Both the position numbers and the translations under genes were made by a program. 64,000 bases of DNA from a plasmid, in the sequence record AP029160.1, one strand, 5' to 3'. Below are positions 1 to 64,000 of the stretch, piece after piece. Position 1 is the first letter of the stretch, and each line of letters begins with the position of its first letter. The notes under the pieces were generated by a model. That model was not told where the DNA came from and searched no databases. It saw only the letters and a program-made list of their open reading frames with translations.

Positions 1-1063
1 TAAATATTACGTTTACCATTTTTCCTAATACTACTTTTGAAAACATCACTACAATTAAAGTTGAACATATTACAGCTATTGCTACTTTAAGAATAAGTAA
101 TAAATTATCAGCAGCAAGCGAAAGTCCAAAGTCTAAATTTGTAGATGCAGAGCTGTAAGAAAAAATATCGTTGTTTGAAAAAGAAGAAAAAAGCATATTT
201 AAGACTATAACTTGTGTTTTAGCAAGTAGAGACATAATTGCAAATGCACCGCATAGTTTTAAAGGCTTAGTTGGATCTAAGCCTGAAAAAAATGTAACTG
301 CCATTACAAAAATAGGAAGGAACATTAATCCTAAATATTGTAGGGTATAAAGTAATAAATTCATTAAATCTAAAATAATCAATAACATCATGGTAATACC
401 ACCAAGAATCATTGAAACAATATTCCCAATAGAACCTGCAAAATTGAATGAGATTAAATTCTTTGTAAAATCTAAATTTGCTTGAAAGATTGGATTCATT
501 GATTCCGAATAACGTTCATAAATATTATATTCAAATAAGGAGTTTATTGAAGAATCTAAAAATAACGTAATAGAATCATAAAATACATCAAAATATGCCA
601 TTGAAACATATGCAATTATTCCAAACACAAACGCTTCAAAAACTTCCGAGGGACCTCTCCAAGCATTTAATGCAAGCCTTGAGTGTAGTGCTATACCTGA
701 AAAAAGAACTGCTAATATACTCGTTGCAGTTCCCATTGCCCCAGCTGAAATTAATGAACTTATTGATTGTGCTATTTGCGCAACCCAATTAAAGCTAAAT
801 ACCCAGACACCTACTACTGTAATATTTTGATAAGTTGATATTTTACTGCTTGTAAATGATATCGTGTGTTTTGAATCAATAAATCCTTTTAGTAGAAAAT
901 ATCCAGCAGCGAAAGCAAAGCAGTATTTAATAACATTTAAAAAGTTTTCTTTTTTATATGCTCCTGTCCATAAATTATAAGCTAAAAAACAAACCATTCC
1001 CAAAGCAGTAATAGATGTTATAGATTGAATAATAGGTTTAAGAGACAAGATATCTAGTGACAT
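1..1063 (-). CDS. Polytopic membrane protein, 5' part only (C-terminus lies beyond the window start); multi-TM profile and position after a VirB5-like gene suggest a VirB6/TrbL-like T4SS channel protein
   Basis: Minus-strand frame is open from an ATG at 1061-1063 (reverse complement) to the window edge. The translation (MSLDILSLKPIIQSITSITALGMVCFLAYNLW...) is hydrophobic with many predicted TM helices. It is absent from the ORF track because there is no stop inside the window. Confidence 0.4.
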   Translation of the reverse strand, partial: MSLDILSLKPIIQSITSITALGMVCFLAYNLWTGAYKKENFLNVIKYCFAFAAGYFLLKGFIDSKHTISFTSSKISTYQNITVVGVWVFSFNWVAQIAQSISSLISAGAMGTATSILAVLFSGIALHSRLALNAWRGPSEVFEAFVFGIIAYVSMAYFDVFYDSITLFLDSSINSLFEYNIYERYSESMNPIFQANLDFTKNLISFNFAGSIGNIVSMILGGITMMLLIILDLMNLLLYTLQYLGLMFLPIFVMAVTFFSGLDPTKPLKLCGAFAIMSLLAKTQVIVLNMLFSSFSNNDIFSYSSASTNLDFGLSLAADNLLLILKVAIAVICSTLIVVMFSKVVLGKMVNVIF

Positions 1064-1086
1064 TTTCCCCTCATTTTTATTTATTA

Positions 1087-2082
1087 CTAATTTTCTTTAT
1101 TGGTTCCAGGATAGTTTTCCCCTTCACTTGCTGCATTAAAAACACTCATGTAGTCTTTTGCCTTTGGGACTTTCATGTTTTTTGGAATGACAAACGCTTG
1201 CGGATTCATCGCAAAAATTAAAGCATTTATCGAATTTAAGATTTCAACTTGAACAGCATATTGATTGATTTGTAATTGAAGCATCATTTGCTTACTAAGC
1301 TCATGCACAACATCTGCTTCACTTTTATCTTTTGGAAGCTTATTGGCTGCTTTATCTTTAGCTACTTTTTTTCTTATGTCTTTTAGTTGATTGTTAAAAG
1401 AAAAAGCGCGTACTTCATGATAAATTGCCTTCAAATTTTGATTTGAAGCATAGATGAAACATTTTTCGATAAATGGTCTTTTTGAATTTGGAGTTTTTGA
1501 AGCGCTATCCCAAGCTGCATACATATCTTGGTATTGTGAAGCAATATCATTAATTGTTTTCACTAATATTTGTGAATACCAATCAAAACGTTTTAATCTA
1601 ACCTTTGCCCAATCTGAATTTTCAGATACAAGTCCTGTTATATATTCAGAAAGTTGTTTAGCTTGAATATAAAATATATTTTGATCTGTACTGATTAATG
1701 ATTGCAAAAAGTCTCTTGATTTTTCTGTAGCAAGCATGACTTTATTAATTTGATCAATCAATTGGTTCCAAGTATCAGAAACAGTTTTTATATTATTATA
1801 GGTCTTCATGAACGGATCCATGAATTTATTAAAATTTTCCAATTCTTGTTTAATCATTTCTGCTACAGAAGCTATCTGCGAAGTCATTGCAACTAAAGTA
1901 GCGTCAATTTTCGATAAAATTGGCGTATCCGAAGAAACTATACCATGCGCTGATTTTTCTTTTGAAAGTGCAACTGCACCGATTAAGGCACCTAAAATTA
2001 CTTTTCCAACAGCTCTTCTTTTTATATTTTCACTTTCTTTATTTTCTTTAATAGTGTCTCCTGAAAAATCATTTTCTTTCAT
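1087..2082 (-). CDS. Hypothetical protein, possibly a VirB5/TrbJ-like T4SS component
   Basis: 331-aa ORF with an N-terminal hydrophobic segment (KVILGALIGAVALS) and a helical rest. Its position between the VirB4-like and VirB6-like genes matches virB gene order. Confidence 0.3.
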   Translation of the reverse strand: MKENDFSGDTIKENKESENIKRRAVGKVILGALIGAVALSKEKSAHGIVSSDTPILSKIDATLVAMTSQIASVAEMIKQELENFNKFMDPFMKTYNNIKTVSDTWNQLIDQINKVMLATEKSRDFLQSLISTDQNIFYIQAKQLSEYITGLVSENSDWAKVRLKRFDWYSQILVKTINDIASQYQDMYAAWDSASKTPNSKRPFIEKCFIYASNQNLKAIYHEVRAFSFNNQLKDIRKKVAKDKAANKLPKDKSEADVVHELSKQMMLQLQINQYAVQVEILNSINALIFAMNPQAFVIPKNMKVPKAKDYMSVFNAASEGENYPGTNKEN

Positions 2083-2145
2083 AATTTTCCTTCTTTTCTA
2101 ATTTATTATTTAATTTTAAATCTTATTTTTTAATGATTGAATCAG

Positions 2146-4875
2146 CTAAAAATTAGCATGATCTACTTTAAAGATTGTTCTAATAATATCTTGCTCTAAT
2201 TTTTCATGTACCTGATTTTCAGGAATAGCTTCTTCCCATTTTGCAAGTTTCTCACAGACTTCAAATATTTTTAACCCTGAATATTTCATTGCTTTTTTAC
2301 GAATTGCTCTACCGCCATTGTGTGTGGTAGAGGCCCATAAAAAACTACTTTCGTATTCTGCATAAAGAGAAATCATATTATTTAAATGGTCACAGTATCC
2401 TACTATACGATCAACAACTTTATTTTTTGCCGCATATTTAGCCGCCATTTGAATGGATTTTTCAATTTCAAGCATTTTTTTAATGCGCCCATTTGGAATG
2501 GCTGAACCTAAATCTGTTAAGGGTTCACGTGCTAAAATACTTAAAACTTTTAAATTTTGAGGCAATGTAAAGAAAAAACAACGTTGCATTGCTTCCAATA
2601 AGCTGTACTCACTTGCCATTCGATCTTCTTCTAATACAATTTTAGGGATTAAGAGGTCGCAAGCATCTTGTGTTAAAAGCCAGAGCGAAGCCCCAAATTT
2701 ACGGTTTTGACTTGCTCGCTCTCTTAACCATGAATGAGGAATATAATCACGCCACCATTGTAATTCGTCTATGCAATAGAAAAAATTTGAGGGTTCATTT
2801 TCACCACCTGACTTAAAGCGTTCTTCTAGCAAATTTCCAAATTCCAGAACTAAGGAAGCAAAAGCAGCAATTAAGGTTTTATCATCTTTCGTTTGAGTAT
2901 TTTTACAGGCATAAAAAAAGTGAATATCATATATATCATTTTCATTGTATTTAGGTTGCTCAGGATCAAATATGTCACCATTAATGCCTCCTTTGCAAAA
3001 ACAATCTAAACGAGCCTTATATTCATCCCAATTTGATCGTTTTAATTCTTTATTTGAAATTGTTTCAAAGTAACTTGATAAATTTTTTTCTAATATTGTT
3101 CTAAATTCTGACAAGCGATTTAAATTTTCTCGATAGAATTCATTCAAAGAACTTGTTACAACATTACCATCTGAAGCTGTTTGAGATTTGGGTTCTTCCG
3201 GGTCAAAACCCATTAATTGGCATAAGAATTTCTTTGCATATTTTACTTTATCTCCAAAAGGTTTGAATAAATTTAATGGATGAATATCAATAGGTTTATA
3301 TTTTCCTATACTATTATCGTAATTTAGTTTCAAAACAAAATCTGCAAGACCATCTTCTAAAAATGAAAATGAATCACCTAAATCTAAAATAAATCCTGAA
3401 GCTTTAAATCCTTTTCTTCGCATTTCAATATGATGTGCAAATAATCTACCAGCAATCAAACTTTTTCCATTTCCTGGCAAGCCCACAATTACAGTAGATT
3501 TAGGATCAAAATATGGGAATGACCATATTGTATTTTCAGTTGTTCTAAAATTAAAAGAACGCATATCTGAAAATTCACCTTTAATTGCAGGGAATGGAAC
3601 ATAACAAAACGCTTCTAAAGTTGAATAGATATTTTGTGTTCTAAATTTATTAAAGCTTCTGCTACCAGGTAGAATTGAAAATAAAGCATCTTTTAAATAT
3701 GCATTTTCGCGAGAAAAAAATGGTCTATAATCCGAATCAGGATATTCATCTGCTTTGAATTCTAGCTCAGTTAACGCTTTATTTACTTCATGCTTATCAC
3801 CAAATACTACTAAATTAATTGACATGGATAATTTAACCGAACGACCTTCTTCTGCATCAATTGTTTGTTGTTCTAAAGATTCAATCTTCTTTGCATTTGA
3901 TTTTTTATCCGTTAATTTTTCTTGCTGAAGGATGCCCACTAGTTCTTTGATCTTAGCGGATACACCATCTTGCCCTCGAAAAGTTGCACAAATAATGTTA
4001 TTAAGTTTATCCAGTGGTTTATAAAATAAATTAAAATCTGAGGACACCAAGTGCGGTAAAGAAGCTAGACTTGATGCTCCGTGCACTAAATCTCCATTAT
4101 AGGCATTCACTTCTTTATCCCCAAAAAAATACGTTAAAGGATAAATCGGTTTCTCAACATCAATCTGAGGATTTAAAGGGGCAAAGACGAATTGAGAATA
4201 CTTGCTTATTTCTTTACGCGTCATTTTTTTACCAAGAAATTCCAATCTTTCTTTAATTTTATCTTTATATTTTTTGTGACTCCCATTAAATAAAGATAAG
4301 AAAATGAAATATCTTTGATCTTTTATTTTCTTTTTCCTTAAAATCTCTCTTTCATAAATGATTTGTTCATCTTTTATATCACTATTCATTCGAATGAATT
4401 GAACCTGATCTAATGCTGGTAATTCTTTTAGTATATTTTCAACAGCACTTTTAAATGAATTTTCAAAGTCAGGATCATCTGTTCTAATAATTTCAAATCC
4501 AATTATTTCATTTCCTTCCATATCATATAAGGTTTCATCTTTAATTTCATTTTTTGTATCAAATTTTGCTGTTTTTTCACTACTCAATCTTAACTTTCTT
4601 CTTTTTATTTTATTTATAATATATGCATAAATATTTTCTTTTTTCTCTAGATCATAGCGACCACCCAAATACCATTCACCAAAAAGGATGCCGCCAATTG
4701 TCCCAAATATTGGAAGAATCGCACCTAAATATGGAATTACATGTGAAAATATATTTCCAAAAAATATTCCAAGTAAAAACCCTAAAAAACCATATGTAAA
4801 CGATTTCTTTTTCACAGTATTAAAAAATTTTGGTCGATTCCTTAATAAACTTGTAACCGTTTTAACTTTCTCCAC
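2146..4875 (-). CDS. virB4: VirB4/TrbE-family conjugative type IV secretion ATPase with an N-terminal TM (VirB3-like) region
   Basis: 909 aa. Walker A GLPGNGKS, a Walker B-like CIDELQWW, and two N-terminal hydrophobic helices. Confidence 0.8.
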   Translation of the reverse strand: MEKVKTVTSLLRNRPKFFNTVKKKSFTYGFLGFLLGIFFGNIFSHVIPYLGAILPIFGTIGGILFGEWYLGGRYDLEKKENIYAYIINKIKRRKLRLSSEKTAKFDTKNEIKDETLYDMEGNEIIGFEIIRTDDPDFENSFKSAVENILKELPALDQVQFIRMNSDIKDEQIIYEREILRKKKIKDQRYFIFLSLFNGSHKKYKDKIKERLEFLGKKMTRKEISKYSQFVFAPLNPQIDVEKPIYPLTYFFGDKEVNAYNGDLVHGASSLASLPHLVSSDFNLFYKPLDKLNNIICATFRGQDGVSAKIKELVGILQQEKLTDKKSNAKKIESLEQQTIDAEEGRSVKLSMSINLVVFGDKHEVNKALTELEFKADEYPDSDYRPFFSRENAYLKDALFSILPGSRSFNKFRTQNIYSTLEAFCYVPFPAIKGEFSDMRSFNFRTTENTIWSFPYFDPKSTVIVGLPGNGKSLIAGRLFAHHIEMRRKGFKASGFILDLGDSFSFLEDGLADFVLKLNYDNSIGKYKPIDIHPLNLFKPFGDKVKYAKKFLCQLMGFDPEEPKSQTASDGNVVTSSLNEFYRENLNRLSEFRTILEKNLSSYFETISNKELKRSNWDEYKARLDCFCKGGINGDIFDPEQPKYNENDIYDIHFFYACKNTQTKDDKTLIAAFASLVLEFGNLLEERFKSGGENEPSNFFYCIDELQWWRDYIPHSWLRERASQNRKFGASLWLLTQDACDLLIPKIVLEEDRMASEYSLLEAMQRCFFFTLPQNLKVLSILAREPLTDLGSAIPNGRIKKMLEIEKSIQMAAKYAAKNKVVDRIVGYCDHLNNMISLYAEYESSFLWASTTHNGGRAIRKKAMKYSGLKIFEVCEKLAKWEEAIPENQVHEKLEQDIIRTIFKVDHANF

Positions 4876-4913
4876 AAGTTATTTCCTCTCAATTTTAATT
4901 GTTAATTTTTGCC

Positions 4914-5288
4914 TTAAGAACCGGAAGGATTAACCCATTTAATGGGATCAAGAACAGCTGAAAAAGTGGCTCGAAGAGGTTCTGAATAGAATGTTCCTAC
5001 AAAATAAATAAGTATAATTATTGCAAATGATCCCCATACCCATCCCGTAATAGTTCTACTTTTTGGAATCCATATCCACAATCCTGCACTAGCTAATAAA
5101 AAAACAAGTCCTAAAAGAAATACCACAGGGGACATGGAACGAATTGCTGAAGTTAAATTTGTTGTAGCAGTTATATATCCGCTAACTCCAGCATCTTGTG
5201 CATAAGATAAATGAAACGCTGTGAATTTAAAGATAAGTAAAATTTTAAATATAAAGTTTAAATTTTTTAATAGCATTTTATTTCTCAT
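4914..5288 (-). CDS. Small membrane protein, VirB2/TrbC pilin-like
   Basis: 124 aa with a long N-terminal signal-like segment plus two hydrophobic helices. It lies immediately upstream of the virB4-like gene. Confidence 0.4.
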   Translation of the reverse strand: MRNKMLLKNLNFIFKILLIFKFTAFHLSYAQDAGVSGYITATTNLTSAIRSMSPVVFLLGLVFLLASAGLWIWIPKSRTITGWVWGSFAIIILIYFVGTFYSEPLRATFSAVLDPIKWVNPSGS

Positions 5289-5325
5289 AATTATCCTTAT
5301 TTTATTATTAAATTTTATCTTTTAA

Positions 5326-6075
5326 TTATTCTTTTTTATCTACATTAATTCCAAGTGTATACTCTAGATGTGTTTTTAAATTTCTTGTTAAACCTGGCAT
5401 AACACTTTCAAAATAACCATAGCGCGTATCCTTTTCAAAACAGCCATCTTTTGAGTAATAAAATTGCCATACTTTTATTGCAAAATTTGGAGATACAGGT
5501 ATCCATGAGTCTTCTTCTTTCATGCTCTCGCTTTGTGAATTTACAAATCCATCTTTTCCCATCCAAAGTGGATAAATAATATCACATTTTTTTAATCCAT
5601 TTTGGATGTTTCCTAATCCACCAATTTTAGATGGATCAATTTGAGCTATTTTCATATTTTCTAATATTGAATTTATATTTGATTGATTGCCGCTTGGAAT
5701 TGATCCATTCATTTTCTTTAGTTGATTTGAATTAACAATTGTTTGAAGTTGCAATTGCAATTGATCATTTACATGCTGAAGTTGCTCGTTTCTTTGTGTT
5801 AGATCTTTTGATGGTTCATCATAGAAAAAATATGAAAAAAGAGCTCCAGTAAGACAACCGGTTACCCCACCCATATAGGTCATAATTTGTTTTGGTTGTG
5901 AGTCATATCCTCCATAATTTCCAATCATATAACCACTTGCAAGACCAGCTGCACAACCTCCTGCTGTAGTAGCGAGAAATTTACCTGCATAACTCCACTC
6001 TGCTTTTGCTGTATTAGTAGTAATAACTAATGATAAAAATAATAAAATAACTTTAGAAAATAGTTTATTTTTCAT
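5326..6075 (-). CDS. Secreted protein with glycine-zipper segments
   Basis: Signal peptide MKNKLFSKVILLFLSLVITTNTAKA followed by GGCAAGLASGYMIGNYGG and GGVTGCLTGALF glycine zippers. Confidence 0.4.
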   Translation of the reverse strand: MKNKLFSKVILLFLSLVITTNTAKAEWSYAGKFLATTAGGCAAGLASGYMIGNYGGYDSQPKQIMTYMGGVTGCLTGALFSYFFYDEPSKDLTQRNEQLQHVNDQLQLQLQTIVNSNQLKKMNGSIPSGNQSNINSILENMKIAQIDPSKIGGLGNIQNGLKKCDIIYPLWMGKDGFVNSQSESMKEEDSWIPVSPNFAIKVWQFYYSKDGCFEKDTRYGYFESVMPGLTRNLKTHLEYTLGINVDKKE

Positions 6076-6331
6076 TTAATAGTTTTTCCTTCCTTAGTAT
6101 ATAATCGATTTCACCATATTTTTTATTTAAATCTTTCAAACCTTTAGCTATCAAATATTTTAAAAGTCCTGGACCAGATAATGTTTGTCGCTCATTTATT
6201 TTAAGCTCATATCGTTTTCTATTTATTAAAATTACTTTTAATTCATCAAAATCTTTAAATGAAAAACTCAGATTTATCCTCTCCCTTTCTTTTCTATTTT
6301 CTATTTGTTTATTCTTCCTAGGAGTAACCAT
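6065..6331 (-). CDS. Small basic hypothetical protein
   Basis: 88-aa ORF that overlaps the start of the upstream gene by 11 bp. Confidence 0.25.
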   Translation of the reverse strand: MVTPRKNKQIENRKERERINLSFSFKDFDELKVILINRKRYELKINERQTLSGPGLLKYLIAKGLKDLNKKYGEIDYILRKEKLLNEK

Positions 6332-6830
6332 ATATTGTTACCTTTTTGGTTCTTTTCATTTTAAAAAAACTGTGAAAGATCATCTATCACAGCAATATAT
6401 TTGATTAATAATTTATCTTTATTTTATTTTTAAAATTAATGTGATTTTGGATTGAATATTAGATTCATATAATCTTAATAATATACTAATAGATTCCTCC
6501 TTCTTTTTATTTCTGCTTTCATTATATTAAGAATAAGTTTTAATTTTTTCATATCTTTTATAAATCTCTTGTCATTTAGTTGCTCAAACAATTCAAACGA
6601 GCTTAGAAACAACAATTCTTGTTTAAAATAACGATAAAAGTAAAATATTTTTTTTGAATTTAATTTCCTAATGACGGGTAATGGATTTATATAAATTTTT
6701 ATTAAATAATCTTCCATAATCATTCTTATCCTTGGTATCAAATAAAAAGTGATTATAGATTTATTTAATCTATAATCACTTTAATTTTTTTTATGCTATA
6801 TTTGATTAATTATTTACAATTCACTTTTAT

Positions 6831-9296
6831 TTATAGTGATTCAAAATAGATTTTAATAAATCCATCTTGCCCTGCGCTACCACTTGATCCAGCGGCACCT
6901 ACATGAGACCCATAATAATAGCCACCATTTTGTTTTGTTCCACCAGATCCTCCAGCGCCTCCATTACCACCTGAACCAACATTAATTTGTATGGTTTGCC
7001 CAGGGACAACAGGAACTGTGTACGTTTCTATTCTTGTAGACCATCCAAAAGAATAAGCAGGAGTTCCACCATTTCCTCCAGGTCCTCCGATATTATTTTG
7101 CTCGACAGCGAAATTTGTTGAGTAGTTTGTACCGCCAGCTCCTCCTGAGCCTGAAACACCACCTAGACATGAAAGAGAAGGATCACGCGTTGCATATCTA
7201 TCAGGAGCAGAAAAACTTTGATTTCCAAAACTTGTCGCTACACCGATTCCACCATTCCCACCACTTCCACCATGTTGCCATGCATCAAAGTGACGGTTGT
7301 CAGTTGGAGTACATGTAGTTCCATCATTATTTTGAGAGTAACAAAATTGTCCATACTTACCTGAAGTACCGCCAACTACACCAGCATCGTTTACGGCTCC
7401 GCCTGAACCACCATTTCCGCCAAGTGAGCTTGTTCCCCACGACCCATTAAATAAAGCTCCGGCAGCGCCACCACCGCCTCCGCCAGCTCCCCCATTTGCT
7501 CCAGAACATCCGACAATTTTGACTGATGTTACGTTAGCAGGAACAGTCCAATTTTGAATTCCTGGAGTTCTAAATTCAATCGATTTTTCAGATCCATCAG
7601 CAAGAGAGTTGCAAGCTTTTTGGCTTTGGCCGAGAACCTCTTTACAACGATTTTTTGTTACTAAGATGGCATTTTCAGGTGTAAAAAGCCCCTTATCATT
7701 TACTTCATTTAATATGAGATTTTGAATATTTAAGTTTTTAATTCCATCAAGATCTGAAACTGCTGTGTTTGCTATATTTAATGTTGCCAATTTTCCCATA
7801 TTTTTAAAAATATTTGTTGATGTTAATCCTTGGTAATTACCATTTGATAATTTGCAACCATTGCCACTTAAATCCAAATACTCTAAATTAGTTAAATTTT
7901 GAATATTAATTGCAGTAATAAAGTCATTATATTTGTTACAATTTCCAATAGAGCTACGATTAAAACTATTCCTATCAATAAAAGAAATGAGGCGACTAGC
8001 AGAAAGTGATCCAAAATAACTGTTTAGTGCGCTATCTGGAAAAGCTGAATTTGATATATCTAGAGCTGTTAATTTATAAAGGTTAACCAAAATATTTGCT
8101 TCTTCGTTTTTTATTTTTGAAAAATCATTTCCCGAAATATCTAAGGTAGAAATTTGGGTTAAATTTTCCAATTGTTTTAAACTTTTTAAACCAATACTTT
8201 TAGCCTTCAATACTCTTAAGTTTTTAAGATTTTTAATATTATCTAAATTCTCAATTTTAACATTTTCAGAAATATCTAATTCTTCAAGATTTGACAAATA
8301 TTTAGTGATAATAGAAATATCTTTTATATCTAAATCACGTACAGAAAGTTTTTTCAGATGAGATAATTTAGAAAGCAGTCTTAAATCTTTAGGGTCTACT
8401 TTTGTACCTGAAATATCTAGAGAAACAAGATTTGGAAGATTGATAATTGCATTTAAATTATTTAAATTCGTATTTGCCAAATGAAGTGAAGTCAGAGACT
8501 GTACAGCAGTAATCGCGTCAAAACTTGTAAATTTTTCATCTACTGAAATCAAATTGGGATTATAATTTAAATTTAAATCCTGATTAGATTTATCCTTTAA
8601 ATATTGGGAAACACGTAAAATAGAATCATCTGCATCTGAACTTTGAATGCCTGAGTATTTCTTAATATATAGAGCACCTTTATCATTCAATTTGTAATAT
8701 CCAGCAAATGTTAAATTTAATACAACTTCAAAACTTGTTGCGGCAGTATAAACTTTATTATCTTCAGCAGAATTTGCATTAATCGTCACTTTACAGATAG
8801 TTAATGCTGTAATGTATTTTGTATTAATTGCAATAACATTTTCAGTTTTATTATAGCTAAATATATTAGGACAAGCTTCATCATTAGCAGATCCAACAAC
8901 ACCTAATGCTGAGATATTTATAGTTGGGTCACCTGTTAGCTCTTTCTTTTCAATTTTTATTGGAATTCCTGCGTATGGAACTAATTTATTCTCGGAATCA
9001 AAGTCCGCTCCTAAACCACCATTTTTAATTGCTGTAAAAAGAGCACCTCCTTCGCTATAAACAATGTCAGAATTTGAATTTACATTAGCAGCAAGGCTTT
9101 TATTAGAAACTGTCTGTTTTGGTGATGAATAAATAGGATCTTGTGGAATGGAAGCAGACATATTTAAATTAGGAGTTTTAAGAACAGTAACATCCTTAGT
9201 ATTTGTATCATTTTTTGGATCAATTCCGCATCCATAAAATAAAGCTGTTATTGTTACTGAAACCACAGAGAAATGCAAACAAGCGTTCTTAACCAT
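6831..9296 (-). CDS. Leucine-rich-repeat (internalin-like) lipoprotein with a glycine-rich C-terminal region
   Basis: 821 aa. Lipobox-like LFYGC N-terminus, a long run of LxxLxLxxN LRR units (LTSLHLANTNLNNL..., LDISGNDFSK...), and a C-terminal ~250 aa rich in GGxGG motifs. Confidence 0.7.
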   Translation of the reverse strand: MVKNACLHFSVVSVTITALFYGCGIDPKNDTNTKDVTVLKTPNLNMSASIPQDPIYSSPKQTVSNKSLAANVNSNSDIVYSEGGALFTAIKNGGLGADFDSENKLVPYAGIPIKIEKKELTGDPTINISALGVVGSANDEACPNIFSYNKTENVIAINTKYITALTICKVTINANSAEDNKVYTAATSFEVVLNLTFAGYYKLNDKGALYIKKYSGIQSSDADDSILRVSQYLKDKSNQDLNLNYNPNLISVDEKFTSFDAITAVQSLTSLHLANTNLNNLNAIINLPNLVSLDISGTKVDPKDLRLLSKLSHLKKLSVRDLDIKDISIITKYLSNLEELDISENVKIENLDNIKNLKNLRVLKAKSIGLKSLKQLENLTQISTLDISGNDFSKIKNEEANILVNLYKLTALDISNSAFPDSALNSYFGSLSASRLISFIDRNSFNRSSIGNCNKYNDFITAINIQNLTNLEYLDLSGNGCKLSNGNYQGLTSTNIFKNMGKLATLNIANTAVSDLDGIKNLNIQNLILNEVNDKGLFTPENAILVTKNRCKEVLGQSQKACNSLADGSEKSIEFRTPGIQNWTVPANVTSVKIVGCSGANGGAGGGGGGAAGALFNGSWGTSSLGGNGGSGGAVNDAGVVGGTSGKYGQFCYSQNNDGTTCTPTDNRHFDAWQHGGSGGNGGIGVATSFGNQSFSAPDRYATRDPSLSCLGGVSGSGGAGGTNYSTNFAVEQNNIGGPGGNGGTPAYSFGWSTRIETYTVPVVPGQTIQINVGSGGNGGAGGSGGTKQNGGYYYGSHVGAAGSSGSAGQDGFIKIYFESL

Positions 9297-9384
9297 TTTT
9301 CCTCCTTAGAAAAAGAAACACTATTTGTACAAAAAAATTTTATTTAATTTTAAAATTAGGTACTAAATTATATGATTATAAAAA

Positions 9385-11031
9385 TTAATTACTTCTTAAA
9401 TTTGGATCTAGCCCATTGCACTGCAAGCGATTTTTATTTCCTTCTGGAAATGTTGAAAGACAATTTTCTCTAGTCATGAACACTCCGGTATCATAATTCC
9501 AAGGAGTTTCATTAAAAATAAACGTTATATTAGGGTTCCGCCAATCGATAGAACTTAAAAATGATCTTGCTGGCGTATCTGAAATATTCAAATACTTTAA
9601 ATTACTATAATTCATAAGTGGAAGCTGTATTAATCCAGAAAACATACCCACTCCCCAACTGGTATCAACACAGCCATTTCCATGAAGATCTAAATATTCA
9701 ATTTTTTCTAAAACGGCAATTGAAGAAATATTTTCTTTAAAATTATTTATCATATTACAATCTTTAGATTTCTTTTCCCAACGATTTCTGGCTACAAATT
9801 TTTTGAGTTTTTGGGGAAACTGTCTTCCTACAGAAAAAAAATAATCAGATAATACATTATCTGTAATAGGTGTAGAATTTGGATTATCTCGATCCACTGA
9901 AACATTTAAAACTTCTAAATTTATTAGACTAGTTAAATATCGTGTATCTGCATCTGTAAATTTTCTTAAAGGATTTTCTGAAATATCTAGGTCCTTAATT
10001 TGCGTTACATTATTTAATGGAAGCAACGTTGTGAGATTCATATTTCTCAATACTATTGTATTTAGTTTAGCTAGAGCTTTAATTTCTGATAAATTTTGAA
10101 TTTGATTACCTGAAATATCAAGTGAAATCAAATTAGGTTGCGTATCAATGATTGTTCTTAAACTAGTTATTTGATTATCACGAATTGATAATCTATCAAG
10201 CATTGGTAGCATCTCAAGTATTTTTTTTGCTCTTGAATCATTCAGATTTAATTTATTTAAAGTCATATCTTTTAAATTTTTAAACTCTTTTAAAAGATTA
10301 TAGTCACCTAAATCTGAATTCTTTATTTCAAATGTATCAACTAAACCTTTGGCTCCTTCTAAAAAATTAAGATTTTCTAAACTGAGATTTGCTATTGATA
10401 TTTTTTTACTTGACTTAATTTGATTGAATATTTCAATAATCTTTGAATCATCGGGATATTGTTGTCCTGAAAATTTCAAATAGTTCTTATCACTAATTTG
10501 CATATAAGCTTTCATTGTAAGATTGAAACGAACTTTAATTTTATTTGTTGATGAGATATCAATTACTCTTGTTTTTATATTTCTTGCACTTAAATTTAAA
10601 CTTAAATAGCAAGTTAATGGTTTTACGAAATTTGGAAGATTTATAGTAATTTGAGAACTATTTTTTGTGTAAGAAAATATATTTTGACATTCAGGATCTG
10701 ATTTATCAATTACATCTATTATAATTTCTGTATCATTATTAGGATTCACTTGAACAGGTATCCCAGAATACAATTCTAGTTTATCTTCGTTGCTTTCTAC
10801 CCCTAGCCCCCCAAAATTTGTTGCCTTATAAAATACGTTTCCAGCAGGACTTTTTTTATAAAGTGTTATGGTATTCGCAGACGGCAAAATAATTTGAGGT
10901 GGTGTTGCTATGTTAGTACTTCCATTGTCAGAATCATTACTACTTGTTTCACCCTTTTTACTACAACCTGTATTTGCAAGTAAGAAACAAAGGCTTGAAA
11001 TAAAAAATTTCTTTTTACTACTTAGATCCAC
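9385..11031 (-). CDS. Leucine-rich-repeat lipoprotein
   Basis: 548 aa. Lipoprotein signal LLANTGC and LRR units (LDISGNQIQNLSEIKALAKLNTIVLRNMNLTTL...). Confidence 0.7.
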   Translation of the reverse strand: MDLSSKKKFFISSLCFLLANTGCSKKGETSSNDSDNGSTNIATPPQIILPSANTITLYKKSPAGNVFYKATNFGGLGVESNEDKLELYSGIPVQVNPNNDTEIIIDVIDKSDPECQNIFSYTKNSSQITINLPNFVKPLTCYLSLNLSARNIKTRVIDISSTNKIKVRFNLTMKAYMQISDKNYLKFSGQQYPDDSKIIEIFNQIKSSKKISIANLSLENLNFLEGAKGLVDTFEIKNSDLGDYNLLKEFKNLKDMTLNKLNLNDSRAKKILEMLPMLDRLSIRDNQITSLRTIIDTQPNLISLDISGNQIQNLSEIKALAKLNTIVLRNMNLTTLLPLNNVTQIKDLDISENPLRKFTDADTRYLTSLINLEVLNVSVDRDNPNSTPITDNVLSDYFFSVGRQFPQKLKKFVARNRWEKKSKDCNMINNFKENISSIAVLEKIEYLDLHGNGCVDTSWGVGMFSGLIQLPLMNYSNLKYLNISDTPARSFLSSIDWRNPNITFIFNETPWNYDTGVFMTRENCLSTFPEGNKNRLQCNGLDPNLRSN

Positions 11032-11766
11032 AATTCTTCCCCTTCGTTTTAAATTTTCTTCTCTCTTAATTAACTTAATTTAAAGTTAAAGTCTAAAAAA
11101 ATCTTCTATTGATATGTCATAAATAAAAATAACATATTAATAGATGATCTTAATTTAAATGAGTTTTATACTTTACATTTAAAATAATATCTCTATATAA
11201 ATTTACACTTAATACAGCAAATTAATGCTATATTAAATAACTATTTATTTTATTCGTACGCCTCGACTCTTGATATTTATATCTGTAGTGCAACGCAGCT
11301 TGTTTTCAAATAACGAAAGTTAGTATTTTTAATTTCAGCAAAAAAAATTCAATCAATTACAGATTTCTTTAAATTTTCTGCAATTAATATCTAAAAAATT
11401 TATTTTTTCTGACAAAAAAAACTTTAATTTATAAAATTAGTGTTCATATCTATATGTAATATAAATACGATTCTAATAATTTTAATTAAATACCAACACG
11501 AATTCATATGTAGATTATCATGCACATATTTTTTTGTCAAGGGTTTAAAAATCCCTACTCGGATTAATTTTAGATGATAAATATATAATAATTTCAAGAT
11601 ATTAAAAAATTTTTAATCTCATATAATATTTTAATTTCAATAATTTTAATATGTTATAAATATAAATTAATTATCAGTGTGCATTTTTTTCTACACTGTT
11701 GGTCAAATGTAGCTAAATAGTATATAAAATAGTAATAAGTTACTAATCCGCTTATTTGAGAGAATT

Positions 11767-12342
11767 ATGACTGAAATAAATATAAAAGAAGAAGAAGAAA
11801 AACATACAAAAGCACTTTCACATTATCTTGAAAAATATCACAATAAAACTGGCTATTCTAATAGGGAAGTTTCAATGATATTAGATATAGATAGGAGCTA
11901 TTATAATAAAATACGCTTGCAAAAAATTACCCCATTAACTAGCGGTATTATTATGCTCAAAAAATTTGCTGCTCTAACAAACGAATCTGTTTTTAATTTT
12001 CTCTATGAAATGGAAGGAGTCCCGAAAGAGATTAAAGATAAAGATAATCAGTGGCTTGATATTTTAAAAAAACTTTTTGTAGAGTGCGGACCCATTCTCA
12101 GAAGAGCTTTAATTCACAAAAGAATTAAAAGTATTTTAAACGAAAGCAAAGAAAATAATAAAGAAAAAATAACTAAAATTTTTACATTAGTTACAATTCT
12201 TATAGATCTTGCTCATTTTGATGAATGGCTCGATTTAATATACCAATTATGTTTAAAATTACATACTGATTTAAATTTAGAAAAAGAGCCTGATCTTAAA
12301 GATTTAATTAAGTTCATTGAAGTTATTAAAAATAAGAAATAA
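11767..12342 (+). CDS. XRE-family helix-turn-helix regulator
   Basis: 191 aa with an N-terminal HTH segment (GYSNREVSMILDIDRSYYNKI). Confidence 0.45.
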   Translation: MTEINIKEEEEKHTKALSHYLEKYHNKTGYSNREVSMILDIDRSYYNKIRLQKITPLTSGIIMLKKFAALTNESVFNFLYEMEGVPKEIKDKDNQWLDILKKLFVECGPILRRALIHKRIKSILNESKENNKEKITKIFTLVTILIDLAHFDEWLDLIYQLCLKLHTDLNLEKEPDLKDLIKFIEVIKNKK

Positions 12343-14049
12343 ATCATTTTTATCAAAGAAATCATTTTTGCTTTGAAATACATAATCATAATTCATTTTA
12401 TCATCAACGAAACCACTTAGGCTTGTATGTAAAAATATTTTACCATCATATCCTAGCACATCTCTTAAAAATGTGAAATCAATTAACTTATTCAGAGGGA
12501 CATTATTAAAATAGTAATCAAAAATTACTAACTTTGTTTTAGATACATCAATATTATCTTTATATTCAATAATAAAATCATCAGGGTCATCAAAATAATA
12601 AACATTTTTATCACCTAGAATTAATTTCCATTTACTTAAGACAGATGTGTCATCATCTATAATAGTAATTACAAAATCATCTGGAATAATTGTTTCTATT
12701 TTAGCTTCTGATATTTTATCAACATGTTCAATTTTAAATGCAGGAATTTGCAACTTTACTTGAAAATATGAATTACTAGTTCCCTGCCCTTTTTTTGATT
12801 CACAAGTAATTAAACCGGAATAACTTTCAATAATTTTTTTACAGTAATATAAACCAGAACCATGTATCTTTACTTTATTACTATTAGAAGTAAATGTTTT
12901 CTCTAAAATTAAATTTATATTATCACTTTCAACGAATGAGCCTGTGTTTTTTACAATACAAACATAATACATTGTAGTATCGATTTTCTCTAATTCTGTA
13001 TTTACATAAACTCTTACCCAAGAAGAATTTAATGAGTGCTCAACTATATTTGAAAAAATATTAATAAATACTTGAATCATAGATTTTTCATTACCAAAAA
13101 ATATATGACTTTTAACTTTTGATATGTCAAAAGATATTTTATTATATGATAAAATATCTGATGCTGAAATTATACAGTTTTTTATATCATACTCTCCTTT
13201 TTTCGTATAATTTTGATTTATTAAGTTCCTAATATTAATGACAATCTTTTTCAATTGATCAAAATTTACATCATCTTTATCCAAATTATGAGGTAAACAT
13301 TCAATCATTTTTGAAAGATCATGTATAATAATTGATTTTTTAGTTGATTCTTTCGATGCCATTCTTATTTTCTTATTAAAACTTATGATCTGAACAACTG
13401 CATTATATAATTCAGTAATTTTTACTTTCTTCAATATTTCATTACATTTATTATATTCTTCTTTTTGAATTAGATTGAGGCAAATTTCAAATCTTTTTGT
13501 ATCTTTTTCAATATCTGATAAAATTTTATTTCTTCTTAGTAATATTATTGTTAATAATACTGATATAAATAAAAGAATTATAAACAGCAATATGAATTGT
13601 AAATATAAAAAATAATTACTATTATACTTCTTTTTTATTATATATGTAAACTGTTCTTTTGAATAAGTAACTTTTTTTACGAGACATATATAATTTTTAT
13701 TTAAAAATATATTAAAATTATTATAATCAATACAATCTTTTTTAAAGGATGATATTTCATCATCCTTTGAAGAAGTAAGAATTAAAACATTATTATTTTT
13801 TTCAATTTGAAACAAAGCTTGTCTGTGATTTTCTTGATTATTATAAGAAACAATGATAGAATTTTCATATATTCTTGAAAAGATTTCTAAATTTATCAAA
13901 TCCATTCTTATTTTATTATTATTGTTATATATAAAAATTATATAATGAAAAAATACTGATACAAATCCAATTATAAGTGAAGAAATAAATATTGACCTGA
14001 AAAGAATATTTTCTACAACTTTATTTATATTATATTTATTTTTATTCAA
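12304..14049 (-). CDS. Hybrid sensor histidine kinase (2 TM segments, HisKA/HATPase and C-terminal receiver)
   Basis: 581 aa. H-box IIHDLSKMIE, N-box VKNTG, G-box HGSGLYYCKKII..GQGT, and C-terminal receiver-like IIDDD / VIFDYYF. Confidence 0.65.
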   Translation of the reverse strand: MNKNKYNINKVVENILFRSIFISSLIIGFVSVFFHYIIFIYNNNNKIRMDLINLEIFSRIYENSIIVSYNNQENHRQALFQIEKNNNVLILTSSKDDEISSFKKDCIDYNNFNIFLNKNYICLVKKVTYSKEQFTYIIKKKYNSNYFLYLQFILLFIILLFISVLLTIILLRRNKILSDIEKDTKRFEICLNLIQKEEYNKCNEILKKVKITELYNAVVQIISFNKKIRMASKESTKKSIIIHDLSKMIECLPHNLDKDDVNFDQLKKIVINIRNLINQNYTKKGEYDIKNCIISASDILSYNKISFDISKVKSHIFFGNEKSMIQVFINIFSNIVEHSLNSSWVRVYVNTELEKIDTTMYYVCIVKNTGSFVESDNINLILEKTFTSNSNKVKIHGSGLYYCKKIIESYSGLITCESKKGQGTSNSYFQVKLQIPAFKIEHVDKISEAKIETIIPDDFVITIIDDDTSVLSKWKLILGDKNVYYFDDPDDFIIEYKDNIDVSKTKLVIFDYYFNNVPLNKLIDFTFLRDVLGYDGKIFLHTSLSGFVDDKMNYDYVFQSKNDFFDKNDLFLIFNNFNELN

Positions 14050-14053
14050 AATT

Positions 14054-15169
14054 TTAATAACTATTCTCTTTAATTAAAAAAGTGTTTTCTAGTTTCAAAA
14101 CACCTTCTTTTAATACATATGTTGCAAACTTAAATTTATCTCTGGAAAATATTTTTTTTGTTTTAATTAATTTTTCAAATTCATACTTATCATTAGGTCT
14201 ATATTTACAAAGGCTTTCCGTTAATTTTGATACAAAATATTTCATATAATATGGATTATCCATAAGTCTTCTAGATATCTGATCATTATCAACAATTTGT
14301 AATTTAATCGAATCATAGTCTGCCGGTGGAAGGGGTCTTACAGTAAAACCATTAGCTCTCTTTAAATTATAGTTTAAAGTTAAATCACTGCTAACGTCAG
14401 TCCCCCAGATTTTCGCTCCAATAAATATAAATTGATTTAATTCTGTTTTAGCTATAAATAATCCGGAATCTGTTCCATCTAGGTTTAATAATATAAAATC
14501 AGGATTAATTGATAATATATTCGATTTAATTTCATTAAAATCATTTTTATTAAAAATAATTTCACCTTTTAAATTAAATCCTTTGTTTTGAAAAAGTTTT
14601 CGTGCTGAATTTTTGTATATTTGACACATGTCACATGTATTATCTGTGATCATCAAATAATTTCTTCCAAGATTTTTATCTTCTACTACTTTAATAAGAG
14701 CACTTATTTCAGCATCAACACTTGGTGACATGGTTATGGAATTATCTTGATCTCTTAATAAAGTAAAAGAAGTAATATGTGGGATCCTGCTATTTAATAA
14801 TTGGTGAGCTAAAAAGTAGCTGGTATTCATTTCTGGTCCATAAACAATCCATGAATTATTTAAATTAATTTGATCTACTATATTTTTCAATGAAATTCTG
14901 TTTCGCATATTAAAACCATTAAATTTATAACTAAAATAATATCCACATTTCTCGGCTTGATTTTGATATAAAGTTAAAGCCATCGGTAATCCAGAAATAA
15001 TTTGTAACCTTTCACTTGTTGTATATGTTGCATTATTTACGGTTGAATCATCGTTTGTTTCAAAAGGAAACAAACCCGATATTCTTACTTCTTTCAAATG
15101 TAAAGAATATGCAAATTGACTTAATAAAGGAATTGTTAAAATAAATAATATTTTCTCTATTTTATTCAT
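14054..15169 (-). CDS. Periplasmic ligand-binding protein (type-I PBP fold), cotranscribed with the sensor kinase
   Basis: 371 aa with a signal peptide. Directly upstream of the kinase gene on the same strand. Confidence 0.45.
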   Translation of the reverse strand: MNKIEKILFILTIPLLSQFAYSLHLKEVRISGLFPFETNDDSTVNNATYTTSERLQIISGLPMALTLYQNQAEKCGYYFSYKFNGFNMRNRISLKNIVDQINLNNSWIVYGPEMNTSYFLAHQLLNSRIPHITSFTLLRDQDNSITMSPSVDAEISALIKVVEDKNLGRNYLMITDNTCDMCQIYKNSARKLFQNKGFNLKGEIIFNKNDFNEIKSNILSINPDFILLNLDGTDSGLFIAKTELNQFIFIGAKIWGTDVSSDLTLNYNLKRANGFTVRPLPPADYDSIKLQIVDNDQISRRLMDNPYYMKYFVSKLTESLCKYRPNDKYEFEKLIKTKKIFSRDKFKFATYVLKEGVLKLENTFLIKENSY

Positions 15170-15402
15170 TACTTATCCTAAATATAAATTTATATGATAA
15201 CTTCCACTTATATCCTAGTAGAATAAAATTTATAACATTTTATTCTAAATAATAAAATTTATAACTATAATAAAAATAATCTTTACCACTAATTATAGTT
15301 ATATCTAAAATATATTATAGATAAATATAGTCAATATAATATAAGTATTAATTTTATTTGAAATAATTAAAGCAATATTATATAAAGAGAAAATCTATTC
15401 TG

Positions 15403-16119
15403 ATGAAGAGGAATTCTATGAAAATAAAATTACTTTTTAGTTTAATAATCATTCACCATCAAACTATATATGCTTATATAGACAGTCCTCCAATCTCAAT
15501 AGTAAATTCGGAATCTTGCAAAAAAGAATGTGAAACACCATTTGGAGAAGTTTTAGGAGTTAACAATAATGTAAAAGCTTTTTCAAATTGCAATTCAAAC
15601 TGTATAAACAGGCCTGGATTTAAATTTAAAAAAGAAAACACAGGATTAGTTAAAGATGTTTGGATAGGTTTACCTTGGCAATGTGTTGAATATGTTCGAA
15701 GATGGGTTCTACAAAATCAAAAAATTGAATTTGAAGATGTTGATTTTGCGTATGAAATTTGGGAAAGAAAAATCGCAACAAATTTAACAAATGGTGCTTC
15801 AATTAAATATACTAACTTTGAAAATGGAAGTAGTTCTTATCCTAAAAAAGGAGATCTCCTTATATATAGAAAAAGTACTTCATTCCCATATGGACATGTT
15901 GCAGTAATTGTTAATGTTAATCTTATAAAAAGTTATGTTGATGTTGCTGAAGAAAATTTCCAAAATAAGAAATGGGAAGATGTGAGTTCATATTCTAGAA
16001 GAATAGAATTAAAAAAAGTTAACAATAATTATATCATTACTGACATAAGTTTTAAATCAAAAAAAAGATATACAAACTCTGATACAAAAATAATTGGTTG
16101 GAAACATCTTGAAGGATAA
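15403..16119 (+). CDS. Secreted CHAP-domain amidase/peptidase
   Basis: Signal peptide; catalytic Cys motif LPWQCVEYVRRW and His motif PYGHVAVIV. Confidence 0.6.
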   Translation: MKRNSMKIKLLFSLIIIHHQTIYAYIDSPPISIVNSESCKKECETPFGEVLGVNNNVKAFSNCNSNCINRPGFKFKKENTGLVKDVWIGLPWQCVEYVRRWVLQNQKIEFEDVDFAYEIWERKIATNLTNGASIKYTNFENGSSSYPKKGDLLIYRKSTSFPYGHVAVIVNVNLIKSYVDVAEENFQNKKWEDVSSYSRRIELKKVNNNYIITDISFKSKKRYTNSDTKIIGWKHLEG

Positions 16120-16131
16120 AGGATAAAGGAT

Positions 16132-16893
16132 ATGACATTTTCAATAATTGCATTCAATAATGATAAATCTGAATATGGGATAGCAATTTGTTCAGCAATT
16201 CCTTTTATTGGTAAGTATAGCGCTTTTGTATATCCTAATTTATGTGTGATAGCTGCTCAAGGAAAAGTGGACCCCTGCACAGCAATTACAATAAGAAATT
16301 GCTTGAAAGATAATTTATCTGAAATCCAAATTTTATCTATATTAGAAGAAAAAGATCCTTCTTTTAATAGAAAGCAGCTTAGTTTTTTAAATTTAAATAA
16401 TTACAAATTTACTAGCTATACAGGTAAAGATCTTGTTCATAGTAAAAACGAATATTCCGAAATACATGGAAAAATTATAACAGGGGAAAACTACATTATT
16501 TCTGGAAATTGTTTAGTTTCTTTGGAAACACTGGAAATAATGGAAGAAACATTTACTGCAAATAATCATATGAATCTTGATCTCCGAATTCTTGAAAGTT
16601 TAAAAGCTGGAAATAAAACTAAGGGTGATTTTAGAGGAAGACAATCTGCTGCACTTTATTGCTATAGATCAAAAGATGAATTTCCATATAGAACAATTGA
16701 TATTGATGAAAATCTTGCTCCAGTTGAAGAACTTGAAAGAATTTTTAACTATGCATCTACTCATTGGCAAAATGTTGTAGATTACTGTTTTTTTGATATG
16801 AAATTTGAGAGAAAGTATATGAAGGGCTCTGATTTTCCTACAGATATAATGAATTCAATTAACACATTAAGTTTACCTGTAAACAAAAGATAG
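16132..16893 (+). CDS. DUF1028-like (Ntn-hydrolase-like) protein
   Basis: N-terminus MTFSIIAF..EYGIAICSA resembles the DUF1028 MTFSIVA start. It is 12 bp downstream of the CHAP gene. Confidence 0.45.
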   Translation: MTFSIIAFNNDKSEYGIAICSAIPFIGKYSAFVYPNLCVIAAQGKVDPCTAITIRNCLKDNLSEIQILSILEEKDPSFNRKQLSFLNLNNYKFTSYTGKDLVHSKNEYSEIHGKIITGENYIISGNCLVSLETLEIMEETFTANNHMNLDLRILESLKAGNKTKGDFRGRQSAALYCYRSKDEFPYRTIDIDENLAPVEELERIFNYASTHWQNVVDYCFFDMKFERKYMKGSDFPTDIMNSINTLSLPVNKR

Positions 16894-17312
16894 ATATCTG
16901 AACTATGTCAGATCCCAAAGACCTTTAGACTCAGAGATCAATCATATCAATCACATTCCAAAAGTGAACGAGACTAAAATTGCTCAATAGACATAAGGAC
17001 TGTATGCTAAAAGTTCTATACACCTAGAGACTGGATAGCATACATGGATAGCCTTGGAAGAGACAAAACAAACACTTCAGAACCTCCAATGACTGAAATA
17101 AGATTCAAAGGTCGGTTCTGAATTTTTGATCATTATATGCACTTTTACCCCCCAATTTAGCATTCTGTAAGAAAGTACATATAACGTACAAAAATTAAGG
17201 AAAAAAATACGTATAATGAGATTTATATGTACTTTTTATACTAATTAAATTCAACTTCTAAAAATCTTAATATATAATCAAATTAATAAATTTTATTTTT
17301 AAGGAGATAATA

Positions 17313-17732
17313 TTGCAAAAATTATCATTGAAAAAAAAACTCACTCAATTATTAGTAGATAGAAAATTTTTAAGTACTTTACAATTAACTCTATCAGTAT
17401 TCATCTCTATGTGTATTTCATTTATCGGAACTGCGAATAATTCTTTATGTGAAAAGATTTTAATAATTTTCATGAATATAGTTCTTTTTATAATTTTATA
17501 TGGAATAAACCAGAAAATATTATTACCTCTTAACAATTCTATTTTTGCAAAAAGAATTTATAAGTACGACAAAGAAAATAATTATTGCGTATCTCCAACT
17601 TCAATTAGATTTATTGAAAATTTAAACGAAAAAGAGCAGTATATTGTTGAAAGAGGTTTAGGGTTTATATATTTGGATACTTATCCAGAGTCTCTAAATG
17701 ATTCTGAATTTTTGGAAAAGTATCAAGTATAA
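17313..17732 (+). CDS. Small membrane protein (2 TM)
   Basis: 139-aa ORF with two hydrophobic helices and a ~70-aa C-terminal tail. Confidence 0.3.
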   Translation: MQKLSLKKKLTQLLVDRKFLSTLQLTLSVFISMCISFIGTANNSLCEKILIIFMNIVLFIILYGINQKILLPLNNSIFAKRIYKYDKENNYCVSPTSIRFIENLNEKEQYIVERGLGFIYLDTYPESLNDSEFLEKYQV

Positions 17733-17887
17733 ATGGTTATTTATTATGGTTTGGAAGAAGCCCTTTTCATAATCTTTTTTTTGACAATGAATCAGAGATT
17801 GAAAGCTTAATTGAGCTTCGTTTATTACATCCTAATAAACTTATTTATTATTGTAAAAAAACAAATGATAGAAATTTTAGTAATCAT

Positions 17888-18154
17888 ATGCCTCTTGAAT
17901 TATTTGATTTAGATTCATCTATTAAAATAACTCCAAATTCTCCAAGAAAATTTGAATGCTATAAAGCAACAAAACTTGTCATTGAATTAATATTATCCTC
18001 AGGAAAAAATAATTACAGAGATACTTCAAGAGTTGTAATTTCATCAAAACTTCAAAATAATTGCACTGTTGAATATTGTAATTACATTGAAAGTGATGCT
18101 TCTCGAAATTTAAATTGCAAATTATACTCAATAGTACCAAATCACATAAAATAA
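17888..18154 (+). CDS. Small hypothetical protein
   Basis: 88-aa ORF. Confidence 0.2.
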   Translation: MPLELFDLDSSIKITPNSPRKFECYKATKLVIELILSSGKNNYRDTSRVVISSKLQNNCTVEYCNYIESDASRNLNCKLYSIVPNHIK

Positions 18155-18196
18155 AAAATGAAAATATATTAATGAAATAATAGGATAAAATATCTT

Positions 18197-19093
18197 ATGG
18201 CGTTATTAAATAGTATAATTGGTAATGAAACTAACTATTCAGAAGCTAGCTTTGAAAAAGTAGTTTTTTGTTATCTGGATATTTTAGGATTTAAAGATAA
18301 GTTAAATAAATTTGGTACAAATTTTATTAAAATGATAGCCAATTCTTTTAAAAAATCCATAAATGAATTGAATTTAATATGCCAAAAAAATAACCAAAAT
18401 ATCGGGAATGATTACGGATCAATTTCATTCAAAATATTAAGTGATTCAGTATTGATATGGAATTCTGATATTTCTGAAATAGGTATATGGAATCTCATAA
18501 ATGTAATCCAGTTAATTAGAAGTAATTTTCATAATGATGGTTTTTTGATTCGAGGAGCGATTGATATTGGTGAACATTTTTATGACCAAGATATATTAGT
18601 TAGCCCTGTACTTATTAAGACATATAGTGTTGAATCAAAATTAGCAATTTTTCCAAGAATTATTATTTCAAGTGAAACAAAAGATTTTGCAATGAAAATT
18701 AAATTCAGTGATTGTGGAAAAAGTGGGGTATTATCGTCTGATGAAAAAAAGTTTCGTTTTGTAAGACCATTAGAAATTGAACAGGATAAGACTGATGGAT
18801 TTTTTATTATAAACCAATTTTTATCAACACCTGAAACATATTTTTTAAGATTTAATAGTAATAATCTTGATGACATTCAACCTGATTCAATTAATCGCCA
18901 GAGAATTATTGATGAAGGATATAATTGGTATGATGAATATAGAAAATCAATTATAAATGAATTTAATAAATGTAGTGATCAGACTATTCGCAGAAAAATT
19001 TACTATCTTTCACAAAAGATGAATGAAGCTGTTCTTTTTTGTGAAGGCAGATTAACCAATCAACAAATCCAAAAACTCATACTTAATTTATAA
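18197..19093 (+). CDS. Class III nucleotidyl cyclase-like (CHD-fold) protein with an uncharacterised C-terminal domain
   Basis: VVFCYLDILGFKD matches the first metal-Asp motif (FxDIxGFT). FKILSDSVLIW aligns to the second Asp motif, FLIRGAIDIGE to RiGihtG, and SPVLIKTYSVES to GdtVNlAsRlE (the Asn/Arg are not conserved). Confidence 0.4.
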   Translation: MALLNSIIGNETNYSEASFEKVVFCYLDILGFKDKLNKFGTNFIKMIANSFKKSINELNLICQKNNQNIGNDYGSISFKILSDSVLIWNSDISEIGIWNLINVIQLIRSNFHNDGFLIRGAIDIGEHFYDQDILVSPVLIKTYSVESKLAIFPRIIISSETKDFAMKIKFSDCGKSGVLSSDEKKFRFVRPLEIEQDKTDGFFIINQFLSTPETYFLRFNSNNLDDIQPDSINRQRIIDEGYNWYDEYRKSIINEFNKCSDQTIRRKIYYLSQKMNEAVLFCEGRLTNQQIQKLILNL

Positions 19094-19230
19094 AAATATC
19101 ATTTTTGATTCGTTGTCAGTCTCAATGACTTTGGAAACTGACATTGTCACAAATTTAATCTTGTTAATCTATTGCAAATTAAAATATTTTTATTACAGTC
19201 AATTGACTGTTAAATTTTGGAGATAATTTT

Positions 19231-19659
19231 ATGAAACTTGAAGGCAAATATTATTCCAGTAATGGAAGATGGTGTGCAAAGATTGATCTGCTTGATGTTA
19301 TAGAACTTTCTTCAAAAGATCTTGAAGATCTATTCATTAAACTAAATAATCGTTTAATGCTTATGTTTAATAAAAATTCAAAAGAAAAATTTAATGATAA
19401 TGATTTTATAATTGAAATTGTTGATGAAGTTAGATTTTACATTAAGTTCAAAAACTTCAAACTCGCAACATCTTCAATATTTAAAAGCATAAGAAACAAA
19501 GAACGTTTTTCTCAAGCTAAAATTGCTGACAAATTAAATTGTGCAACTTCAAGTTACTCTCAGTACGAAGAAGCTAAAAGAGAGCCTTCTATTTCTACAT
19601 TTAATAAAGTCCTTGATGGATTTGGATATGAATGGGAATTAGTATTAAAGAAACGCTAA
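19231..19659 (+). CDS. HicB-like protein with C-terminal XRE-type HTH
   Basis: 142 aa. C-terminus SQAKIADKLNCATSSYSQYEEAKREPSISTFNKVLDGFGYEWEL. A paralog lies at 25195-25638. Confidence 0.45.
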   Translation: MKLEGKYYSSNGRWCAKIDLLDVIELSSKDLEDLFIKLNNRLMLMFNKNSKEKFNDNDFIIEIVDEVRFYIKFKNFKLATSSIFKSIRNKERFSQAKIADKLNCATSSYSQYEEAKREPSISTFNKVLDGFGYEWELVLKKR

Positions 19660-19927
19660 ATGCACAAAAATTAAACAAAATCATTTAAAAGCGTTTTAAG
19701 GCTCATAAAAAAAATTTAATGAAGGTTACTATTCATTTTAGAAAAAAATTCAGCAGAATCATTTTAAAACGACATTTGAAGTTATTTTTTTCCTAGTGTC
19801 ATAATCCAATAACATTTAAAGAAATAAAAATTTAATTCTTGTGCTAACAAAGTGCTAACATGTTAGTACAAGTAATATTTGCTGGAACATTTATAGAATT
19901 TGAGTGTTGCTTTAAAAACGTCAATGA

Positions 19928-19993
19928 ATCTTCTACGGATCTTCTACGGATCTTCTACGGATCTTCTACGGATCTTCTACGGATCTTCTACGA
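19928..19993. repeat. Tandem direct repeat, 6 x 11 bp (ATCTTCTACGG)
   Basis: Five perfect units plus a last unit ending in A. Confidence 0.9.
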
Positions 19994-20217
19994 ATCAAAC
20001 AATCGCTCATAGACTAATGTTTTGAATGATTTTGCAATATCAAAAGAAATCCTGAAAAAAAGTTTTTTTCAGGATTTAAACAACGAAGCCTGTGGCGAGG
20101 CGTTAGTTAGTAAGCCTCAACGGCGTTTGAGTTGGCAAGTAGTTATTAAGATCAAAGATACTAATGTAAGGTAAAGTTGGAAAAAAGATTTCCTTATTTT
20201 TCAATAATTTTAGCATC

Positions 20218-20500
20218 AAAACTCTCACATCTCACTCACATCTCACTCACACAAACTCTCACATTTTTCTCACAAAACTCTCACACGATAATCAATAATT
20301 TCAATAAGTTATAAGAGACCTTTTTTTTAACTCTCACATGTGAGACTCACAAAACTCTCACATGTGAGACTAATGCTTCAGCAATTGAAAAGCTTAATGC
20401 TTTTATTATTTGCAATTTAAATATTTCAAATTTCTCACATTTTAAAAATTTGACTTAAAAACCTTGTTAATTTAAGATAAACTTTCACTCACATTAAATT
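20218..20500. promoter_or_regulatory. Array of CTCACA-containing repeats, including two 14-bp perfect palindromes TCTCACATGTGAGA, upstream of ORF 20513
   Basis: AAACTCTCACA at 20218, 20253 and 20275; palindromes at 20332-20345 and 20356-20369; further CTCACAT copies at 20431 and 20485. Confidence 0.5.
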
Positions 20501-20512
20501 GGGAGATACATC

Positions 20513-21166
20513 ATGGAAGAAATTATAGAAATATCTGAAACAAAGAATTACCACGCATTTGGTGTTTACTTAGGCAGGAGAAAACTATCAAATGCTCATA
20601 AATTATCGAGACTGTTGATTGAAAAATTTGCATTAACTAAAAAATATAAAGACTGGCAAAACATTTCTGCGGATGAACTAAAAGAAAAAGGAATACTTCC
20701 TTGTAAAAGACACTCTACTTTCTCTCAATGGCGTGATGCTGTTCTAAAAGCAGGAATACTTATATGTATGGCAACTAAAGAAGAGCTTAAAGAAGAAGCT
20801 CCTAATTATAAAGGAAATATGTTTAAGATTGGCGATAAAGCAAGAAAATATATTGACATTGCCATTCAAGAAAATCTACCAAGAAAAGTTGATGAGATAG
20901 GTGATAAAGTTGATTTAATCGGTAGTGATGTAGAAAAATTAAAATCTGAACTCGAACAAACTAAATTAGCACTAAAAGAAACTAACAAAAAAATAGAAAA
21001 AGTTGCGGAATACGTCTTACATCAAAATCCGCCAGATACTCCAGAACGCAAACAAATTGTTGTTGACAATATAGATAATCTTCCAAAAGCTTTAGAGCTT
21101 CTTGCAGAACAAAGAAAATTAGTGGATGAAAATATAAGAAATACTGGTAGGATGTGGGCTAACTAA
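20513..21166 (+). CDS. Hypothetical protein, candidate iteron-binding Rep or regulator
   Basis: 217 aa with a coiled-coil C-terminus. It sits immediately downstream of the repeat array. Confidence 0.35.
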   Translation: MEEIIEISETKNYHAFGVYLGRRKLSNAHKLSRLLIEKFALTKKYKDWQNISADELKEKGILPCKRHSTFSQWRDAVLKAGILICMATKEELKEEAPNYKGNMFKIGDKARKYIDIAIQENLPRKVDEIGDKVDLIGSDVEKLKSELEQTKLALKETNKKIEKVAEYVLHQNPPDTPERKQIVVDNIDNLPKALELLAEQRKLVDENIRNTGRMWAN

Positions 21167-21193
21167 TCTTTATAAATAATAGATATAATTATA

Positions 21194-21957
21194 TTATCTA
21201 TTCCAAAATGAATCATATCCGTCATCATAATTTTCAGATTCTTCGTTATCATTAGGGTAATCAGGTGGCATTTCTTCTATTTCTTCTGATTTTATTTTAA
21301 AATTATCTCTTGTTTTATAAATATTATTTTCTGGATTTTTAAAATTATTTTCTATTTTAGATAATATTTTTAAATAATCTGAAATGTTTGATTCATTATT
21401 ATAAATTGCCATATTTTTATGAACAGTTCCTATTTTTACATTATTTATTTTACACAAACTTTCTATCTGATTACAAATAGATTTGTTTTCTAATAGTTTA
21501 TAACCAAGCATTAATTTTTTAGGCTTTAAAATTTCACCTGTTTTGTGTTCATTGATGTGGTTATCATTACAATTAAGTATAAGTCTAAATTCAGATTCAT
21601 AAAACCAATGAAAGTATTTCTTAGTAAGGTAATCCATTGGTTCTGCTAAATTTTCTGGAAATCTAACTATGTATTCAACTGGATAAAAACTAACATAATA
21701 TCCGTTTAAACGATTGTCATTAATAAATGAATTAATATCTTCGATACTGTACTCAGCACTAACACCATTAAAAGAATTAGTATAGTGAATCCACATGAGA
21801 TAATTAGAATTAGAACCATGCGAAAGAGAGTATATTTTAATTCATGAGGATCGTTAAGACTATGAATATTAGAAAAATAGATCTCACCTTTAATTAGGCT
21901 TTCAATATGCTCAAAATTATTATTAAAGGCTTTAAACTTATGAAAAAAATTTGCCAT
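21194..21957 (-). pseudogene. DUF2971-family gene disrupted by a frameshift
   Basis: The 83-aa ORF (IYFSNIHSLNDPHE, matching the DUF2971 NDPFE motif) and the 200-aa ORF (YLMWIHYTNSFNGVSAEY, matching the lmWahYadnhkG motif) are consecutive parts of one protein in different frames. The frame change is near 21845-21870. Confidence 0.5.
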
Positions 21958-22024
21958 ATTATTCTACCTCAATTTCAACTTGCATCTAATTTAGACAGTC
22001 CGTTCTGTTATTGCTTTAGTAGCT

Positions 22025-22228
22025 TTGGGGGTAACAATGCGAAAGTTATCAAAACAAAATCAAAAAACAAAATCTTCAGGTCGTAAAAAATTATTTAATC
22101 AGAAGTACCAACGACTAATTATTGAATCAATGAAGAAAGGTCAAGGAATCTCTTATTTTGCAGCTAAAATAGGAGTTTCAAAACAAACCATCTACAACTG
22201 GATTAACGAAAAGTTGGGGATTAAGTAA
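22025..22228 (+). CDS. Small HTH protein (transposase OrfA-like)
   Basis: GISYFAAKIGVSKQTIYNWINEK helix-turn-helix. Confidence 0.3.
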   Translation: MGVTMRKLSKQNQKTKSSGRKKLFNQKYQRLIIESMKKGQGISYFAAKIGVSKQTIYNWINEKLGIK

Positions 22229-22229
22229 A

Positions 22230-22733
22230 TTAGTTAATACAAATTAGAGATTTGAAAATAATTATTAAAAAACTAAAAACAAACATTATCATTACAAAAG
22301 AAATAAATAATTTAGAAAAAAACAAAAATGGGAGAAATTTTTCATAAATAAAAATAGATGTACAATCTAATTCAAATATTTTTTCAGTATCATCAAGTTC
22401 CTTTTTATATTCTAACAATTTAGATGAGTCTTCTGATTTATATAATTTCTTATTTATATGTACTATTGATAAAATGAAATTATGAAATGATGATACTGTA
22501 TATTGAAGAATATCAATTAATATAAAAATAATACACAATATTAATAATAGTTTTAATTGAGTACTTGAAAGTAAAATATCGTCACCGATTTTAAACTCAA
22601 TTCCTTTACTTATAATTATTGATGCAATAAAAAAGTAGCTAAAATAACGAAGTGCTTCAGTTAAATTTTTTGATTGATTTCCGTATCTAGTTTGAATTCC
22701 CTGATAATGAATCCAATTTCTAAATTCTCCCAT
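22230..22733 (-). CDS. Membrane protein
   Basis: 167 aa with several hydrophobic helices. Confidence 0.3.
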   Translation of the reverse strand: MGEFRNWIHYQGIQTRYGNQSKNLTEALRYFSYFFIASIIISKGIEFKIGDDILLSSTQLKLLLILCIIFILIDILQYTVSSFHNFILSIVHINKKLYKSEDSSKLLEYKKELDDTEKIFELDCTSIFIYEKFLPFLFFSKLFISFVMIMFVFSFLIIIFKSLICIN

Positions 22734-22739
22734 TTTACA

Positions 22740-23126
22740 CTACTTTCTTCTACTTCTAGAATTTTGAGGATTATTTGGATCAGGTCCATTTCCATTAGAA
22801 ACGTTTTGTGGAGTATTCGGATCTGTTCCTATATTTTTCCTACTTCTTATTTTTTTTAACTTATCTGACTTATTAGGACGACCGCGTTTCTTAGCTGTTT
22901 TAGTTCCTGCTTTTTTTGGACGGCCACGTTTTGCAGTTTTTTTCTTAGCTGTCGTTTTTTTTGCAGTCTTCTTTTTTGTTGTTGTTTTTTTACGAACAGT
23001 TTTTTTAGCTGCTGGCTTCTTCGCTTTTGTTTTTCTTTTCTTAGTTGATTTCTTTATAGTTCTCTTTTTAGATATTCTCTTTGTTCTTTTTTTAATTGAA
23101 GATTTTCTTGTTCTTTTTATAACCAT
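22740..23126 (-). CDS. Histone H1-like lysine-rich DNA-binding protein with AT-hook motifs
   Basis: 128 aa, extremely K/T/A-rich (KKTAKKTTAKKKTAKRGRPKK); two RGRP AT-hook cores. Confidence 0.55.
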   Translation of the reverse strand: MVIKRTRKSSIKKRTKRISKKRTIKKSTKKRKTKAKKPAAKKTVRKKTTTKKKTAKKTTAKKKTAKRGRPKKAGTKTAKKRGRPNKSDKLKKIRSRKNIGTDPNTPQNVSNGNGPDPNNPQNSRSRRK

Positions 23127-23804
23127 AATATTCTCCTATTTATAAAATATTCTATTAAATATAATATTTTATAAATAGGAAATATTTTCAGTGTTGATTT
23201 TTATTTAGATAATCTTCTAAATTATCTTTTATCAAAATAAATCCTTTCAACCATATAATTAATTTGTTCATAATTATAATCACCATTTCTTTCTGCAATT
23301 CTCTCATAACATCATTTAGATCTCAAAATATTGTTTTGGAGGATAGCAAAATATTGTGATTTATTAAGAATAATTTAAGAATATCTTGTAAGCTTTACTT
23401 TCTGCTTTTTCTAATGTTTTTTCATGTGGACTTTAAAAATAAGAATAAGGATTATTAGAATATATTTCTAAATAATATTTATCACGTAAGTATTTATCTA
23501 ATTTTTTATCGTATTTTTCAGTACTTTGAGATATTAAAAATGTTCCATCAGGCCATGCACTAATTTTAGAAGAATATTGGTAAGAATTGTCAAAAATAAA
23601 TGCGCTCATGACAATTTATCATTATCAGTAAATATATCGACTTGAATCTCTCCTTTATTTCCAAATAAAGGCTCATTATTTTTATTAATTATTTTATTCA
23701 CAATATTTTGCCAATCCAATGGAAATCTACTTTTAAGAAAGAATCTTAAAGCTTTTGAATATTGCTGTTTTTCAGCCCAGATTCTAGCTTGATCATCACT
23801 TAGG

Positions 23805-23965
23805 TGTAACGGTGCGCTCTTATCGGAGTATTGTCGCACGCTTATCCAAAAATTTGGGCGCAAATTAATTGAAATTATCGTTTTGTTTCGGTGCTCATTA
23901 AATGAAATCGAGAGAATCCCGACGCACGCTATTTGAAATCGGGCGCGCGATAATTGAATTTATAA
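23805..23965 (+). repeat. GC-rich ~165-bp repeat, copy A
   Basis: Begins TGTAACGGTGCGC and contains the boxes GCGCACGCTTATCC / GGGCGCAAATTAATTGAA / GGGCGCGCGATAATTGAA. It is ~88% identical to copy C and nearly identical to copy B in inverse orientation. Confidence 0.8.
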
Positions 23966-24382
23966 ATTTTAGATTTCTATTATTTTTACTTCATCTTGAG
24001 TTAAGAAGTTTTCCTTATTTTTTGCAAAGAATTTGGATTCTTTTAAATCGTCAGATTCAAAGGATTTATAATAATCGTTTTTAACTTCCACTTTTTCTTG
24101 CTGAGGATAAATCACGGAATAAGTACCATTTGGTAATTTACTAACTTTTATTTATTCATTTTCTGGATTATTTTTGGCGATCACAATAAATTTTCCCATA
24201 TTTATTACCTCAATGTATATTCGATAAAAACCTTTAAAACATGTTTTTATTGTAATATTTGCTATATAAATATAAATGATATTCATTTAACTTTTAATAT
24301 TCTAAAAACGATTGTTTTCTTCGAATTGCAAAATAACTAAGCATACATTTTTAAAGATTTTTAGGATTTGATGAGGGGTTTA

Positions 24383-24548
24383 GAAATTCAATTATCGTGC
24401 GCCCGATTTCAAATAGCGTGCGTCGGGATTCTCTCAATTTCATTTAATGAGCACCGAAACAAAACGATAATTTCAATTAATTTGCGCCCAAATTTTTGGA
24501 TAAGCGTGCGACAATACTCCGATAAGAGCGCACCGTTACAACTAGTGA
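24383..24548 (-). repeat. GC-rich ~165-bp repeat, copy B (inverted relative to A, about 420 bp away)
   Basis: The reverse complement of 24383-24548 matches copy A almost base for base. The match extends ~9 bp beyond TGTAACGG (ATCACT-AG). Confidence 0.8.
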
Positions 24549-25154
24549 TAACACTTGCAAACGTGCTTCGTCTTCTAAGTAAATTATTCAACAAAAACAT
24601 CATATCTACTAAAAATCAATATAGTTATAATTTTGGACCGTTGATTGGAGATGTAAGGTGGGTTGACGTGGTTATTGCATCTTCAAATTACATACGCCAT
24701 AAAGATGAATGGGTAGAGAAGTCAAACAAAAAAGATTCGAAAATTAGAAATATTGAAAAATACAACGTAGATACACTTGAAAAATCAGGACTTATTCATC
24801 CCAGGGAAGGAAAGTATTCATCTTTAGATTTAGTGAAACATCTAAAAATCGAAAGATGGGAAACCTTATTTCAAAATATTTCAAATTGGTTAAATGATTG
24901 TTTACCTAATCATCCTGGGTTTCGTCAGAATGATATAGTGCTTCCTGAAAACTAGACTTGTTGGAGTTTTTGGCAAACAAAGTGTTTTTAAACAAAGCCA
25001 AGAAATATTTTGCTCTTTTTAAAGAACTGCTCTCATTACACTATTGTCTCAGTCTCCACATCTTTGGGAATAGTCCAATTGTCTTTGGGAACTGACATTG
25101 GGATACGACAGTCTTTGCCCTTTTAAATTTCAAAATGTTAAATTATATTTATTG

Positions 25155-25170
25155 CAGTCTATAGACTGCT
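25155..25170. promoter_or_regulatory. 16-bp perfect palindrome GCAGTCTATAGACTGC, 25 bp upstream of the HicB-like start
   Basis: Perfect dyad. A variant of the CAGTCAATTGACTG palindromes at 19195, 62331 and 63336. Confidence 0.5.
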
Positions 25171-25194
25171 AAAATTTAGAGTATAGAGGTGTAT

Positions 25195-25638
25195 ATGAAA
25201 TTGGTGGGGAAATACAGAGAATCTAATGGCACTTTGATTGGTGGCATTTCCGAAATTGGAATTATTCAAATTGGAAAATCCAAAGATGATTTTTTTAAAA
25301 ATATCAAAAACGAAATAAACTCAATTATCAGTTCTGACGAAGATAGTTCTAAAAGAGATTATAAAATATCTAATTTTGATAATTATACTTTCACAATCGA
25401 ATTTTCAGAACTTAAATCATTTTCGGCTTTCATTTTCAAGGCCATCCGTAAAAATGAAAAAATGTCTCAAGCAAAGATTGCTTCAAAATTAGATATTGTT
25501 CGAGCGTCCTACTCTCAATATGAAGAAGAAAAGAAGGAGCCAACACTGGGAAAATTTTCTGAAGTTTTAAAAGCCTTCGGTTATGATTGTGAGATTAATA
25601 TTAAAAAAATTAGCCGTCTAAAGACGGCTAATTTTTAA
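25195..25638 (+). CDS. HicB-like protein with C-terminal XRE-type HTH (paralog of 19231-19659)
   Basis: MKLVGKY vs MKLEGKYY; the C-terminus SQAKIASKLDIVRASYSQYEEEKKEPTLGKFSEVLKAFGYDCEI is nearly identical in pattern to the paralog. The ORF track starts it at a GTG at 25189. Confidence 0.45.
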   Translation: MKLVGKYRESNGTLIGGISEIGIIQIGKSKDDFFKNIKNEINSIISSDEDSSKRDYKISNFDNYTFTIEFSELKSFSAFIFKAIRKNEKMSQAKIASKLDIVRASYSQYEEEKKEPTLGKFSEVLKAFGYDCEINIKKISRLKTANF

Positions 25639-25755
25639 AAAATAACTCCTATAAAAAGTTTTACTTTATTATCGATGGAAATTAGAAAAATTGTTTTAAA
25701 GCCTTTTAAGAAGACTTTTTTGAAAAAACGATCTAAACTATACCCCTAACCAAAT

Positions 25756-27753
25756 TTAAAATGGGATATCTCTATCGTTATTGACATTAGATTTGTAAAA
25801 ATTTGAAACTTGAGTTCGATTTAAATATTCTTGTAAAGATACACCAAGTATCTTTGCTCGTTTTACAAAGTAAGCGTGCATATTCTCACTTCTTGTAAAT
25901 TTCTTACCACAAATATGTTGGGCATTTAATGCAAAAACATTTTCATCATAAAGTTGTCCAGCTAAAGAACTATACGATTTTGTATTTTTCCTAATGTGAA
26001 TAATTGAACTTGCAGATATTTCTTTACCTAATATCTGTCTCAATTTTGGCAAAAGTAATGTTAACTTATAATGCTGATTTTTTACCACACAAAGAATTAA
26101 TTTGTTTTGATAAAAAAATCCTACTCTGTGATGAAATGATACTGCATCTATTCTAAGCTTTGTATCCTTACTCTGAACTGGAAAACTCAATAAATTCTTA
26201 AGTAGACCCTGGAAAAGATAGCACTTCAAATTTTCCAACCCCGAGATCAGATACGCTTTCTGTTCATTTTCTATTGGTGAGAAAGAACCTCTCTCACTCT
26301 CCGCTGCTATCGCGAACGGAGCTATGCTCCTACTAGAAATAAAAGGCCCCAAAAAAGAGCAAAAAGGAGTTACGTTAAAGTTACTTTCATGTTTACTTTT
26401 TAATTTTTCTGGACTCGACTTAAACACTCCCTTAAGAAAATATTTATCATCTTCCATCCAGTTTGGAAGATGTAACTTTCCGATTCCAAATAACTCTTTT
26501 CTATTTTGATATATCGAATGAACTGTAGACTTTATTTGATTCTCTTTACAAGTTCTTGAAGTTTCATTTCCCATAATAAACTTTGTTCGCATTTTTATTT
26601 TTTCAAAAGTCTCTTGTTCTGAATACCCATTCCATTTATATGCTATTATCCAATTTACGATTGCATAATTTCTTTCTCCATCAACAATTCTGAATGGCTC
26701 TATTATTTTTAACTTAACACTTGTTTGAGAAATATTAGATGCCATTACTTTTTGTGCTCTATCTATTTGTTTCAGAACTTTTTTTGATGGTTTGCATCCA
26801 AGCTTTATAGCCCCTTCAATTGTCTCTTTAATAAAGAATATTTCTTGAAACCTATCGCTTCTTATATACATATTTGCAGTCCTTAAATTTACTTGCATGA
26901 TATTTGCTAACTCAAATTTGCTAAGCTCAACCATTTTATAAGCAGAAACATAAGGCACCTCTAAATCTATTAATTTCTTTTCTCCATTTAAAAATGATTT
27001 AGCGTCGATTTGTTTAGGAGTATATAATCCCATAAGATATAAAAAAAGTTTTGAATAGGATTTTTCAACCCGTATGTCGGGATAAAATCGATAGTTAATT
27101 TCTAATTCTTTTACTAAATATTCTACATATTTTAATAAATTGGTTATAAATGGTTCTTGCTTCAAAATTACTTCTTGTTCGTTTGTAACTCTAACTCTTG
27201 ATTTTTTAGCTTCTCTCTCAATTCGTTTTGTTAATAATTCATTATGATAAACTAAATTACTTCTTTTGTTATATGTACAAAAATCTTGTTTTAAACCTAA
27301 TCCCGATGGGTCTGCTCCAATACCTAGTTCATTAAAAATTTGTATTAATTGATATTGTAATTGTCTTGCACTGATCTGGGCGCCTTGGGTTCTTTCATAC
27401 AAAGGTAAAGGAGATACTCCAAATAGGATATGCAAACCTCTTCCCGATGTGCTACGCGTCACATATTCTATACCTTCTAATATTTTTGAATACTGTCCTA
27501 AAGAATTTTGAATTAACTCCCAGCACAATTTATTATCTTTTTTAAACTCATCATTTGATTTTTCAAAATCAACGTCTAGTCGGATATACCTTAATACTTC
27601 ATTTCCATCTGTATTTGTAAAATACGTTGACTGTAAATCTGGATTTGAAGATTTTTTGCACTTAACTGGTATACGATAGTTATCTTTTGCTATTTGCCAC
27701 TTTTTAAAAATATACTTTCCTGATTCATATTTAAAAAATGCTGGAGCAGACAT
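25756..27753 (-). CDS. Archaeo-eukaryotic-type primase-polymerase (plasmid/ICE replication protein)
   Basis: 665 aa. AEP motif I YIRLDVDFE (DxD) and motif II TRSTSGRGLHILF (sGxGxH). Confidence 0.5.
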   Translation of the reverse strand: MSAPAFFKYESGKYIFKKWQIAKDNYRIPVKCKKSSNPDLQSTYFTNTDGNEVLRYIRLDVDFEKSNDEFKKDNKLCWELIQNSLGQYSKILEGIEYVTRSTSGRGLHILFGVSPLPLYERTQGAQISARQLQYQLIQIFNELGIGADPSGLGLKQDFCTYNKRSNLVYHNELLTKRIEREAKKSRVRVTNEQEVILKQEPFITNLLKYVEYLVKELEINYRFYPDIRVEKSYSKLFLYLMGLYTPKQIDAKSFLNGEKKLIDLEVPYVSAYKMVELSKFELANIMQVNLRTANMYIRSDRFQEIFFIKETIEGAIKLGCKPSKKVLKQIDRAQKVMASNISQTSVKLKIIEPFRIVDGERNYAIVNWIIAYKWNGYSEQETFEKIKMRTKFIMGNETSRTCKENQIKSTVHSIYQNRKELFGIGKLHLPNWMEDDKYFLKGVFKSSPEKLKSKHESNFNVTPFCSFLGPFISSRSIAPFAIAAESERGSFSPIENEQKAYLISGLENLKCYLFQGLLKNLLSFPVQSKDTKLRIDAVSFHHRVGFFYQNKLILCVVKNQHYKLTLLLPKLRQILGKEISASSIIHIRKNTKSYSSLAGQLYDENVFALNAQHICGKKFTRSENMHAYFVKRAKILGVSLQEYLNRTQVSNFYKSNVNNDRDIPF

Positions 27754-27978
27754 TAGATTGTGCTCCTAGCAAAAATGAAAAATAAATTATTGATTTTTTT
27801 AGAAAGTTTAGGTTGATGGTCAAAATTATAATAAAAAAATAGAGTCATTAGCAAATCTCTCTTGATTTCCTATCGACTCCTCGCTATGCTCGAGATATGA
27901 CTTTCTGTGAGCGCAGTTTTGGTTAGTCGATTAGCGATTAATTAAAACTGTTTTTTATTTTATAAATAAAAACAAACT

Positions 27979-28644
27979 TCACATTCCTTTTTCTTCTTTT
28001 TGTTTCCTTTTTCTTTCTCTTTTAGCTTCTACTATGCTTAATTCATATTTCTTTATTTCATTGTAAACTCTATTTCTTTCATTCTCAGATTCTTTGAATA
28101 AATCAGAATTAATAATAAATTCATAAAGATTTTCTTTTAAAGATATTATTTGAACTACTTTCTTAATACCTGTTTTATGTAAAGCGGCTGCAAATTGAAT
28201 CGCCCAAAATGAATGAATAGCATTAGTATCATTCAAAATAGACATAGCTTGCAACGTCCAAGTTCCATAATTTTTTTTAATTGCAAATAAAGCAGTTCTT
28301 TTTATATTTGGAAATGTAGTAGAAGCATTTTCAAATTTCGGCAATTTAGAAAGAAATTCATTGAACTCTTTTATTCTTTCTTCTTTAGAATTATTTTGTT
28401 GTGACTTAACTTCTCTAGATACTATTTGATTATTGAGTTTTTTTTCAACTTTTTTTTGCTGAGCGATAAGTGCTTGTTCATGAACTTTTTGAGCATTATT
28501 CAGCATCTTCTTAACCCATTTCGAATCATTTAATTTTGAGGTCTCAGAGCCAATTTTTATAATATTTTTTAAGAAATGCTCTGGAAGACCTTTTGCTTCA
28601 GGCATAGCACACAGTAAATTCATTAATTCCTCTAAGTTTGACAT
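27979..28644 (-). CDS. Hypothetical protein
   Basis: 221-aa ORF with a charged helical C-terminus. Confidence 0.3.
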   Translation of the reverse strand: MSNLEELMNLLCAMPEAKGLPEHFLKNIIKIGSETSKLNDSKWVKKMLNNAQKVHEQALIAQQKKVEKKLNNQIVSREVKSQQNNSKEERIKEFNEFLSKLPKFENASTTFPNIKRTALFAIKKNYGTWTLQAMSILNDTNAIHSFWAIQFAAALHKTGIKKVVQIISLKENLYEFIINSDLFKESENERNRVYNEIKKYELSIVEAKRERKRKQKEEKGM

Positions 28645-28727
28645 AGTTCACTCCATTCAAGAATGAACTCTTTAGCCAAAAAATATAAATAGTCAATCAA
28701 ATACTTAACTGAGTGCATAGCATGCAC

Positions 28728-29504
28728 TCAGTTAAGGTAACAAGAAATATTATTATCAATATTAGATAAAATTGATTTTATCTTATCTTGTACGGAAGAA
28801 ATATCATAAAGTTGCTTCTCTGTTAATTTTTTATCTTTATTTTCAATAAAAATACTGTTTACTTGTTTCTCTAATGTCAAAGCAGTCAAAGTTAGTTGTC
28901 CTATTTTCATGGAAATATTAATTTTACTAACCTTTTGTGTAGGTGCTTTAAAAGAAAGTATCTCCTTTACTTCTAATCTATCTGCTTGATTATGTAATTG
29001 TGATAAATCAAAACCACTTCTAGAAACAGAAAGCAAGGCTCTTAACTTTTCCATAGGAAGTTTTTTATTCTTAAAAAGACTTAGCTCTTTAGAAATTGCC
29101 ATGAAATCATAAGCTAAACGAATTGAAAAAGGAATTTTTGTCTCCAGATAACTTTTAAAGTTTTTTTCCTCTGTTTCAAAAAATCTTTTCCTACAAGAAT
29201 TCAATATGTCACCGGCAATAAAAGCAAAAGAAGCATCCATATTAACTTTTATTTTTTGATATGTTTCCCAGTACTCGTGAATTAAATTGCCATAATCCTC
29301 AGGTGCTTGTAATTCTTGTTCTCTAGACTCTAAAGTTCTATCCCAATTAGTCATAAGTCTGTGTAAACTTGTGACAGCAGCTTCTTCAATATTATCTGAA
29401 TTTAAGGAAATTAATTGATTTGTGGTAGGAATAAAGTTTTTTGTCTTTATTTCTTCTTTATCAACTCCCTTTTTTTGTAATATATCTTTAACCGAGGAAC
29501 TCAT
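28728..29504 (-). CDS. Hypothetical protein, candidate ParB-type partner of ParA
   Basis: 258 aa. Its start overlaps the parA stop by 4 bp (translationally coupled). Confidence 0.3.
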   Translation of the reverse strand: MSSSVKDILQKKGVDKEEIKTKNFIPTTNQLISLNSDNIEEAAVTSLHRLMTNWDRTLESREQELQAPEDYGNLIHEYWETYQKIKVNMDASFAFIAGDILNSCRKRFFETEEKNFKSYLETKIPFSIRLAYDFMAISKELSLFKNKKLPMEKLRALLSVSRSGFDLSQLHNQADRLEVKEILSFKAPTQKVSKINISMKIGQLTLTALTLEKQVNSIFIENKDKKLTEKQLYDISSVQDKIKSILSNIDNNISCYLN

Positions 29505-30496
29505 AATATAGCCTCTTCGTCTTTATTAGATTCAACTTTTTTCTTATTACTAGAAACTTCATATAAATTTAAAATATGCTTTACTACAACATCTAAATCT
29601 TCACCAGCTTGAGTCGATCTTTTAGTCCAAAGATGCTCTCCATCTTCCATTGATGAAATAAATTCTGAAGACTGCTTTATCAAATTTGGAATCATAAACG
29701 TTGAATACTGAGCATAAAACTGTTGTAAATAGGATGTACTAGCCTTTATTCTTGGATCATACATATTCACTAAAATATTTATTTCAGGTTTTTTCTTATA
29801 AGACTTTGAAATTTCATTCCATTGATTAAAAACTTGTTCTAATCCCAATTTTGAATATATATCTGGTTTAACTGGAGCAATAATTCTATCAACGGCTAGA
29901 TAAATAGCGTGTGTTAAATGAGTTAATGCCGGTGGACAATCACAAATTATTAAATCATATTCTTCTAATAACTGATTCATTGGACTAGCAATTAAACTAG
30001 AAAGATTCTCAGCTCCCAAGATTATTTCTTTATCAAGTAAACAGTTTTTTGGAGCTGAAGGGATTATACTTAAAAATTCATTAATAGGTTTTACTAGATC
30101 AAAAATATTTGTTGTTTTTTTTCTTAAGTAATCGAGCCAAACTAAATTTTGTTCATCAAATATATTCATTGAAACAGTCAAATTTAATTGATGATCGAAA
30201 TCAATTAGAAGGGTTTTATAACCATACATTGAAGCTCTAATTGCAAAATTTTTTGATAAAGAAGATTTTCCAACTCCTCCCTTAACGATTTGGAATGCTA
30301 TAGATTGCTTTTTATAATTATAACCTCGTGAAGTTTGGAGAAATTCTCGAACACTTTGTGGAGGTACAGTAGAAAATTTCTTGTTACTTTTTGCAGCTCC
30401 TGCTCTATTTTTAAACAATTGCGGTACAGCTTGTCTTGTTACATCAAGAAGATTCGCAATATCAACAACGCTTAACTCATACTGATTATTTTGCAT
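29501..30496 (-). CDS. parA: ParA/Soj-family partition ATPase with an N-terminal HTH extension
   Basis: Deviant Walker A KGGVGKSS; N-terminal ELSVVDIANLLDVTRQAVPQ helix-turn-helix. Confidence 0.8.
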   Translation of the reverse strand: MQNNQYELSVVDIANLLDVTRQAVPQLFKNRAGAAKSNKKFSTVPPQSVREFLQTSRGYNYKKQSIAFQIVKGGVGKSSLSKNFAIRASMYGYKTLLIDFDHQLNLTVSMNIFDEQNLVWLDYLRKKTTNIFDLVKPINEFLSIIPSAPKNCLLDKEIILGAENLSSLIASPMNQLLEEYDLIICDCPPALTHLTHAIYLAVDRIIAPVKPDIYSKLGLEQVFNQWNEISKSYKKKPEINILVNMYDPRIKASTSYLQQFYAQYSTFMIPNLIKQSSEFISSMEDGEHLWTKRSTQAGEDLDVVVKHILNLYEVSSNKKKVESNKDEEAIL

Positions 30497-30814
30497 AGGG
30501 CATCACTTTCTAAAAAGTGTAAAGACGGCATCCATCAGATAATATACTAAATTTAAAAAAGGCAAATAGCAAAACCAAAATTTTGATGATCTAAATTGTA
30601 AGTTACTATGTTAACTTAAAAATTTCAGTGAATTGTTTTGGTAATCTTTAAATTAATCTTCCAATGAGAATATTTAATTGTTATTTGAAGCTATTTTAGG
30701 ATTTACTAAATATGCTCTTCAAATAAGCTAAATGCTTCTATCTCACTTTCTAACTCTATTCAGGATAAGCTCTATTATCCTGCTAATTATCTTAATCACC
30801 TGTTTCTGTATCCA

Positions 30815-30982
30815 AATCGTTTTGAAATTATTTTGAATCGTTTTGAAATCACTTTGAATCGTTTTGAAATCATTTTGAATCGTTTTGAAATCATTTTGAA
30901 TCGTTTTGAAATCATTTTGAATCGTTTTGAAATCATTTTGAATCGTTTTGAAATCATTTTGAATCGTTTCAAAATAATTTTT
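30815..30982. repeat. 8 x 21-bp tandem repeats (AATCGTTTTGAAATCATTTTG), centromere-like (parS) site upstream of parA
   Basis: Seven near-perfect units plus one degenerate unit. Each unit holds two TTTTGAA half-sites 10-11 bp apart. Followed by 2 x AGATAGTTTTT. Confidence 0.8.
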
Positions 30983-31152
30983 AGATAGTTTTTAGATAGT
31001 TTTTTAAATATTCTGCGAATAATTTTCTAATTTAAAACTTGAAAAATTCATTAATATTTGCAATTCATTTATTCTAAAATCTCGCTCTTTAAAAGAAATA
31101 ATAGAGATTTTATACTAACTTTTTTTCAATTATAAAAAATAAAAGGCGTATT

Positions 31153-31782
31153 ATGACAAGACAATTATTTAAAAATACATATATACAACTCGCTAGTTAT
31201 TTATCACGAAAAGGTATTTCAAATCCGTCGCCATCAACAAATTTAATTCTAAATAAATTTGTTTTAGACCAATGGAATAATATTGATGGATATCATAAAG
31301 TGACTTCCGAAGATTTAAAAAAGTTCAATATTATCAATATATCATTTGATAATTGGTGTATAAATATGTTTGAAAATTCAATACTATTATTTAAAAACAT
31401 AAAAAACACGGAAGATTTCAAAAATTTTAAACAAAAAGAATACTTAATTAAATATTCAAATATAATTTCTCAATATCTAAATAGAGCATTTGATGAGTAT
31501 AGTAAGAATAGTAAAGGTAATATATTTTCACAAGAAAATATTGTACCTAATTTATCAACTTTTAAAATAGATCCTGAACTATGTATTTATGATAATAACT
31601 ACCAAAAAAAGCATGGAAAAGATATTAAACAAAATATTTATAAATTAAACAAGAACAAAGAATCAATTCAAAATAAAATGAATGAATTAAAATCACAATT
31701 AAAATCTCTAGAGGATTATCTTTATGCCATTCATAAAGAAATTGAATATAATGAGTTTTTTGATAAAAATATTATAAAATAA
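31153..31782 (+). CDS. Hypothetical protein
   Basis: 209-aa ORF. Confidence 0.35.
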   Translation: MTRQLFKNTYIQLASYLSRKGISNPSPSTNLILNKFVLDQWNNIDGYHKVTSEDLKKFNIINISFDNWCINMFENSILLFKNIKNTEDFKNFKQKEYLIKYSNIISQYLNRAFDEYSKNSKGNIFSQENIVPNLSTFKIDPELCIYDNNYQKKHGKDIKQNIYKLNKNKESIQNKMNELKSQLKSLEDYLYAIHKEIEYNEFFDKNIIK

Positions 31783-31881
31783 GGTAGTGTTTAAAGAACT
31801 GTAATAGATATTTATTTTCCTGAAATTGAGCACTTATATTTGTGTTTACTCCATTTGAAAAATTCTCAAAATATAAAGATC

Positions 31882-32890
31882 TTAATAATCCCTAGTTTCA
31901 TCAGAATCTTTCACATCACGGAAATATACCACGGCAAGACGCCACTGAAAAAATGCAAGAGCTCTATAAGTTAATCTTAAAAACGGATTTAATTTTAAGG
32001 CTGAGATCTTATCAATAGTCATGAATAAATTCAGTGGAACAAGAAATCTTTCATTAATATCTGCCCCTTGGGCTGAGAATGCAGCTATTTTTAAATTTTC
32101 ATTTAGAAACCAGTTTCCCTTAGCCTTATCAGCATCCGCTTGGGAATTAAAACTATTTCCTTTAATTATATTCATAGTAGGCCACGTTAATTCTGAATCC
32201 AAAAAAATAGGGCTTATAATTATGAATGGCGCATTTGATACATCACAGCTATGAGAAACCACCATGCTATATGAGTGATTTAAAGTCTGCGTTGTGATTC
32301 CAGAACATTGAAACTTAACACATCCCCTTGGAACAAGTTCAAACCATTTTTAGGCGCAACTACCTTTGAAAAAGTTGTTACTGGATTGAGAACAGTACCC
32401 CTTTTAAAAATCTCCCCAAATGGAGCTTGAGCTGGGACACCTCTTGTATCAGGATTTTCCGTTTTCCCATACATATCAGCAAGCATTGTCGCTGTATGAT
32501 AAGACGAACTCGTTTTTTGTCCCATAATCATTAAAGGAAAAGAAGCTCCAGCTTTATCCAATTCATCTGTATAGTCTTTTAAACTCTTCAATTTATTCAT
32601 ATTGAACAATCCTAATTTTCTTTTTTAATTAAAGTTTGATTAGGAAAATAATCGGCTATAGCTGCATCAACGTTAGCTTGCCATCCATGCTCTAAGGGAA
32701 ACATGGTGATATAGCCGATAAGTGACATAGAACTAGTATCCTCATCATCTCCTTCCATAGGCACTCTTGCATCATGAAGTAGGCTTTTAACTTGTTTTGG
32801 TTGTAATTTACCTTGATATTTCTTAGAGATATATCCTAAAACTTGATCTAACCGACGGAGTCTTTCCCCTTTCGGAGGCATTTCATTCAA
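31882..32890 (-). CDS. Three consecutive small ORFs (92, 109 and 127 aa) of unknown function, GC-richer than their surroundings
   Basis: ORFs 32612-32890, 32280-32609 and 31882-32265 on the same strand with 2-15 bp spacing. Confidence 0.3.
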
Positions 32891-33101
32891 AGGTCTTTTT
32901 TCCCATTCTAATATTGTCCTTTCAGAAACTAAAAATATTATTTTCCATTATGATTACATATTTTTTAAAAATTAGGAGCGACCCACCTCATACAAGAGAT
33001 ATGCTTATCTTAAGGAACAAACTAAAGTCGCATCGAGATTTTATGACAATAATATTTTTTAAAATCAATATTTTAAACGAGTAAATTTAAGACAAAAATC
33101 A

Positions 33102-33860
33102 TTATTTATGCAAATCCTTTATTTCTTTAAAAATGTCATTCTCTAAATCATCGAAAACAATCGGATGTGCAAAAGCGTTTAACATTAGGTCAAATATTTC
33201 AACAAGATTTTCCTTTAGTTTTTCGGGGTTGACTTCATTTATATAAGTCATTGGACTTGAAGGAGTACCAGTATAGCTAATTTTGGGATAATAACATTCA
33301 TGAATAGCTAAACGCATATCTTTCACAGAATAAATTAATCTATAATTCCAACAGGATTTTAAGTTCGAGTAATAATCTCTTTTTTTATCTAAAGATAATT
33401 CCTCAAAATTACTTAAAAATATTTCTTTTTCATAAGCGATTTGTTTTTTCTTATTAGTATCAAATACAAGAAATCCTTTTGAATCTTCATTTATCAGAAT
33501 TTCTTTTATTAATAAAAATAAATTAAAACTTCCTTTTTTCATATATATTTTTGCATGTTCTAATGTTGTGTAATTAAAAACCCGATTTTTATATTTTTGA
33601 ATTTCAGATATAGGAAGACCTACTGGTGTAAATGAATGTTTGTGCCACTCTACTAACTCATCTTTTGTGGGAAGAGAGCCATCTTCAAAACAAATGACGC
33701 TGTCTATACCACAATAAGGACATAAAGCGGTTTCATTATTATCAACATATTCTTTTATTTCAGAAGTTTCAAATGTCTCCAAGCAATAAAAACAGGAACA
33801 CTTCTTAACTTTTTCAAGTATTTTTCGATTCTTAAAAGAAAGTTGTCCTTGCAATGACAT
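33102..33860 (-). CDS. Hypothetical protein with an N-terminal CxxC...CxxC zinc ribbon
   Basis: CSCFYCLETF...CPYCG near the N-terminus. Confidence 0.4.
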   Translation of the reverse strand: MSLQGQLSFKNRKILEKVKKCSCFYCLETFETSEIKEYVDNNETALCPYCGIDSVICFEDGSLPTKDELVEWHKHSFTPVGLPISEIQKYKNRVFNYTTLEHAKIYMKKGSFNLFLLIKEILINEDSKGFLVFDTNKKKQIAYEKEIFLSNFEELSLDKKRDYYSNLKSCWNYRLIYSVKDMRLAIHECYYPKISYTGTPSSPMTYINEVNPEKLKENLVEIFDLMLNAFAHPIVFDDLENDIFKEIKDLHK

Positions 33861-33960
33861 TTTTTTATACTCACTTATTTACTAATTAATCATTATTTAA
33901 TCAAATAATACTTGAATAAGTTCTATTTTTATCAACATATACCGCAAAATAGTAGATCAA

Positions 33961-34137
33961 TTACTCATCTACTTGATTAGAATTAGTAATAACTGCTAAT
34001 TCTTCTTCATGAACCGGAACAACCCTTGCACATGGGACACCATTTTTAGTTATAACAAAACTAAAATTTGCCAGGCATGCTTTTTCAACCATTTCTTCTA
34101 AATTTTCCATAGCATCTTCAAAAGTTACACTGAACAT
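33961..34137 (-). CDS. Phd/YefM-like small antitoxin-type protein (58 aa)
   Basis: Translation MFSVTFEDAMENLEEMVEKACLANFSFVITKNGVPCARVVPVHEEELAVITNSNQVDE. An AAGGAG ribosome-binding site lies 8 nt upstream. Below the ORF-track length cutoff. Confidence 0.35.
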   Translation of the reverse strand: MFSVTFEDAMENLEEMVEKACLANFSFVITKNGVPCARVVPVHEEELAVITNSNQVDE

Positions 34138-34189
34138 TAATAATACTCCTTATTTTTAGAAGTTAAATCAAATTAACTTCTTGTTCAAT

Positions 34190-34248
34190 GGGGTTCTGGG
34201 CGCTTTGAAGGGTGAGTAGATGGACCCCTTCAAAGCGCTCGGAACCCC
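34190..34248 (+). other. 23-bp GC-rich stem-loop immediately upstream of the first CRISPR repeat
   Basis: GGGGTTCTGGGCGCTTTGAAGGG, a 13-nt loop, then CCCTTCAAAGCGCTCGGAACCCC. It pairs over 23 positions (two G-T positions). No T-run follows. Confidence 0.7.
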
Positions 34249-34254
34249 AGTATG

Positions 34255-36269
34255 GCTGAGACTTGCAGTGAATAAACGCTTTGATATGCTTTCTTCAACA
34301 AGTGATTTTACTAGTTCATTGCTGAGACTTGCAGTGAATAAACGCTTTGATATGCTTTTAGGGTCAAAAGTGGAGGAGCTAGGTCTGCTGAGACTTGCAG
34401 TGAATAAACGCTTTGATATGCTAAAACCTTGCAAAGCAAATGCAAAGGACATGCTGAGACTTGCAGTGAATAAACGCTTTGATATGCTAAAATTCGTTAC
34501 ATCAGCTCCAGCAGGAAAGCTGAGACTTGCAGTGAATAAACGCTTTGATATGCTATTTCAGTTGATTTCCAATATGGTTTTGTTGCTGAGACTTGCAGTG
34601 AATAAACGCTTTGATATGCTAGATACACTACCACCAATTGTATTGAGCGAGCTGAGACTTGCAGTGAATAAACGCTTTGATATGCTTGTTAGGAATTTAA
34701 ATACTTCACCTTTAATGCTGAGACTTGCAGTGAATAAACGCTTTGATATGCTATAATTTCAGGAATTAAATCCCCTTTTATTGCTGAGACTTGCAGTGAA
34801 TAAACGCTTTGATATGCTCAGAAGGCGATTTACCGGAGGGCGTTTCTAGCTGAGACTTGCAGTGAATAAACGCTTTGATATGCTAGATTGTACCGCTTGC
34901 AGGTAGCTTAATTTGCTGAGACTTGCAGTGAATAAACGCTTTGATATGCTATCTGTCGGATTCGTGTCCGACACTTTGTTGCTGAGACTTGCAGTGAATA
35001 AACGCTTTGATATGCTTTAATAGATATAGATAAAGTTACTTTATGGGCTGAGACTTGCAGTGAATAAACGCTTTGATATGCTAATACTTTTGAAATGGAA
35101 CCTCATATTTTAGCTGAGACTTGCAGTGAATAAACGCTTTGATATGCTTGATTATTTAAATTTAGATAATATAAATTAGCTGAGACTTGCAGTGAATAAA
35201 CGCTTTGATATGCTCGCATCGGATGATATAAAATCACCATCTGCGCTGAGACTTGCAGTGAATAAACGCTTTGATATGCTAAATTTTTTGAGTTTTTGTG
35301 GCCTACTATCGCTGAGACTTGCAGTGAATAAACGCTTTGATATGCTATATAGGCACGATTTCGAAAGAGCGGGATTGCTGAGACTTGCAGTGAATAAACG
35401 CTTTGATATGCTTCGTTGGACGCAAACATGGAATAGCAATTGGCTGAGACTTGCAGTGAATAAACGCTTTGATATGCTAATAGGATGTACTTATATATTC
35501 AGACATATGCTGAGACTTGCAGTGAATAAACGCTTTGATATGCTATTATTTATAGGAAATAGGACAACGTGTCCGCTGAGACTTGCAGTGAATAAACGCT
35601 TTGATATGCTTTTTTTCTTTTTTAATAAAGACAATTATGTGCTGAGACTTGCAGTGAATAAACGCTTTGATATGCTAAAGCTTCTTTAAAACATTTCTTA
35701 AAAGTGGCTGAGACTTGCAGTGAATAAACGCTTTGATATGCTTTCTAATTTTGTTGGCAAAAATGATTTGATGCTGAGACTTGCAGTGAATAAACGCTTT
35801 GATATGCTGCCACGTTATGATCGCCTGCACCAAGAGAGCTGAGACTTGCAGTAAATAAACGCTTTGATATGCTTAAAATTTTTAATTCAGTTCATAGTAT
35901 TCTGCTGAGACTTGCAGTGAATAAACGCTTTGATATGCTCAAACGTACCGTTAGAATTTATTGCTATTTGCTGAGACTTGCAGTGAATAAACGCTTTGAT
36001 ATGCTAAAACCAGCTTCTTTCAGACAAGAAAGAACGCTGAGACTTGCAGTGAATAAACGCTTTGATATGCTAGTGAGAGGCTAGGATCATTTTCCGCGAC
36101 AGCTGAGACTTGCAGTGAATAAACGCTTTGATATGCTTTCTTTACTGGATTCTACAAATTCGAATTCGCTGAGACTTGCAGTGAATAAACGCTTTGATAT
36201 GCTTAGAAATCATAAAATATTAAACATGATAATGCTGAGACTTGCAGTGAATAAACGCTTTGATATGCT
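34255..36269 (+). CRISPR. CRISPR array: 31 repeats of 36 bp (GCTGAGACTTGCAGTGAATAAACGCTTTGATATGCT) and 30 spacers (29 x 30 bp, 1 x 29 bp)
   Basis: Regular 66-bp period from 34255 to 36234. Repeat 25 (35838-35873) carries a G>A variant at 35853. Orientation was chosen from the tracrRNA anti-repeat. Confidence 0.95.
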
Positions 36270-36320
36270 AGATCCTAATATAATTTCATAATTATATTAG
36301 GGTTTTTTGTGATTTTAGGC

Positions 36321-36674
36321 TCAAAAAAGTAGAATTTGAGGGAGTGGTTTTTCAATATTACCCTCGTTTTTTCCAAAAAAGACTTTTCGTTTTCCAAATT
36401 GTTTATCAGTAACCAATAATAATCTTACTTGTCCAGAAGGTGGAATTCTTTCTTGAATCATATTTTGTAAGCTTATGCTAGCTTCTTCACTTGAAAAATA
36501 GATAGCATAGACTGAAAATTGAAGCATTGTGAATCCTTTAGAAATCAGAAACTTTCTAAATTTAGTATATTCTTTCCGATCTATTTTTGTCACAACTGGT
36601 AAATCAAATAATGCAAATAGCCACACTGCGCTGTATGCTCCTGGTCCATTTATATTTTTATTATTTATTTTCAA
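36321..36674 (-). CDS. cas2: Cas2
   Basis: 117 aa. VWLFALFDLPVVTKIDRKEYTKFRKFLISKGFTMLQFSVY and LVTDKQFGKRKVFFGK are typical of type II-C Cas2. Confidence 0.85.
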   Translation of the reverse strand: MKINNKNINGPGAYSAVWLFALFDLPVVTKIDRKEYTKFRKFLISKGFTMLQFSVYAIYFSSEEASISLQNMIQERIPPSGQVRLLLVTDKQFGKRKVFFGKNEGNIEKPLPQILLF

Positions 36675-36706
36675 ATAAACTCTTCTTTATAAAAATTTTC
36701 TAATTT

Positions 36707-37597
36707 CTATTTAAGAAGATTCGGTAAAATAATTTTAGGTTCTTGGGAAAGAAATGCATTAGAGAGACTTTGTGCTGATAGGGTAATTATATCCTGAAGC
36801 GGTCGTTCTTCCTTGTTGAAATTAAATTTTTTATACATAATTTCAATTAAACGTTTTTTGATTGATGTGTCTAAATTGAATGGACTCTGTAATTCTTCTG
36901 AAATTAAAAAAACTTCATTGTCAATAATTGGACGAAAAGGTTCCATAACATCATCCGCTAAGCAAAATGCATTGTACTTGCTTTTATGAAATATTCCTAT
37001 GGAAGGATTTAAGCCTGTAGCGCATAATGATCTTGCAACGACGGCCCTTAAAATAGCATACCCATAATTTAAAAATTTATTTTCGTCTTCAGCAGAAATA
37101 TCCCTTTTGAATTCTTTCATAGGATGTATATTTTTCCAATATATTCTGGCAGCCTGTGCTTCTAAATTTCCTTCGTCTCCACTTTTAACTTCTTTGCACA
37201 TTTTTAAAAGTCCAAAATGAGCACCTTTTTTTCTTAATAAAAGAGAGCCTTGAACTTCAATTTTTCGTGCAATAACCTTTTTCCAAAGTTGTTTTTTAAA
37301 TGGAATTGAAGAGAGAATCTGTTTTGCAAAACGCTGTGTTTGCGAAGAATGAGCATCAAGTGGTAAAAGCATTCCTATGGGCATGTGCCTTTCATCGCTA
37401 CAAACAAATATACTTCCATTTTCAGATAATTTTGAAAGTACTGCATGCGTGTATGTTACTGCTGGTGAAGAAACAATGAGAGCAGCAATATCAGAAAAAG
37501 GTAAGGTAACTCTATTTTCTCCTTCAATGACAAGGAGGTCATTGAAGGAGGAAAGACGCACTTTCTGAGTAGAAATATCAATAATTTTTTTTGTCAT
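36707..37597 (-). CDS. cas1: Cas1
   Basis: 296 aa. Its stop overlaps the cas9 start by 4 bp. Located between cas9 and cas2. Confidence 0.85.
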   Translation of the reverse strand: MTKKIIDISTQKVRLSSFNDLLVIEGENRVTLPFSDIAALIVSSPAVTYTHAVLSKLSENGSIFVCSDERHMPIGMLLPLDAHSSQTQRFAKQILSSIPFKKQLWKKVIARKIEVQGSLLLRKKGAHFGLLKMCKEVKSGDEGNLEAQAARIYWKNIHPMKEFKRDISAEDENKFLNYGYAILRAVVARSLCATGLNPSIGIFHKSKYNAFCLADDVMEPFRPIIDNEVFLISEELQSPFNLDTSIKKRLIEIMYKKFNFNKEERPLQDIITLSAQSLSNAFLSQEPKIILPNLLK

Positions 37598-40500
37598 TCA
37601 TGACTTTCAAAAAGATCACCCAATGGGGAAACAATAATTTTTTTACATTTTAGAGCATATAATGAATTTGGTGAGACATTAGGAAAATCAGATGTCTTAA
37701 TTCTGTCACATTGAGGCCGAGCATCATGGGAAGGTGAATGGTAAATGCGGGAATCACTTGTAATAGATTTTACACTCCTTAATTTTACCTCTCCATTCTT
37801 ATCTGTTATTTCTATTATGTCTCCCTTCATTAGAGAGAATTTAAAATACCCCCCTTTTTCTTTTAGAGCATCTTTATCAATAACAGGACGATTATTCTTT
37901 TTTCTAGTCATCGCTTCTAGGCGTGAAACAACTATAGCTTCCCAGGTAACTTTTTTTCCTTTTGTAATTTCATAGTAAGCTATATGATGATTCTCATCTG
38001 CTTGAACATTTCTTTCTTGCAATCCCTTTCCAATTTGTAAAGGTGATGCTGTTCGTGCTTTTACACGCACCGACTTAATATATATTTTTTCTCCCTTTTG
38101 TTTTGCAAAAGGTCTTTTAAACTGTTCGTTATGTTTTACAATAAGGAAGGGAAGTGTTTTTTCATCGTCCAATTTGAAAGCTTTTTTTGGAATCTTAGTT
38201 CCAATTTCAGCTAATTTTCTCATAACACAATCTTTAATATTGGGATCAATTATATTTCCTAATTCTCTGTCAGTTAGTGAATCCAAAGGTTTTCGAATTG
38301 GGATATAATTTTCACCTAATTTGTCTTTGTTACTTTTACCATAGAATGTTTCCTTATGTAATGAACCATTAATTTTTCTGTCTACTCTAAAGGATATTTG
38401 AATTTTTGATACATGCTCTTGAGCTTGTTCTAATAAATTCTCCCAAATTTTATCTAATTTTCCAAATTTGCTTTTAGATTCCTTTTCCGCATTTTTTGCT
38501 GCTCGATTGAGTAAGTTTATAGATTTTTCAGATGTTAAAGCAATTACAAGTGCATCTACTGCATGATGTCTGTGGTCATTTCTTGATTTTATATTTTCTT
38601 TTGAAAGTATTGAATTTAATTTCCACATATTTCGTAAATAGGCAGTTATTTGACCAGTGCTTGCTCTTACTCGGAGATAATTGTTCCCATCAACTTCTCC
38701 TCCATAAAGAAGTCCTAGATAATTTTTTGCAAGTTTTGTTGCATAACGGGTATCATTTAACATTTGGCTAGCAAAATCTTGTTCACTTGTTGCATCTTTT
38801 TGCTTAAAAAGTTGTATTTTTTTATATTTCCCATTTCCTTTGAATTTTTCAACCCTTTTTAATATTTCTGAGTATTTTTCTGGACTGCCAATCCCATAAG
38901 CTTCATACGGGGTTTGGTTTTTTTTAACATTTCTATTTTCAAAATAATGGCAAAGAGTTTTATTTAAAAAAGAATCATCAAGACTTCTACTCAAAGGTAC
39001 AATATGTTCCACATCAAATTGAGGATTTTTCCCAAAGAGATCTTCCATGCTTATTATCTTTCCTGTATAGGGGCATTGATAATTGCATTCAACATATAAT
39101 AGATATTTTTCAATATCAGACTTACTTATTTTAAGGCTTGGTGAGTATTCTAATATTTTATTTTCTGCTTCTACTCTTTCGCTAGCACGACTTTTATTAG
39201 CCTTTAAAATATTTTCTCTAAACTCTTTTCCTTTTTTGAGTTCACGCGCAAGTTCTATTCGTATCTGTTTAGGTTTTCCGTACTTCTTGATTATGCTGTT
39301 TACAATTTTTCGAAGCTCAGACAAAGTTCTTGAAACTATCGGATTGCGTAAAGAAGGATCGACTTTACCATAAGATGGTAATAAATTAAAAATGTTTTTA
39401 TCGTTTTCATCTTTATAACCTGCATTTATTTTTGCTTCATAAAGATCCTTTCCTTCTCTTAAAAATGGAAGGATTTTTTCAACTGCGGTACTACTATATG
39501 CGAGGTAGCCTTCTTCTAAATTTATTTGAGAAAGTTTAGATGCTGTTTCTGAGTCTAATTTCCATTTTTCTTTAAAATGCTTTTCTAGTGCAATTTGTGA
39601 ATCAAAACTAATTAAAGCATTTACAATTTTTTCTTGATCAATTTTACTATGAGAGAAGAATCCACTGTAAACACTGAAAATTTTGCTAGAAGTGGTATCT
39701 CCTTTCACTTCATTTTCATCATATTTGAATTTTTCATCTTTTTCCAAGTTTAATATTTTTTTTAAGTAAGAAACTTTTATTTTATCTTTCTTTAAAAATT
39801 CATTGAAAATAATCTCTCTCTCATAAGGGGTCAATGATCTTTCTGTAGTAGTTGAAAAGCTATTTATAATCCGAAAATTATTTATCGTTTGTTTTGCTCT
39901 AAATTCTTGTGCATTTAAAAATGCAATTTTCATTCTTCTTTTGTCTTTTTCAAGTTTACAAAATCCAATAAATTTTTTAACAGATTTAAGAGGCCTTTGG
40001 TGAAAAATAGATTTATATATATTTTTTTTAACTTCGTTGTTTTCAAAAAAATGATTATTGCCTAATGAAATTTGTGAGCTTATAATTTTTTCATATTCTT
40101 CTTCATACATTTTTCGAGAAGTATATTTTTTTCTAATTCTAATTTTATCAGGTTCAAAAGTTGAAAAAAGTTCTCCTAAAGTTCTAAATTCACTTTCTTC
40201 CATGTTCTCATATAACTTTTTAATCCCTCCTAAAACATTGCCAGTTTCAGCACTTTTACCAGATTTCCTATTACTTAAAAATCCTCTTCTTTGGCCTAAA
40301 TGAAACAATGCCCTACCTATTTCAAAAGGCTCTAATTTTTCATCTAATGCAATTTTACGCAAAAAATAAGGAAACACATTTGGAAGAGTTTTTTTATAAA
40401 TTTTATATAAATGTGGTTTGTGAGGGAGTACGAGACTCCATTTTTTTAATAAATCTATATCTAAATCTCTAATTATTTCTTGTCGAACTTCAAGCATTCT

Positions 40501-40857
40501 GCGTCTTATTTCTTTTTTTTTGGCTTGATTTGATATATTTTCTTCAAATGGGGAATTTATTTTTCCTAGTTGTGATTTAGAGAAGTTTGGGAGCAGAGAT
40601 GATTCTTGTAAAATTTTAAATAATTTGTTCATGCGCATCATACGACGATCTCGTGCTCTACGTGTTAAACGTGCTTCTCTTCTTTGAGCATTTTTAGAAC
40701 TTTCTGTGCCGAATTGATCTCTATTTACACCCTCATCAAAAATACGTACCCCCATTTTTTCAATATTTTGTTTTTCTTCATTGATTAGGCTCCAACCAAT
40801 ACTAGATGTTCCAAGATCTAAGCCCAAGATTAATTCATTAGTAGTTAAAGAACTCAT
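37594..40857 (-). CDS. cas9: Cas9 (type II-C size class, 1087 aa)
   Basis: RuvC-I ILGLDLGTSSIGWSL; HNH YQCPYTGKIISMEDLFGKNPQFDVEHIVPLSRSLDDSFLNKTL; no csn2 or cas4 in the locus. Confidence 0.9.
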   Translation of the reverse strand: MSSLTTNELILGLDLGTSSIGWSLINEEKQNIEKMGVRIFDEGVNRDQFGTESSKNAQRREARLTRRARDRRMMRMNKLFKILQESSLLPNFSKSQLGKINSPFEENISNQAKKKEIRRRMLEVRQEIIRDLDIDLLKKWSLVLPHKPHLYKIYKKTLPNVFPYFLRKIALDEKLEPFEIGRALFHLGQRRGFLSNRKSGKSAETGNVLGGIKKLYENMEESEFRTLGELFSTFEPDKIRIRKKYTSRKMYEEEYEKIISSQISLGNNHFFENNEVKKNIYKSIFHQRPLKSVKKFIGFCKLEKDKRRMKIAFLNAQEFRAKQTINNFRIINSFSTTTERSLTPYEREIIFNEFLKKDKIKVSYLKKILNLEKDEKFKYDENEVKGDTTSSKIFSVYSGFFSHSKIDQEKIVNALISFDSQIALEKHFKEKWKLDSETASKLSQINLEEGYLAYSSTAVEKILPFLREGKDLYEAKINAGYKDENDKNIFNLLPSYGKVDPSLRNPIVSRTLSELRKIVNSIIKKYGKPKQIRIELARELKKGKEFRENILKANKSRASERVEAENKILEYSPSLKISKSDIEKYLLYVECNYQCPYTGKIISMEDLFGKNPQFDVEHIVPLSRSLDDSFLNKTLCHYFENRNVKKNQTPYEAYGIGSPEKYSEILKRVEKFKGNGKYKKIQLFKQKDATSEQDFASQMLNDTRYATKLAKNYLGLLYGGEVDGNNYLRVRASTGQITAYLRNMWKLNSILSKENIKSRNDHRHHAVDALVIALTSEKSINLLNRAAKNAEKESKSKFGKLDKIWENLLEQAQEHVSKIQISFRVDRKINGSLHKETFYGKSNKDKLGENYIPIRKPLDSLTDRELGNIIDPNIKDCVMRKLAEIGTKIPKKAFKLDDEKTLPFLIVKHNEQFKRPFAKQKGEKIYIKSVRVKARTASPLQIGKGLQERNVQADENHHIAYYEITKGKKVTWEAIVVSRLEAMTRKKNNRPVIDKDALKEKGGYFKFSLMKGDIIEITDKNGEVKLRSVKSITSDSRIYHSPSHDARPQCDRIKTSDFPNVSPNSLYALKCKKIIVSPLGDLFESHE

Positions 40858-40925
40858 TTTTAGTACTCATAATAAAAGGATAAGAAAAAATTGACTTTTC
40901 TAATAAAACAAATTATTTAAATTTG

Positions 40926-41024
40926 TAAAGCATATCAAAGCGGTTATTCCATTGCTTGCTTTAGCAAGGGTTTATGCCCGCAGCCTTAAAAAGCTAGAGG
41001 GGCTTTCGTGGCTCCTCTTTTTTT
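40926..41024 (+). ncRNA. Predicted tracrRNA
   Basis: AGCATATCAAAGCGGTTATTC is complementary to the repeat 3' part (GAATAAACGCTTTGATATGCT; 20 of 21 positions). It is followed by an internal hairpin CTTGC-TTTA-GCAAG and an intrinsic terminator GAGGGGC-TTTCGTG-GCTCCTC-TTTTTTT. Candidate promoter: TTGACT at 40891-40896, 17 bp, then TATTTA. Confidence 0.6.
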
Positions 41025-41350
41025 GTTCTGTTGCAAAGATTTCAAAGTAACAAAGAACCTTGGAATTGATTTTCAAAACGACTATTCCAGACGCAATTAT
41101 CCAGCGAGGGAGCTAAATTGCTCCCAAATAGGCAAATGACTTTTAAATTTGAATTGCCCTTTTCTGAGCATATGATGGAGTTCAATACCTGTTAAAGTAG
41201 CTTTCGCCAATTTCAATGAGAAGAAACCAAACATAAGCTTCACTTTCTTTTTTATAAATCGATGGTCTTGTTCTACAAGATTATTTAGAGATTTATTTTG
41301 TCTTATTAAGATCTTATCTTCAGATTTAAGATCTTTGTTGATAACATTTA
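41025..41350 (-). mobile_element. Truncated, diverged IS6-family remnant (right terminal repeat plus 3' end of the transposase gene)
   Basis: GTTCTGTTGCAAAG terminal repeat at 41025. The reverse complement of 41085-41345 matches the 3' part of the IS6 copies at 54.6-61.1 kb (LAGIELHHMLRKGQFKFKSHLPIWEQF...), estimated 85-90% identity. Confidence 0.6.
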
Positions 41351-41428
41351 AAACTGCAAATACAAAAAATAAGTGAATTTAAATATTTTTTTATCATTAA
41401 TTTTTCATTTCGATTAAGATTCATAAGC

Positions 41429-42331
41429 TTATTTTACCGCACCACTATCAATCAATGAGTGTTCTTTATGAGCATTTAACATTTGTTCATCATCAATTTT
41501 TCTTTCTCTTGATTCTAAATTTTTATAAATATAATCATCTCCATTTGTCTTTTCAGTAAGATGAAAATGTTTTAGTTTTAGCTCTATGTTTTCACGTTTA
41601 AGGGCTTCTTCTTTTTTAATTGACTCTAATTTCTCTAATAAAACAGCTTTATCAATTTCAAGCTTTTGAATGCTAAGAGCATTTAGTTCTGCTTTTTTAA
41701 GCCTTTCTTCAAGTTCCATAATTTTTTTCTTAGCTTCAAATTCCCTCTCTTCATAAGCACTATTCAATTTATTTTTATCCTCAAGTTGCTTCTTTAAGAT
41801 TGCAAGATCGCTTAAAAGCTGATTCATTTTTGCTTCTTGATTTTCAATAATATCTCTTAAAGATAAAATTTCTTTTTCTTTTGCTTCAAGCTCAAATCTT
41901 TGCTTCTCTTTATTTTGCAATACAAGATCAGTAAATTTTGCTTCTAATTCTTGATTTTTGCGTTCAAATTCCTCTTGTAGTTTTCCTTCTAATCCCTTTT
42001 TATATTCTTCAAATTCCCCCCTCTCTCTATTGAGTTCTTGCAATTCTTTTTTAGCTTGTTCCTGCATTTCAAATGCAATCAAGAGTTGCGAGCGATTAAG
42101 CTGGTTCAATCGGTTTGTGAGAATATCCACTTCTGCCAATGCTTTTTTTTGCTCGCTTTCTTCAGGTAGTGTTTGCATTTTAAAGGCTTCAACAGCGGCT
42201 TTAAAATATTGTTGCGGTTTCATTCCAGAGCGGTTGATTTCATTTTGAAAAAATTCACGCTCCTCAATAGAACTACAACGAAATTGGATTCTTGGATCAA
42301 TTTTTGAGGTGTTTACTTCTTCTATTGTCAT
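41429..42331 (-). CDS. MobC-like protein (N-terminal ribbon-helix-helix) with a long coiled coil
   Basis: N-terminus RIQFRCSSIEEREFFQNEINRSGMKPQQYFKAAVEAF; the rest is E/K/L-rich heptads. Confidence 0.35.
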   Translation of the reverse strand: MTIEEVNTSKIDPRIQFRCSSIEEREFFQNEINRSGMKPQQYFKAAVEAFKMQTLPEESEQKKALAEVDILTNRLNQLNRSQLLIAFEMQEQAKKELQELNRERGEFEEYKKGLEGKLQEEFERKNQELEAKFTDLVLQNKEKQRFELEAKEKEILSLRDIIENQEAKMNQLLSDLAILKKQLEDKNKLNSAYEEREFEAKKKIMELEERLKKAELNALSIQKLEIDKAVLLEKLESIKKEEALKRENIELKLKHFHLTEKTNGDDYIYKNLESRERKIDDEQMLNAHKEHSLIDSGAVK

Positions 42332-42522
42332 TTAAATTTCCCTTTTCGATTGAATTATTTTTTTAAAGATAAATTCATTATTCCTATACTTATCAATACC
42401 TTCTATTTTAGCGAATTCAGTGTTTTTATTTATTGTGATTTGATTTTTTGGAATTTGGTCTGGAGCATCTCCCATGATTGTAGCTTCAGGAACATTATTT
42501 TTTTTATGTATAAAAGCACTTC

Positions 42523-42987
42523 TTAATTCATAATTTTTAAAAAAAAATCGACTCTAATACAATTATCAGAAATAATTTCATAAAAATGAAAACCACTTTT
42601 TATTTTAACATTATTAATTTTAATATCTTTTTCAAGAGCAACTATATTTTGATTTTTAAAAAAATTTAATTTTTGAATTTTATCACTTTTTTCAGGATTG
42701 AATATAGTATCCTGAACAGCATCAAAATTCATTATAAAGAGCGATTTTTGATCTTTTCCATGCTCTTTATTTTTTGAATATTCTTTAAAAAATGTATTTA
42801 ATCTTTTATCTAGTTTTTGTTTTATATAATATTTTTTTATTGTTGGACAAGCGAGAAATATAAGAGTACCAACGGTTCCTATTGCAGCAACCCATGTTCC
42901 TATTGCGGTTATAAAATACCATGCGGTATCCCAAGTCCATTTTGAATCAATAATATGTTTAAATTGACAAAAAATATAATCAAACAT
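42523..42987 (-). CDS. Small membrane protein
   Basis: Likely start MFDYIF at 42985-42987 behind an AGAGGAGA ribosome-binding site. The longer ORF-track version (to 43047) overlaps the integrase 3' end. Confidence 0.35.
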   Translation of the reverse strand: MFDYIFCQFKHIIDSKWTWDTAWYFITAIGTWVAAIGTVGTLIFLACPTIKKYYIKQKLDKRLNTFFKEYSKNKEHGKDQKSLFIMNFDAVQDTIFNPEKSDKIQKLNFFKNQNIVALEKDIKINNVKIKSGFHFYEIISDNCIRVDFFLKIMN

Positions 42988-44014
42988 TTTTATCTCCTCT
43001 TTCTTTTTGATATTTAACTTTTCTTGCTGCACTTTCTTTTTCTTCATCGGTTTTCCGGATGTACATCATGGTGGTCATCATACTTTTATGACCAAGGAGA
43101 TCTTGAATTTCAGACAAGGGAACCCCATTCCTGTGAAGATGACTTGCAACAGTGGCACGGCAGGAGTGCGGGCTAATTTCTTTTGTAATTCCATGCTCAC
43201 GCGCAATACTTGTCACCATGCGCGCAAGGTAATCCCGATTGATTGGTTTTTTTGAGAACGGTGTAAGAGCAAAGAGAAAATCCTCTTTTTTAGCAAGAGG
43301 TCTTAAAGTAACAATGTAGCTTTTAAGGAGTGCGGCTAATTCATCACTTATTAAGGGAGCATGAATTTCTCCGCCTTTGATTTTCAAATGCAGCCTAGGG
43401 TATTTTCCTGTCAGGTCCAGATCTTTAATTTTGAGGGAACACAATTCTGTTGCTCTCATCCCTACGTGTGAGAGCGTGCTAAAAACGATGAAGCGAAGCC
43501 ATGCCCGATAATCCTCTTTTACTTTAAGAGGGTTTGTTGCTTTCTTATAGGACTCTTCGAGCGACTCTAAAATGCGAGCAATCTCTGCTTCTGATAATGC
43601 CTCTGTTTTCCCTTTAGATTTCTGTACTTTAGGCAAGCGTATGGCAGCCCCAGCATTTCTATCCACCCATCCTTCTTGAAACGAAAATTTAAGGAAGGAC
43701 AAAAGCGGAGAAAGCTTTGCGCACACCGAAGACGGCGGGTATGTGGCCAAAAGATAGCGTTTGTACGCATCCACATGATCTCGTTGAATTTCAGCGAGGC
43801 TTGCAAACGCAACCCCTTTTTCTAAACAAAATGCAAAAAAATCCCTTAAATGACGGGCATAATTTTGTCGTGTGTTATCACTTACATAACTGCCTAAAAA
43901 TCGAGCTTGTTTTAAGGCGATTTCAGGGGGGGATTTTTCAAAGTTGGTACTAGGAGACCCCCCAATTGAAGTTGAAGGTTGCTCTATGGATTGGCAATAT
44001 TGAGTTTCAGGCAT
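42980..44014 (-). CDS. Tyrosine recombinase / integrase
   Basis: Catalytic region HSCRATVASHLHRNGVPLSEIQDLLGHKSMMTTMMYIRKT (R..H..R..Y). Confidence 0.85.
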   Translation of the reverse strand: MPETQYCQSIEQPSTSIGGSPSTNFEKSPPEIALKQARFLGSYVSDNTRQNYARHLRDFFAFCLEKGVAFASLAEIQRDHVDAYKRYLLATYPPSSVCAKLSPLLSFLKFSFQEGWVDRNAGAAIRLPKVQKSKGKTEALSEAEIARILESLEESYKKATNPLKVKEDYRAWLRFIVFSTLSHVGMRATELCSLKIKDLDLTGKYPRLHLKIKGGEIHAPLISDELAALLKSYIVTLRPLAKKEDFLFALTPFSKKPINRDYLARMVTSIAREHGITKEISPHSCRATVASHLHRNGVPLSEIQDLLGHKSMMTTMMYIRKTDEEKESAARKVKYQKERGDKNV

Positions 44015-44059
44015 CCGTACCCTCCTCTAAATGTGCTTTTTAAGTCAATTTAAAATTTT

Positions 44060-44170
44060 TTGTCACACTCATGTATACAAAGTAAATTTAAACTTGTCCA
44101 TGTATCCAAAGCGTCACCTTTTTGTATCCAAGATTTTAAATGTCACCATAAAGGATACAAAATCGCATAA
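44060..44170. promoter_or_regulatory. Repeated TGTATCCAA/TGTATACAA motifs (3 direct, 1 inverted) plus 2 x TGTCAC next to the int gene: candidate arm-type sites / attachment region
   Basis: CATGTATACAAAG at 44070, CATGTATCCAAAG at 44099, TTGTATCCAAG at 44122, and GGATACAAAATCG at 44153. Confidence 0.3.
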
Positions 44171-44338
44171 TATACATTATGCGACAAGTAAAACCAAATT
44201 TTCGCCAAAAAACCATAGGAAGATTTTATTTCAGACTTTTAAAAATAAGAATAAGATTGAATTATAAAGCTTTAAAGATGGTTTATGATTCATAACCACA
44301 ACGAGTAGCGAAATAAGAAGGTCTCTGTTAGGCTCCCC

Positions 44339-44956
44339 ATGATTTCTTTCAAAGGAGAGAAAATGGAAAACCCAAAATCACCGTTTGCAATTGCTCACTA
44401 TATTTATAGCGAAATAAACAAAGGTAAATCCAGCCATACTCTTGAAAGAGAGCTTAAACTTAGTAAATACTATATAAATAAACATATTTGGCTCTGCACA
44501 TGGCCAAAAGAACTTGTTGATTCCTGTTTATTCTATCCTGATATTTTTACACCTCGCATTTTATTTTCCACATTTGCTTCAAGACAAAAATATTATTCAA
44601 AAAATGAATTTGAATACCTTAGAACAGAAATTGAAAAATTAATTCAAAAAGGTGCTAAACATAAGCCCAGGAAAGCAGTCAATTACCCCAAAATGAGGGC
44701 AGGCGGTTCTCTTATAACACAAAGAGTTAGAAAAGAAAATCTTAAAAAAATTGAAAAAGAATTAGCTATAAAAAAGAAAATAAATGAAGAATTGAAATTG
44801 AATTTAGAAGAACTTTTGTATTATCAACAGCAATTTAAAGAACTTCTTGGATTTCATGTTGTAGTACAATATTCTAAATCAAAACAAGAGGGAGAAATCA
44901 GAATCAACTTTAAAAATGAAAAAGATTTAGATTATTTACTCAGTAAAATGAACTAA
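44339..44956 (+). CDS. Hypothetical protein
   Basis: 205 aa with a basic coiled-coil C-terminus. Confidence 0.3.
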   Translation: MISFKGEKMENPKSPFAIAHYIYSEINKGKSSHTLERELKLSKYYINKHIWLCTWPKELVDSCLFYPDIFTPRILFSTFASRQKYYSKNEFEYLRTEIEKLIQKGAKHKPRKAVNYPKMRAGGSLITQRVRKENLKKIEKELAIKKKINEELKLNLEELLYYQQQFKELLGFHVVVQYSKSKQEGEIRINFKNEKDLDYLLSKMN

Positions 44957-45014
44957 AAAATCAGGATAAAATTTGATGTATTTAAATACAAATGAAATTT
45001 ATAAGTAGAATCAT

Positions 45015-45650
45015 ATGCAAAATCAAGAAATATATCATTTCACACATAAAGATAATATTGTTTCTATTATTAAAAGTAATGGGATTTTTTCAACAAATAA
45101 TGGTAAAATAAATAAAATTGAATTTAAAGATGCTTCTTATCTTAATATTCAGGATCGAAGAAGTCGCGCTCTAGTCAATACAAAAATAAATGGTGTTTTA
45201 CATGATTATATACCTTTTTATTTTGCTCCTCGCTCTCCAATGTTATACGCCCACTATAAGAACAAAGTAACTTCTAAAATAAAACAGTCGGATTTGGTAT
45301 ACTTGGTATCTTCCATTGGTTCTGTGGTAAACGATAAATTAAATTATGCTTTTACTGACGGCCATGCTGCTCAAAACATATCTAGTTTTTTTGATGATTT
45401 AAAAGATCTCAATCAAATAGATTGGCCCCTGATGAAAGATAAAATGTGGAATAATACTTTGGAAGATACGGACAGGACAAGACGCAGGCAAGCTGAATTC
45501 CTGGTAAAAGATTTTTTTCCATTTCAATTAGTTCATAAAATTGGGGTCTTTGATGAAAGTAATAAAAAATACATTATATCCATTCTAAAAAATAATGATA
45601 AAGAAAATATGGTAAAACATGTTTTTATCGAACGTTATTGGTATTTTTAG
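45015..45650 (+). CDS. darT: DarT-like DNA ADP-ribosyltransferase toxin (DUF4433)
   Basis: YHFTHKDNIVSIIKSNGIF and HDYIPFYFAPRSPMLYAHY motifs. Confidence 0.75.
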   Translation: MQNQEIYHFTHKDNIVSIIKSNGIFSTNNGKINKIEFKDASYLNIQDRRSRALVNTKINGVLHDYIPFYFAPRSPMLYAHYKNKVTSKIKQSDLVYLVSSIGSVVNDKLNYAFTDGHAAQNISSFFDDLKDLNQIDWPLMKDKMWNNTLEDTDRTRRRQAEFLVKDFFPFQLVHKIGVFDESNKKYIISILKNNDKENMVKHVFIERYWYF

Positions 45651-45659
45651 GGGGCAAAG

Positions 45660-46694
45660 ATGATTGAAAATAAATATGAAGATCTACTTGATAGCCAAAC
45701 TGAAGCTCTTGTAAATACTGTCAATTGCGTTGGGGTTATGGGGAAAGGGATTGCATTGCAATTTAAAAAAGCATGGCCAGATAATTTTAAAGCATACGCA
45801 AGTGCTTGTAAAAAAGGTGAAATACGCCCTGGAAAAATGTTTGTTTTTGAAACTAAAAACAAACTTATTATAAATTTCCCAACTAAAGTTCATTGGAAAG
45901 AAAAGTCAAAAATTGATTTTATTATAGAAGGTCTTGAAGACCTTGTTAAAGTTATTGAAAAATATAAAATTAAATCTATCGCTCTTCCTCCTCTTGGTTG
46001 CGGAAATGGAGGGCTGAATTGGAAAGATGTTCAGCCACTCATTACTAAAGCATTTAAATCATTTCCTGATGTTCAAGTTTTTTTATACCCCCCCGCTGAA
46101 AATCGAGTTGTAAAAAAAGTTTCTCTCCAGAAAGAAAATTTAAAAATGACTCCAGGGAGAGCAGCCTTATTATCATTAATGCATTTTTATCGTGGCGGAG
46201 CTTACCCACTGACTAAAATTGAAATTCAAAAGCTCGCTTATTTTTTACAGAACGCAGGTGAACCCTTGCGTTTAAAATATGAAAAACTCCACTTTGGACC
46301 TTATGCTGAGAATTTAAATCATGCTCTTCAAAATATGGAAGGTCACTTCATTCTTGGATTTGGGGATAGACAACAGCGTTCAGAGATTCGACCAGTAGCT
46401 CATGCTTTAGAAAAAGCTCATGAATTTCTTAGTGAGTATCCTGAAACTCGTGAAAGAATTCAAATTGTATCAAAATTAATTGAAGGATTTGAAGATTCAT
46501 TTGGTCTTGAACTTTTAGCAACAGTGCATTGGGTTCTGCAAAATGAACAAATATCACCTCAAACCATCGAAGAAACAACAAAACATATCCATCGTTGGAA
46601 TGAGCGCAAAAAATTAATTATAAAAGAATCACAAGTAGCTGTTGCTATGAAAAGATTAAGTGAACACAATTGGATCATTATTAATAAGAACTAA
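45660..46694 (+). CDS. darG: DarG-like macrodomain antitoxin
   Basis: N-terminal macro domain (EALVNTVNCVGVMGKGIALQFKKAWP). It starts 10 bp after darT. Confidence 0.75.
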   Translation: MIENKYEDLLDSQTEALVNTVNCVGVMGKGIALQFKKAWPDNFKAYASACKKGEIRPGKMFVFETKNKLIINFPTKVHWKEKSKIDFIIEGLEDLVKVIEKYKIKSIALPPLGCGNGGLNWKDVQPLITKAFKSFPDVQVFLYPPAENRVVKKVSLQKENLKMTPGRAALLSLMHFYRGGAYPLTKIEIQKLAYFLQNAGEPLRLKYEKLHFGPYAENLNHALQNMEGHFILGFGDRQQRSEIRPVAHALEKAHEFLSEYPETRERIQIVSKLIEGFEDSFGLELLATVHWVLQNEQISPQTIEETTKHIHRWNERKKLIIKESQVAVAMKRLSEHNWIIINKN

Positions 46695-46839
46695 AGTCTT
46701 ACACATATCATTTGACGTCATACGCAACAGCTCTTCAGAAATAGGTAGGCGGTAAGTAACTCTTCCAAATAGGGCGATATTGGTATTTAAATAATTATAA
46801 TTATTATTTAAACTAGAAAGTTTTTTTTTAATTCTGCCA

Positions 46840-46975
46840 TTACTCAATTTAAAATGTATTTATTGGCAGTTTAATTTTGGCATGAGTTATGGCAGAGAAC
46901 TATCCGCTAAAACAGATGCAAAAACACCTCGAAGTTAATTATGCCAAAAACCTTGGTTTACGGCAGAAAATTTAA
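46840..46975. repeat. Cluster of TTA(T/C)GGCAGA boxes (3-4 direct, 1 inverted)
   Basis: AATTCTGCCATTACTC (inverted) at 46846; TATTGGCAGTTTAATT at 46866; TTATGGCAGAGAACTA at 46885; TTATGCCAAAAACC (variant) at 46930; TTACGGCAGAAAATTT at 46950. Confidence 0.6.
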
Positions 46976-46986
46976 ATAGATAGATG

Positions 46987-47150
46987 TAACGGCGCGCATT
47001 CCTAGGAGCATGGGCGCGCACTTATCCGAAAATTTGGGCGCAAATTAATTGAAATTATCGTTTTGCTTCGGCGCACATTAAATGAAAACGAGAGAATCTC
47101 GGCGCACGCTATTTGAAATCGGGCGCAAGATAATTGAATCTATAATAATT
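46987..47150 (+). repeat. GC-rich ~165-bp repeat, copy C
   Basis: TGTAACGGCGCGC...GGGCGCAAGATAATTGAATC; ~88% identical to copy A. Confidence 0.8.
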
Positions 47151-47253
47151 CTCATTGAAGCCTAAAATAACTCAAAAATGTATCTCAAATAAATCATTTG
47201 AATTATAAAAATTATTAATTTAGAATATAAAAAAATAAAGAAGGATTAAAATT

Positions 47254-47991
47254 ATGTTATTTTTAAAAATATTAATTTTGTTTCTATTTAATATATATTT
47301 TTCATTGAATATTTATTCAAATGATTTTTTAAAGGGTGGATGTGAATCAGATTTTCCACCTTATAATTTTTATGCGAATAATAAGCTAGTAGGTATAGAC
47401 ACAGAAATTATTAGTTTAGTATTAAATAAAATGGGTGTTCATTTTACTGTCGAAACATATCCTTGGTCAAGGGTTATTATATTGCTTCAAAAACAGGAAT
47501 TAGATTTTGCATGGCAATTTATTGATACTCCAGAGAGAAGAATGGATTTTAGTTTAGCAGGACCAATAAGAAGTGGTGAAACTGTTTTTTTTGTACCTAA
47601 AGACTCTAAAATAAAATCTTGGAATCAATTATCTGATTTTAAAAACCTTGTTATAGGAACTACAAGAGGTTATAAATATACTAATGAGTTTGATAATAAT
47701 AAAGATTTAAAAAAAGAGGAATCTAATAACAATCAAACACTGGTTTTAAAAACTATTGGTAAAAGAGTTGATTTATCTATTGGAGATAAAAACACCATCC
47801 TTTATATATTAAAAACAACAAATAATTTAAATAAAATCAGATTTTTAGAAAAACCATTAAAAATCGTACCAAGATTTGTTGGATTTTCTAAAAATCACTT
47901 TAAATTGTCTAAAAAATTCCAATTAACTTTAGAGAAGGTTATTAACAAAAAAGAATATAATGATATAATAAATAAATATATCAATGATTAA
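47254..47991 (+). CDS. Family-3 solute-binding protein (polar amino-acid ABC transporter SBP-like)
   Basis: Signal peptide and the YPWSRV motif. Confidence 0.55.
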   Translation: MLFLKILILFLFNIYFSLNIYSNDFLKGGCESDFPPYNFYANNKLVGIDTEIISLVLNKMGVHFTVETYPWSRVIILLQKQELDFAWQFIDTPERRMDFSLAGPIRSGETVFFVPKDSKIKSWNQLSDFKNLVIGTTRGYKYTNEFDNNKDLKKEESNNNQTLVLKTIGKRVDLSIGDKNTILYILKTTNNLNKIRFLEKPLKIVPRFVGFSKNHFKLSKKFQLTLEKVINKKEYNDIINKYIND

Positions 47992-48755
47992 TTACAATAT
48001 TTAATTAATTTATTTCCTATTATTTTATTGTAAACACCATTTTTTCTTATTTTTTGCAATGAATTATTGAATTTTTTAAGAATTATTTTTGAATTTTTAA
48101 ACTGTTTAGAAAATATAAGTCCATTATTATTTTTCTCTTCAAAGTCATTTATTAAGGATTTAAAATTTAAAATCTCTTTATTAAAATTTTCTTTTATGGA
48201 ATTTTCAAATACAAGTTCTTCTGCAATAGCTATATCAATTCGACCGGATTTTAATTTCCATAATAAACTATTATTATCATTTGATTCTTCAAAATTTATA
48301 TTATTTCTTTCAAGTGCATTTTTATAAGAAGCGCCTCTTAAAAAGCCAATAGTATATTTATTTAAATCAGAAATTTTATCAAATTTAAAATCTTTTCCAT
48401 TATTACTTTTTTTATAATAGAATAATTTACTTCTTCCACAAAAAATAGCTTCTGATAAAAAATATTTCTTTCGTCTTCCTGTGTTAAATCGATATGGAAA
48501 GGCAGCAAAAACAGTTCCAGACTCAACTAATTTTTCCGCTCTTACCCAAGGGTAAAAGTCAATTTTACAATCTATATCAGCCTCTTTACAAACTGCCATA
48601 ATTATCTCTGAATAAAATCCAAAATTATTTAACTTTTCTGAGACATAAGGAGGATATTCTCCAGTTACAAATGTAATAATCTCTTTAGAATAGACATTAA
48701 AATTAAATAATAAGACATTTGAAAATATTGCGATATAAATTATATGATTCTTCAT
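47988..48755 (-). CDS. Family-3 solute-binding protein paralog (convergent)
   Basis: Signal peptide and the YPWVRAEKLVESG motif. Confidence 0.5.
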   Translation of the reverse strand: MKNHIIYIAIFSNVLLFNFNVYSKEIITFVTGEYPPYVSEKLNNFGFYSEIIMAVCKEADIDCKIDFYPWVRAEKLVESGTVFAAFPYRFNTGRRKKYFLSEAIFCGRSKLFYYKKSNNGKDFKFDKISDLNKYTIGFLRGASYKNALERNNINFEESNDNNSLLWKLKSGRIDIAIAEELVFENSIKENFNKEILNFKSLINDFEEKNNNGLIFSKQFKNSKIILKKFNNSLQKIRKNGVYNKIIGNKLIKYCN

Positions 48756-48789
48756 TTATATATCCTATATTTGAATTTAATATTGATTT

Positions 48790-49749
48790 CTAACTTATTC
48801 CTAATTTAAGAATTTCTTGATTGAATTCTTGAGCCTTAGAACCGACTAATTGACCTTTTAAAAACAATCTTAGCTCATTATTTTTTGAATTTAACAAATC
48901 GCATAAATATCTATTTGTGTATCCATTTCTAGCTAATTTTGCATCAAGGCCATTTATTTCAGGAACAAGAACAGACTGAACAATTTCTTTCGTAACAGGT
49001 TTAACACCTATCATGTATGCTTTTTGTAAAGAACTGCTCAAATACTTTATCACTTGTAATGGAGTTAAAAGACTTTCACCAGGTAATTCTATTGCATCTT
49101 GATTTAATATATCTTTTGGTTTGATATTTTCTGATACGGCTTGTTTTATTATCCATTCGCAATATTTCGCCTTGTTTTCAAGAACACTAAACATATGACT
49201 TCTTGCACCAATTTCTTCATTTTTGGGATGATTTAGTTCGTTGCTAAGCTTTGGTTGGCCTACAAGAATAAATGTAATTTTCCCTTCAGTATCTTTATCT
49301 AACTCTCGAATCTTTTTAAGTCCAATGAAGGTTTGTGTATTTAATTCATGTGCATCATCAATGAGTAAAACAAGATTTTTTTTGTGTTTGTTTAACAGCT
49401 CAATAAGCTTTCTTTCTTTTTTTTCAGCTTTCATGTAACTACCTATATTTTTTTCTTTTACAAGATCTGAAAAAAATGCGCTAAAAATAAGAGGAATTGA
49501 AACTGCTTGTTTTTCTGTGGAAAGAGAGCGACAAACAATTATATTCTTTTCTTCTTGTAATTTTTTTAAGGTTTTATCAAGCAAAGTCGTTTTACCAGAA
49601 CATGATAAGCCTGTAACAACAACAATTCCTCCTAATCTTATACTAAAATGTAAGTCATCCATTAGTTTTTTAGATTTTTCATTTTCAAAATAAGGGACAT
49701 CTGAAAATCTTTTTAATATTCCAAAGTGATTCATCACATCAACTTCCAT
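48790..49749 (-). CDS. TniB/ExeA-like AAA+ ATPase (transposition helper)
   Basis: N-terminus MNHFGILKRFSDVPYF; Walker A VVTGLSCSGKTTLLDK; Walker B LVLLIDDAHEL. Confidence 0.55.
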   Translation of the reverse strand: MEVDVMNHFGILKRFSDVPYFENEKSKKLMDDLHFSIRLGGIVVVTGLSCSGKTTLLDKTLKKLQEEKNIIVCRSLSTEKQAVSIPLIFSAFFSDLVKEKNIGSYMKAEKKERKLIELLNKHKKNLVLLIDDAHELNTQTFIGLKKIRELDKDTEGKITFILVGQPKLSNELNHPKNEEIGARSHMFSVLENKAKYCEWIIKQAVSENIKPKDILNQDAIELPGESLLTPLQVIKYLSSSLQKAYMIGVKPVTKEIVQSVLVPEINGLDAKLARNGYTNRYLCDLLNSKNNELRLFLKGQLVGSKAQEFNQEILKLGIS

Positions 49750-49766
49750 ATTGACCTCATTTATAT

Positions 49767-50546
49767 TTAATCATTCACACATGTTCTGATTGTAAAAAAC
49801 ATTTTAATCTTTTCCATAAGGATCTTTTTACATAAAGATTCTGAAATAAATTGCTCTATTTGGTTTATTTGATTATCCAATAAAATTGAGAGAGGCTTTC
49901 CTAAATACATAGATATTGCTATTTTTGCATCTATTGGGTCTTTAAAAAATAATTCACTTTCATCATATTCTTTAAATGGAATAAATTTATCTACATTTTC
50001 TTCAATAAAACCTGTCTTCTTTATTACATCTATTATTTCTTTATCTTCACAATTCATTGTCATTATTGCTCTAGGAATTTTAATACTTTTTACTAAAGAA
50101 CTTATTTCTTCATCTTGTTTTTCATTTTTTGTTTTTTTAAATGAGCGATAAGTTCCTAATGGAATAGGATCTTCTGACTTATAAAAAGGACCAAATTTTT
50201 CACCATTAAATTCAGCATAAACTTCATAATCAAAAACTCCTACTAAAATTGTTACTATTTCTCCAGCCATTTCTGGTAATAATTGATATTGAATTCCATC
50301 TAATTTAATTCTTGCATCTGAGCTGACTTTTCTCTCAACTGGTTCACGCGCCATTTGACAAAATTTCTCCCAAGAACACATTTTGCTGTAACCTTTTTCA
50401 GGTAAGTTTAATTTGGGGTTATTTGCAAGAATCCCCGAGATTGTATACCAAAGCTGACTTATTATTGAAAATAGAGGATATCTTTGTTTTTGACGAGTAT
50501 AAAATCCAAGTACCTGCGTGAGAATCATAACGATGATGATTCTCAC
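49767..50546 (-). pseudogene. C-terminal fragment of a Mu/TniA-type DDE transposase (5' part displaced by the Tn3-family element)
   Basis: KVSSDARIKLDGIQYQLLPEMAGEIVTI... resembles the post-catalytic beta-barrel region of TniA/MuA. Upstream sequence is Tn3 tnpA. Confidence 0.4.
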
Positions 50547-53500
50547 AGTTTATTTTTTACATGCTTTGATATTTTGTCCAAGTTTAATTTTCCTTCTTTT
50601 TTAGTGAACTCGAAGCGACCAAATAAATTGATGTGCTGCCAAGCTACAGGAGACATGGATTTTATTATATCTTCATTCCATTTTCCGTGTGCCATTAAAT
50701 TTGAAAATATAGATTCATTATAATAAATAATACAAAGCGTAATAAAACGAGCACAAGCATCCCAGACTTGCTGTTCTTCTTCTGTTTTAAATTTTAATTT
50801 ACCAAAATTTGCATACCCAACCGCTCGCTTTAATTGATGATAGCTTTCAACTCTGTTTAAAGCTTTTTGTACACCTTGTCTGAGTTCTGACGAATCTAAA
50901 TAGTCAAGCAAATAGATGCTTTTTAGAATACGATTATATTCCCATAAAGCATTTTTTGTTTTACTTTTATGAGTATGCGAGCTTATCTTTGCTGTTATTA
51001 TGCTCTGTGTAGTTTTTTTTATGCCAAGAGAATCATAATTTTTTGAATATTTTCCCATTCTTCAATTATAATTCTTGTATTAAATCTCTTTTTTGGTCTT
51101 AAATTTAAATGACTATAATCGCTTATATTTTTAAAAGACCCTATGGAATCAGTAAAAACATCATAAAAATCTTTATATCGGGGAGCGAATTGGTACCCAA
51201 ATGTATACAAAATTGCAAAATTTACATCATTAGTTCCATGTGTATCTGTTGAAAAAACTTCAGGATGAACGTCGCTTTTATTGCTAGATATTATATCATA
51301 AACATGATGGCTTTCATGATCATTTGCGCTAATTATTTTTGAATTAGTAGGAAGGATATTACCAACCATTGAATATGAAACAATACCTTTTTTTCGACCA
51401 AAATATTTAGGTGAATGTCTTGCATTAATAGTTGATACTTTTACCTCAAACTTTTGACCATCTCCAGCAAAATGAGCTAGCGAATTAATATGATACTTAG
51501 AAAAAATTGGTGATTTATAAATTTCGTTTGTGATTTTATCACAAGCATCTTTCACTGTTTCTAAGCGAATAAAGTTTTTTAAAGATGAGTATAAATTATT
51601 GTAAGAAAGATCTGAAACATCAGAAATTTTTTTAATACCCATATTAGTAGCTATAGCAATAATACAAGCAGTTATTGATTTTATATCTGCTTCTTCCTTT
51701 GTAAATCGACATAAAATATGCTCGAAACAGTCCATAATATTTGCGTTTTTTATGGCAAAATATATAACATCAATAAGATCTATTTGCTCCAATGACTCAA
51801 ATAAGTATTGGTTTACATCCTCAGATGATGAAGGAGTTTTTACATTCCATCTTGATTTTTTTAATGTTTTATTTTGTTCAAAATATATATTTTCACCTTT
51901 TTCAATTTTATTGTTTACCGTTATTAATTTTTTTTCGTATATTTCTTTTAGTTCATTTAGATGCTTTTCTGGTTTTTTATTGAAATTCTTTAGACCTAAT
52001 TCATGTATAAAATTATCTTTATTTTCCCATTCTTTATTTGTAACTAATTCACTTGCTAGGCTTTTATATTTTACACTATCCGAACAGTAAATAGAACCTG
52101 ATTCTAAATTTTCACAAATAAGCATATAGATCAAATATTCACATCGATCATAGCTGACTTTATTGTCATTAATTATATATTTTAAAAATTTTTTCGGTAT
52201 AAAATTTTCCTTAAATTCAAATATATTATTTTTATCTAAGTTCTTTTTTGATATGTGATTTTTTAATATATTCAACGCTTCTATCAATTTTGAGTTTTTA
52301 GATAAAAATTCAAAATCTATATTCATAATAATTGGTCTTAAATTTTTTTTAATTTTTTGATTTATTATTTCTATATATTCCCATTCAAATTCACTTTTAT
52401 CAAAACTTGCTTTATTTTCAATATAATCAGCAACAACTGCTAAAAGATTTTCCCTCAATAACGTAAAGGCTCTACCTTTTGTTTTTAAAAAAGTTTCGCT
52501 TTCAGGTATTTTTTTATCTAAAAATATTTTTAATATTTTACCTGCTTTAGGTACGTATTCATTCCCTTCTATCTTGTATTCTAGTATCTTTTCATCTGCA
52601 TAAAGCTTATATTCCGCTTCAAATAAATTTAAATTATACTTTAAAGCATTAATCATGTTATCATTATATTTATGAAATCTATGAAATAAAAAACAAATTA
52701 TATATAATCTTACAATTTTTATATCTCGAATATTTAATCTATATACAGAGTAAAATTCAACTAAAGAAGCATAATATTTTATACTTTCATTTGAAATCAT
52801 AAGTCTTGGAATTAAATTTTTTATTTTTATATAAAATTTTCTTATTTTACTACCTCTTATTATTTCTTCTTTTATTTCACCATATTTGAAATCTTTTGGG
52901 CTATGTTTTAGTGATGTAATTTCATATGTTTTATCTTGTTTTAGTTGTATTAATTTATTTAACTCATTTGAAAATCCAATATCTATATTTTCTTCAATAA
53001 TATTTATCAATCTTGATTCTTCTGAAAGCAATATTTTGCTTATAAAATCTTGCATGTATGAATATCTTGGAATAATAATTTTATTTTCATCCAAGAAATT
53101 AAAAAGTTCTCGAAAAATGTATTTTTGTTTTGCACTTATTTTAACTAGATTTAGTGCCTTTTCCTCTAATATTTCTAAATCTTTTTTATCAAAGTATTTA
53201 TACTTGAAAATATCTAATATTGTTTTTTTATTTTCAGTTGATGTTATTTTACTTACATCTTGTATTTTTTTTATACTTAAAATACTATTCTTAAAATGTT
53301 TCTCAACAATAAATTTAATATCTTCTTCAACTTCATTTAATTTAAAAGAAAAAAATCTATATTTAAATTTGAAATATCCCAATTGTAAAATAAAATTAAT
53401 TTTTGAATTTAAAATTCTGAGTTTATTTAAAGCAATATTTTCCTTGTGTGATAAATCAAAATAGATTTCTCTTTCTTCATCTGAAAATAGTGGTCTTTCA

Positions 53501-53595
53501 TAAATTAATTTAATTTCATCAGGTTTAAGAATAGTGAGTCGATTTGAATGGTGCTCACTTTCTTCTTTGTATTCATCATCAATTTCCAAAAGCAA
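50543..53595 (-). pseudogene. tnpA: Tn3-family transposase TnpA, split by a frameshift into 858-aa and 171-aa ORFs
   Basis: N-terminal DUF4158-like region FILQLGYFKFKYRFF. The C-terminal ORF 50543-51058 (TKNALWEYNRILKSIYLLDYLDSSELRQGVQKALNRVESYHQLKRAV) is the TnpA tail in another frame, overlapping by ~40 bp. Confidence 0.7.
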
Positions 53596-53719
53596 ATTCC
53601 TTATTTATTTTCTTAAAAAGTGTACTTTATGAGACATGCCCATTGACGTGTCTCAATAAATGTCTCAAAATACAGTTCTCATAAAGTCAAAGACATTTCG
53701 AGACATATTGGGGGCAAAA
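53596..53719. promoter_or_regulatory. Candidate res site between divergent tnpA and tnpR
   Basis: Dyads such as TGAGACATGCCCATTGACGTGTCTCA and repeated GAGACAT motifs. Confidence 0.4.
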
Positions 53720-54274
53720 ATGAGCATGATTGGTTATGCAAGGGTAAGCTCCACAGGACAAAGTTTAGATATACAAATGGAAAAGCTAAAAAGTTGTCAT
53801 AAAATTTTTAAGGAAAAAATAAGTGCTTCTTCTACAAAACGGGAAAAACTTGAAGCCTGCCTTGAATATCTTAGAGAAGGAGACACTCTCGTTGTTACTA
53901 AGATTGATAGACTTGCTCGTTCGACATGGCATTTATGCCAAATTACGAATGAGTTAGTGCGAAAAAAGGTTAATCTCCAAGTTCTTGATCAAAATATTAA
54001 TACAAATGACTCTTCTGGACGCTTGCTTTTTAATATGCTTGGTGCAATTGCTCAGTTTGAAACTGAGATTCGTTTGGAAAGGCAGATCGATGGAATCAAT
54101 AGGGCAAAAAAAAATGGCGTGCATTTTGGCAGACAAAAAAAATTAAATCCAAAAATAATTTTAGAACTTCAAAGTAAAAGAATTCAGATGATAAAAATTA
54201 AAGACTTAATGAAAGAATATGGATTGTCAAAAGCTAGTATTTATCGATATCTTTCTATTGACTTAAATAATTAA
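53720..54274 (+). CDS. tnpR: Serine recombinase (resolvase/invertase)
   Basis: MSMIGYARVSSTGQSLDIQ catalytic motif and a C-terminal HTH. The ORF track begins earlier at 53660. Confidence 0.85.
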   Translation: MSMIGYARVSSTGQSLDIQMEKLKSCHKIFKEKISASSTKREKLEACLEYLREGDTLVVTKIDRLARSTWHLCQITNELVRKKVNLQVLDQNINTNDSSGRLLFNMLGAIAQFETEIRLERQIDGINRAKKNGVHFGRQKKLNPKIILELQSKRIQMIKIKDLMKEYGLSKASIYRYLSIDLNN

Positions 54275-54366
54275 AGATTTAGGTTTTTCAATTTATTTAT
54301 TAAAGATACTTTAGTTTTTTAATTAAATTAAAGAAACATTAAAATTAACCTAAAGAGGAATAGCTT

Positions 54367-54658
54367 ATGCCTGAAATTAAATATAGAGAGACTACGCTGG
54401 AAGATTCCGATCAAACGGCATTAATAATGAAAGAAAACTGGGGTGGTGAACCTCTAATAGTCAGGACTAGAAGTTATTTCCCTAGTAAATTAAACGGTAT
54501 TATTGCTCAATCAGGTGAAAAATGGATCGGATTTTTATTTTACGATATTCGAGGGGATGATTGTGAAATTATTGTCTTTGAAGTTTTCGAAAAGTTTAAG
54601 GGAATAGGAACAAAAATCTTAGAACAACTTATAACAATTGCTCAAAATAAACTCTGCA
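54367..54658 (+). pseudogene. GNAT acetyltransferase N-terminal fragment truncated by an IS6 insertion
   Basis: WIGFLFYDIRGDDCEIIVFEVFEKFKGIGTKILEQL (GNAT motif A). The frame runs on into the IS, producing a chimeric 345-aa ORF. Confidence 0.5.
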
Positions 54659-55478
54659 GGTTCTGTTGCAAAAAATATATAAGTGAGAGTGGAGTAACTT
54701 TTTTTTGGAGTTGTTTGAGGGGAGTGGCGATGGATTTCAAGTGGAAGCATACTGATCGTATGATTATCATAATGGCAATCCGTTGGTATGTAGGCTACTC
54801 CCTAAGTTATAGGCAAGTAGAAGAACTTTTAGCAGAGCGTGGTATTTTTGTAGATCACACGACCATTCATCGTTGGATTGTGGAATACAGTCCAAAATTA
54901 CTTAAGAAGTTTTATAAGCTTAGAAAGCGTATCTGTGGAAGTTGGCGAATGGATGAGACTTACATCAAAGTAAAAGGTGAATGGTGTTATCTCTATAGAG
55001 CCGTGGATAAGCATGGTCAAACGATTGATATTTACCTTTCAAAACGAAGAGATACAACAAGTGCCAAACGTTTTTTCCAAAAATGCTTTCGTTCTTCTGG
55101 AATCCCAGAAAAGGTAAATATTGATAAAAGTGGCTCTAATACGGCAGCATTAAAGGCTATCAACAAAGATCTTAAATCTGAAGATAAAGTTCTAATAAGA
55201 CAAAATAAATATTTAAATAACCTTGTAGAGCAAGACCATCGATTTATAAAAAAGAAAGTAAAGCCTATGCTTGGTTTCTTCTCATTGAAATCGGCGAGAG
55301 CTACTTTAGCAGGTATTGAACTCCATCATATGCTCAGAAAAGGGCAATTCAAATTTAAAAGTCATTTGCCTATTTGGGAGCAATTTTGCTCCCTCGCTGG
55401 ATAATTGCACCTACAGAGGACATTCTTGAAAAGTAACAACCCAATGTTTCGTGGCTTCTAATTATTTGCAACAGAACC
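54659..55478 (+). mobile_element. IS6-family (IS26-like) element, copy 1, 820 bp with 14-bp terminal inverted repeats GGTTCTGTTGCAAA; transposase CDS about 54730-55404
   Basis: Transposase MDFKWKHTDRMIIIMAIRWYVGYSLSYRQVEELLAERGIFVDHTTIHRWIVEY...DETYIKVKGEWCYLYRAVDKHGQTIDIYLSKRRD. Flanks ACTCTGCA / CTAGGGAC, so no target-site duplication. Confidence 0.9.
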
Positions 55479-55660
55479 CTAGGGACACCCCTAATAGGGA
55501 TGCCCTTTTTTTTGAGATCGGAATATTACACAAAAACACACGATATATCATATTAATATTATTAAATAATTAAATTTATTTATACTTATTTTAAATTTTT
55601 ATATTTAAATAAAATTTTATTCCGATAGGAAAATGTTCTTATAAAAAAGGAGACTCTCAT

Positions 55661-56428
55661 ATGTCTAAAAGGATAATCTTATTTACTTTTCTTTCTTTTA
55701 TCGTTTTTAGCTGCTCAAAAGGTGAAGGTGGAAGCATTGATAAAAATTCGTCAGATGCAACGGCTAATAACGATCTTTGTAAAATTCATTCAACAGCAAT
55801 AAATTCTAACGAAAAAATATCATATCAATACAATGCAATTAATTCACAATGGGAACTACTTCCAAGCTATCAAATTACACCTGATACAACACAAGTAAGT
55901 GGCACACCAATTCAATTAAGTCCAAACTCTCCAGAAATGATTATTAGTGGAAATGTTGGGCAAATTCCAAATGTCAACAATTTTATATCTTATACTTTAA
56001 GTAATAGTAATTTTGTTTATTTAACTAAATTACCTTCAATACCAACTGATAAAAGTATCGTTCAAGTAAATACAAACTCTAATTACATAGCAACAATAGA
56101 TTCAACATTATTTGGTGGTAATTTAGCTGACCTTAAAGGAAATGCTGGTAATTTATTTATCCATCATAGTGTAATAACTTCTCCACTCTATTTCATATAT
56201 GATCAAGCTTCACAGTCTTGGAGCCTTGTAAATAGTGTTTTAAATTTAATGGCAGGAAGTATTGCTCAATTGAATGGGCAATTACCAAGTGGAAACTTTA
56301 GTGCAATTAATTTTAGTTTATCTGCATATAGCTTTGTAACACCAGTGTATTTACCTAAAAATCCAATTGATAAAATGAAAATTAATATAATTAATAATAC
56401 GAATCAAAATGCGAATATTTGTTACTAA
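55661..56428 (+). CDS. Lipoprotein of unknown function, lying between two IS6 copies
   Basis: Signal/lipobox LSFIVFSCSKGEGG. Confidence 0.45.
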   Translation: MSKRIILFTFLSFIVFSCSKGEGGSIDKNSSDATANNDLCKIHSTAINSNEKISYQYNAINSQWELLPSYQITPDTTQVSGTPIQLSPNSPEMIISGNVGQIPNVNNFISYTLSNSNFVYLTKLPSIPTDKSIVQVNTNSNYIATIDSTLFGGNLADLKGNAGNLFIHHSVITSPLYFIYDQASQSWSLVNSVLNLMAGSIAQLNGQLPSGNFSAINFSLSAYSFVTPVYLPKNPIDKMKINIINNTNQNANICY

Positions 56429-56504
56429 ATTACAAATAAATTTTTGCAAATAATTAAGAGTTACGAATCAGAGGTGTGTTACTTTTCAATTAGGTTCCAT
56501 TTAG

Positions 56505-57324
56505 GGTTCTGTTGCAAAAAATATATAAGTGAGAGTGGAGTAACTTTTTTTTGGAGTTGTTTGAGGGGAGTGGCGATGGATTTCAAGTGGAAGCATACTG
56601 ATCGTATGATTATCATAATGGCAATCCGTTGGTATGTAGGCTACTCCCTAAGTTATAGGCAAGTAGAAGAACTTTTAGCAGAGCGTGGTATTTTTGTAGA
56701 TCACACGACCATTCATCGTTGGATTGTGGAATACAGTCCAAAATTACTTAAGAAGTTTTATAAGCTTAGAAAGCGTATTTGTGGAAGTTGGCGAATGGAT
56801 GAGACTTACATCAAAGTAAAAGGTGAATGGTGTTATCTCTATAGAGCCGTGGATAAGCATGGTCAAACGATTGATATTTATCTATCAAAACGAAGAGATA
56901 CAACGAATGCCAAACGTTTTTTCCAAAAATGCTTTCGTACTTCTGGAATCCCAGAAAAGGTAAATATTGATAAAAGTGGCTCTAATACGGCAGCATTAAA
57001 GGCTATCAACAAAGATCTTAAATCTGAAGATAAGATCTTAATAAGACAAAATAAATATTTAAATAACCTTGTGGAACAAGACCATCGATTTATAAAAAAG
57101 AAAGTGAAGCCTATGCTTGGTTTCTTCTCATTGAAATCGGCGAGAGCTACTTTAGCAGGTATTGAACTCCATCATATGCTCAGAAAAGGGCAATTCAAAT
57201 TTAAAAGTCATTTGCCTATTTGGGAGCAATTTTGCTCCCTCGCTGGATAATTGCACCTACAGAGGACATTCTTGAAAAGTAACAACCCAATGTTTCGTGG
57301 CTTCTAATTATTTGCAACAGAACC
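56505..57324 (+). mobile_element. IS6-family element, copy 2 (820 bp, direct orientation)
   Basis: Same terminal inverted repeats, ~98-99% identical to copy 1. Flanks CCATTTAG / CACTTATA. Confidence 0.9.
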
Positions 57325-58123
57325 CACTTATAAACCTAAAGATAAGGCCAAAGTAGAAGTCGGGGTACAAGTAGCACAACGCTGGATCCTTGCTAAACTC
57401 AGAAAACAATTATTTTACTCAATTCAAGACATTAATGAAGCCATCTCTCCATTACTTGAAGCTTTAAATCATAAAAAGATGAAACACTTAAATGTTTCTA
57501 GATATGAATTGTATGAGCAATATGAAAAAAACCAACTCAAACCCCTACCTAAAGAACACTTCGAATTATATGAGTGGCGAAAAGCAAAAGTAAATATAGA
57601 TTACCATGTCCAATTTGAGTGTAATTATTACAGCGTTCCTTGTCATTATGTACATAAAAATGTTGAAATACGAATAACAACTAATACAATTGAAATATAT
57701 TTATCTAATAAAATGATTGCCGTTCATAAAAGACTTTTTTTAGTTGGCAAATATTCAACATACAAAGAGCACATGCCTCAGTCTCATCAGAAACATGTTG
57801 AGTGGACTCCAGAAAGAATGTTGAAATGGGCCTCCAATATAGGAGTTTCAACAAAAACATGTTTTGAAATTATGATTTCCAGAACTCAACACCCAGAACA
57901 AGGATTTCGTTCTTGTCTAGGTATACTTCGCCTTGGCCAACAATATTCTAATCTAAGATTAGAAAACGCTTGTTTAAGAGCCCTAAATACCGACCAAGTG
58001 AGTTTCAAATCAGTGAAAAATATCTTAAAAAACAACTTAGATAAAATAATAATAACTGAAACAAAAAAGAATGTCATAAATATTGAACACGAAAATATAC
58101 GTGGTTCTGATTATTATAATTAA
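57325..58123 (+). pseudogene. istA: IS21-family IstA transposase, 3' portion only (5' part cut off by IS6 copy 2)
   Basis: The frame is open from the IS6 boundary (…KVEVGVQVAQRWILAKL…MKHLNVSRYELYEQYEK… to the stop at 58123). It matches the IstA C-terminal region. Confidence 0.55.
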
Positions 58124-58149
58124 TGTAATTAAAAAAAAGGATAAATAGC

Positions 58150-58907
58150 ATGTTGAATGCACAGATTATAGAGCAATTAAAAAAATTAAATTTAAATATG
58201 TTTATGCAAGAATTAGAAGAGCAAGAAAAAAATAATGGCTATAAAGTTCTTTTTCTGATAGATTATCACTTCTGCTACAAAGAGAAATCCTTGAAAGAGA
58301 AAATAAAAATATTAAGCGAAAAATAACAAATGCAAAATTAAAGCAAAAAGCAAGTCTAGAAAATATTAAAACCAGCCTGGAACGTGGATTAGATAAAACA
58401 GCTTTACAATCACTAAGTACCTGTGAATGGTTAAAAAGAAAACAGAATATCATAATTACAGGAGCAACAGGTGTAGGAAAAAGTTTTTTAGCTTCAGCAT
58501 TAGCAGAAAAAGCATGCAGATCTGGATTTCAAGCTAGATATTTTCGCTATCAAAGTCTTTTATCTGAGCTTACGTTTTCAGTTGCTGATGGTTCATTTAA
58601 AAACTACTTACTAAAACTAGAAAAATTAAATTTAATCGTAATTGATGATTGGGCTTTGCATTCTATAACAGAAATAGAACAAAAATATTTATTCGAACTG
58701 ATTGAAGCTAGAAGTGAAAATTCTTCTACAATTTTTGTCAGCCAAACACCAATAGCAAGTTGGCATTCTCTCATGCCTAATTCTACCATTGCAGACGCTA
58801 TTCTGGATAGAATTGTTCACACTGCGATAAGAATTGAACTCAAGGGGGAATCCATGCGGAAAAAATCAGATCATAAAATTGACGAGGAGACTGCGATTAT
58901 GAAATAG
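58150..58907 (+). pseudogene. istB: IS21-family IstB helper ATPase with a frameshift near 58235-58260
   Basis: N-terminus MLNAQIIEQLKKLNLNMFMQELEEQ in one frame, then SSFSDRLSLLLQREILERENKNIKRKITNAKL...ITGATGVGKSFLASALA (Walker A)...LIVIDDW in another. Confidence 0.55.
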
Positions 58908-59445
58908 AATCTTTGAGCAGAATCATAGCCTCTACGGATGCCGCTTTCAATCGGAAACCCGTACCGAATTCGATTGGAATTCACCACCGCTTTCAGCGGA
59001 ATATGCAATAATAACTAAAAATAATAAACTATACCTAGGAGAAAGTAAATATCATCATGATAGATACTATTATCAGGATGATGTTTTAAATAAAAGCTAT
59101 TACATAAATGATCATTCATATTTTAAATCAGAGAATTTTTTTATTGATAAAGAAAATGAAAAAATAACACTAAAATATAAATATACCTCACCTGTTTGGA
59201 TTGAAGAAAATAAAGTAAATGATGTAATAATTCATAATATAGAAAGAAATAAAAAAATGGCTTTTTTTATAAATAACTTATTTAATTAATTTTTAGTTTA
59301 ATCTTATTTAAATACGCATTCTCAACTCTTAAATGGCATATATAGTTCATTGAAATTTCGAAATAAATAATTTAAATTTAAAAATATCTAGAAAAAGAAT
59401 GCACATTACTAATATTTTAAATATTCAAGTTTTACAATTAAGAAT

Positions 59446-60251
59446 TCATTTTAAAGTTTCAAGTATATGATTTCTAGCTTGCTTTTGTATTGTAAATGCA
59501 TCAAGAATTAAATTTGATGCCATATAACTTTCATATTTATTACTTTCAAAAAATAAATTAAATAGATTTAGAGAAGTATAATACTCCGTATTTACTTTAT
59601 TAAGTGATTTTGCTCTATACAATATATCTCTTCCTGTTTTTAGCGCCCTTTTGCAAAACCTATCCCATTTTAAGTTTGCATTATGAATTGCATATTCAAC
59701 TTCCTTAGATTCTAAATAGTTTTTTCCTATTTTATGATAAGGATACATTGGGGCCCAAGATGCTGAAGATCCCAAATGCATTGATGAAGGAGGATATCCG
59801 TTTGCATGCATAAATAAACTACAGCCCAAACATGATGCAAGTTTTGTAGTTTTCTTACCTACAGCAATTTCATATGGCTTTGATTCATTTCCTTGTGCTA
59901 AGCTAATATAAATTCCCTGAACCATGCCATGAGTATAACCAACTATATCAGTTTCTATATTACCATCTGAATAAACTACGGAAGCCATACCTTCGATGAG
60001 ATAATCTTTATCATTTAAATTTTTTATTGACAGGATTCCCCAAGGAAGATTGTCAGGATAATTTTTTCTTTTTTTTGGATTCCATCTTTCTCCTCTAGAA
60101 ATTTTATATTCTCTATACATATCACTTATGAAATAATAGTTATCCCTAGGAATAGTAGTCCTTATAGTCGATGAATAAGAAGTTCGACCATTTTTGTGCA
60201 GCACACAGCCAGTATAAGCACCAATACCTTGATATCCAAAACTTTCATCCA
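59446..60251 (-). CDS. Hypothetical protein (probable start MDESFGYQ at 60251)
   Basis: The ORF-track version extends 47 codons further into the IS6 copy 3 terminus. Only the part outside the IS is taken as the gene. Confidence 0.35.
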
Positions 60252-60281
60252 TAGCAATTTCAATTAAATCTCTAGAAGGTG

Positions 60282-61101
60282 GGTTCTGTTGCAAAAAATA
60301 TATAAGTGAGAGTAGAGTAACTTTTTTTTGGAGTTGTTTGAGGGGAGTGGCGATGGATTTCAAGTGGAAGCATACCGATCGTATGATTATCATAATGGCA
60401 ATCCGTTGGTATGTAAGCTACTCCCTAAGTTACAGGCAAGTAGAAGAACTCCTAGCAGAGCGTGGTATTTTTGTAGATCACACGACAATTCATCGTTGGA
60501 TTGTGGAATACGTTCCAAAATTACTTAAGAAGTTTTATAAGCTTAGAAAGCGTATCTGTGGAAGTTGGCGAATGGATGAGACTTACATCAAAGTAAAAGG
60601 TGAATGGTGTTATCTCTATAGAGCCGTGGATAAGCATGGTCAAACGATTGATATTTACCTTTCAAAACGAAGAGATACAACAAGTGCCAAACGTTTTTTC
60701 CAAAAATGCTTTCGTTCTTCTGGAATCCCAGAAAAGGTAAATATTGATAAAAGTGGCTCTAATACGGCAGCATTAAAGGCTATCAACAAAGATCTTAAAT
60801 CTGAAGATAAAGTTCTAATAAGACAAAATAAATATTTAAATAACCTTGTAGAGCAAGACCATCGATTTATAAAAAAGAAAGTAAAGCCTATGCTTGGTTT
60901 CTTCTCATTGAAATCGGCGAGAGCTACTTTAGCAGGTATTGAACTCCATCATATGCTCAGAAAAGGGCAATTCAAATTTAAAAGTCATTTGCCTATTTGG
61001 GAGCAATTTTGCTCCCTCGCTGGATAATTGCACCTACAGAGGACATTCTTGAAAAGTAACAACCCAATGTTTCGTGGCTTCTAATTATTTGCAACAGAAC
61101 C
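60282..61101 (+). mobile_element. IS6-family element, copy 3 (820 bp, direct orientation)
   Basis: Same terminal inverted repeats. Flanks AGAAGGTG / GTTATACT (no target-site duplication). Confidence 0.9.
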
Positions 61102-61167
61102 GTTATACTTAGTCCATTTATTTCAGGAACTATAGAACCATGGGAAAATATACAAATTTGTATAACA

Positions 61168-61794
61168 TTGCTGTGTTTAATGGAACAAAGCAGAATATTT
61201 GAGCCATGCTTTATAAGATATATTTCAAGTTTAGATAAGCCATATAGTTGTAGCGAAATAAGTCCAGAAAAGGCAATTCCTACATTACCAGTTTTATACA
61301 AGGATATAAATAGTCTTTTAAAAGAAATCCAAGCATTTCAAACAAAAAAAATTATGGATGATATGTCTGTACGATCCGCTTTTAGTTGGTTTCATCGATC
61401 ACTTAATGTCAATGATGACAACTTTAAATTTCTTTCAGCTTGGATTGCTTGCGAAACTATAACAAAATCTAAAGAAACTAATGTAAAAAAAATTGTAAGA
61501 TCTCTTCATGAACATTTAATAAATGATTCTAGTTTTTATCAATATAACAATGAAAAAGAAGCAAAAGAGTACCTTTTACTTGGTCGATTGCATGGCATTC
61601 GGGGCGCAATTACTCATACTGGAAATGAAAATATTATTAATAATCTCTTTATAACATATGTACAATTATTATTTGCTGAAATGGTCTTTGCTTATTATAA
61701 ATTACCACCAACGAAATTAATTTATTATTTTTTAAAGGATAATCGTTCAAATTTATGTTCACTTCTTCAGCAACATAAAGCGATTAAATGCTAA
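61168..61794 (+). CDS. Hypothetical protein
   Basis: 208-aa ORF. Confidence 0.35.
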   Translation: MLCLMEQSRIFEPCFIRYISSLDKPYSCSEISPEKAIPTLPVLYKDINSLLKEIQAFQTKKIMDDMSVRSAFSWFHRSLNVNDDNFKFLSAWIACETITKSKETNVKKIVRSLHEHLINDSSFYQYNNEKEAKEYLLLGRLHGIRGAITHTGNENIINNLFITYVQLLFAEMVFAYYKLPPTKLIYYFLKDNRSNLCSLLQQHKAIKC

Positions 61795-61843
61795 TGAAAA
61801 CTCTTAAATTGTATTATTCAATACTATAGCAGCATTCTCATAT

Positions 61844-62209
61844 TTAATCATTTCGAGAGAAAAAGGCAAAGAAGATCGGTACCTCACTTAGTCTAACCGA
61901 TTCTAGTCTCAAGGGCTTTGGGAATAGTCCAATTGTCTTTGGGAACTGACATACTGGTAATATAATTATTGCTAAAATAGCAATTAAAAGTGGGCATAGA
62001 TAAAAAGATGAATTATGAAGTTTCTCAATTTGACAAATTTTTTTATCAATATCTAAGCCAGAAAATATTATTAGAAAAAATTTCCAGTTAACAACTATAA
62101 AAAAAATAGAATAGTTAATAACTAATTTATTAGTAAGTCTTTCATCAATGATTTTTTTTGCAATATCTGTTAATTCAACTTTAGAATTTAACTCCATAGC
62201 TATCCTCAT
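61844..62209 (-). CDS. Small membrane protein (its 3' end is probably over-extended into a repeat element)
   Basis: The N-terminal 90 aa are hydrophobic. The C-terminal ~35 aa are a translation of the 61916-61952 repeat. Confidence 0.3.
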   Translation of the reverse strand: MRIAMELNSKVELTDIAKKIIDERLTNKLVINYSIFFIVVNWKFFLIIFSGLDIDKKICQIEKLHNSSFYLCPLLIAILAIIILPVCQFPKTIGLFPKPLRLESVRLSEVPIFFAFFSRND

Positions 62210-62763
62210 AATTTAATATTATTTATTAAATTATGATTATATTAAAAAAATATTGATTTTATCGTCAAAATATTTCTGAGTACTTGTTTAAAAAATCTTA
62301 AGTTGCAAATTAAATTTTTAGTATGAGTTAGCAGTCAATTGACTGCTAAGAAATTTGATTTTTTAGCTCTTCTGAAATATTTTAAAGACTTACTGAACTA
62401 GGCTTGTGGTCTAAAAATAAAATTTAGATTGTGAACAAGTTAAAGCTTCTTGAAACGCTCGTCTCTAGCATTAGGGGTAATCTGCAACAAGGGTACTTCT
62501 ATGTAAGTATTTTTTTTGATAGCTCATCTGCCAAGTGCGGGGGTTCCTGAATATTCAGGCCAAAAGTCTAACAAAGAAAAAGTTATCATTGCATTTCAAT
62601 GGTAACTCTTAAAAACCGAAAAAACATTATCCTACTTTTTCCCTTTTTCGTTCCAACCACTTTTTAGCCCTCCTTGTGCAAAAAATTTTTCTAACATAGA
62701 ATGCATACCATTGTAATTGTTACAAAATAGAAAATTTTTTTTGCACACAAAAGGAGGAATTTT

Positions 62764-63171
62764 GTGAGATCAATTGTGAAGTTAATCGCAGTTTGCTCAA
62801 CATTAGCTTTGAGTCATCCAATATTTGCAAATACCAATATTGGTATTAATGTTGGTAATCATTACTTTGGTATAAGTCATTATCATAGTAATGGTGATCA
62901 TTATTATGGTGGTGGTGTCTACTTTGGAGGAAAATACTATGATGCGGTAGGTGGATATTACTTTAATGGTATTTATTATGATGCCTACGGCGGATATTAC
63001 TATAATGGTGGTTACTATACTTCTTCAGGAGTTTTCTTTGGAGGTATTGGTGGATATTATAAAGGAGGTCTCTTCTTCGATATTTATGGTGGATATTATA
63101 GTGTAGAAGGCTACTATTATGTCCCATATGGTGGTTATTACGATCAATATGGTATTTACCATGCTAGTTAA
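62764..63171 (+). CDS. Secreted Gly/Tyr-rich repetitive protein
   Basis: Signal peptide MRSIVKLIAVCSTLALSHPIFA followed by GGYY/YGG repeats. Confidence 0.5.
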   Translation: MRSIVKLIAVCSTLALSHPIFANTNIGINVGNHYFGISHYHSNGDHYYGGGVYFGGKYYDAVGGYYFNGIYYDAYGGYYYNGGYYTSSGVFFGGIGGYYKGGLFFDIYGGYYSVEGYYYVPYGGYYDQYGIYHAS

Positions 63172-63278
63172 TTCTGTTCTATTGCAAATAATTAAGAGTT
63201 ATTTTTAATTACAATGAAAACTCTTCTTTTGCTAGAATTTTGATCAGTATATCTGAAAAGCCCCAAATGTAGAAAGAG

Positions 63279-63310
63279 AAAAGCCCCACTCTAAGAATGG
63301 GGCTTTTTTA
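63279..63310. terminator. Bidirectional intrinsic terminator hairpin
   Basis: AAAAGCCCC-actctaagaat-GGGGCTTTTTT. Confidence 0.6.
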
Positions 63311-63427
63311 TTTGTCTTGTAAATTTTGGAAAGTTTGACAGTCAATTGACTGTCATGAGGTTTGAGTTTTCCCTTTAAAGTTAAAAAAAAGCCCCAACAA
63401 AGCTGAGACTTTGTGAACTGCTCGACC

Positions 63428-64000
63428 CTAAAGGGAGCGAGCTTCTGAAGTCATAGGAATCAGCGGATTAGATTGCTCTAATCTCGTCTTACATATTCCT
63501 CGTCCAGCTTTACTTCGGCTAATTCCTAGCCTAGTTCTCGTCTTAGCTTTCGGCTTTGACAAAAGAAATTGAACACCTCTTTTTGCTATTATTTTTGCTG
63601 CATTGATATCAGCATTGTCATGATTTCCGCATAATAGACATAAGAAATTATCTTGTGTTTTTCTATTATCGGCGTGAGTGTGGCCACAATTGGCACATTC
63701 TTGACTAGAATAATGAGGTGAAACTTTTATAACTAATTTCCCATATTTTTTAGCTTTATATTCTAAAAATTCTATTGTTTTTGCTAATCCTTTAGAGAGT
63801 AATTCTCTATTTAACCCCGCCTTGGCCTTTCTCATATTTGGCAAATAATTTCCATTTTCATCTTGCTTTGGCTTAGGAGATTTTGTCATATTTTTTAGTT
63901 TTAAATCTTCTACTGCAAATATTTTTGCCTCAGAATTTGCAATAGAATGTGAGACTTTATGACAAAAATCATGTCTTATATTACTTATTTTAGAATGAAT
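63428..64000 (-). CDS. tnpB: TnpB (IS200/IS605 OrfB family) 3' portion; the N-terminus lies beyond the window end
   Basis: Zn-finger C-terminus SPHYSSQECANCGHTHADNRKTQDNFLCLLCGNHDNADINAAKIIAKRG. The minus-strand frame stays open to position 64000 (...FAVEDLKLKNMTKSPKPKQDENGN). A hairpin ACAAAG-CTGAGA-CTTTGT plus a T-run follows the stop. Confidence 0.65.
   Translation of the reverse strand: MHSKISNIRHDFCHKVSHSIANSEAKIFAVEDLKLKNMTKSPKPKQDENGNYLPNMRKAKAGLNRELLSKGLAKTIEFLEYKAKKYGKLVIKVSPHYSSQECANCGHTHADNRKTQDNFLCLLCGNHDNADINAAKIIAKRGVQFLLSKPKAKTRTRLGISRSKAGRGICKTRLEQSNPLIPMTSEARSL

Follow-up and report, generated by a model that had tools for sequence, protein, structure and literature searches.

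Three G+C-rich repeats in a plasmid sequence as probable terminal inverted repeats of a DDE transposon family with a serine resolvase and an AAA+ ATPase

A three-copy repeat in the plasmid sequence

The window, a 64,000 nt stretch of plasmid DNA (AP029160.1), was found to contain three copies of a G+C-rich repeat, here designated A, B and C, together with a truncated host gene, a short passenger ORF and the genes of a broken transposon (Table 1). A profile built from nine copies recovered these three (E 1e-55 to 1e-57) and no others, with nothing weaker, and a repeat search of the window detected inverted arms of 166 nt at 23801-23966 and 24379-24544 (98% complementary, 412 nt between), as well as a direct copy of the arm at 46981-47145 (87% identity). 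The boundaries were refined by aligning the window copies with ten more, drawn from other genomes and from metagenomes, giving a repeat of 161 bp, of which copies A and B were 98% identical, inverted and separated by 414 bp, and copy C was ~87% identical to both. The repeat is real and far beyond chance, and the arrangement claimed in the preliminary description of this DNA, namely three copies with A and B inverted and near-identical, was thereby confirmed.

Every copy started with TGTAACGG and ended with GATAATTGAATyTmTAA. The G+C content of the copies was 40-44%, compared with a window average of 29% and with 24% between A and B. Copy C shared 93-94% identity with copies retrieved from other loci (L002, L006, L008 and L010), and the hexamer outside it was GATAGA (46979-46984). 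The sequence variant represented by copies A and B, ~87% identical to the others, was seen nowhere else.

Table 1. Features of the repeat copies and their surroundings (positions within the window)
Feature	Position	Strand	Description
Truncated host gene, 3' part	23606-23804	-	~64 codons (LSDDQARIW... to stop); cut by the A end
Copy A	23805-23965	+	One TIR of the mini-element; repeat search, alignment, profile
Copy A boxes	23811, 23833, 23857, 23890, 23921, 23942 (starts)		
Passenger ORF	23972-24199	-	75 codons, one in-frame TAA, own GAGG ribosome-binding site
Region from right TIR to tnpR-like position	24200-24379	-	Collinear with L004, L011, L006 and L012 (alignment)
Copy B	24380-24540	-	Other TIR, corresponding to the right end on the resolvase side; its terminus, ...CCGTTACA, finishes at 24540
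Flank hexamer beside B	24541-24546		ACTAGT; perfect nCTAGn target-type site, not a duplicate of CTTAGG
Copy C	46985-47145	+	Left TIR of the truncated full-length element
Cargo, solute-binding protein gene	47254-47991	+	Family 3; Pfam SBP_bac_3
Cargo, solute-binding protein gene	47988-48755	-	Family 3; Pfam SBP_bac_3
tnpB	48790-49749	-	AAA+ ATPase, 319 aa; Pfam AAA_22, 2.5e-13
tnpA remnant	49770-50459	-	Residues 318-548 of a 548-aa DDE transposase
Tn3-family transposase gene, frameshifted	50543-53595	-	Pfam DDE_Tnp_Tn3 and DUF4158; outside the repeat family

Box arrays within the repeat

Six boxes were recognized in each copy, at +7, +29, +53, +86, +117 and +138 from the TGT terminus, a count that takes in two divergent outer boxes of each copy. 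The motif GGCGCAnnnTwATTGAAAT matched 12 sites at <=3 mismatches, all of them within the three copies (shuffled sequences: mean 2.4, maximum 7). All boxes pointed one way at spacings of ~21 to 33 bp; the boxes 21-33 bp apart and the TGT start described previously were both recovered. Corresponding positions in Silvanigrellaceae and enterobacterial elements (Salmonella L016, Enterobacter L020) were 7, 29, 52/53, 85/86, 117 or 126, and 138 or 147; near-constant positions were found in relatives from Salmonella virulence plasmids, Enterobacter and Rickettsiales, and the inner boxes were displaced in L012 and L017. Across the family the ends measured 115-222 bp and carried four to seven boxes. The box core was GGCGCA in one lineage (the Silvanigrellaceae type) and GGCTCA in others, including the enterobacterial elements, a difference that tracks the transposase lineage. 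Conservation, together with analogy to other transposons, suggests that the repeat is most likely an array of six putative transposase-binding boxes.

The repeat at the ends of intact elements

Inverted copies of the repeat were found at both ends of elements encoding a serine resolvase (tnpR), a 548-aa transposase (tnpA) and an AAA+ ATPase (tnpB) in six loci (L026, L011, L013, L017, L020 and L016). The gene order was right terminal inverted repeat (TIR), res site, tnpR, tnpA, tnpB, cargo and left TIR, the termini were exactly TGT...ACA, and the terminal sequence of the element was TGTAGCGGCTCGCAATCG. For instance, the element of the Pigmentibacter ruber chromosome (L026), located inside an fn3-repeat gene, has its TGT at 7318 and 12955 and encloses the three tnp genes together with one gene for a solute-binding protein and another of 135 aa. 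The ends of the L011 element lie at 50 and 6116, and L013 is a complete 3.8-kb element with the three tnp genes only. The resolvase-transposase-ATPase operon was present in 8/8 family variants examined, among which no further conserved gene was identified. As in L011, the element to which the L002 copy belongs carries a YhcG nuclease gene, and the copy forms its cargo-side end.

Outside the Silvanigrellaceae-type repeat, at least ten distinct flanking sequences were recorded (window copies A, B and C; L002, L004, L006, L008, L009, L026 and L027), which speaks for its mobility. Perfect 6-bp target duplications with a central TA abutted TGT/ACA in L011 (CTTATA), L017 (CCTAAC) and L020 (GCTAAT), and among the ends compared, TA occupied positions -4/-3 in 24/24 and G position -2 in 15/24. 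As the target is palindromic, the flanks resemble an extension of the inverted repeat; a conserved 'TAGn' outside the TGT was considered as part of the element and rejected, given that the exact duplications abut TGT/ACA. Duplication lengths of 2 bp (TA) and of 5 bp were likewise discarded, since each of these three loci gives 6 bp and the 5-bp reading fails in each. A duplication was present in 3/8 complete relatives and missing in the other five (L012, L013, L016, L026 and the A-B unit); simple insertion is thus not the sole outcome.

Taken with the features described below, these comparisons make it very probable that the repeat is the ~160-bp TIR of a DDE transposon carrying tnpR, tnpA and tnpB, with the A-B unit as its gene-less derivative and copy C as the left end of a broken element. 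The repeat had been called novel; it is ordinary mobile DNA of a widespread transposon family, for which no published name was found in the literature. A full-text search with the terminal 12-mers returned only three unrelated papers, none on transposons. ISPa40 was considered as a family name and rejected, being an unrelated Tn3-family element.

The A-B unit

The A-B unit spans 736 bp (23805-24540), with both full-length TIRs and no transposition genes. Copy A, with its TGT terminus at 23805, occupies the position of the junction between cargo and left end in intact elements. The gene part adjoining it was 97% identical to a Pigmentibacter ruber plasmid gene (L021) encoding P0121 (107 aa), and the last six bases of the cut gene, at 23799-23804, read CTTAGG on the plus strand and CCTAAG on the gene strand, which is a native target-type hexamer. 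The empty site in L021 is AATAAA-CCTAAG-TGATGATC, to which corresponds CCGTTACA-CCTAAG-TGATGATC in the window. There was no target duplication at the unit, the flanks being CTTAGG and ACTAGT, both target-type hexamers, and the host DNA expected beside B, that is the 5' part of the cut gene relative to its P. ruber counterpart, was absent. Such a flank mismatch with loss of host DNA would be left by an adjacent deletion through intramolecular transposition; alternatively, it could have arisen by recombination between two copies.

Within the unit, the passenger ORF occupies the start position of tnpR in intact elements. It had no relative in any of the loci retrieved (tblastn) and is probably a pseudogene. 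The interior adjoining B was 83% identical over ~160 bp to the right-end region of L004 (4851-5011). It includes a res-like imperfect palindrome at 24299-24326, ATTCTAAAAACGATTGTTTTCTTCGAAT, with a second half-site, GGTTTTTATCGAAT, and the candidate res site for TnpR is ATTCGAAGAAAACGATCGTTTTTAGAAT. A promoter-like TTTATA-16-TACAAT also lies in this region, in a unit for which a promoter scan was not above chance.

From its sequence, the A-B unit reads as an internal-deletion or replacement derivative that has retained the TIRs and the res/promoter region without tnpR, tnpA and tnpB, and would therefore be mobile only with those proteins supplied in trans. This agrees with the earlier suggestion of a non-autonomous derivative, in that both TIRs are present and nothing lies between them but the stop-containing ORF of 75 codons and the res/promoter region. 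Two other statements about the unit require amendment. The interior had been said to contain only decayed coding remnants, but the ~180 bp adjoining B are a conserved region between the right end and the resolvase gene. The ORFs at 23606-23863 and 24368-24955 had both been dismissed as spurious; their shared peptide, RPNFWISVRQYSDKSAPL, is indeed a translation of the repeat, but ~64 codons of the former lie outside the repeat and are the 3' part of a real gene. A blastn comparison of the unit with 72,556 plasmids and 50,697 phages gave no match, nor did a scan of viral contigs with an exact 19-mer.

The copy C element

Copy C is continuous with an element interior, as positions 47912-50414 of the window matched L004 643-3155 at 98% identity, identifying it as the left end of a truncated copy; beyond this stretch, L004 carries the whole of tnpA and tnpR, followed by a repeat copy at 5012-5177. 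The tnpB gene was 98% identical to P0122 of the Pigmentibacter ruber chromosome, and the tnpA remnant was 94.8% identical to P0001 over residues 318-548 (tblastn). The N-terminal 317 residues of the transposase are missing, so the element is dead, and there is no intact tnpA of the family within the window. The second of its two solute-binding protein genes is also cargo in L004, L026 and L027. The copy C element was thus full-length until a Tn3-family insertion truncated its tnpA.

The encoded proteins and a proposed mechanism

The 548-aa TnpA, for which extra beta-barrel and C-terminal helical regions were predicted, carries the Pfam domain rve and a weak Mu-transpos_C_2. Its structural model (pLDDT 74) had as best fold matches ShCAST TnsB, IS21 IstA and Tn7 TnsB (Foldseek, E 1e-14 to 1e-9), with the TnsB structures 8rdu, 8ea3, 7svw, 7pik and 9bw1 at 4e-14 to 7e-9. 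The model of TnpB adopted an AAA+ initiator-clade fold resembling MuB (8xvb, 1.8e-7) and TnsC (8v32, 1.3e-6), with ORC/Cdc6 scoring higher. Sequence searches against solved structures with TnpA and TnpB, conducted with single sequences and profiles, produced only generic integrase-core and P-loop matches and no TnsB; the likeness to TnsB and TnsC is one of fold only.

By analogy and from the conservation of the boxes, the N-terminal helix-turn-helix domains of several TnpA protomers would bind the six boxes, and TnpA so bound would pair both ends, as in the TnsB, MuA and IstA transpososomes. The AAA+ TnpB may govern target capture and activation, with strand transfer at an nCTAGn-like hexamer producing the 6-bp duplication; cointegrates would then form and be resolved by TnpR. 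Given that no TnsA-type nuclease is encoded and that the resolvase and res-like palindrome are conserved, transposition is probably replicative, as judged from gene content only.

Comparison with known mobile elements

The nearest family, by sequence, TGT termini and nCTAGn-like target, is IS481. The top NCBIfam model for TnpA was transpos_IS481 (1.6e-23), although the score of 83.6 bits is far under the model cut-off of 224. The termini of both are 5'-TGT, exemplified by the repeat of TnRErm46 (driven by ISRe46), TGTTGCGGGTC..., as against TGTAACGG or TGTAGCGG in the present family. IS481 elements generate a 6-bp duplication at an NCTAGN-like site, and CCTAAC, which is also the L017 duplication, has been reported among these (PMC6794481, PMC3053399). 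However, IS481 has a single transposase gene and a short inverted repeat, whereas the present family also has an AAA+ ATPase and a serine resolvase, a 548-aa TnpA with the additional beta-barrel and helical C-terminal region, and ends of 115-222 bp with several boxes.

Similarities to Tn552 of Staphylococcus include its rve-type DDE transposase (p480), ATP-binding protein (p271) and serine resolvase (BinL). Tn552 likewise has unusually long TIRs (116 bp) with repeated transposase sites, and a 6-7-bp duplication. The gene order differs, as tnpR comes first in the present family, and p480 (taken from pCM05) and TnpA shared only 27% identity over 142 catalytic-core residues (pairwise E 2e-7). Of the genera represented in the 888 plasmid matches, Staphylococcus was not one of the ten commonest, although 1,083 staphylococcal plasmids carry blaZ.

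Elements of the Tn5053/Tn402 type possess a DDE transposase, the AAA+ protein TniB, a serine resolvase, TGT termini and arrays of transposase sites, and the present family resembles them in each of these components. They differ in that they encode TniQ, end in inverted repeats of 25 bp, duplicate 5 bp and target res sites (PMC11406308). The end of a different element, with Tn5053/Tn402-like behaviour, was observed within the family tnpR of L023. In common with Tn7-like and CRISPR-associated transposons, the family combines a TnsB-fold transposase with an AAA+ ATPase partner; the ends of Tn7-like elements finish in TGT/ACA and contain several spaced transposase sites, and those without TnsA use a resolvase (PMC11406308). 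However, neither TniQ/TnsD nor TnsA was encoded by L013 or conserved among the eight variants, insertion duplicates 6 bp of target instead of 5 bp, and the ends are near-identical rather than asymmetric. The suggestion that the repeats are Tn7/Mu-like ends with boxes and a derivative was supported, in that they flank tnpR-tnpA-tnpB and belong to a system with a TnsB/IstA-fold transposase and an AAA+ partner, but the element is a member of neither the Tn7 nor the Mu family. A link of the boxes to crs/rsd, a locus for multimer resolution in Salmonella plasmids, was rejected, as rsdB is a different resolvase, located in the ccdAB operon (PMC5065971).

Alternative explanations

In being short, with both TIRs, no transposition genes and a small passenger ORF, the A-B unit also resembles MITEs, Tn3-derived TIMEs and mobile insertion cassettes, and had been termed MITE-like. 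Whilst its anatomy would fit a member of an actively amplifying, multi-copy MITE family instead of a one-off deletion derivative, this is very unlikely: an exact 20-mer common to all copies revealed no other paired inverted copies a few hundred bases apart in 185,579 genomes and 241 million metagenome records. The one mini-element found shows no sign of amplification or of past movement as a unit, and owing to ends of 161 bp each it is larger than most MITEs. With a single unit found, and that one lacking a target duplication, the earlier term was an overstatement. That the unit is an invertible switch, in which recombination between the 161-bp arms flips the 414-bp segment and its promoter, is highly unlikely. 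The long near-identical inverted repeats surround a short segment with a promoter-like region and a recombinase-site-like palindrome, and the top model for the family resolvase was the invertase-type Mpi, below cut-off. Nevertheless, no recombinase gene lies in or adjoining the unit, the arms have the same sequence as the transposon ends of intact elements, the res-like site is single, with no inverted counterpart, and the opposite-orientation sequence was not found. The crossover sites of known invertases are short. The arms may allow passive, RecA-dependent flipping, which would not constitute a regulated switch.

An origin-like or centromeric function, with the repeats as plasmid iterons bound by a 665-aa Rep-like or ParB-like protein and A-B arranged like an origin around an A+T-rich core, was suggested by the L002 copy, which lies ~320 bp downstream of a homologue of the 665-aa gene in the same orientation, copy B being 1.2 kb downstream of that gene in the window. 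The spacing of the direct 19-22-bp boxes is about 21 bp or one and a half times that distance, and the window encodes ParA and a ParB_C-like protein. We regard this explanation as extremely unlikely and abandoned it because L004, L011 and L026 place the repeat at the ends of the tnp operon, in L026 within a chromosomal gene, and at least ten unrelated contexts are known; box spacing from the TGT terminus is conserved on unrelated replicons, the L002 copy is an element end, and separate 21-bp tandem iterons lie beside parA at 30773-31023. Almost no credence is given to a structured non-coding RNA family, also raised in the preliminary description. The repeat is a G+C-rich island with sharp boundaries in an A+T-rich genome, and one possible compensatory change was noted in an outer stem (columns 9/34), but there was no Rfam match at the gathering threshold across the window, and the RNAalifold fold of nine copies (166 nt) had an energy of -19 kcal/mol, its covariation term was 0.04 and only 2/35 pairs changed on both sides. 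Furthermore, the internal units are direct repeats and not complementary, and genes beside the copies run in either direction relative to them.

Significance of the transposon family

Recognition of the repeat as a very probable TIR resolves the annotation of the window: the three G+C-rich islands are transposon ends, the two ORFs with a shared peptide are translation artefacts over the repeat, one host gene is truncated by an insertion, and the copy C element is a dead nested transposon. A relative of the Silvanigrellaceae family is the resolvase-rlgA-ATPase element of Salmonella virulence plasmids. It is possible, and we propose it tentatively, that these elements form one large and apparently nameless transposon family in which IS481-type ends and target go together with a transposase of TnsB/IstA fold, a serine resolvase and an AAA+ partner. 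Its members would include the Salmonella rlgA element, probably the 'exeA-int' remnant beside mcr-9, and elements in Legionella, Pseudomonas and Rickettsiales. Many copies lacked a target duplication, apparently with loss of adjacent target DNA, which could reflect an unusual strand-transfer outcome or, equally, ordinary intramolecular replicative events.

Annotation pipelines label the family genes 'IS481 family transposase', 'ExeA/AAA family ATPase' and 'recombinase'. The family itself is unannotated in the Salmonella virulence plasmid and in large resistance plasmids of Klebsiella, Enterobacter and Pseudomonas, where the ends (TGTARCGG and the box array) together with the 6-bp duplication would allow its boundaries and cargo to be drawn. 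The lineage-specific G/T change across all boxes offers a direct handle on end recognition, and the family could be a model in which to study how dependence on an AAA+ partner arose in an IS481-like enzyme.

Terminal repeats in the window

The window has a G+C content of 29%, within which lie three copies of a 161-bp sequence of 40-44% G+C. A repeat search of the window revealed inverted arms of 166 nt (23801-23966 and 24379-24544, 98% identity), plus a further copy in direct orientation at 46981-47145 (87%), the boundaries of copies A, B and C being set by alignment with copies from elsewhere. Every copy starts with TGTAACGG and ends with GATAATTGAATyTmTAA, and a profile HMM built from nine copies detected no further copy in the window. 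The box motif repeated inside the copies had 12 matches in the window, all within the copies, against 2.4 expected. The preliminary description had guessed at mobile DNA and had attributed a peptide common to two ORFs to translation of the repeat; both proved correct, and the finding is one of ordinary mobile DNA.

To the right of copy C, two genes for solute-binding proteins were found, along with one for an AAA_22 ATPase (tnpB) and a 259-aa ORF. The ORF corresponds to the last 231 residues of a DDE transposase whose gene is truncated by a Tn3-family element. Relative to the intact P. ruber/L004 protein, the window tnpB product has a Walker A Gly-to-Cys change (GLSCSGKT vs GLSGSGKT) and a 3-residue deletion, both consistent with decay of the truncated copy-C element.

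Surroundings of the repeats

The window has the appearance of a plasmid or another kind of mobile region from a Silvanigrellaceae bacterium: its nearest matches were Silvanigrella and Pigmentibacter ruber sequences, and its genes include a 665-aa Rep-like gene. The repeat array upstream of the parA-type gene probably functions as a centromere or as iterons. The type II CRISPR-Cas locus, on this seemingly plasmid-borne or otherwise mobile DNA, has an array of approximately 30 units with a 66-bp period. Nested mobile elements occupy 50543-61031 and 41093-41357. Transposon ends of another TGT-ended family, unrelated to the first, were also observed; their reverse complement is TGTCAGTTCCCAAAGACAATTGGACTATTCCCAAAG, and CCCAAAGAC boxes recur within them. 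One such end lies only ~550 bp from copy B. Ends of this second family adjoin a TniA/TnsB-like transposase gene in locus L006 and in locus L023 are inserted within a tnpR of the family described here, an insertion reminiscent of res-site-hunting Tn5053-type elements.

Features of the window and of related loci (window coordinates unless a locus is named)
Feature	Position	Strand	Remarks
Copy A	23805-23965	+	alignment-refined
Passenger ORF	23972-24199	-	75 codons, one in-frame stop; follows copy A
Conserved right-end region	24200-24379		followed by copy B
Copy B	24380-24540	-	alignment-refined
Second TGT-end family	25051-25098, 61905-61952; L006 9320-9450; L023 1370-1424, 1613-1665
ParA-type ATPase gene	29501-30496
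21-bp tandem repeat array	30773-31023		10-11-bp sub-period, AATCGTTTTGAAATCATTTTG; just upstream of ParA-type gene
Type II CRISPR-Cas locus	34255-36280, 36707-40857
Cas1	36707-37597	-
Cas9	37594-40857	-
Tyrosine integrase gene	42980-44014
ParB_C-like gene, then DarT/DarG (macro domain) toxin-antitoxin pair	44339-46694		immediately outside copy-C terminus
Copy C	46985-47145	+	alignment-refined
tnpB (AAA_22 ATPase)	48790-49749	-	copy-C element
Tn3-family tnpA			frameshifted
Tn3-family resolvase	53660-54274
IS6 family, four copies	54367-55404, 56444-57250, 60338-61027		three at these positions; the fourth partial, inverted
IS21 remnant	57479-58907
135-aa cargo gene	62764-63171; L004 1-292; L008 271-716; L026 12243-12650
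TnpB-like C-terminal fragment	63428-63889

Related loci and the wider family

Relatives were sought by one exact 20-mer scan each of genome and metagenome collections, which returned, besides chance matches, seven further repeat-bearing loci representing six distinct copies (loci L008 and L010 have identical repeat sequence). In the key locus, L004, positions 643-3155 were 98% identical to window 47912-50414, and the locus runs on across an intact 548-aa transposase gene (tnpA) and a serine resolvase gene (tnpR) as far as a repeat copy with its TGT outward. Elements that are complete, each bounded by the repeat in inverted orientation, were found in L011, whose transposase is 66% identical, and in the P. 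ruber chromosome (L026, 7318-12955), where the element carries tnpR, tnpA, tnpB, a solute-binding protein gene and the 135-aa gene and is inserted inside a giant fn3-repeat gene. At least 10 different sequences flank the Silvanigrellaceae-type repeat on its outer side. The 135-aa product, glycine/tyrosine-rich and secreted-looking, is a recurrent cargo beside the left end in several transposon copies; in the window its gene is distant from any repeat copy.

Database searches retrieved 2,800 TnpA relatives at E <= 0.001, labelled by pipelines as ‘IS481 family transposase’ or ‘DDE-type integrase’. The resolvase-transposase-ATPase operon was present in every variant opened, including those of a metagenomic F-type plasmid region (L012), plasmids of Candidatus Megaera (L017), Pseudomonas coronafaciens (L018), P. 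aeruginosa (L019) and Enterobacter (L020), and a Salmonella virulence plasmid (L016), where the transposase gene is rlgA. Long terminal inverted repeats (TIRs) of 115 bp in L012 and 222 bp (92% identity) in L016 were found, and termini read TGTAACGG or TGTAGCGG. Measured from the TGT terminus, boxes lie at 7, 29, 53, 86, 117 and 138 in Silvanigrellaceae elements and almost identically, at 7, 29, 52, 85, 126 and 147, in enterobacterial ones, whilst L012 and L017 keep the first four positions with the inner boxes moved. The box core is GGCGCA in Silvanigrellaceae elements and GGCTCA in others; because the spacing is conserved while the box sequence varies in step with the cognate protein, the boxes are predicted to be transposase-binding sites.

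The Salmonella Typhimurium plasmid pRM10607 (L016, CP013721 31114-40748) has its inverted repeats at locus positions 2157-2378 and 6563-6784, bounding the resolvase-rlgA-ATPase genes and a carbonic anhydrase gene. The terminus, TGTAGCGG, and the arrangement of the boxes are those of the family, so this region, next to spvR, is an unannotated member transposon. Immediately upstream of the family resolvase gene in the P. aeruginosa plasmid (CP109756) is a class 1 integron with intI1, blaVIM-2 and aac(6')-IIc, a position at which insertion of a res-hunting Tn402-type integron would be expected.

A limited search of the literature recovered neither a family name nor the termini in print; one mcr paper lists ‘exeA-int’ beside mcr-9, not treated as a transposon. 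That the family is formally undescribed is possible, though somewhat less likely than not.

Target sites and the A-B unit

Exact 6-bp duplications abutting TGT...ACA were found in L011 (CTTATA), L017 (CCTAAC) and L020 (GCTAAT). Read inward, all 24 ends had TA at -4/-3 and 15 had G at -2. Five of the eight complete elements (L012, L013, L016, L026 and the A-B unit, 23805-24540) lacked the duplication, each flank nonetheless being a target-type hexamer (nnTAGn read inward), and target DNA between the flanks was missing in both cases with an inferable pre-insertion sequence; at the L026 junction ~17 codons of an fn3 unit are seemingly missing.

The A-B unit lacks tnpR, tnpA and tnpB. Its right-end region contains an imperfect, res-like palindrome of 28 bp together with one more half-site and a promoter-like sequence, and its interior beside copy B was 83% identical to the 160 bp between the repeat copy and tnpR in L004. 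P. ruber plasmid L021, an empty-site relative, has an uninterrupted version of the gene that is cut in the window, with the sequence ...AATAAA-CCTAAG-TGATGATC. The A terminus abuts the same CCTAAG, the B terminus a different hexamer, ACTAGT, and a 121-bp 5' part of the cut gene, with everything upstream, is missing from the window. Due to these differing hexamers and the missing 5' part, the A-B unit is, on sequence grounds, not a simple insertion with duplication. Duplication-less flanks with lost target DNA could arise by adjacent deletion during intramolecular replicative transposition, or alternatively by recombination between two copies.

Other readings fared less well. A structured RNA, which the preliminary description had entertained, finds neither an Rfam match nor covariation, and iterons or a centromere are contradicted by a chromosomal copy, by many unrelated contexts and by linkage of the repeat to tnp genes. 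An invertible switch is an unlikely reading of the A-B unit, as a recombinase gene is absent from it and its neighbourhood and variants of opposite orientation were not found. Against an amplifying MITE family, no second unit appeared in the genome and metagenome 20-mer scans.

Relationship to known transposition systems

TnpA combines an rve core with helix-turn-helix domains and a barrel that weakly resembles Mu-transposase-C, and the structures closest to its AlphaFold model (pLDDT 74) were ShCAST TnsB, IS21 IstA and Tn7 TnsB. TnpB is an AAA_22 protein, modelled (pLDDT 75) as an AAA+ fold of the initiator clade; the matches to it include MuB and TnsC. Neither TniQ nor TnsA was found among the genes of the complete element L013. 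On the basis of these features, the tnpR-tnpA-tnpB element is likened to transposase-plus-AAA+ systems (Mu, Tn7, Tn5053, Tn552 and IS21) and would work as they do, but it belongs to none of these families; Tn552 p480, for instance, shares only 27% identity with TnpA over the catalytic core.

The best model score of TnpA was to IS481, yet far under the cut-off. IS481-family elements duplicate 6 bp at NCTAGN, and the inverted repeat just inside the duplication starts with TGT (PMC6794481, PMC3053399), a pattern with which the ends and target of the present family agree, and TGT/ACA ends are common to Tn7-like and IS481 elements (reviewed in PMC11406308). By sequence and end chemistry, the family is nearest to IS481.
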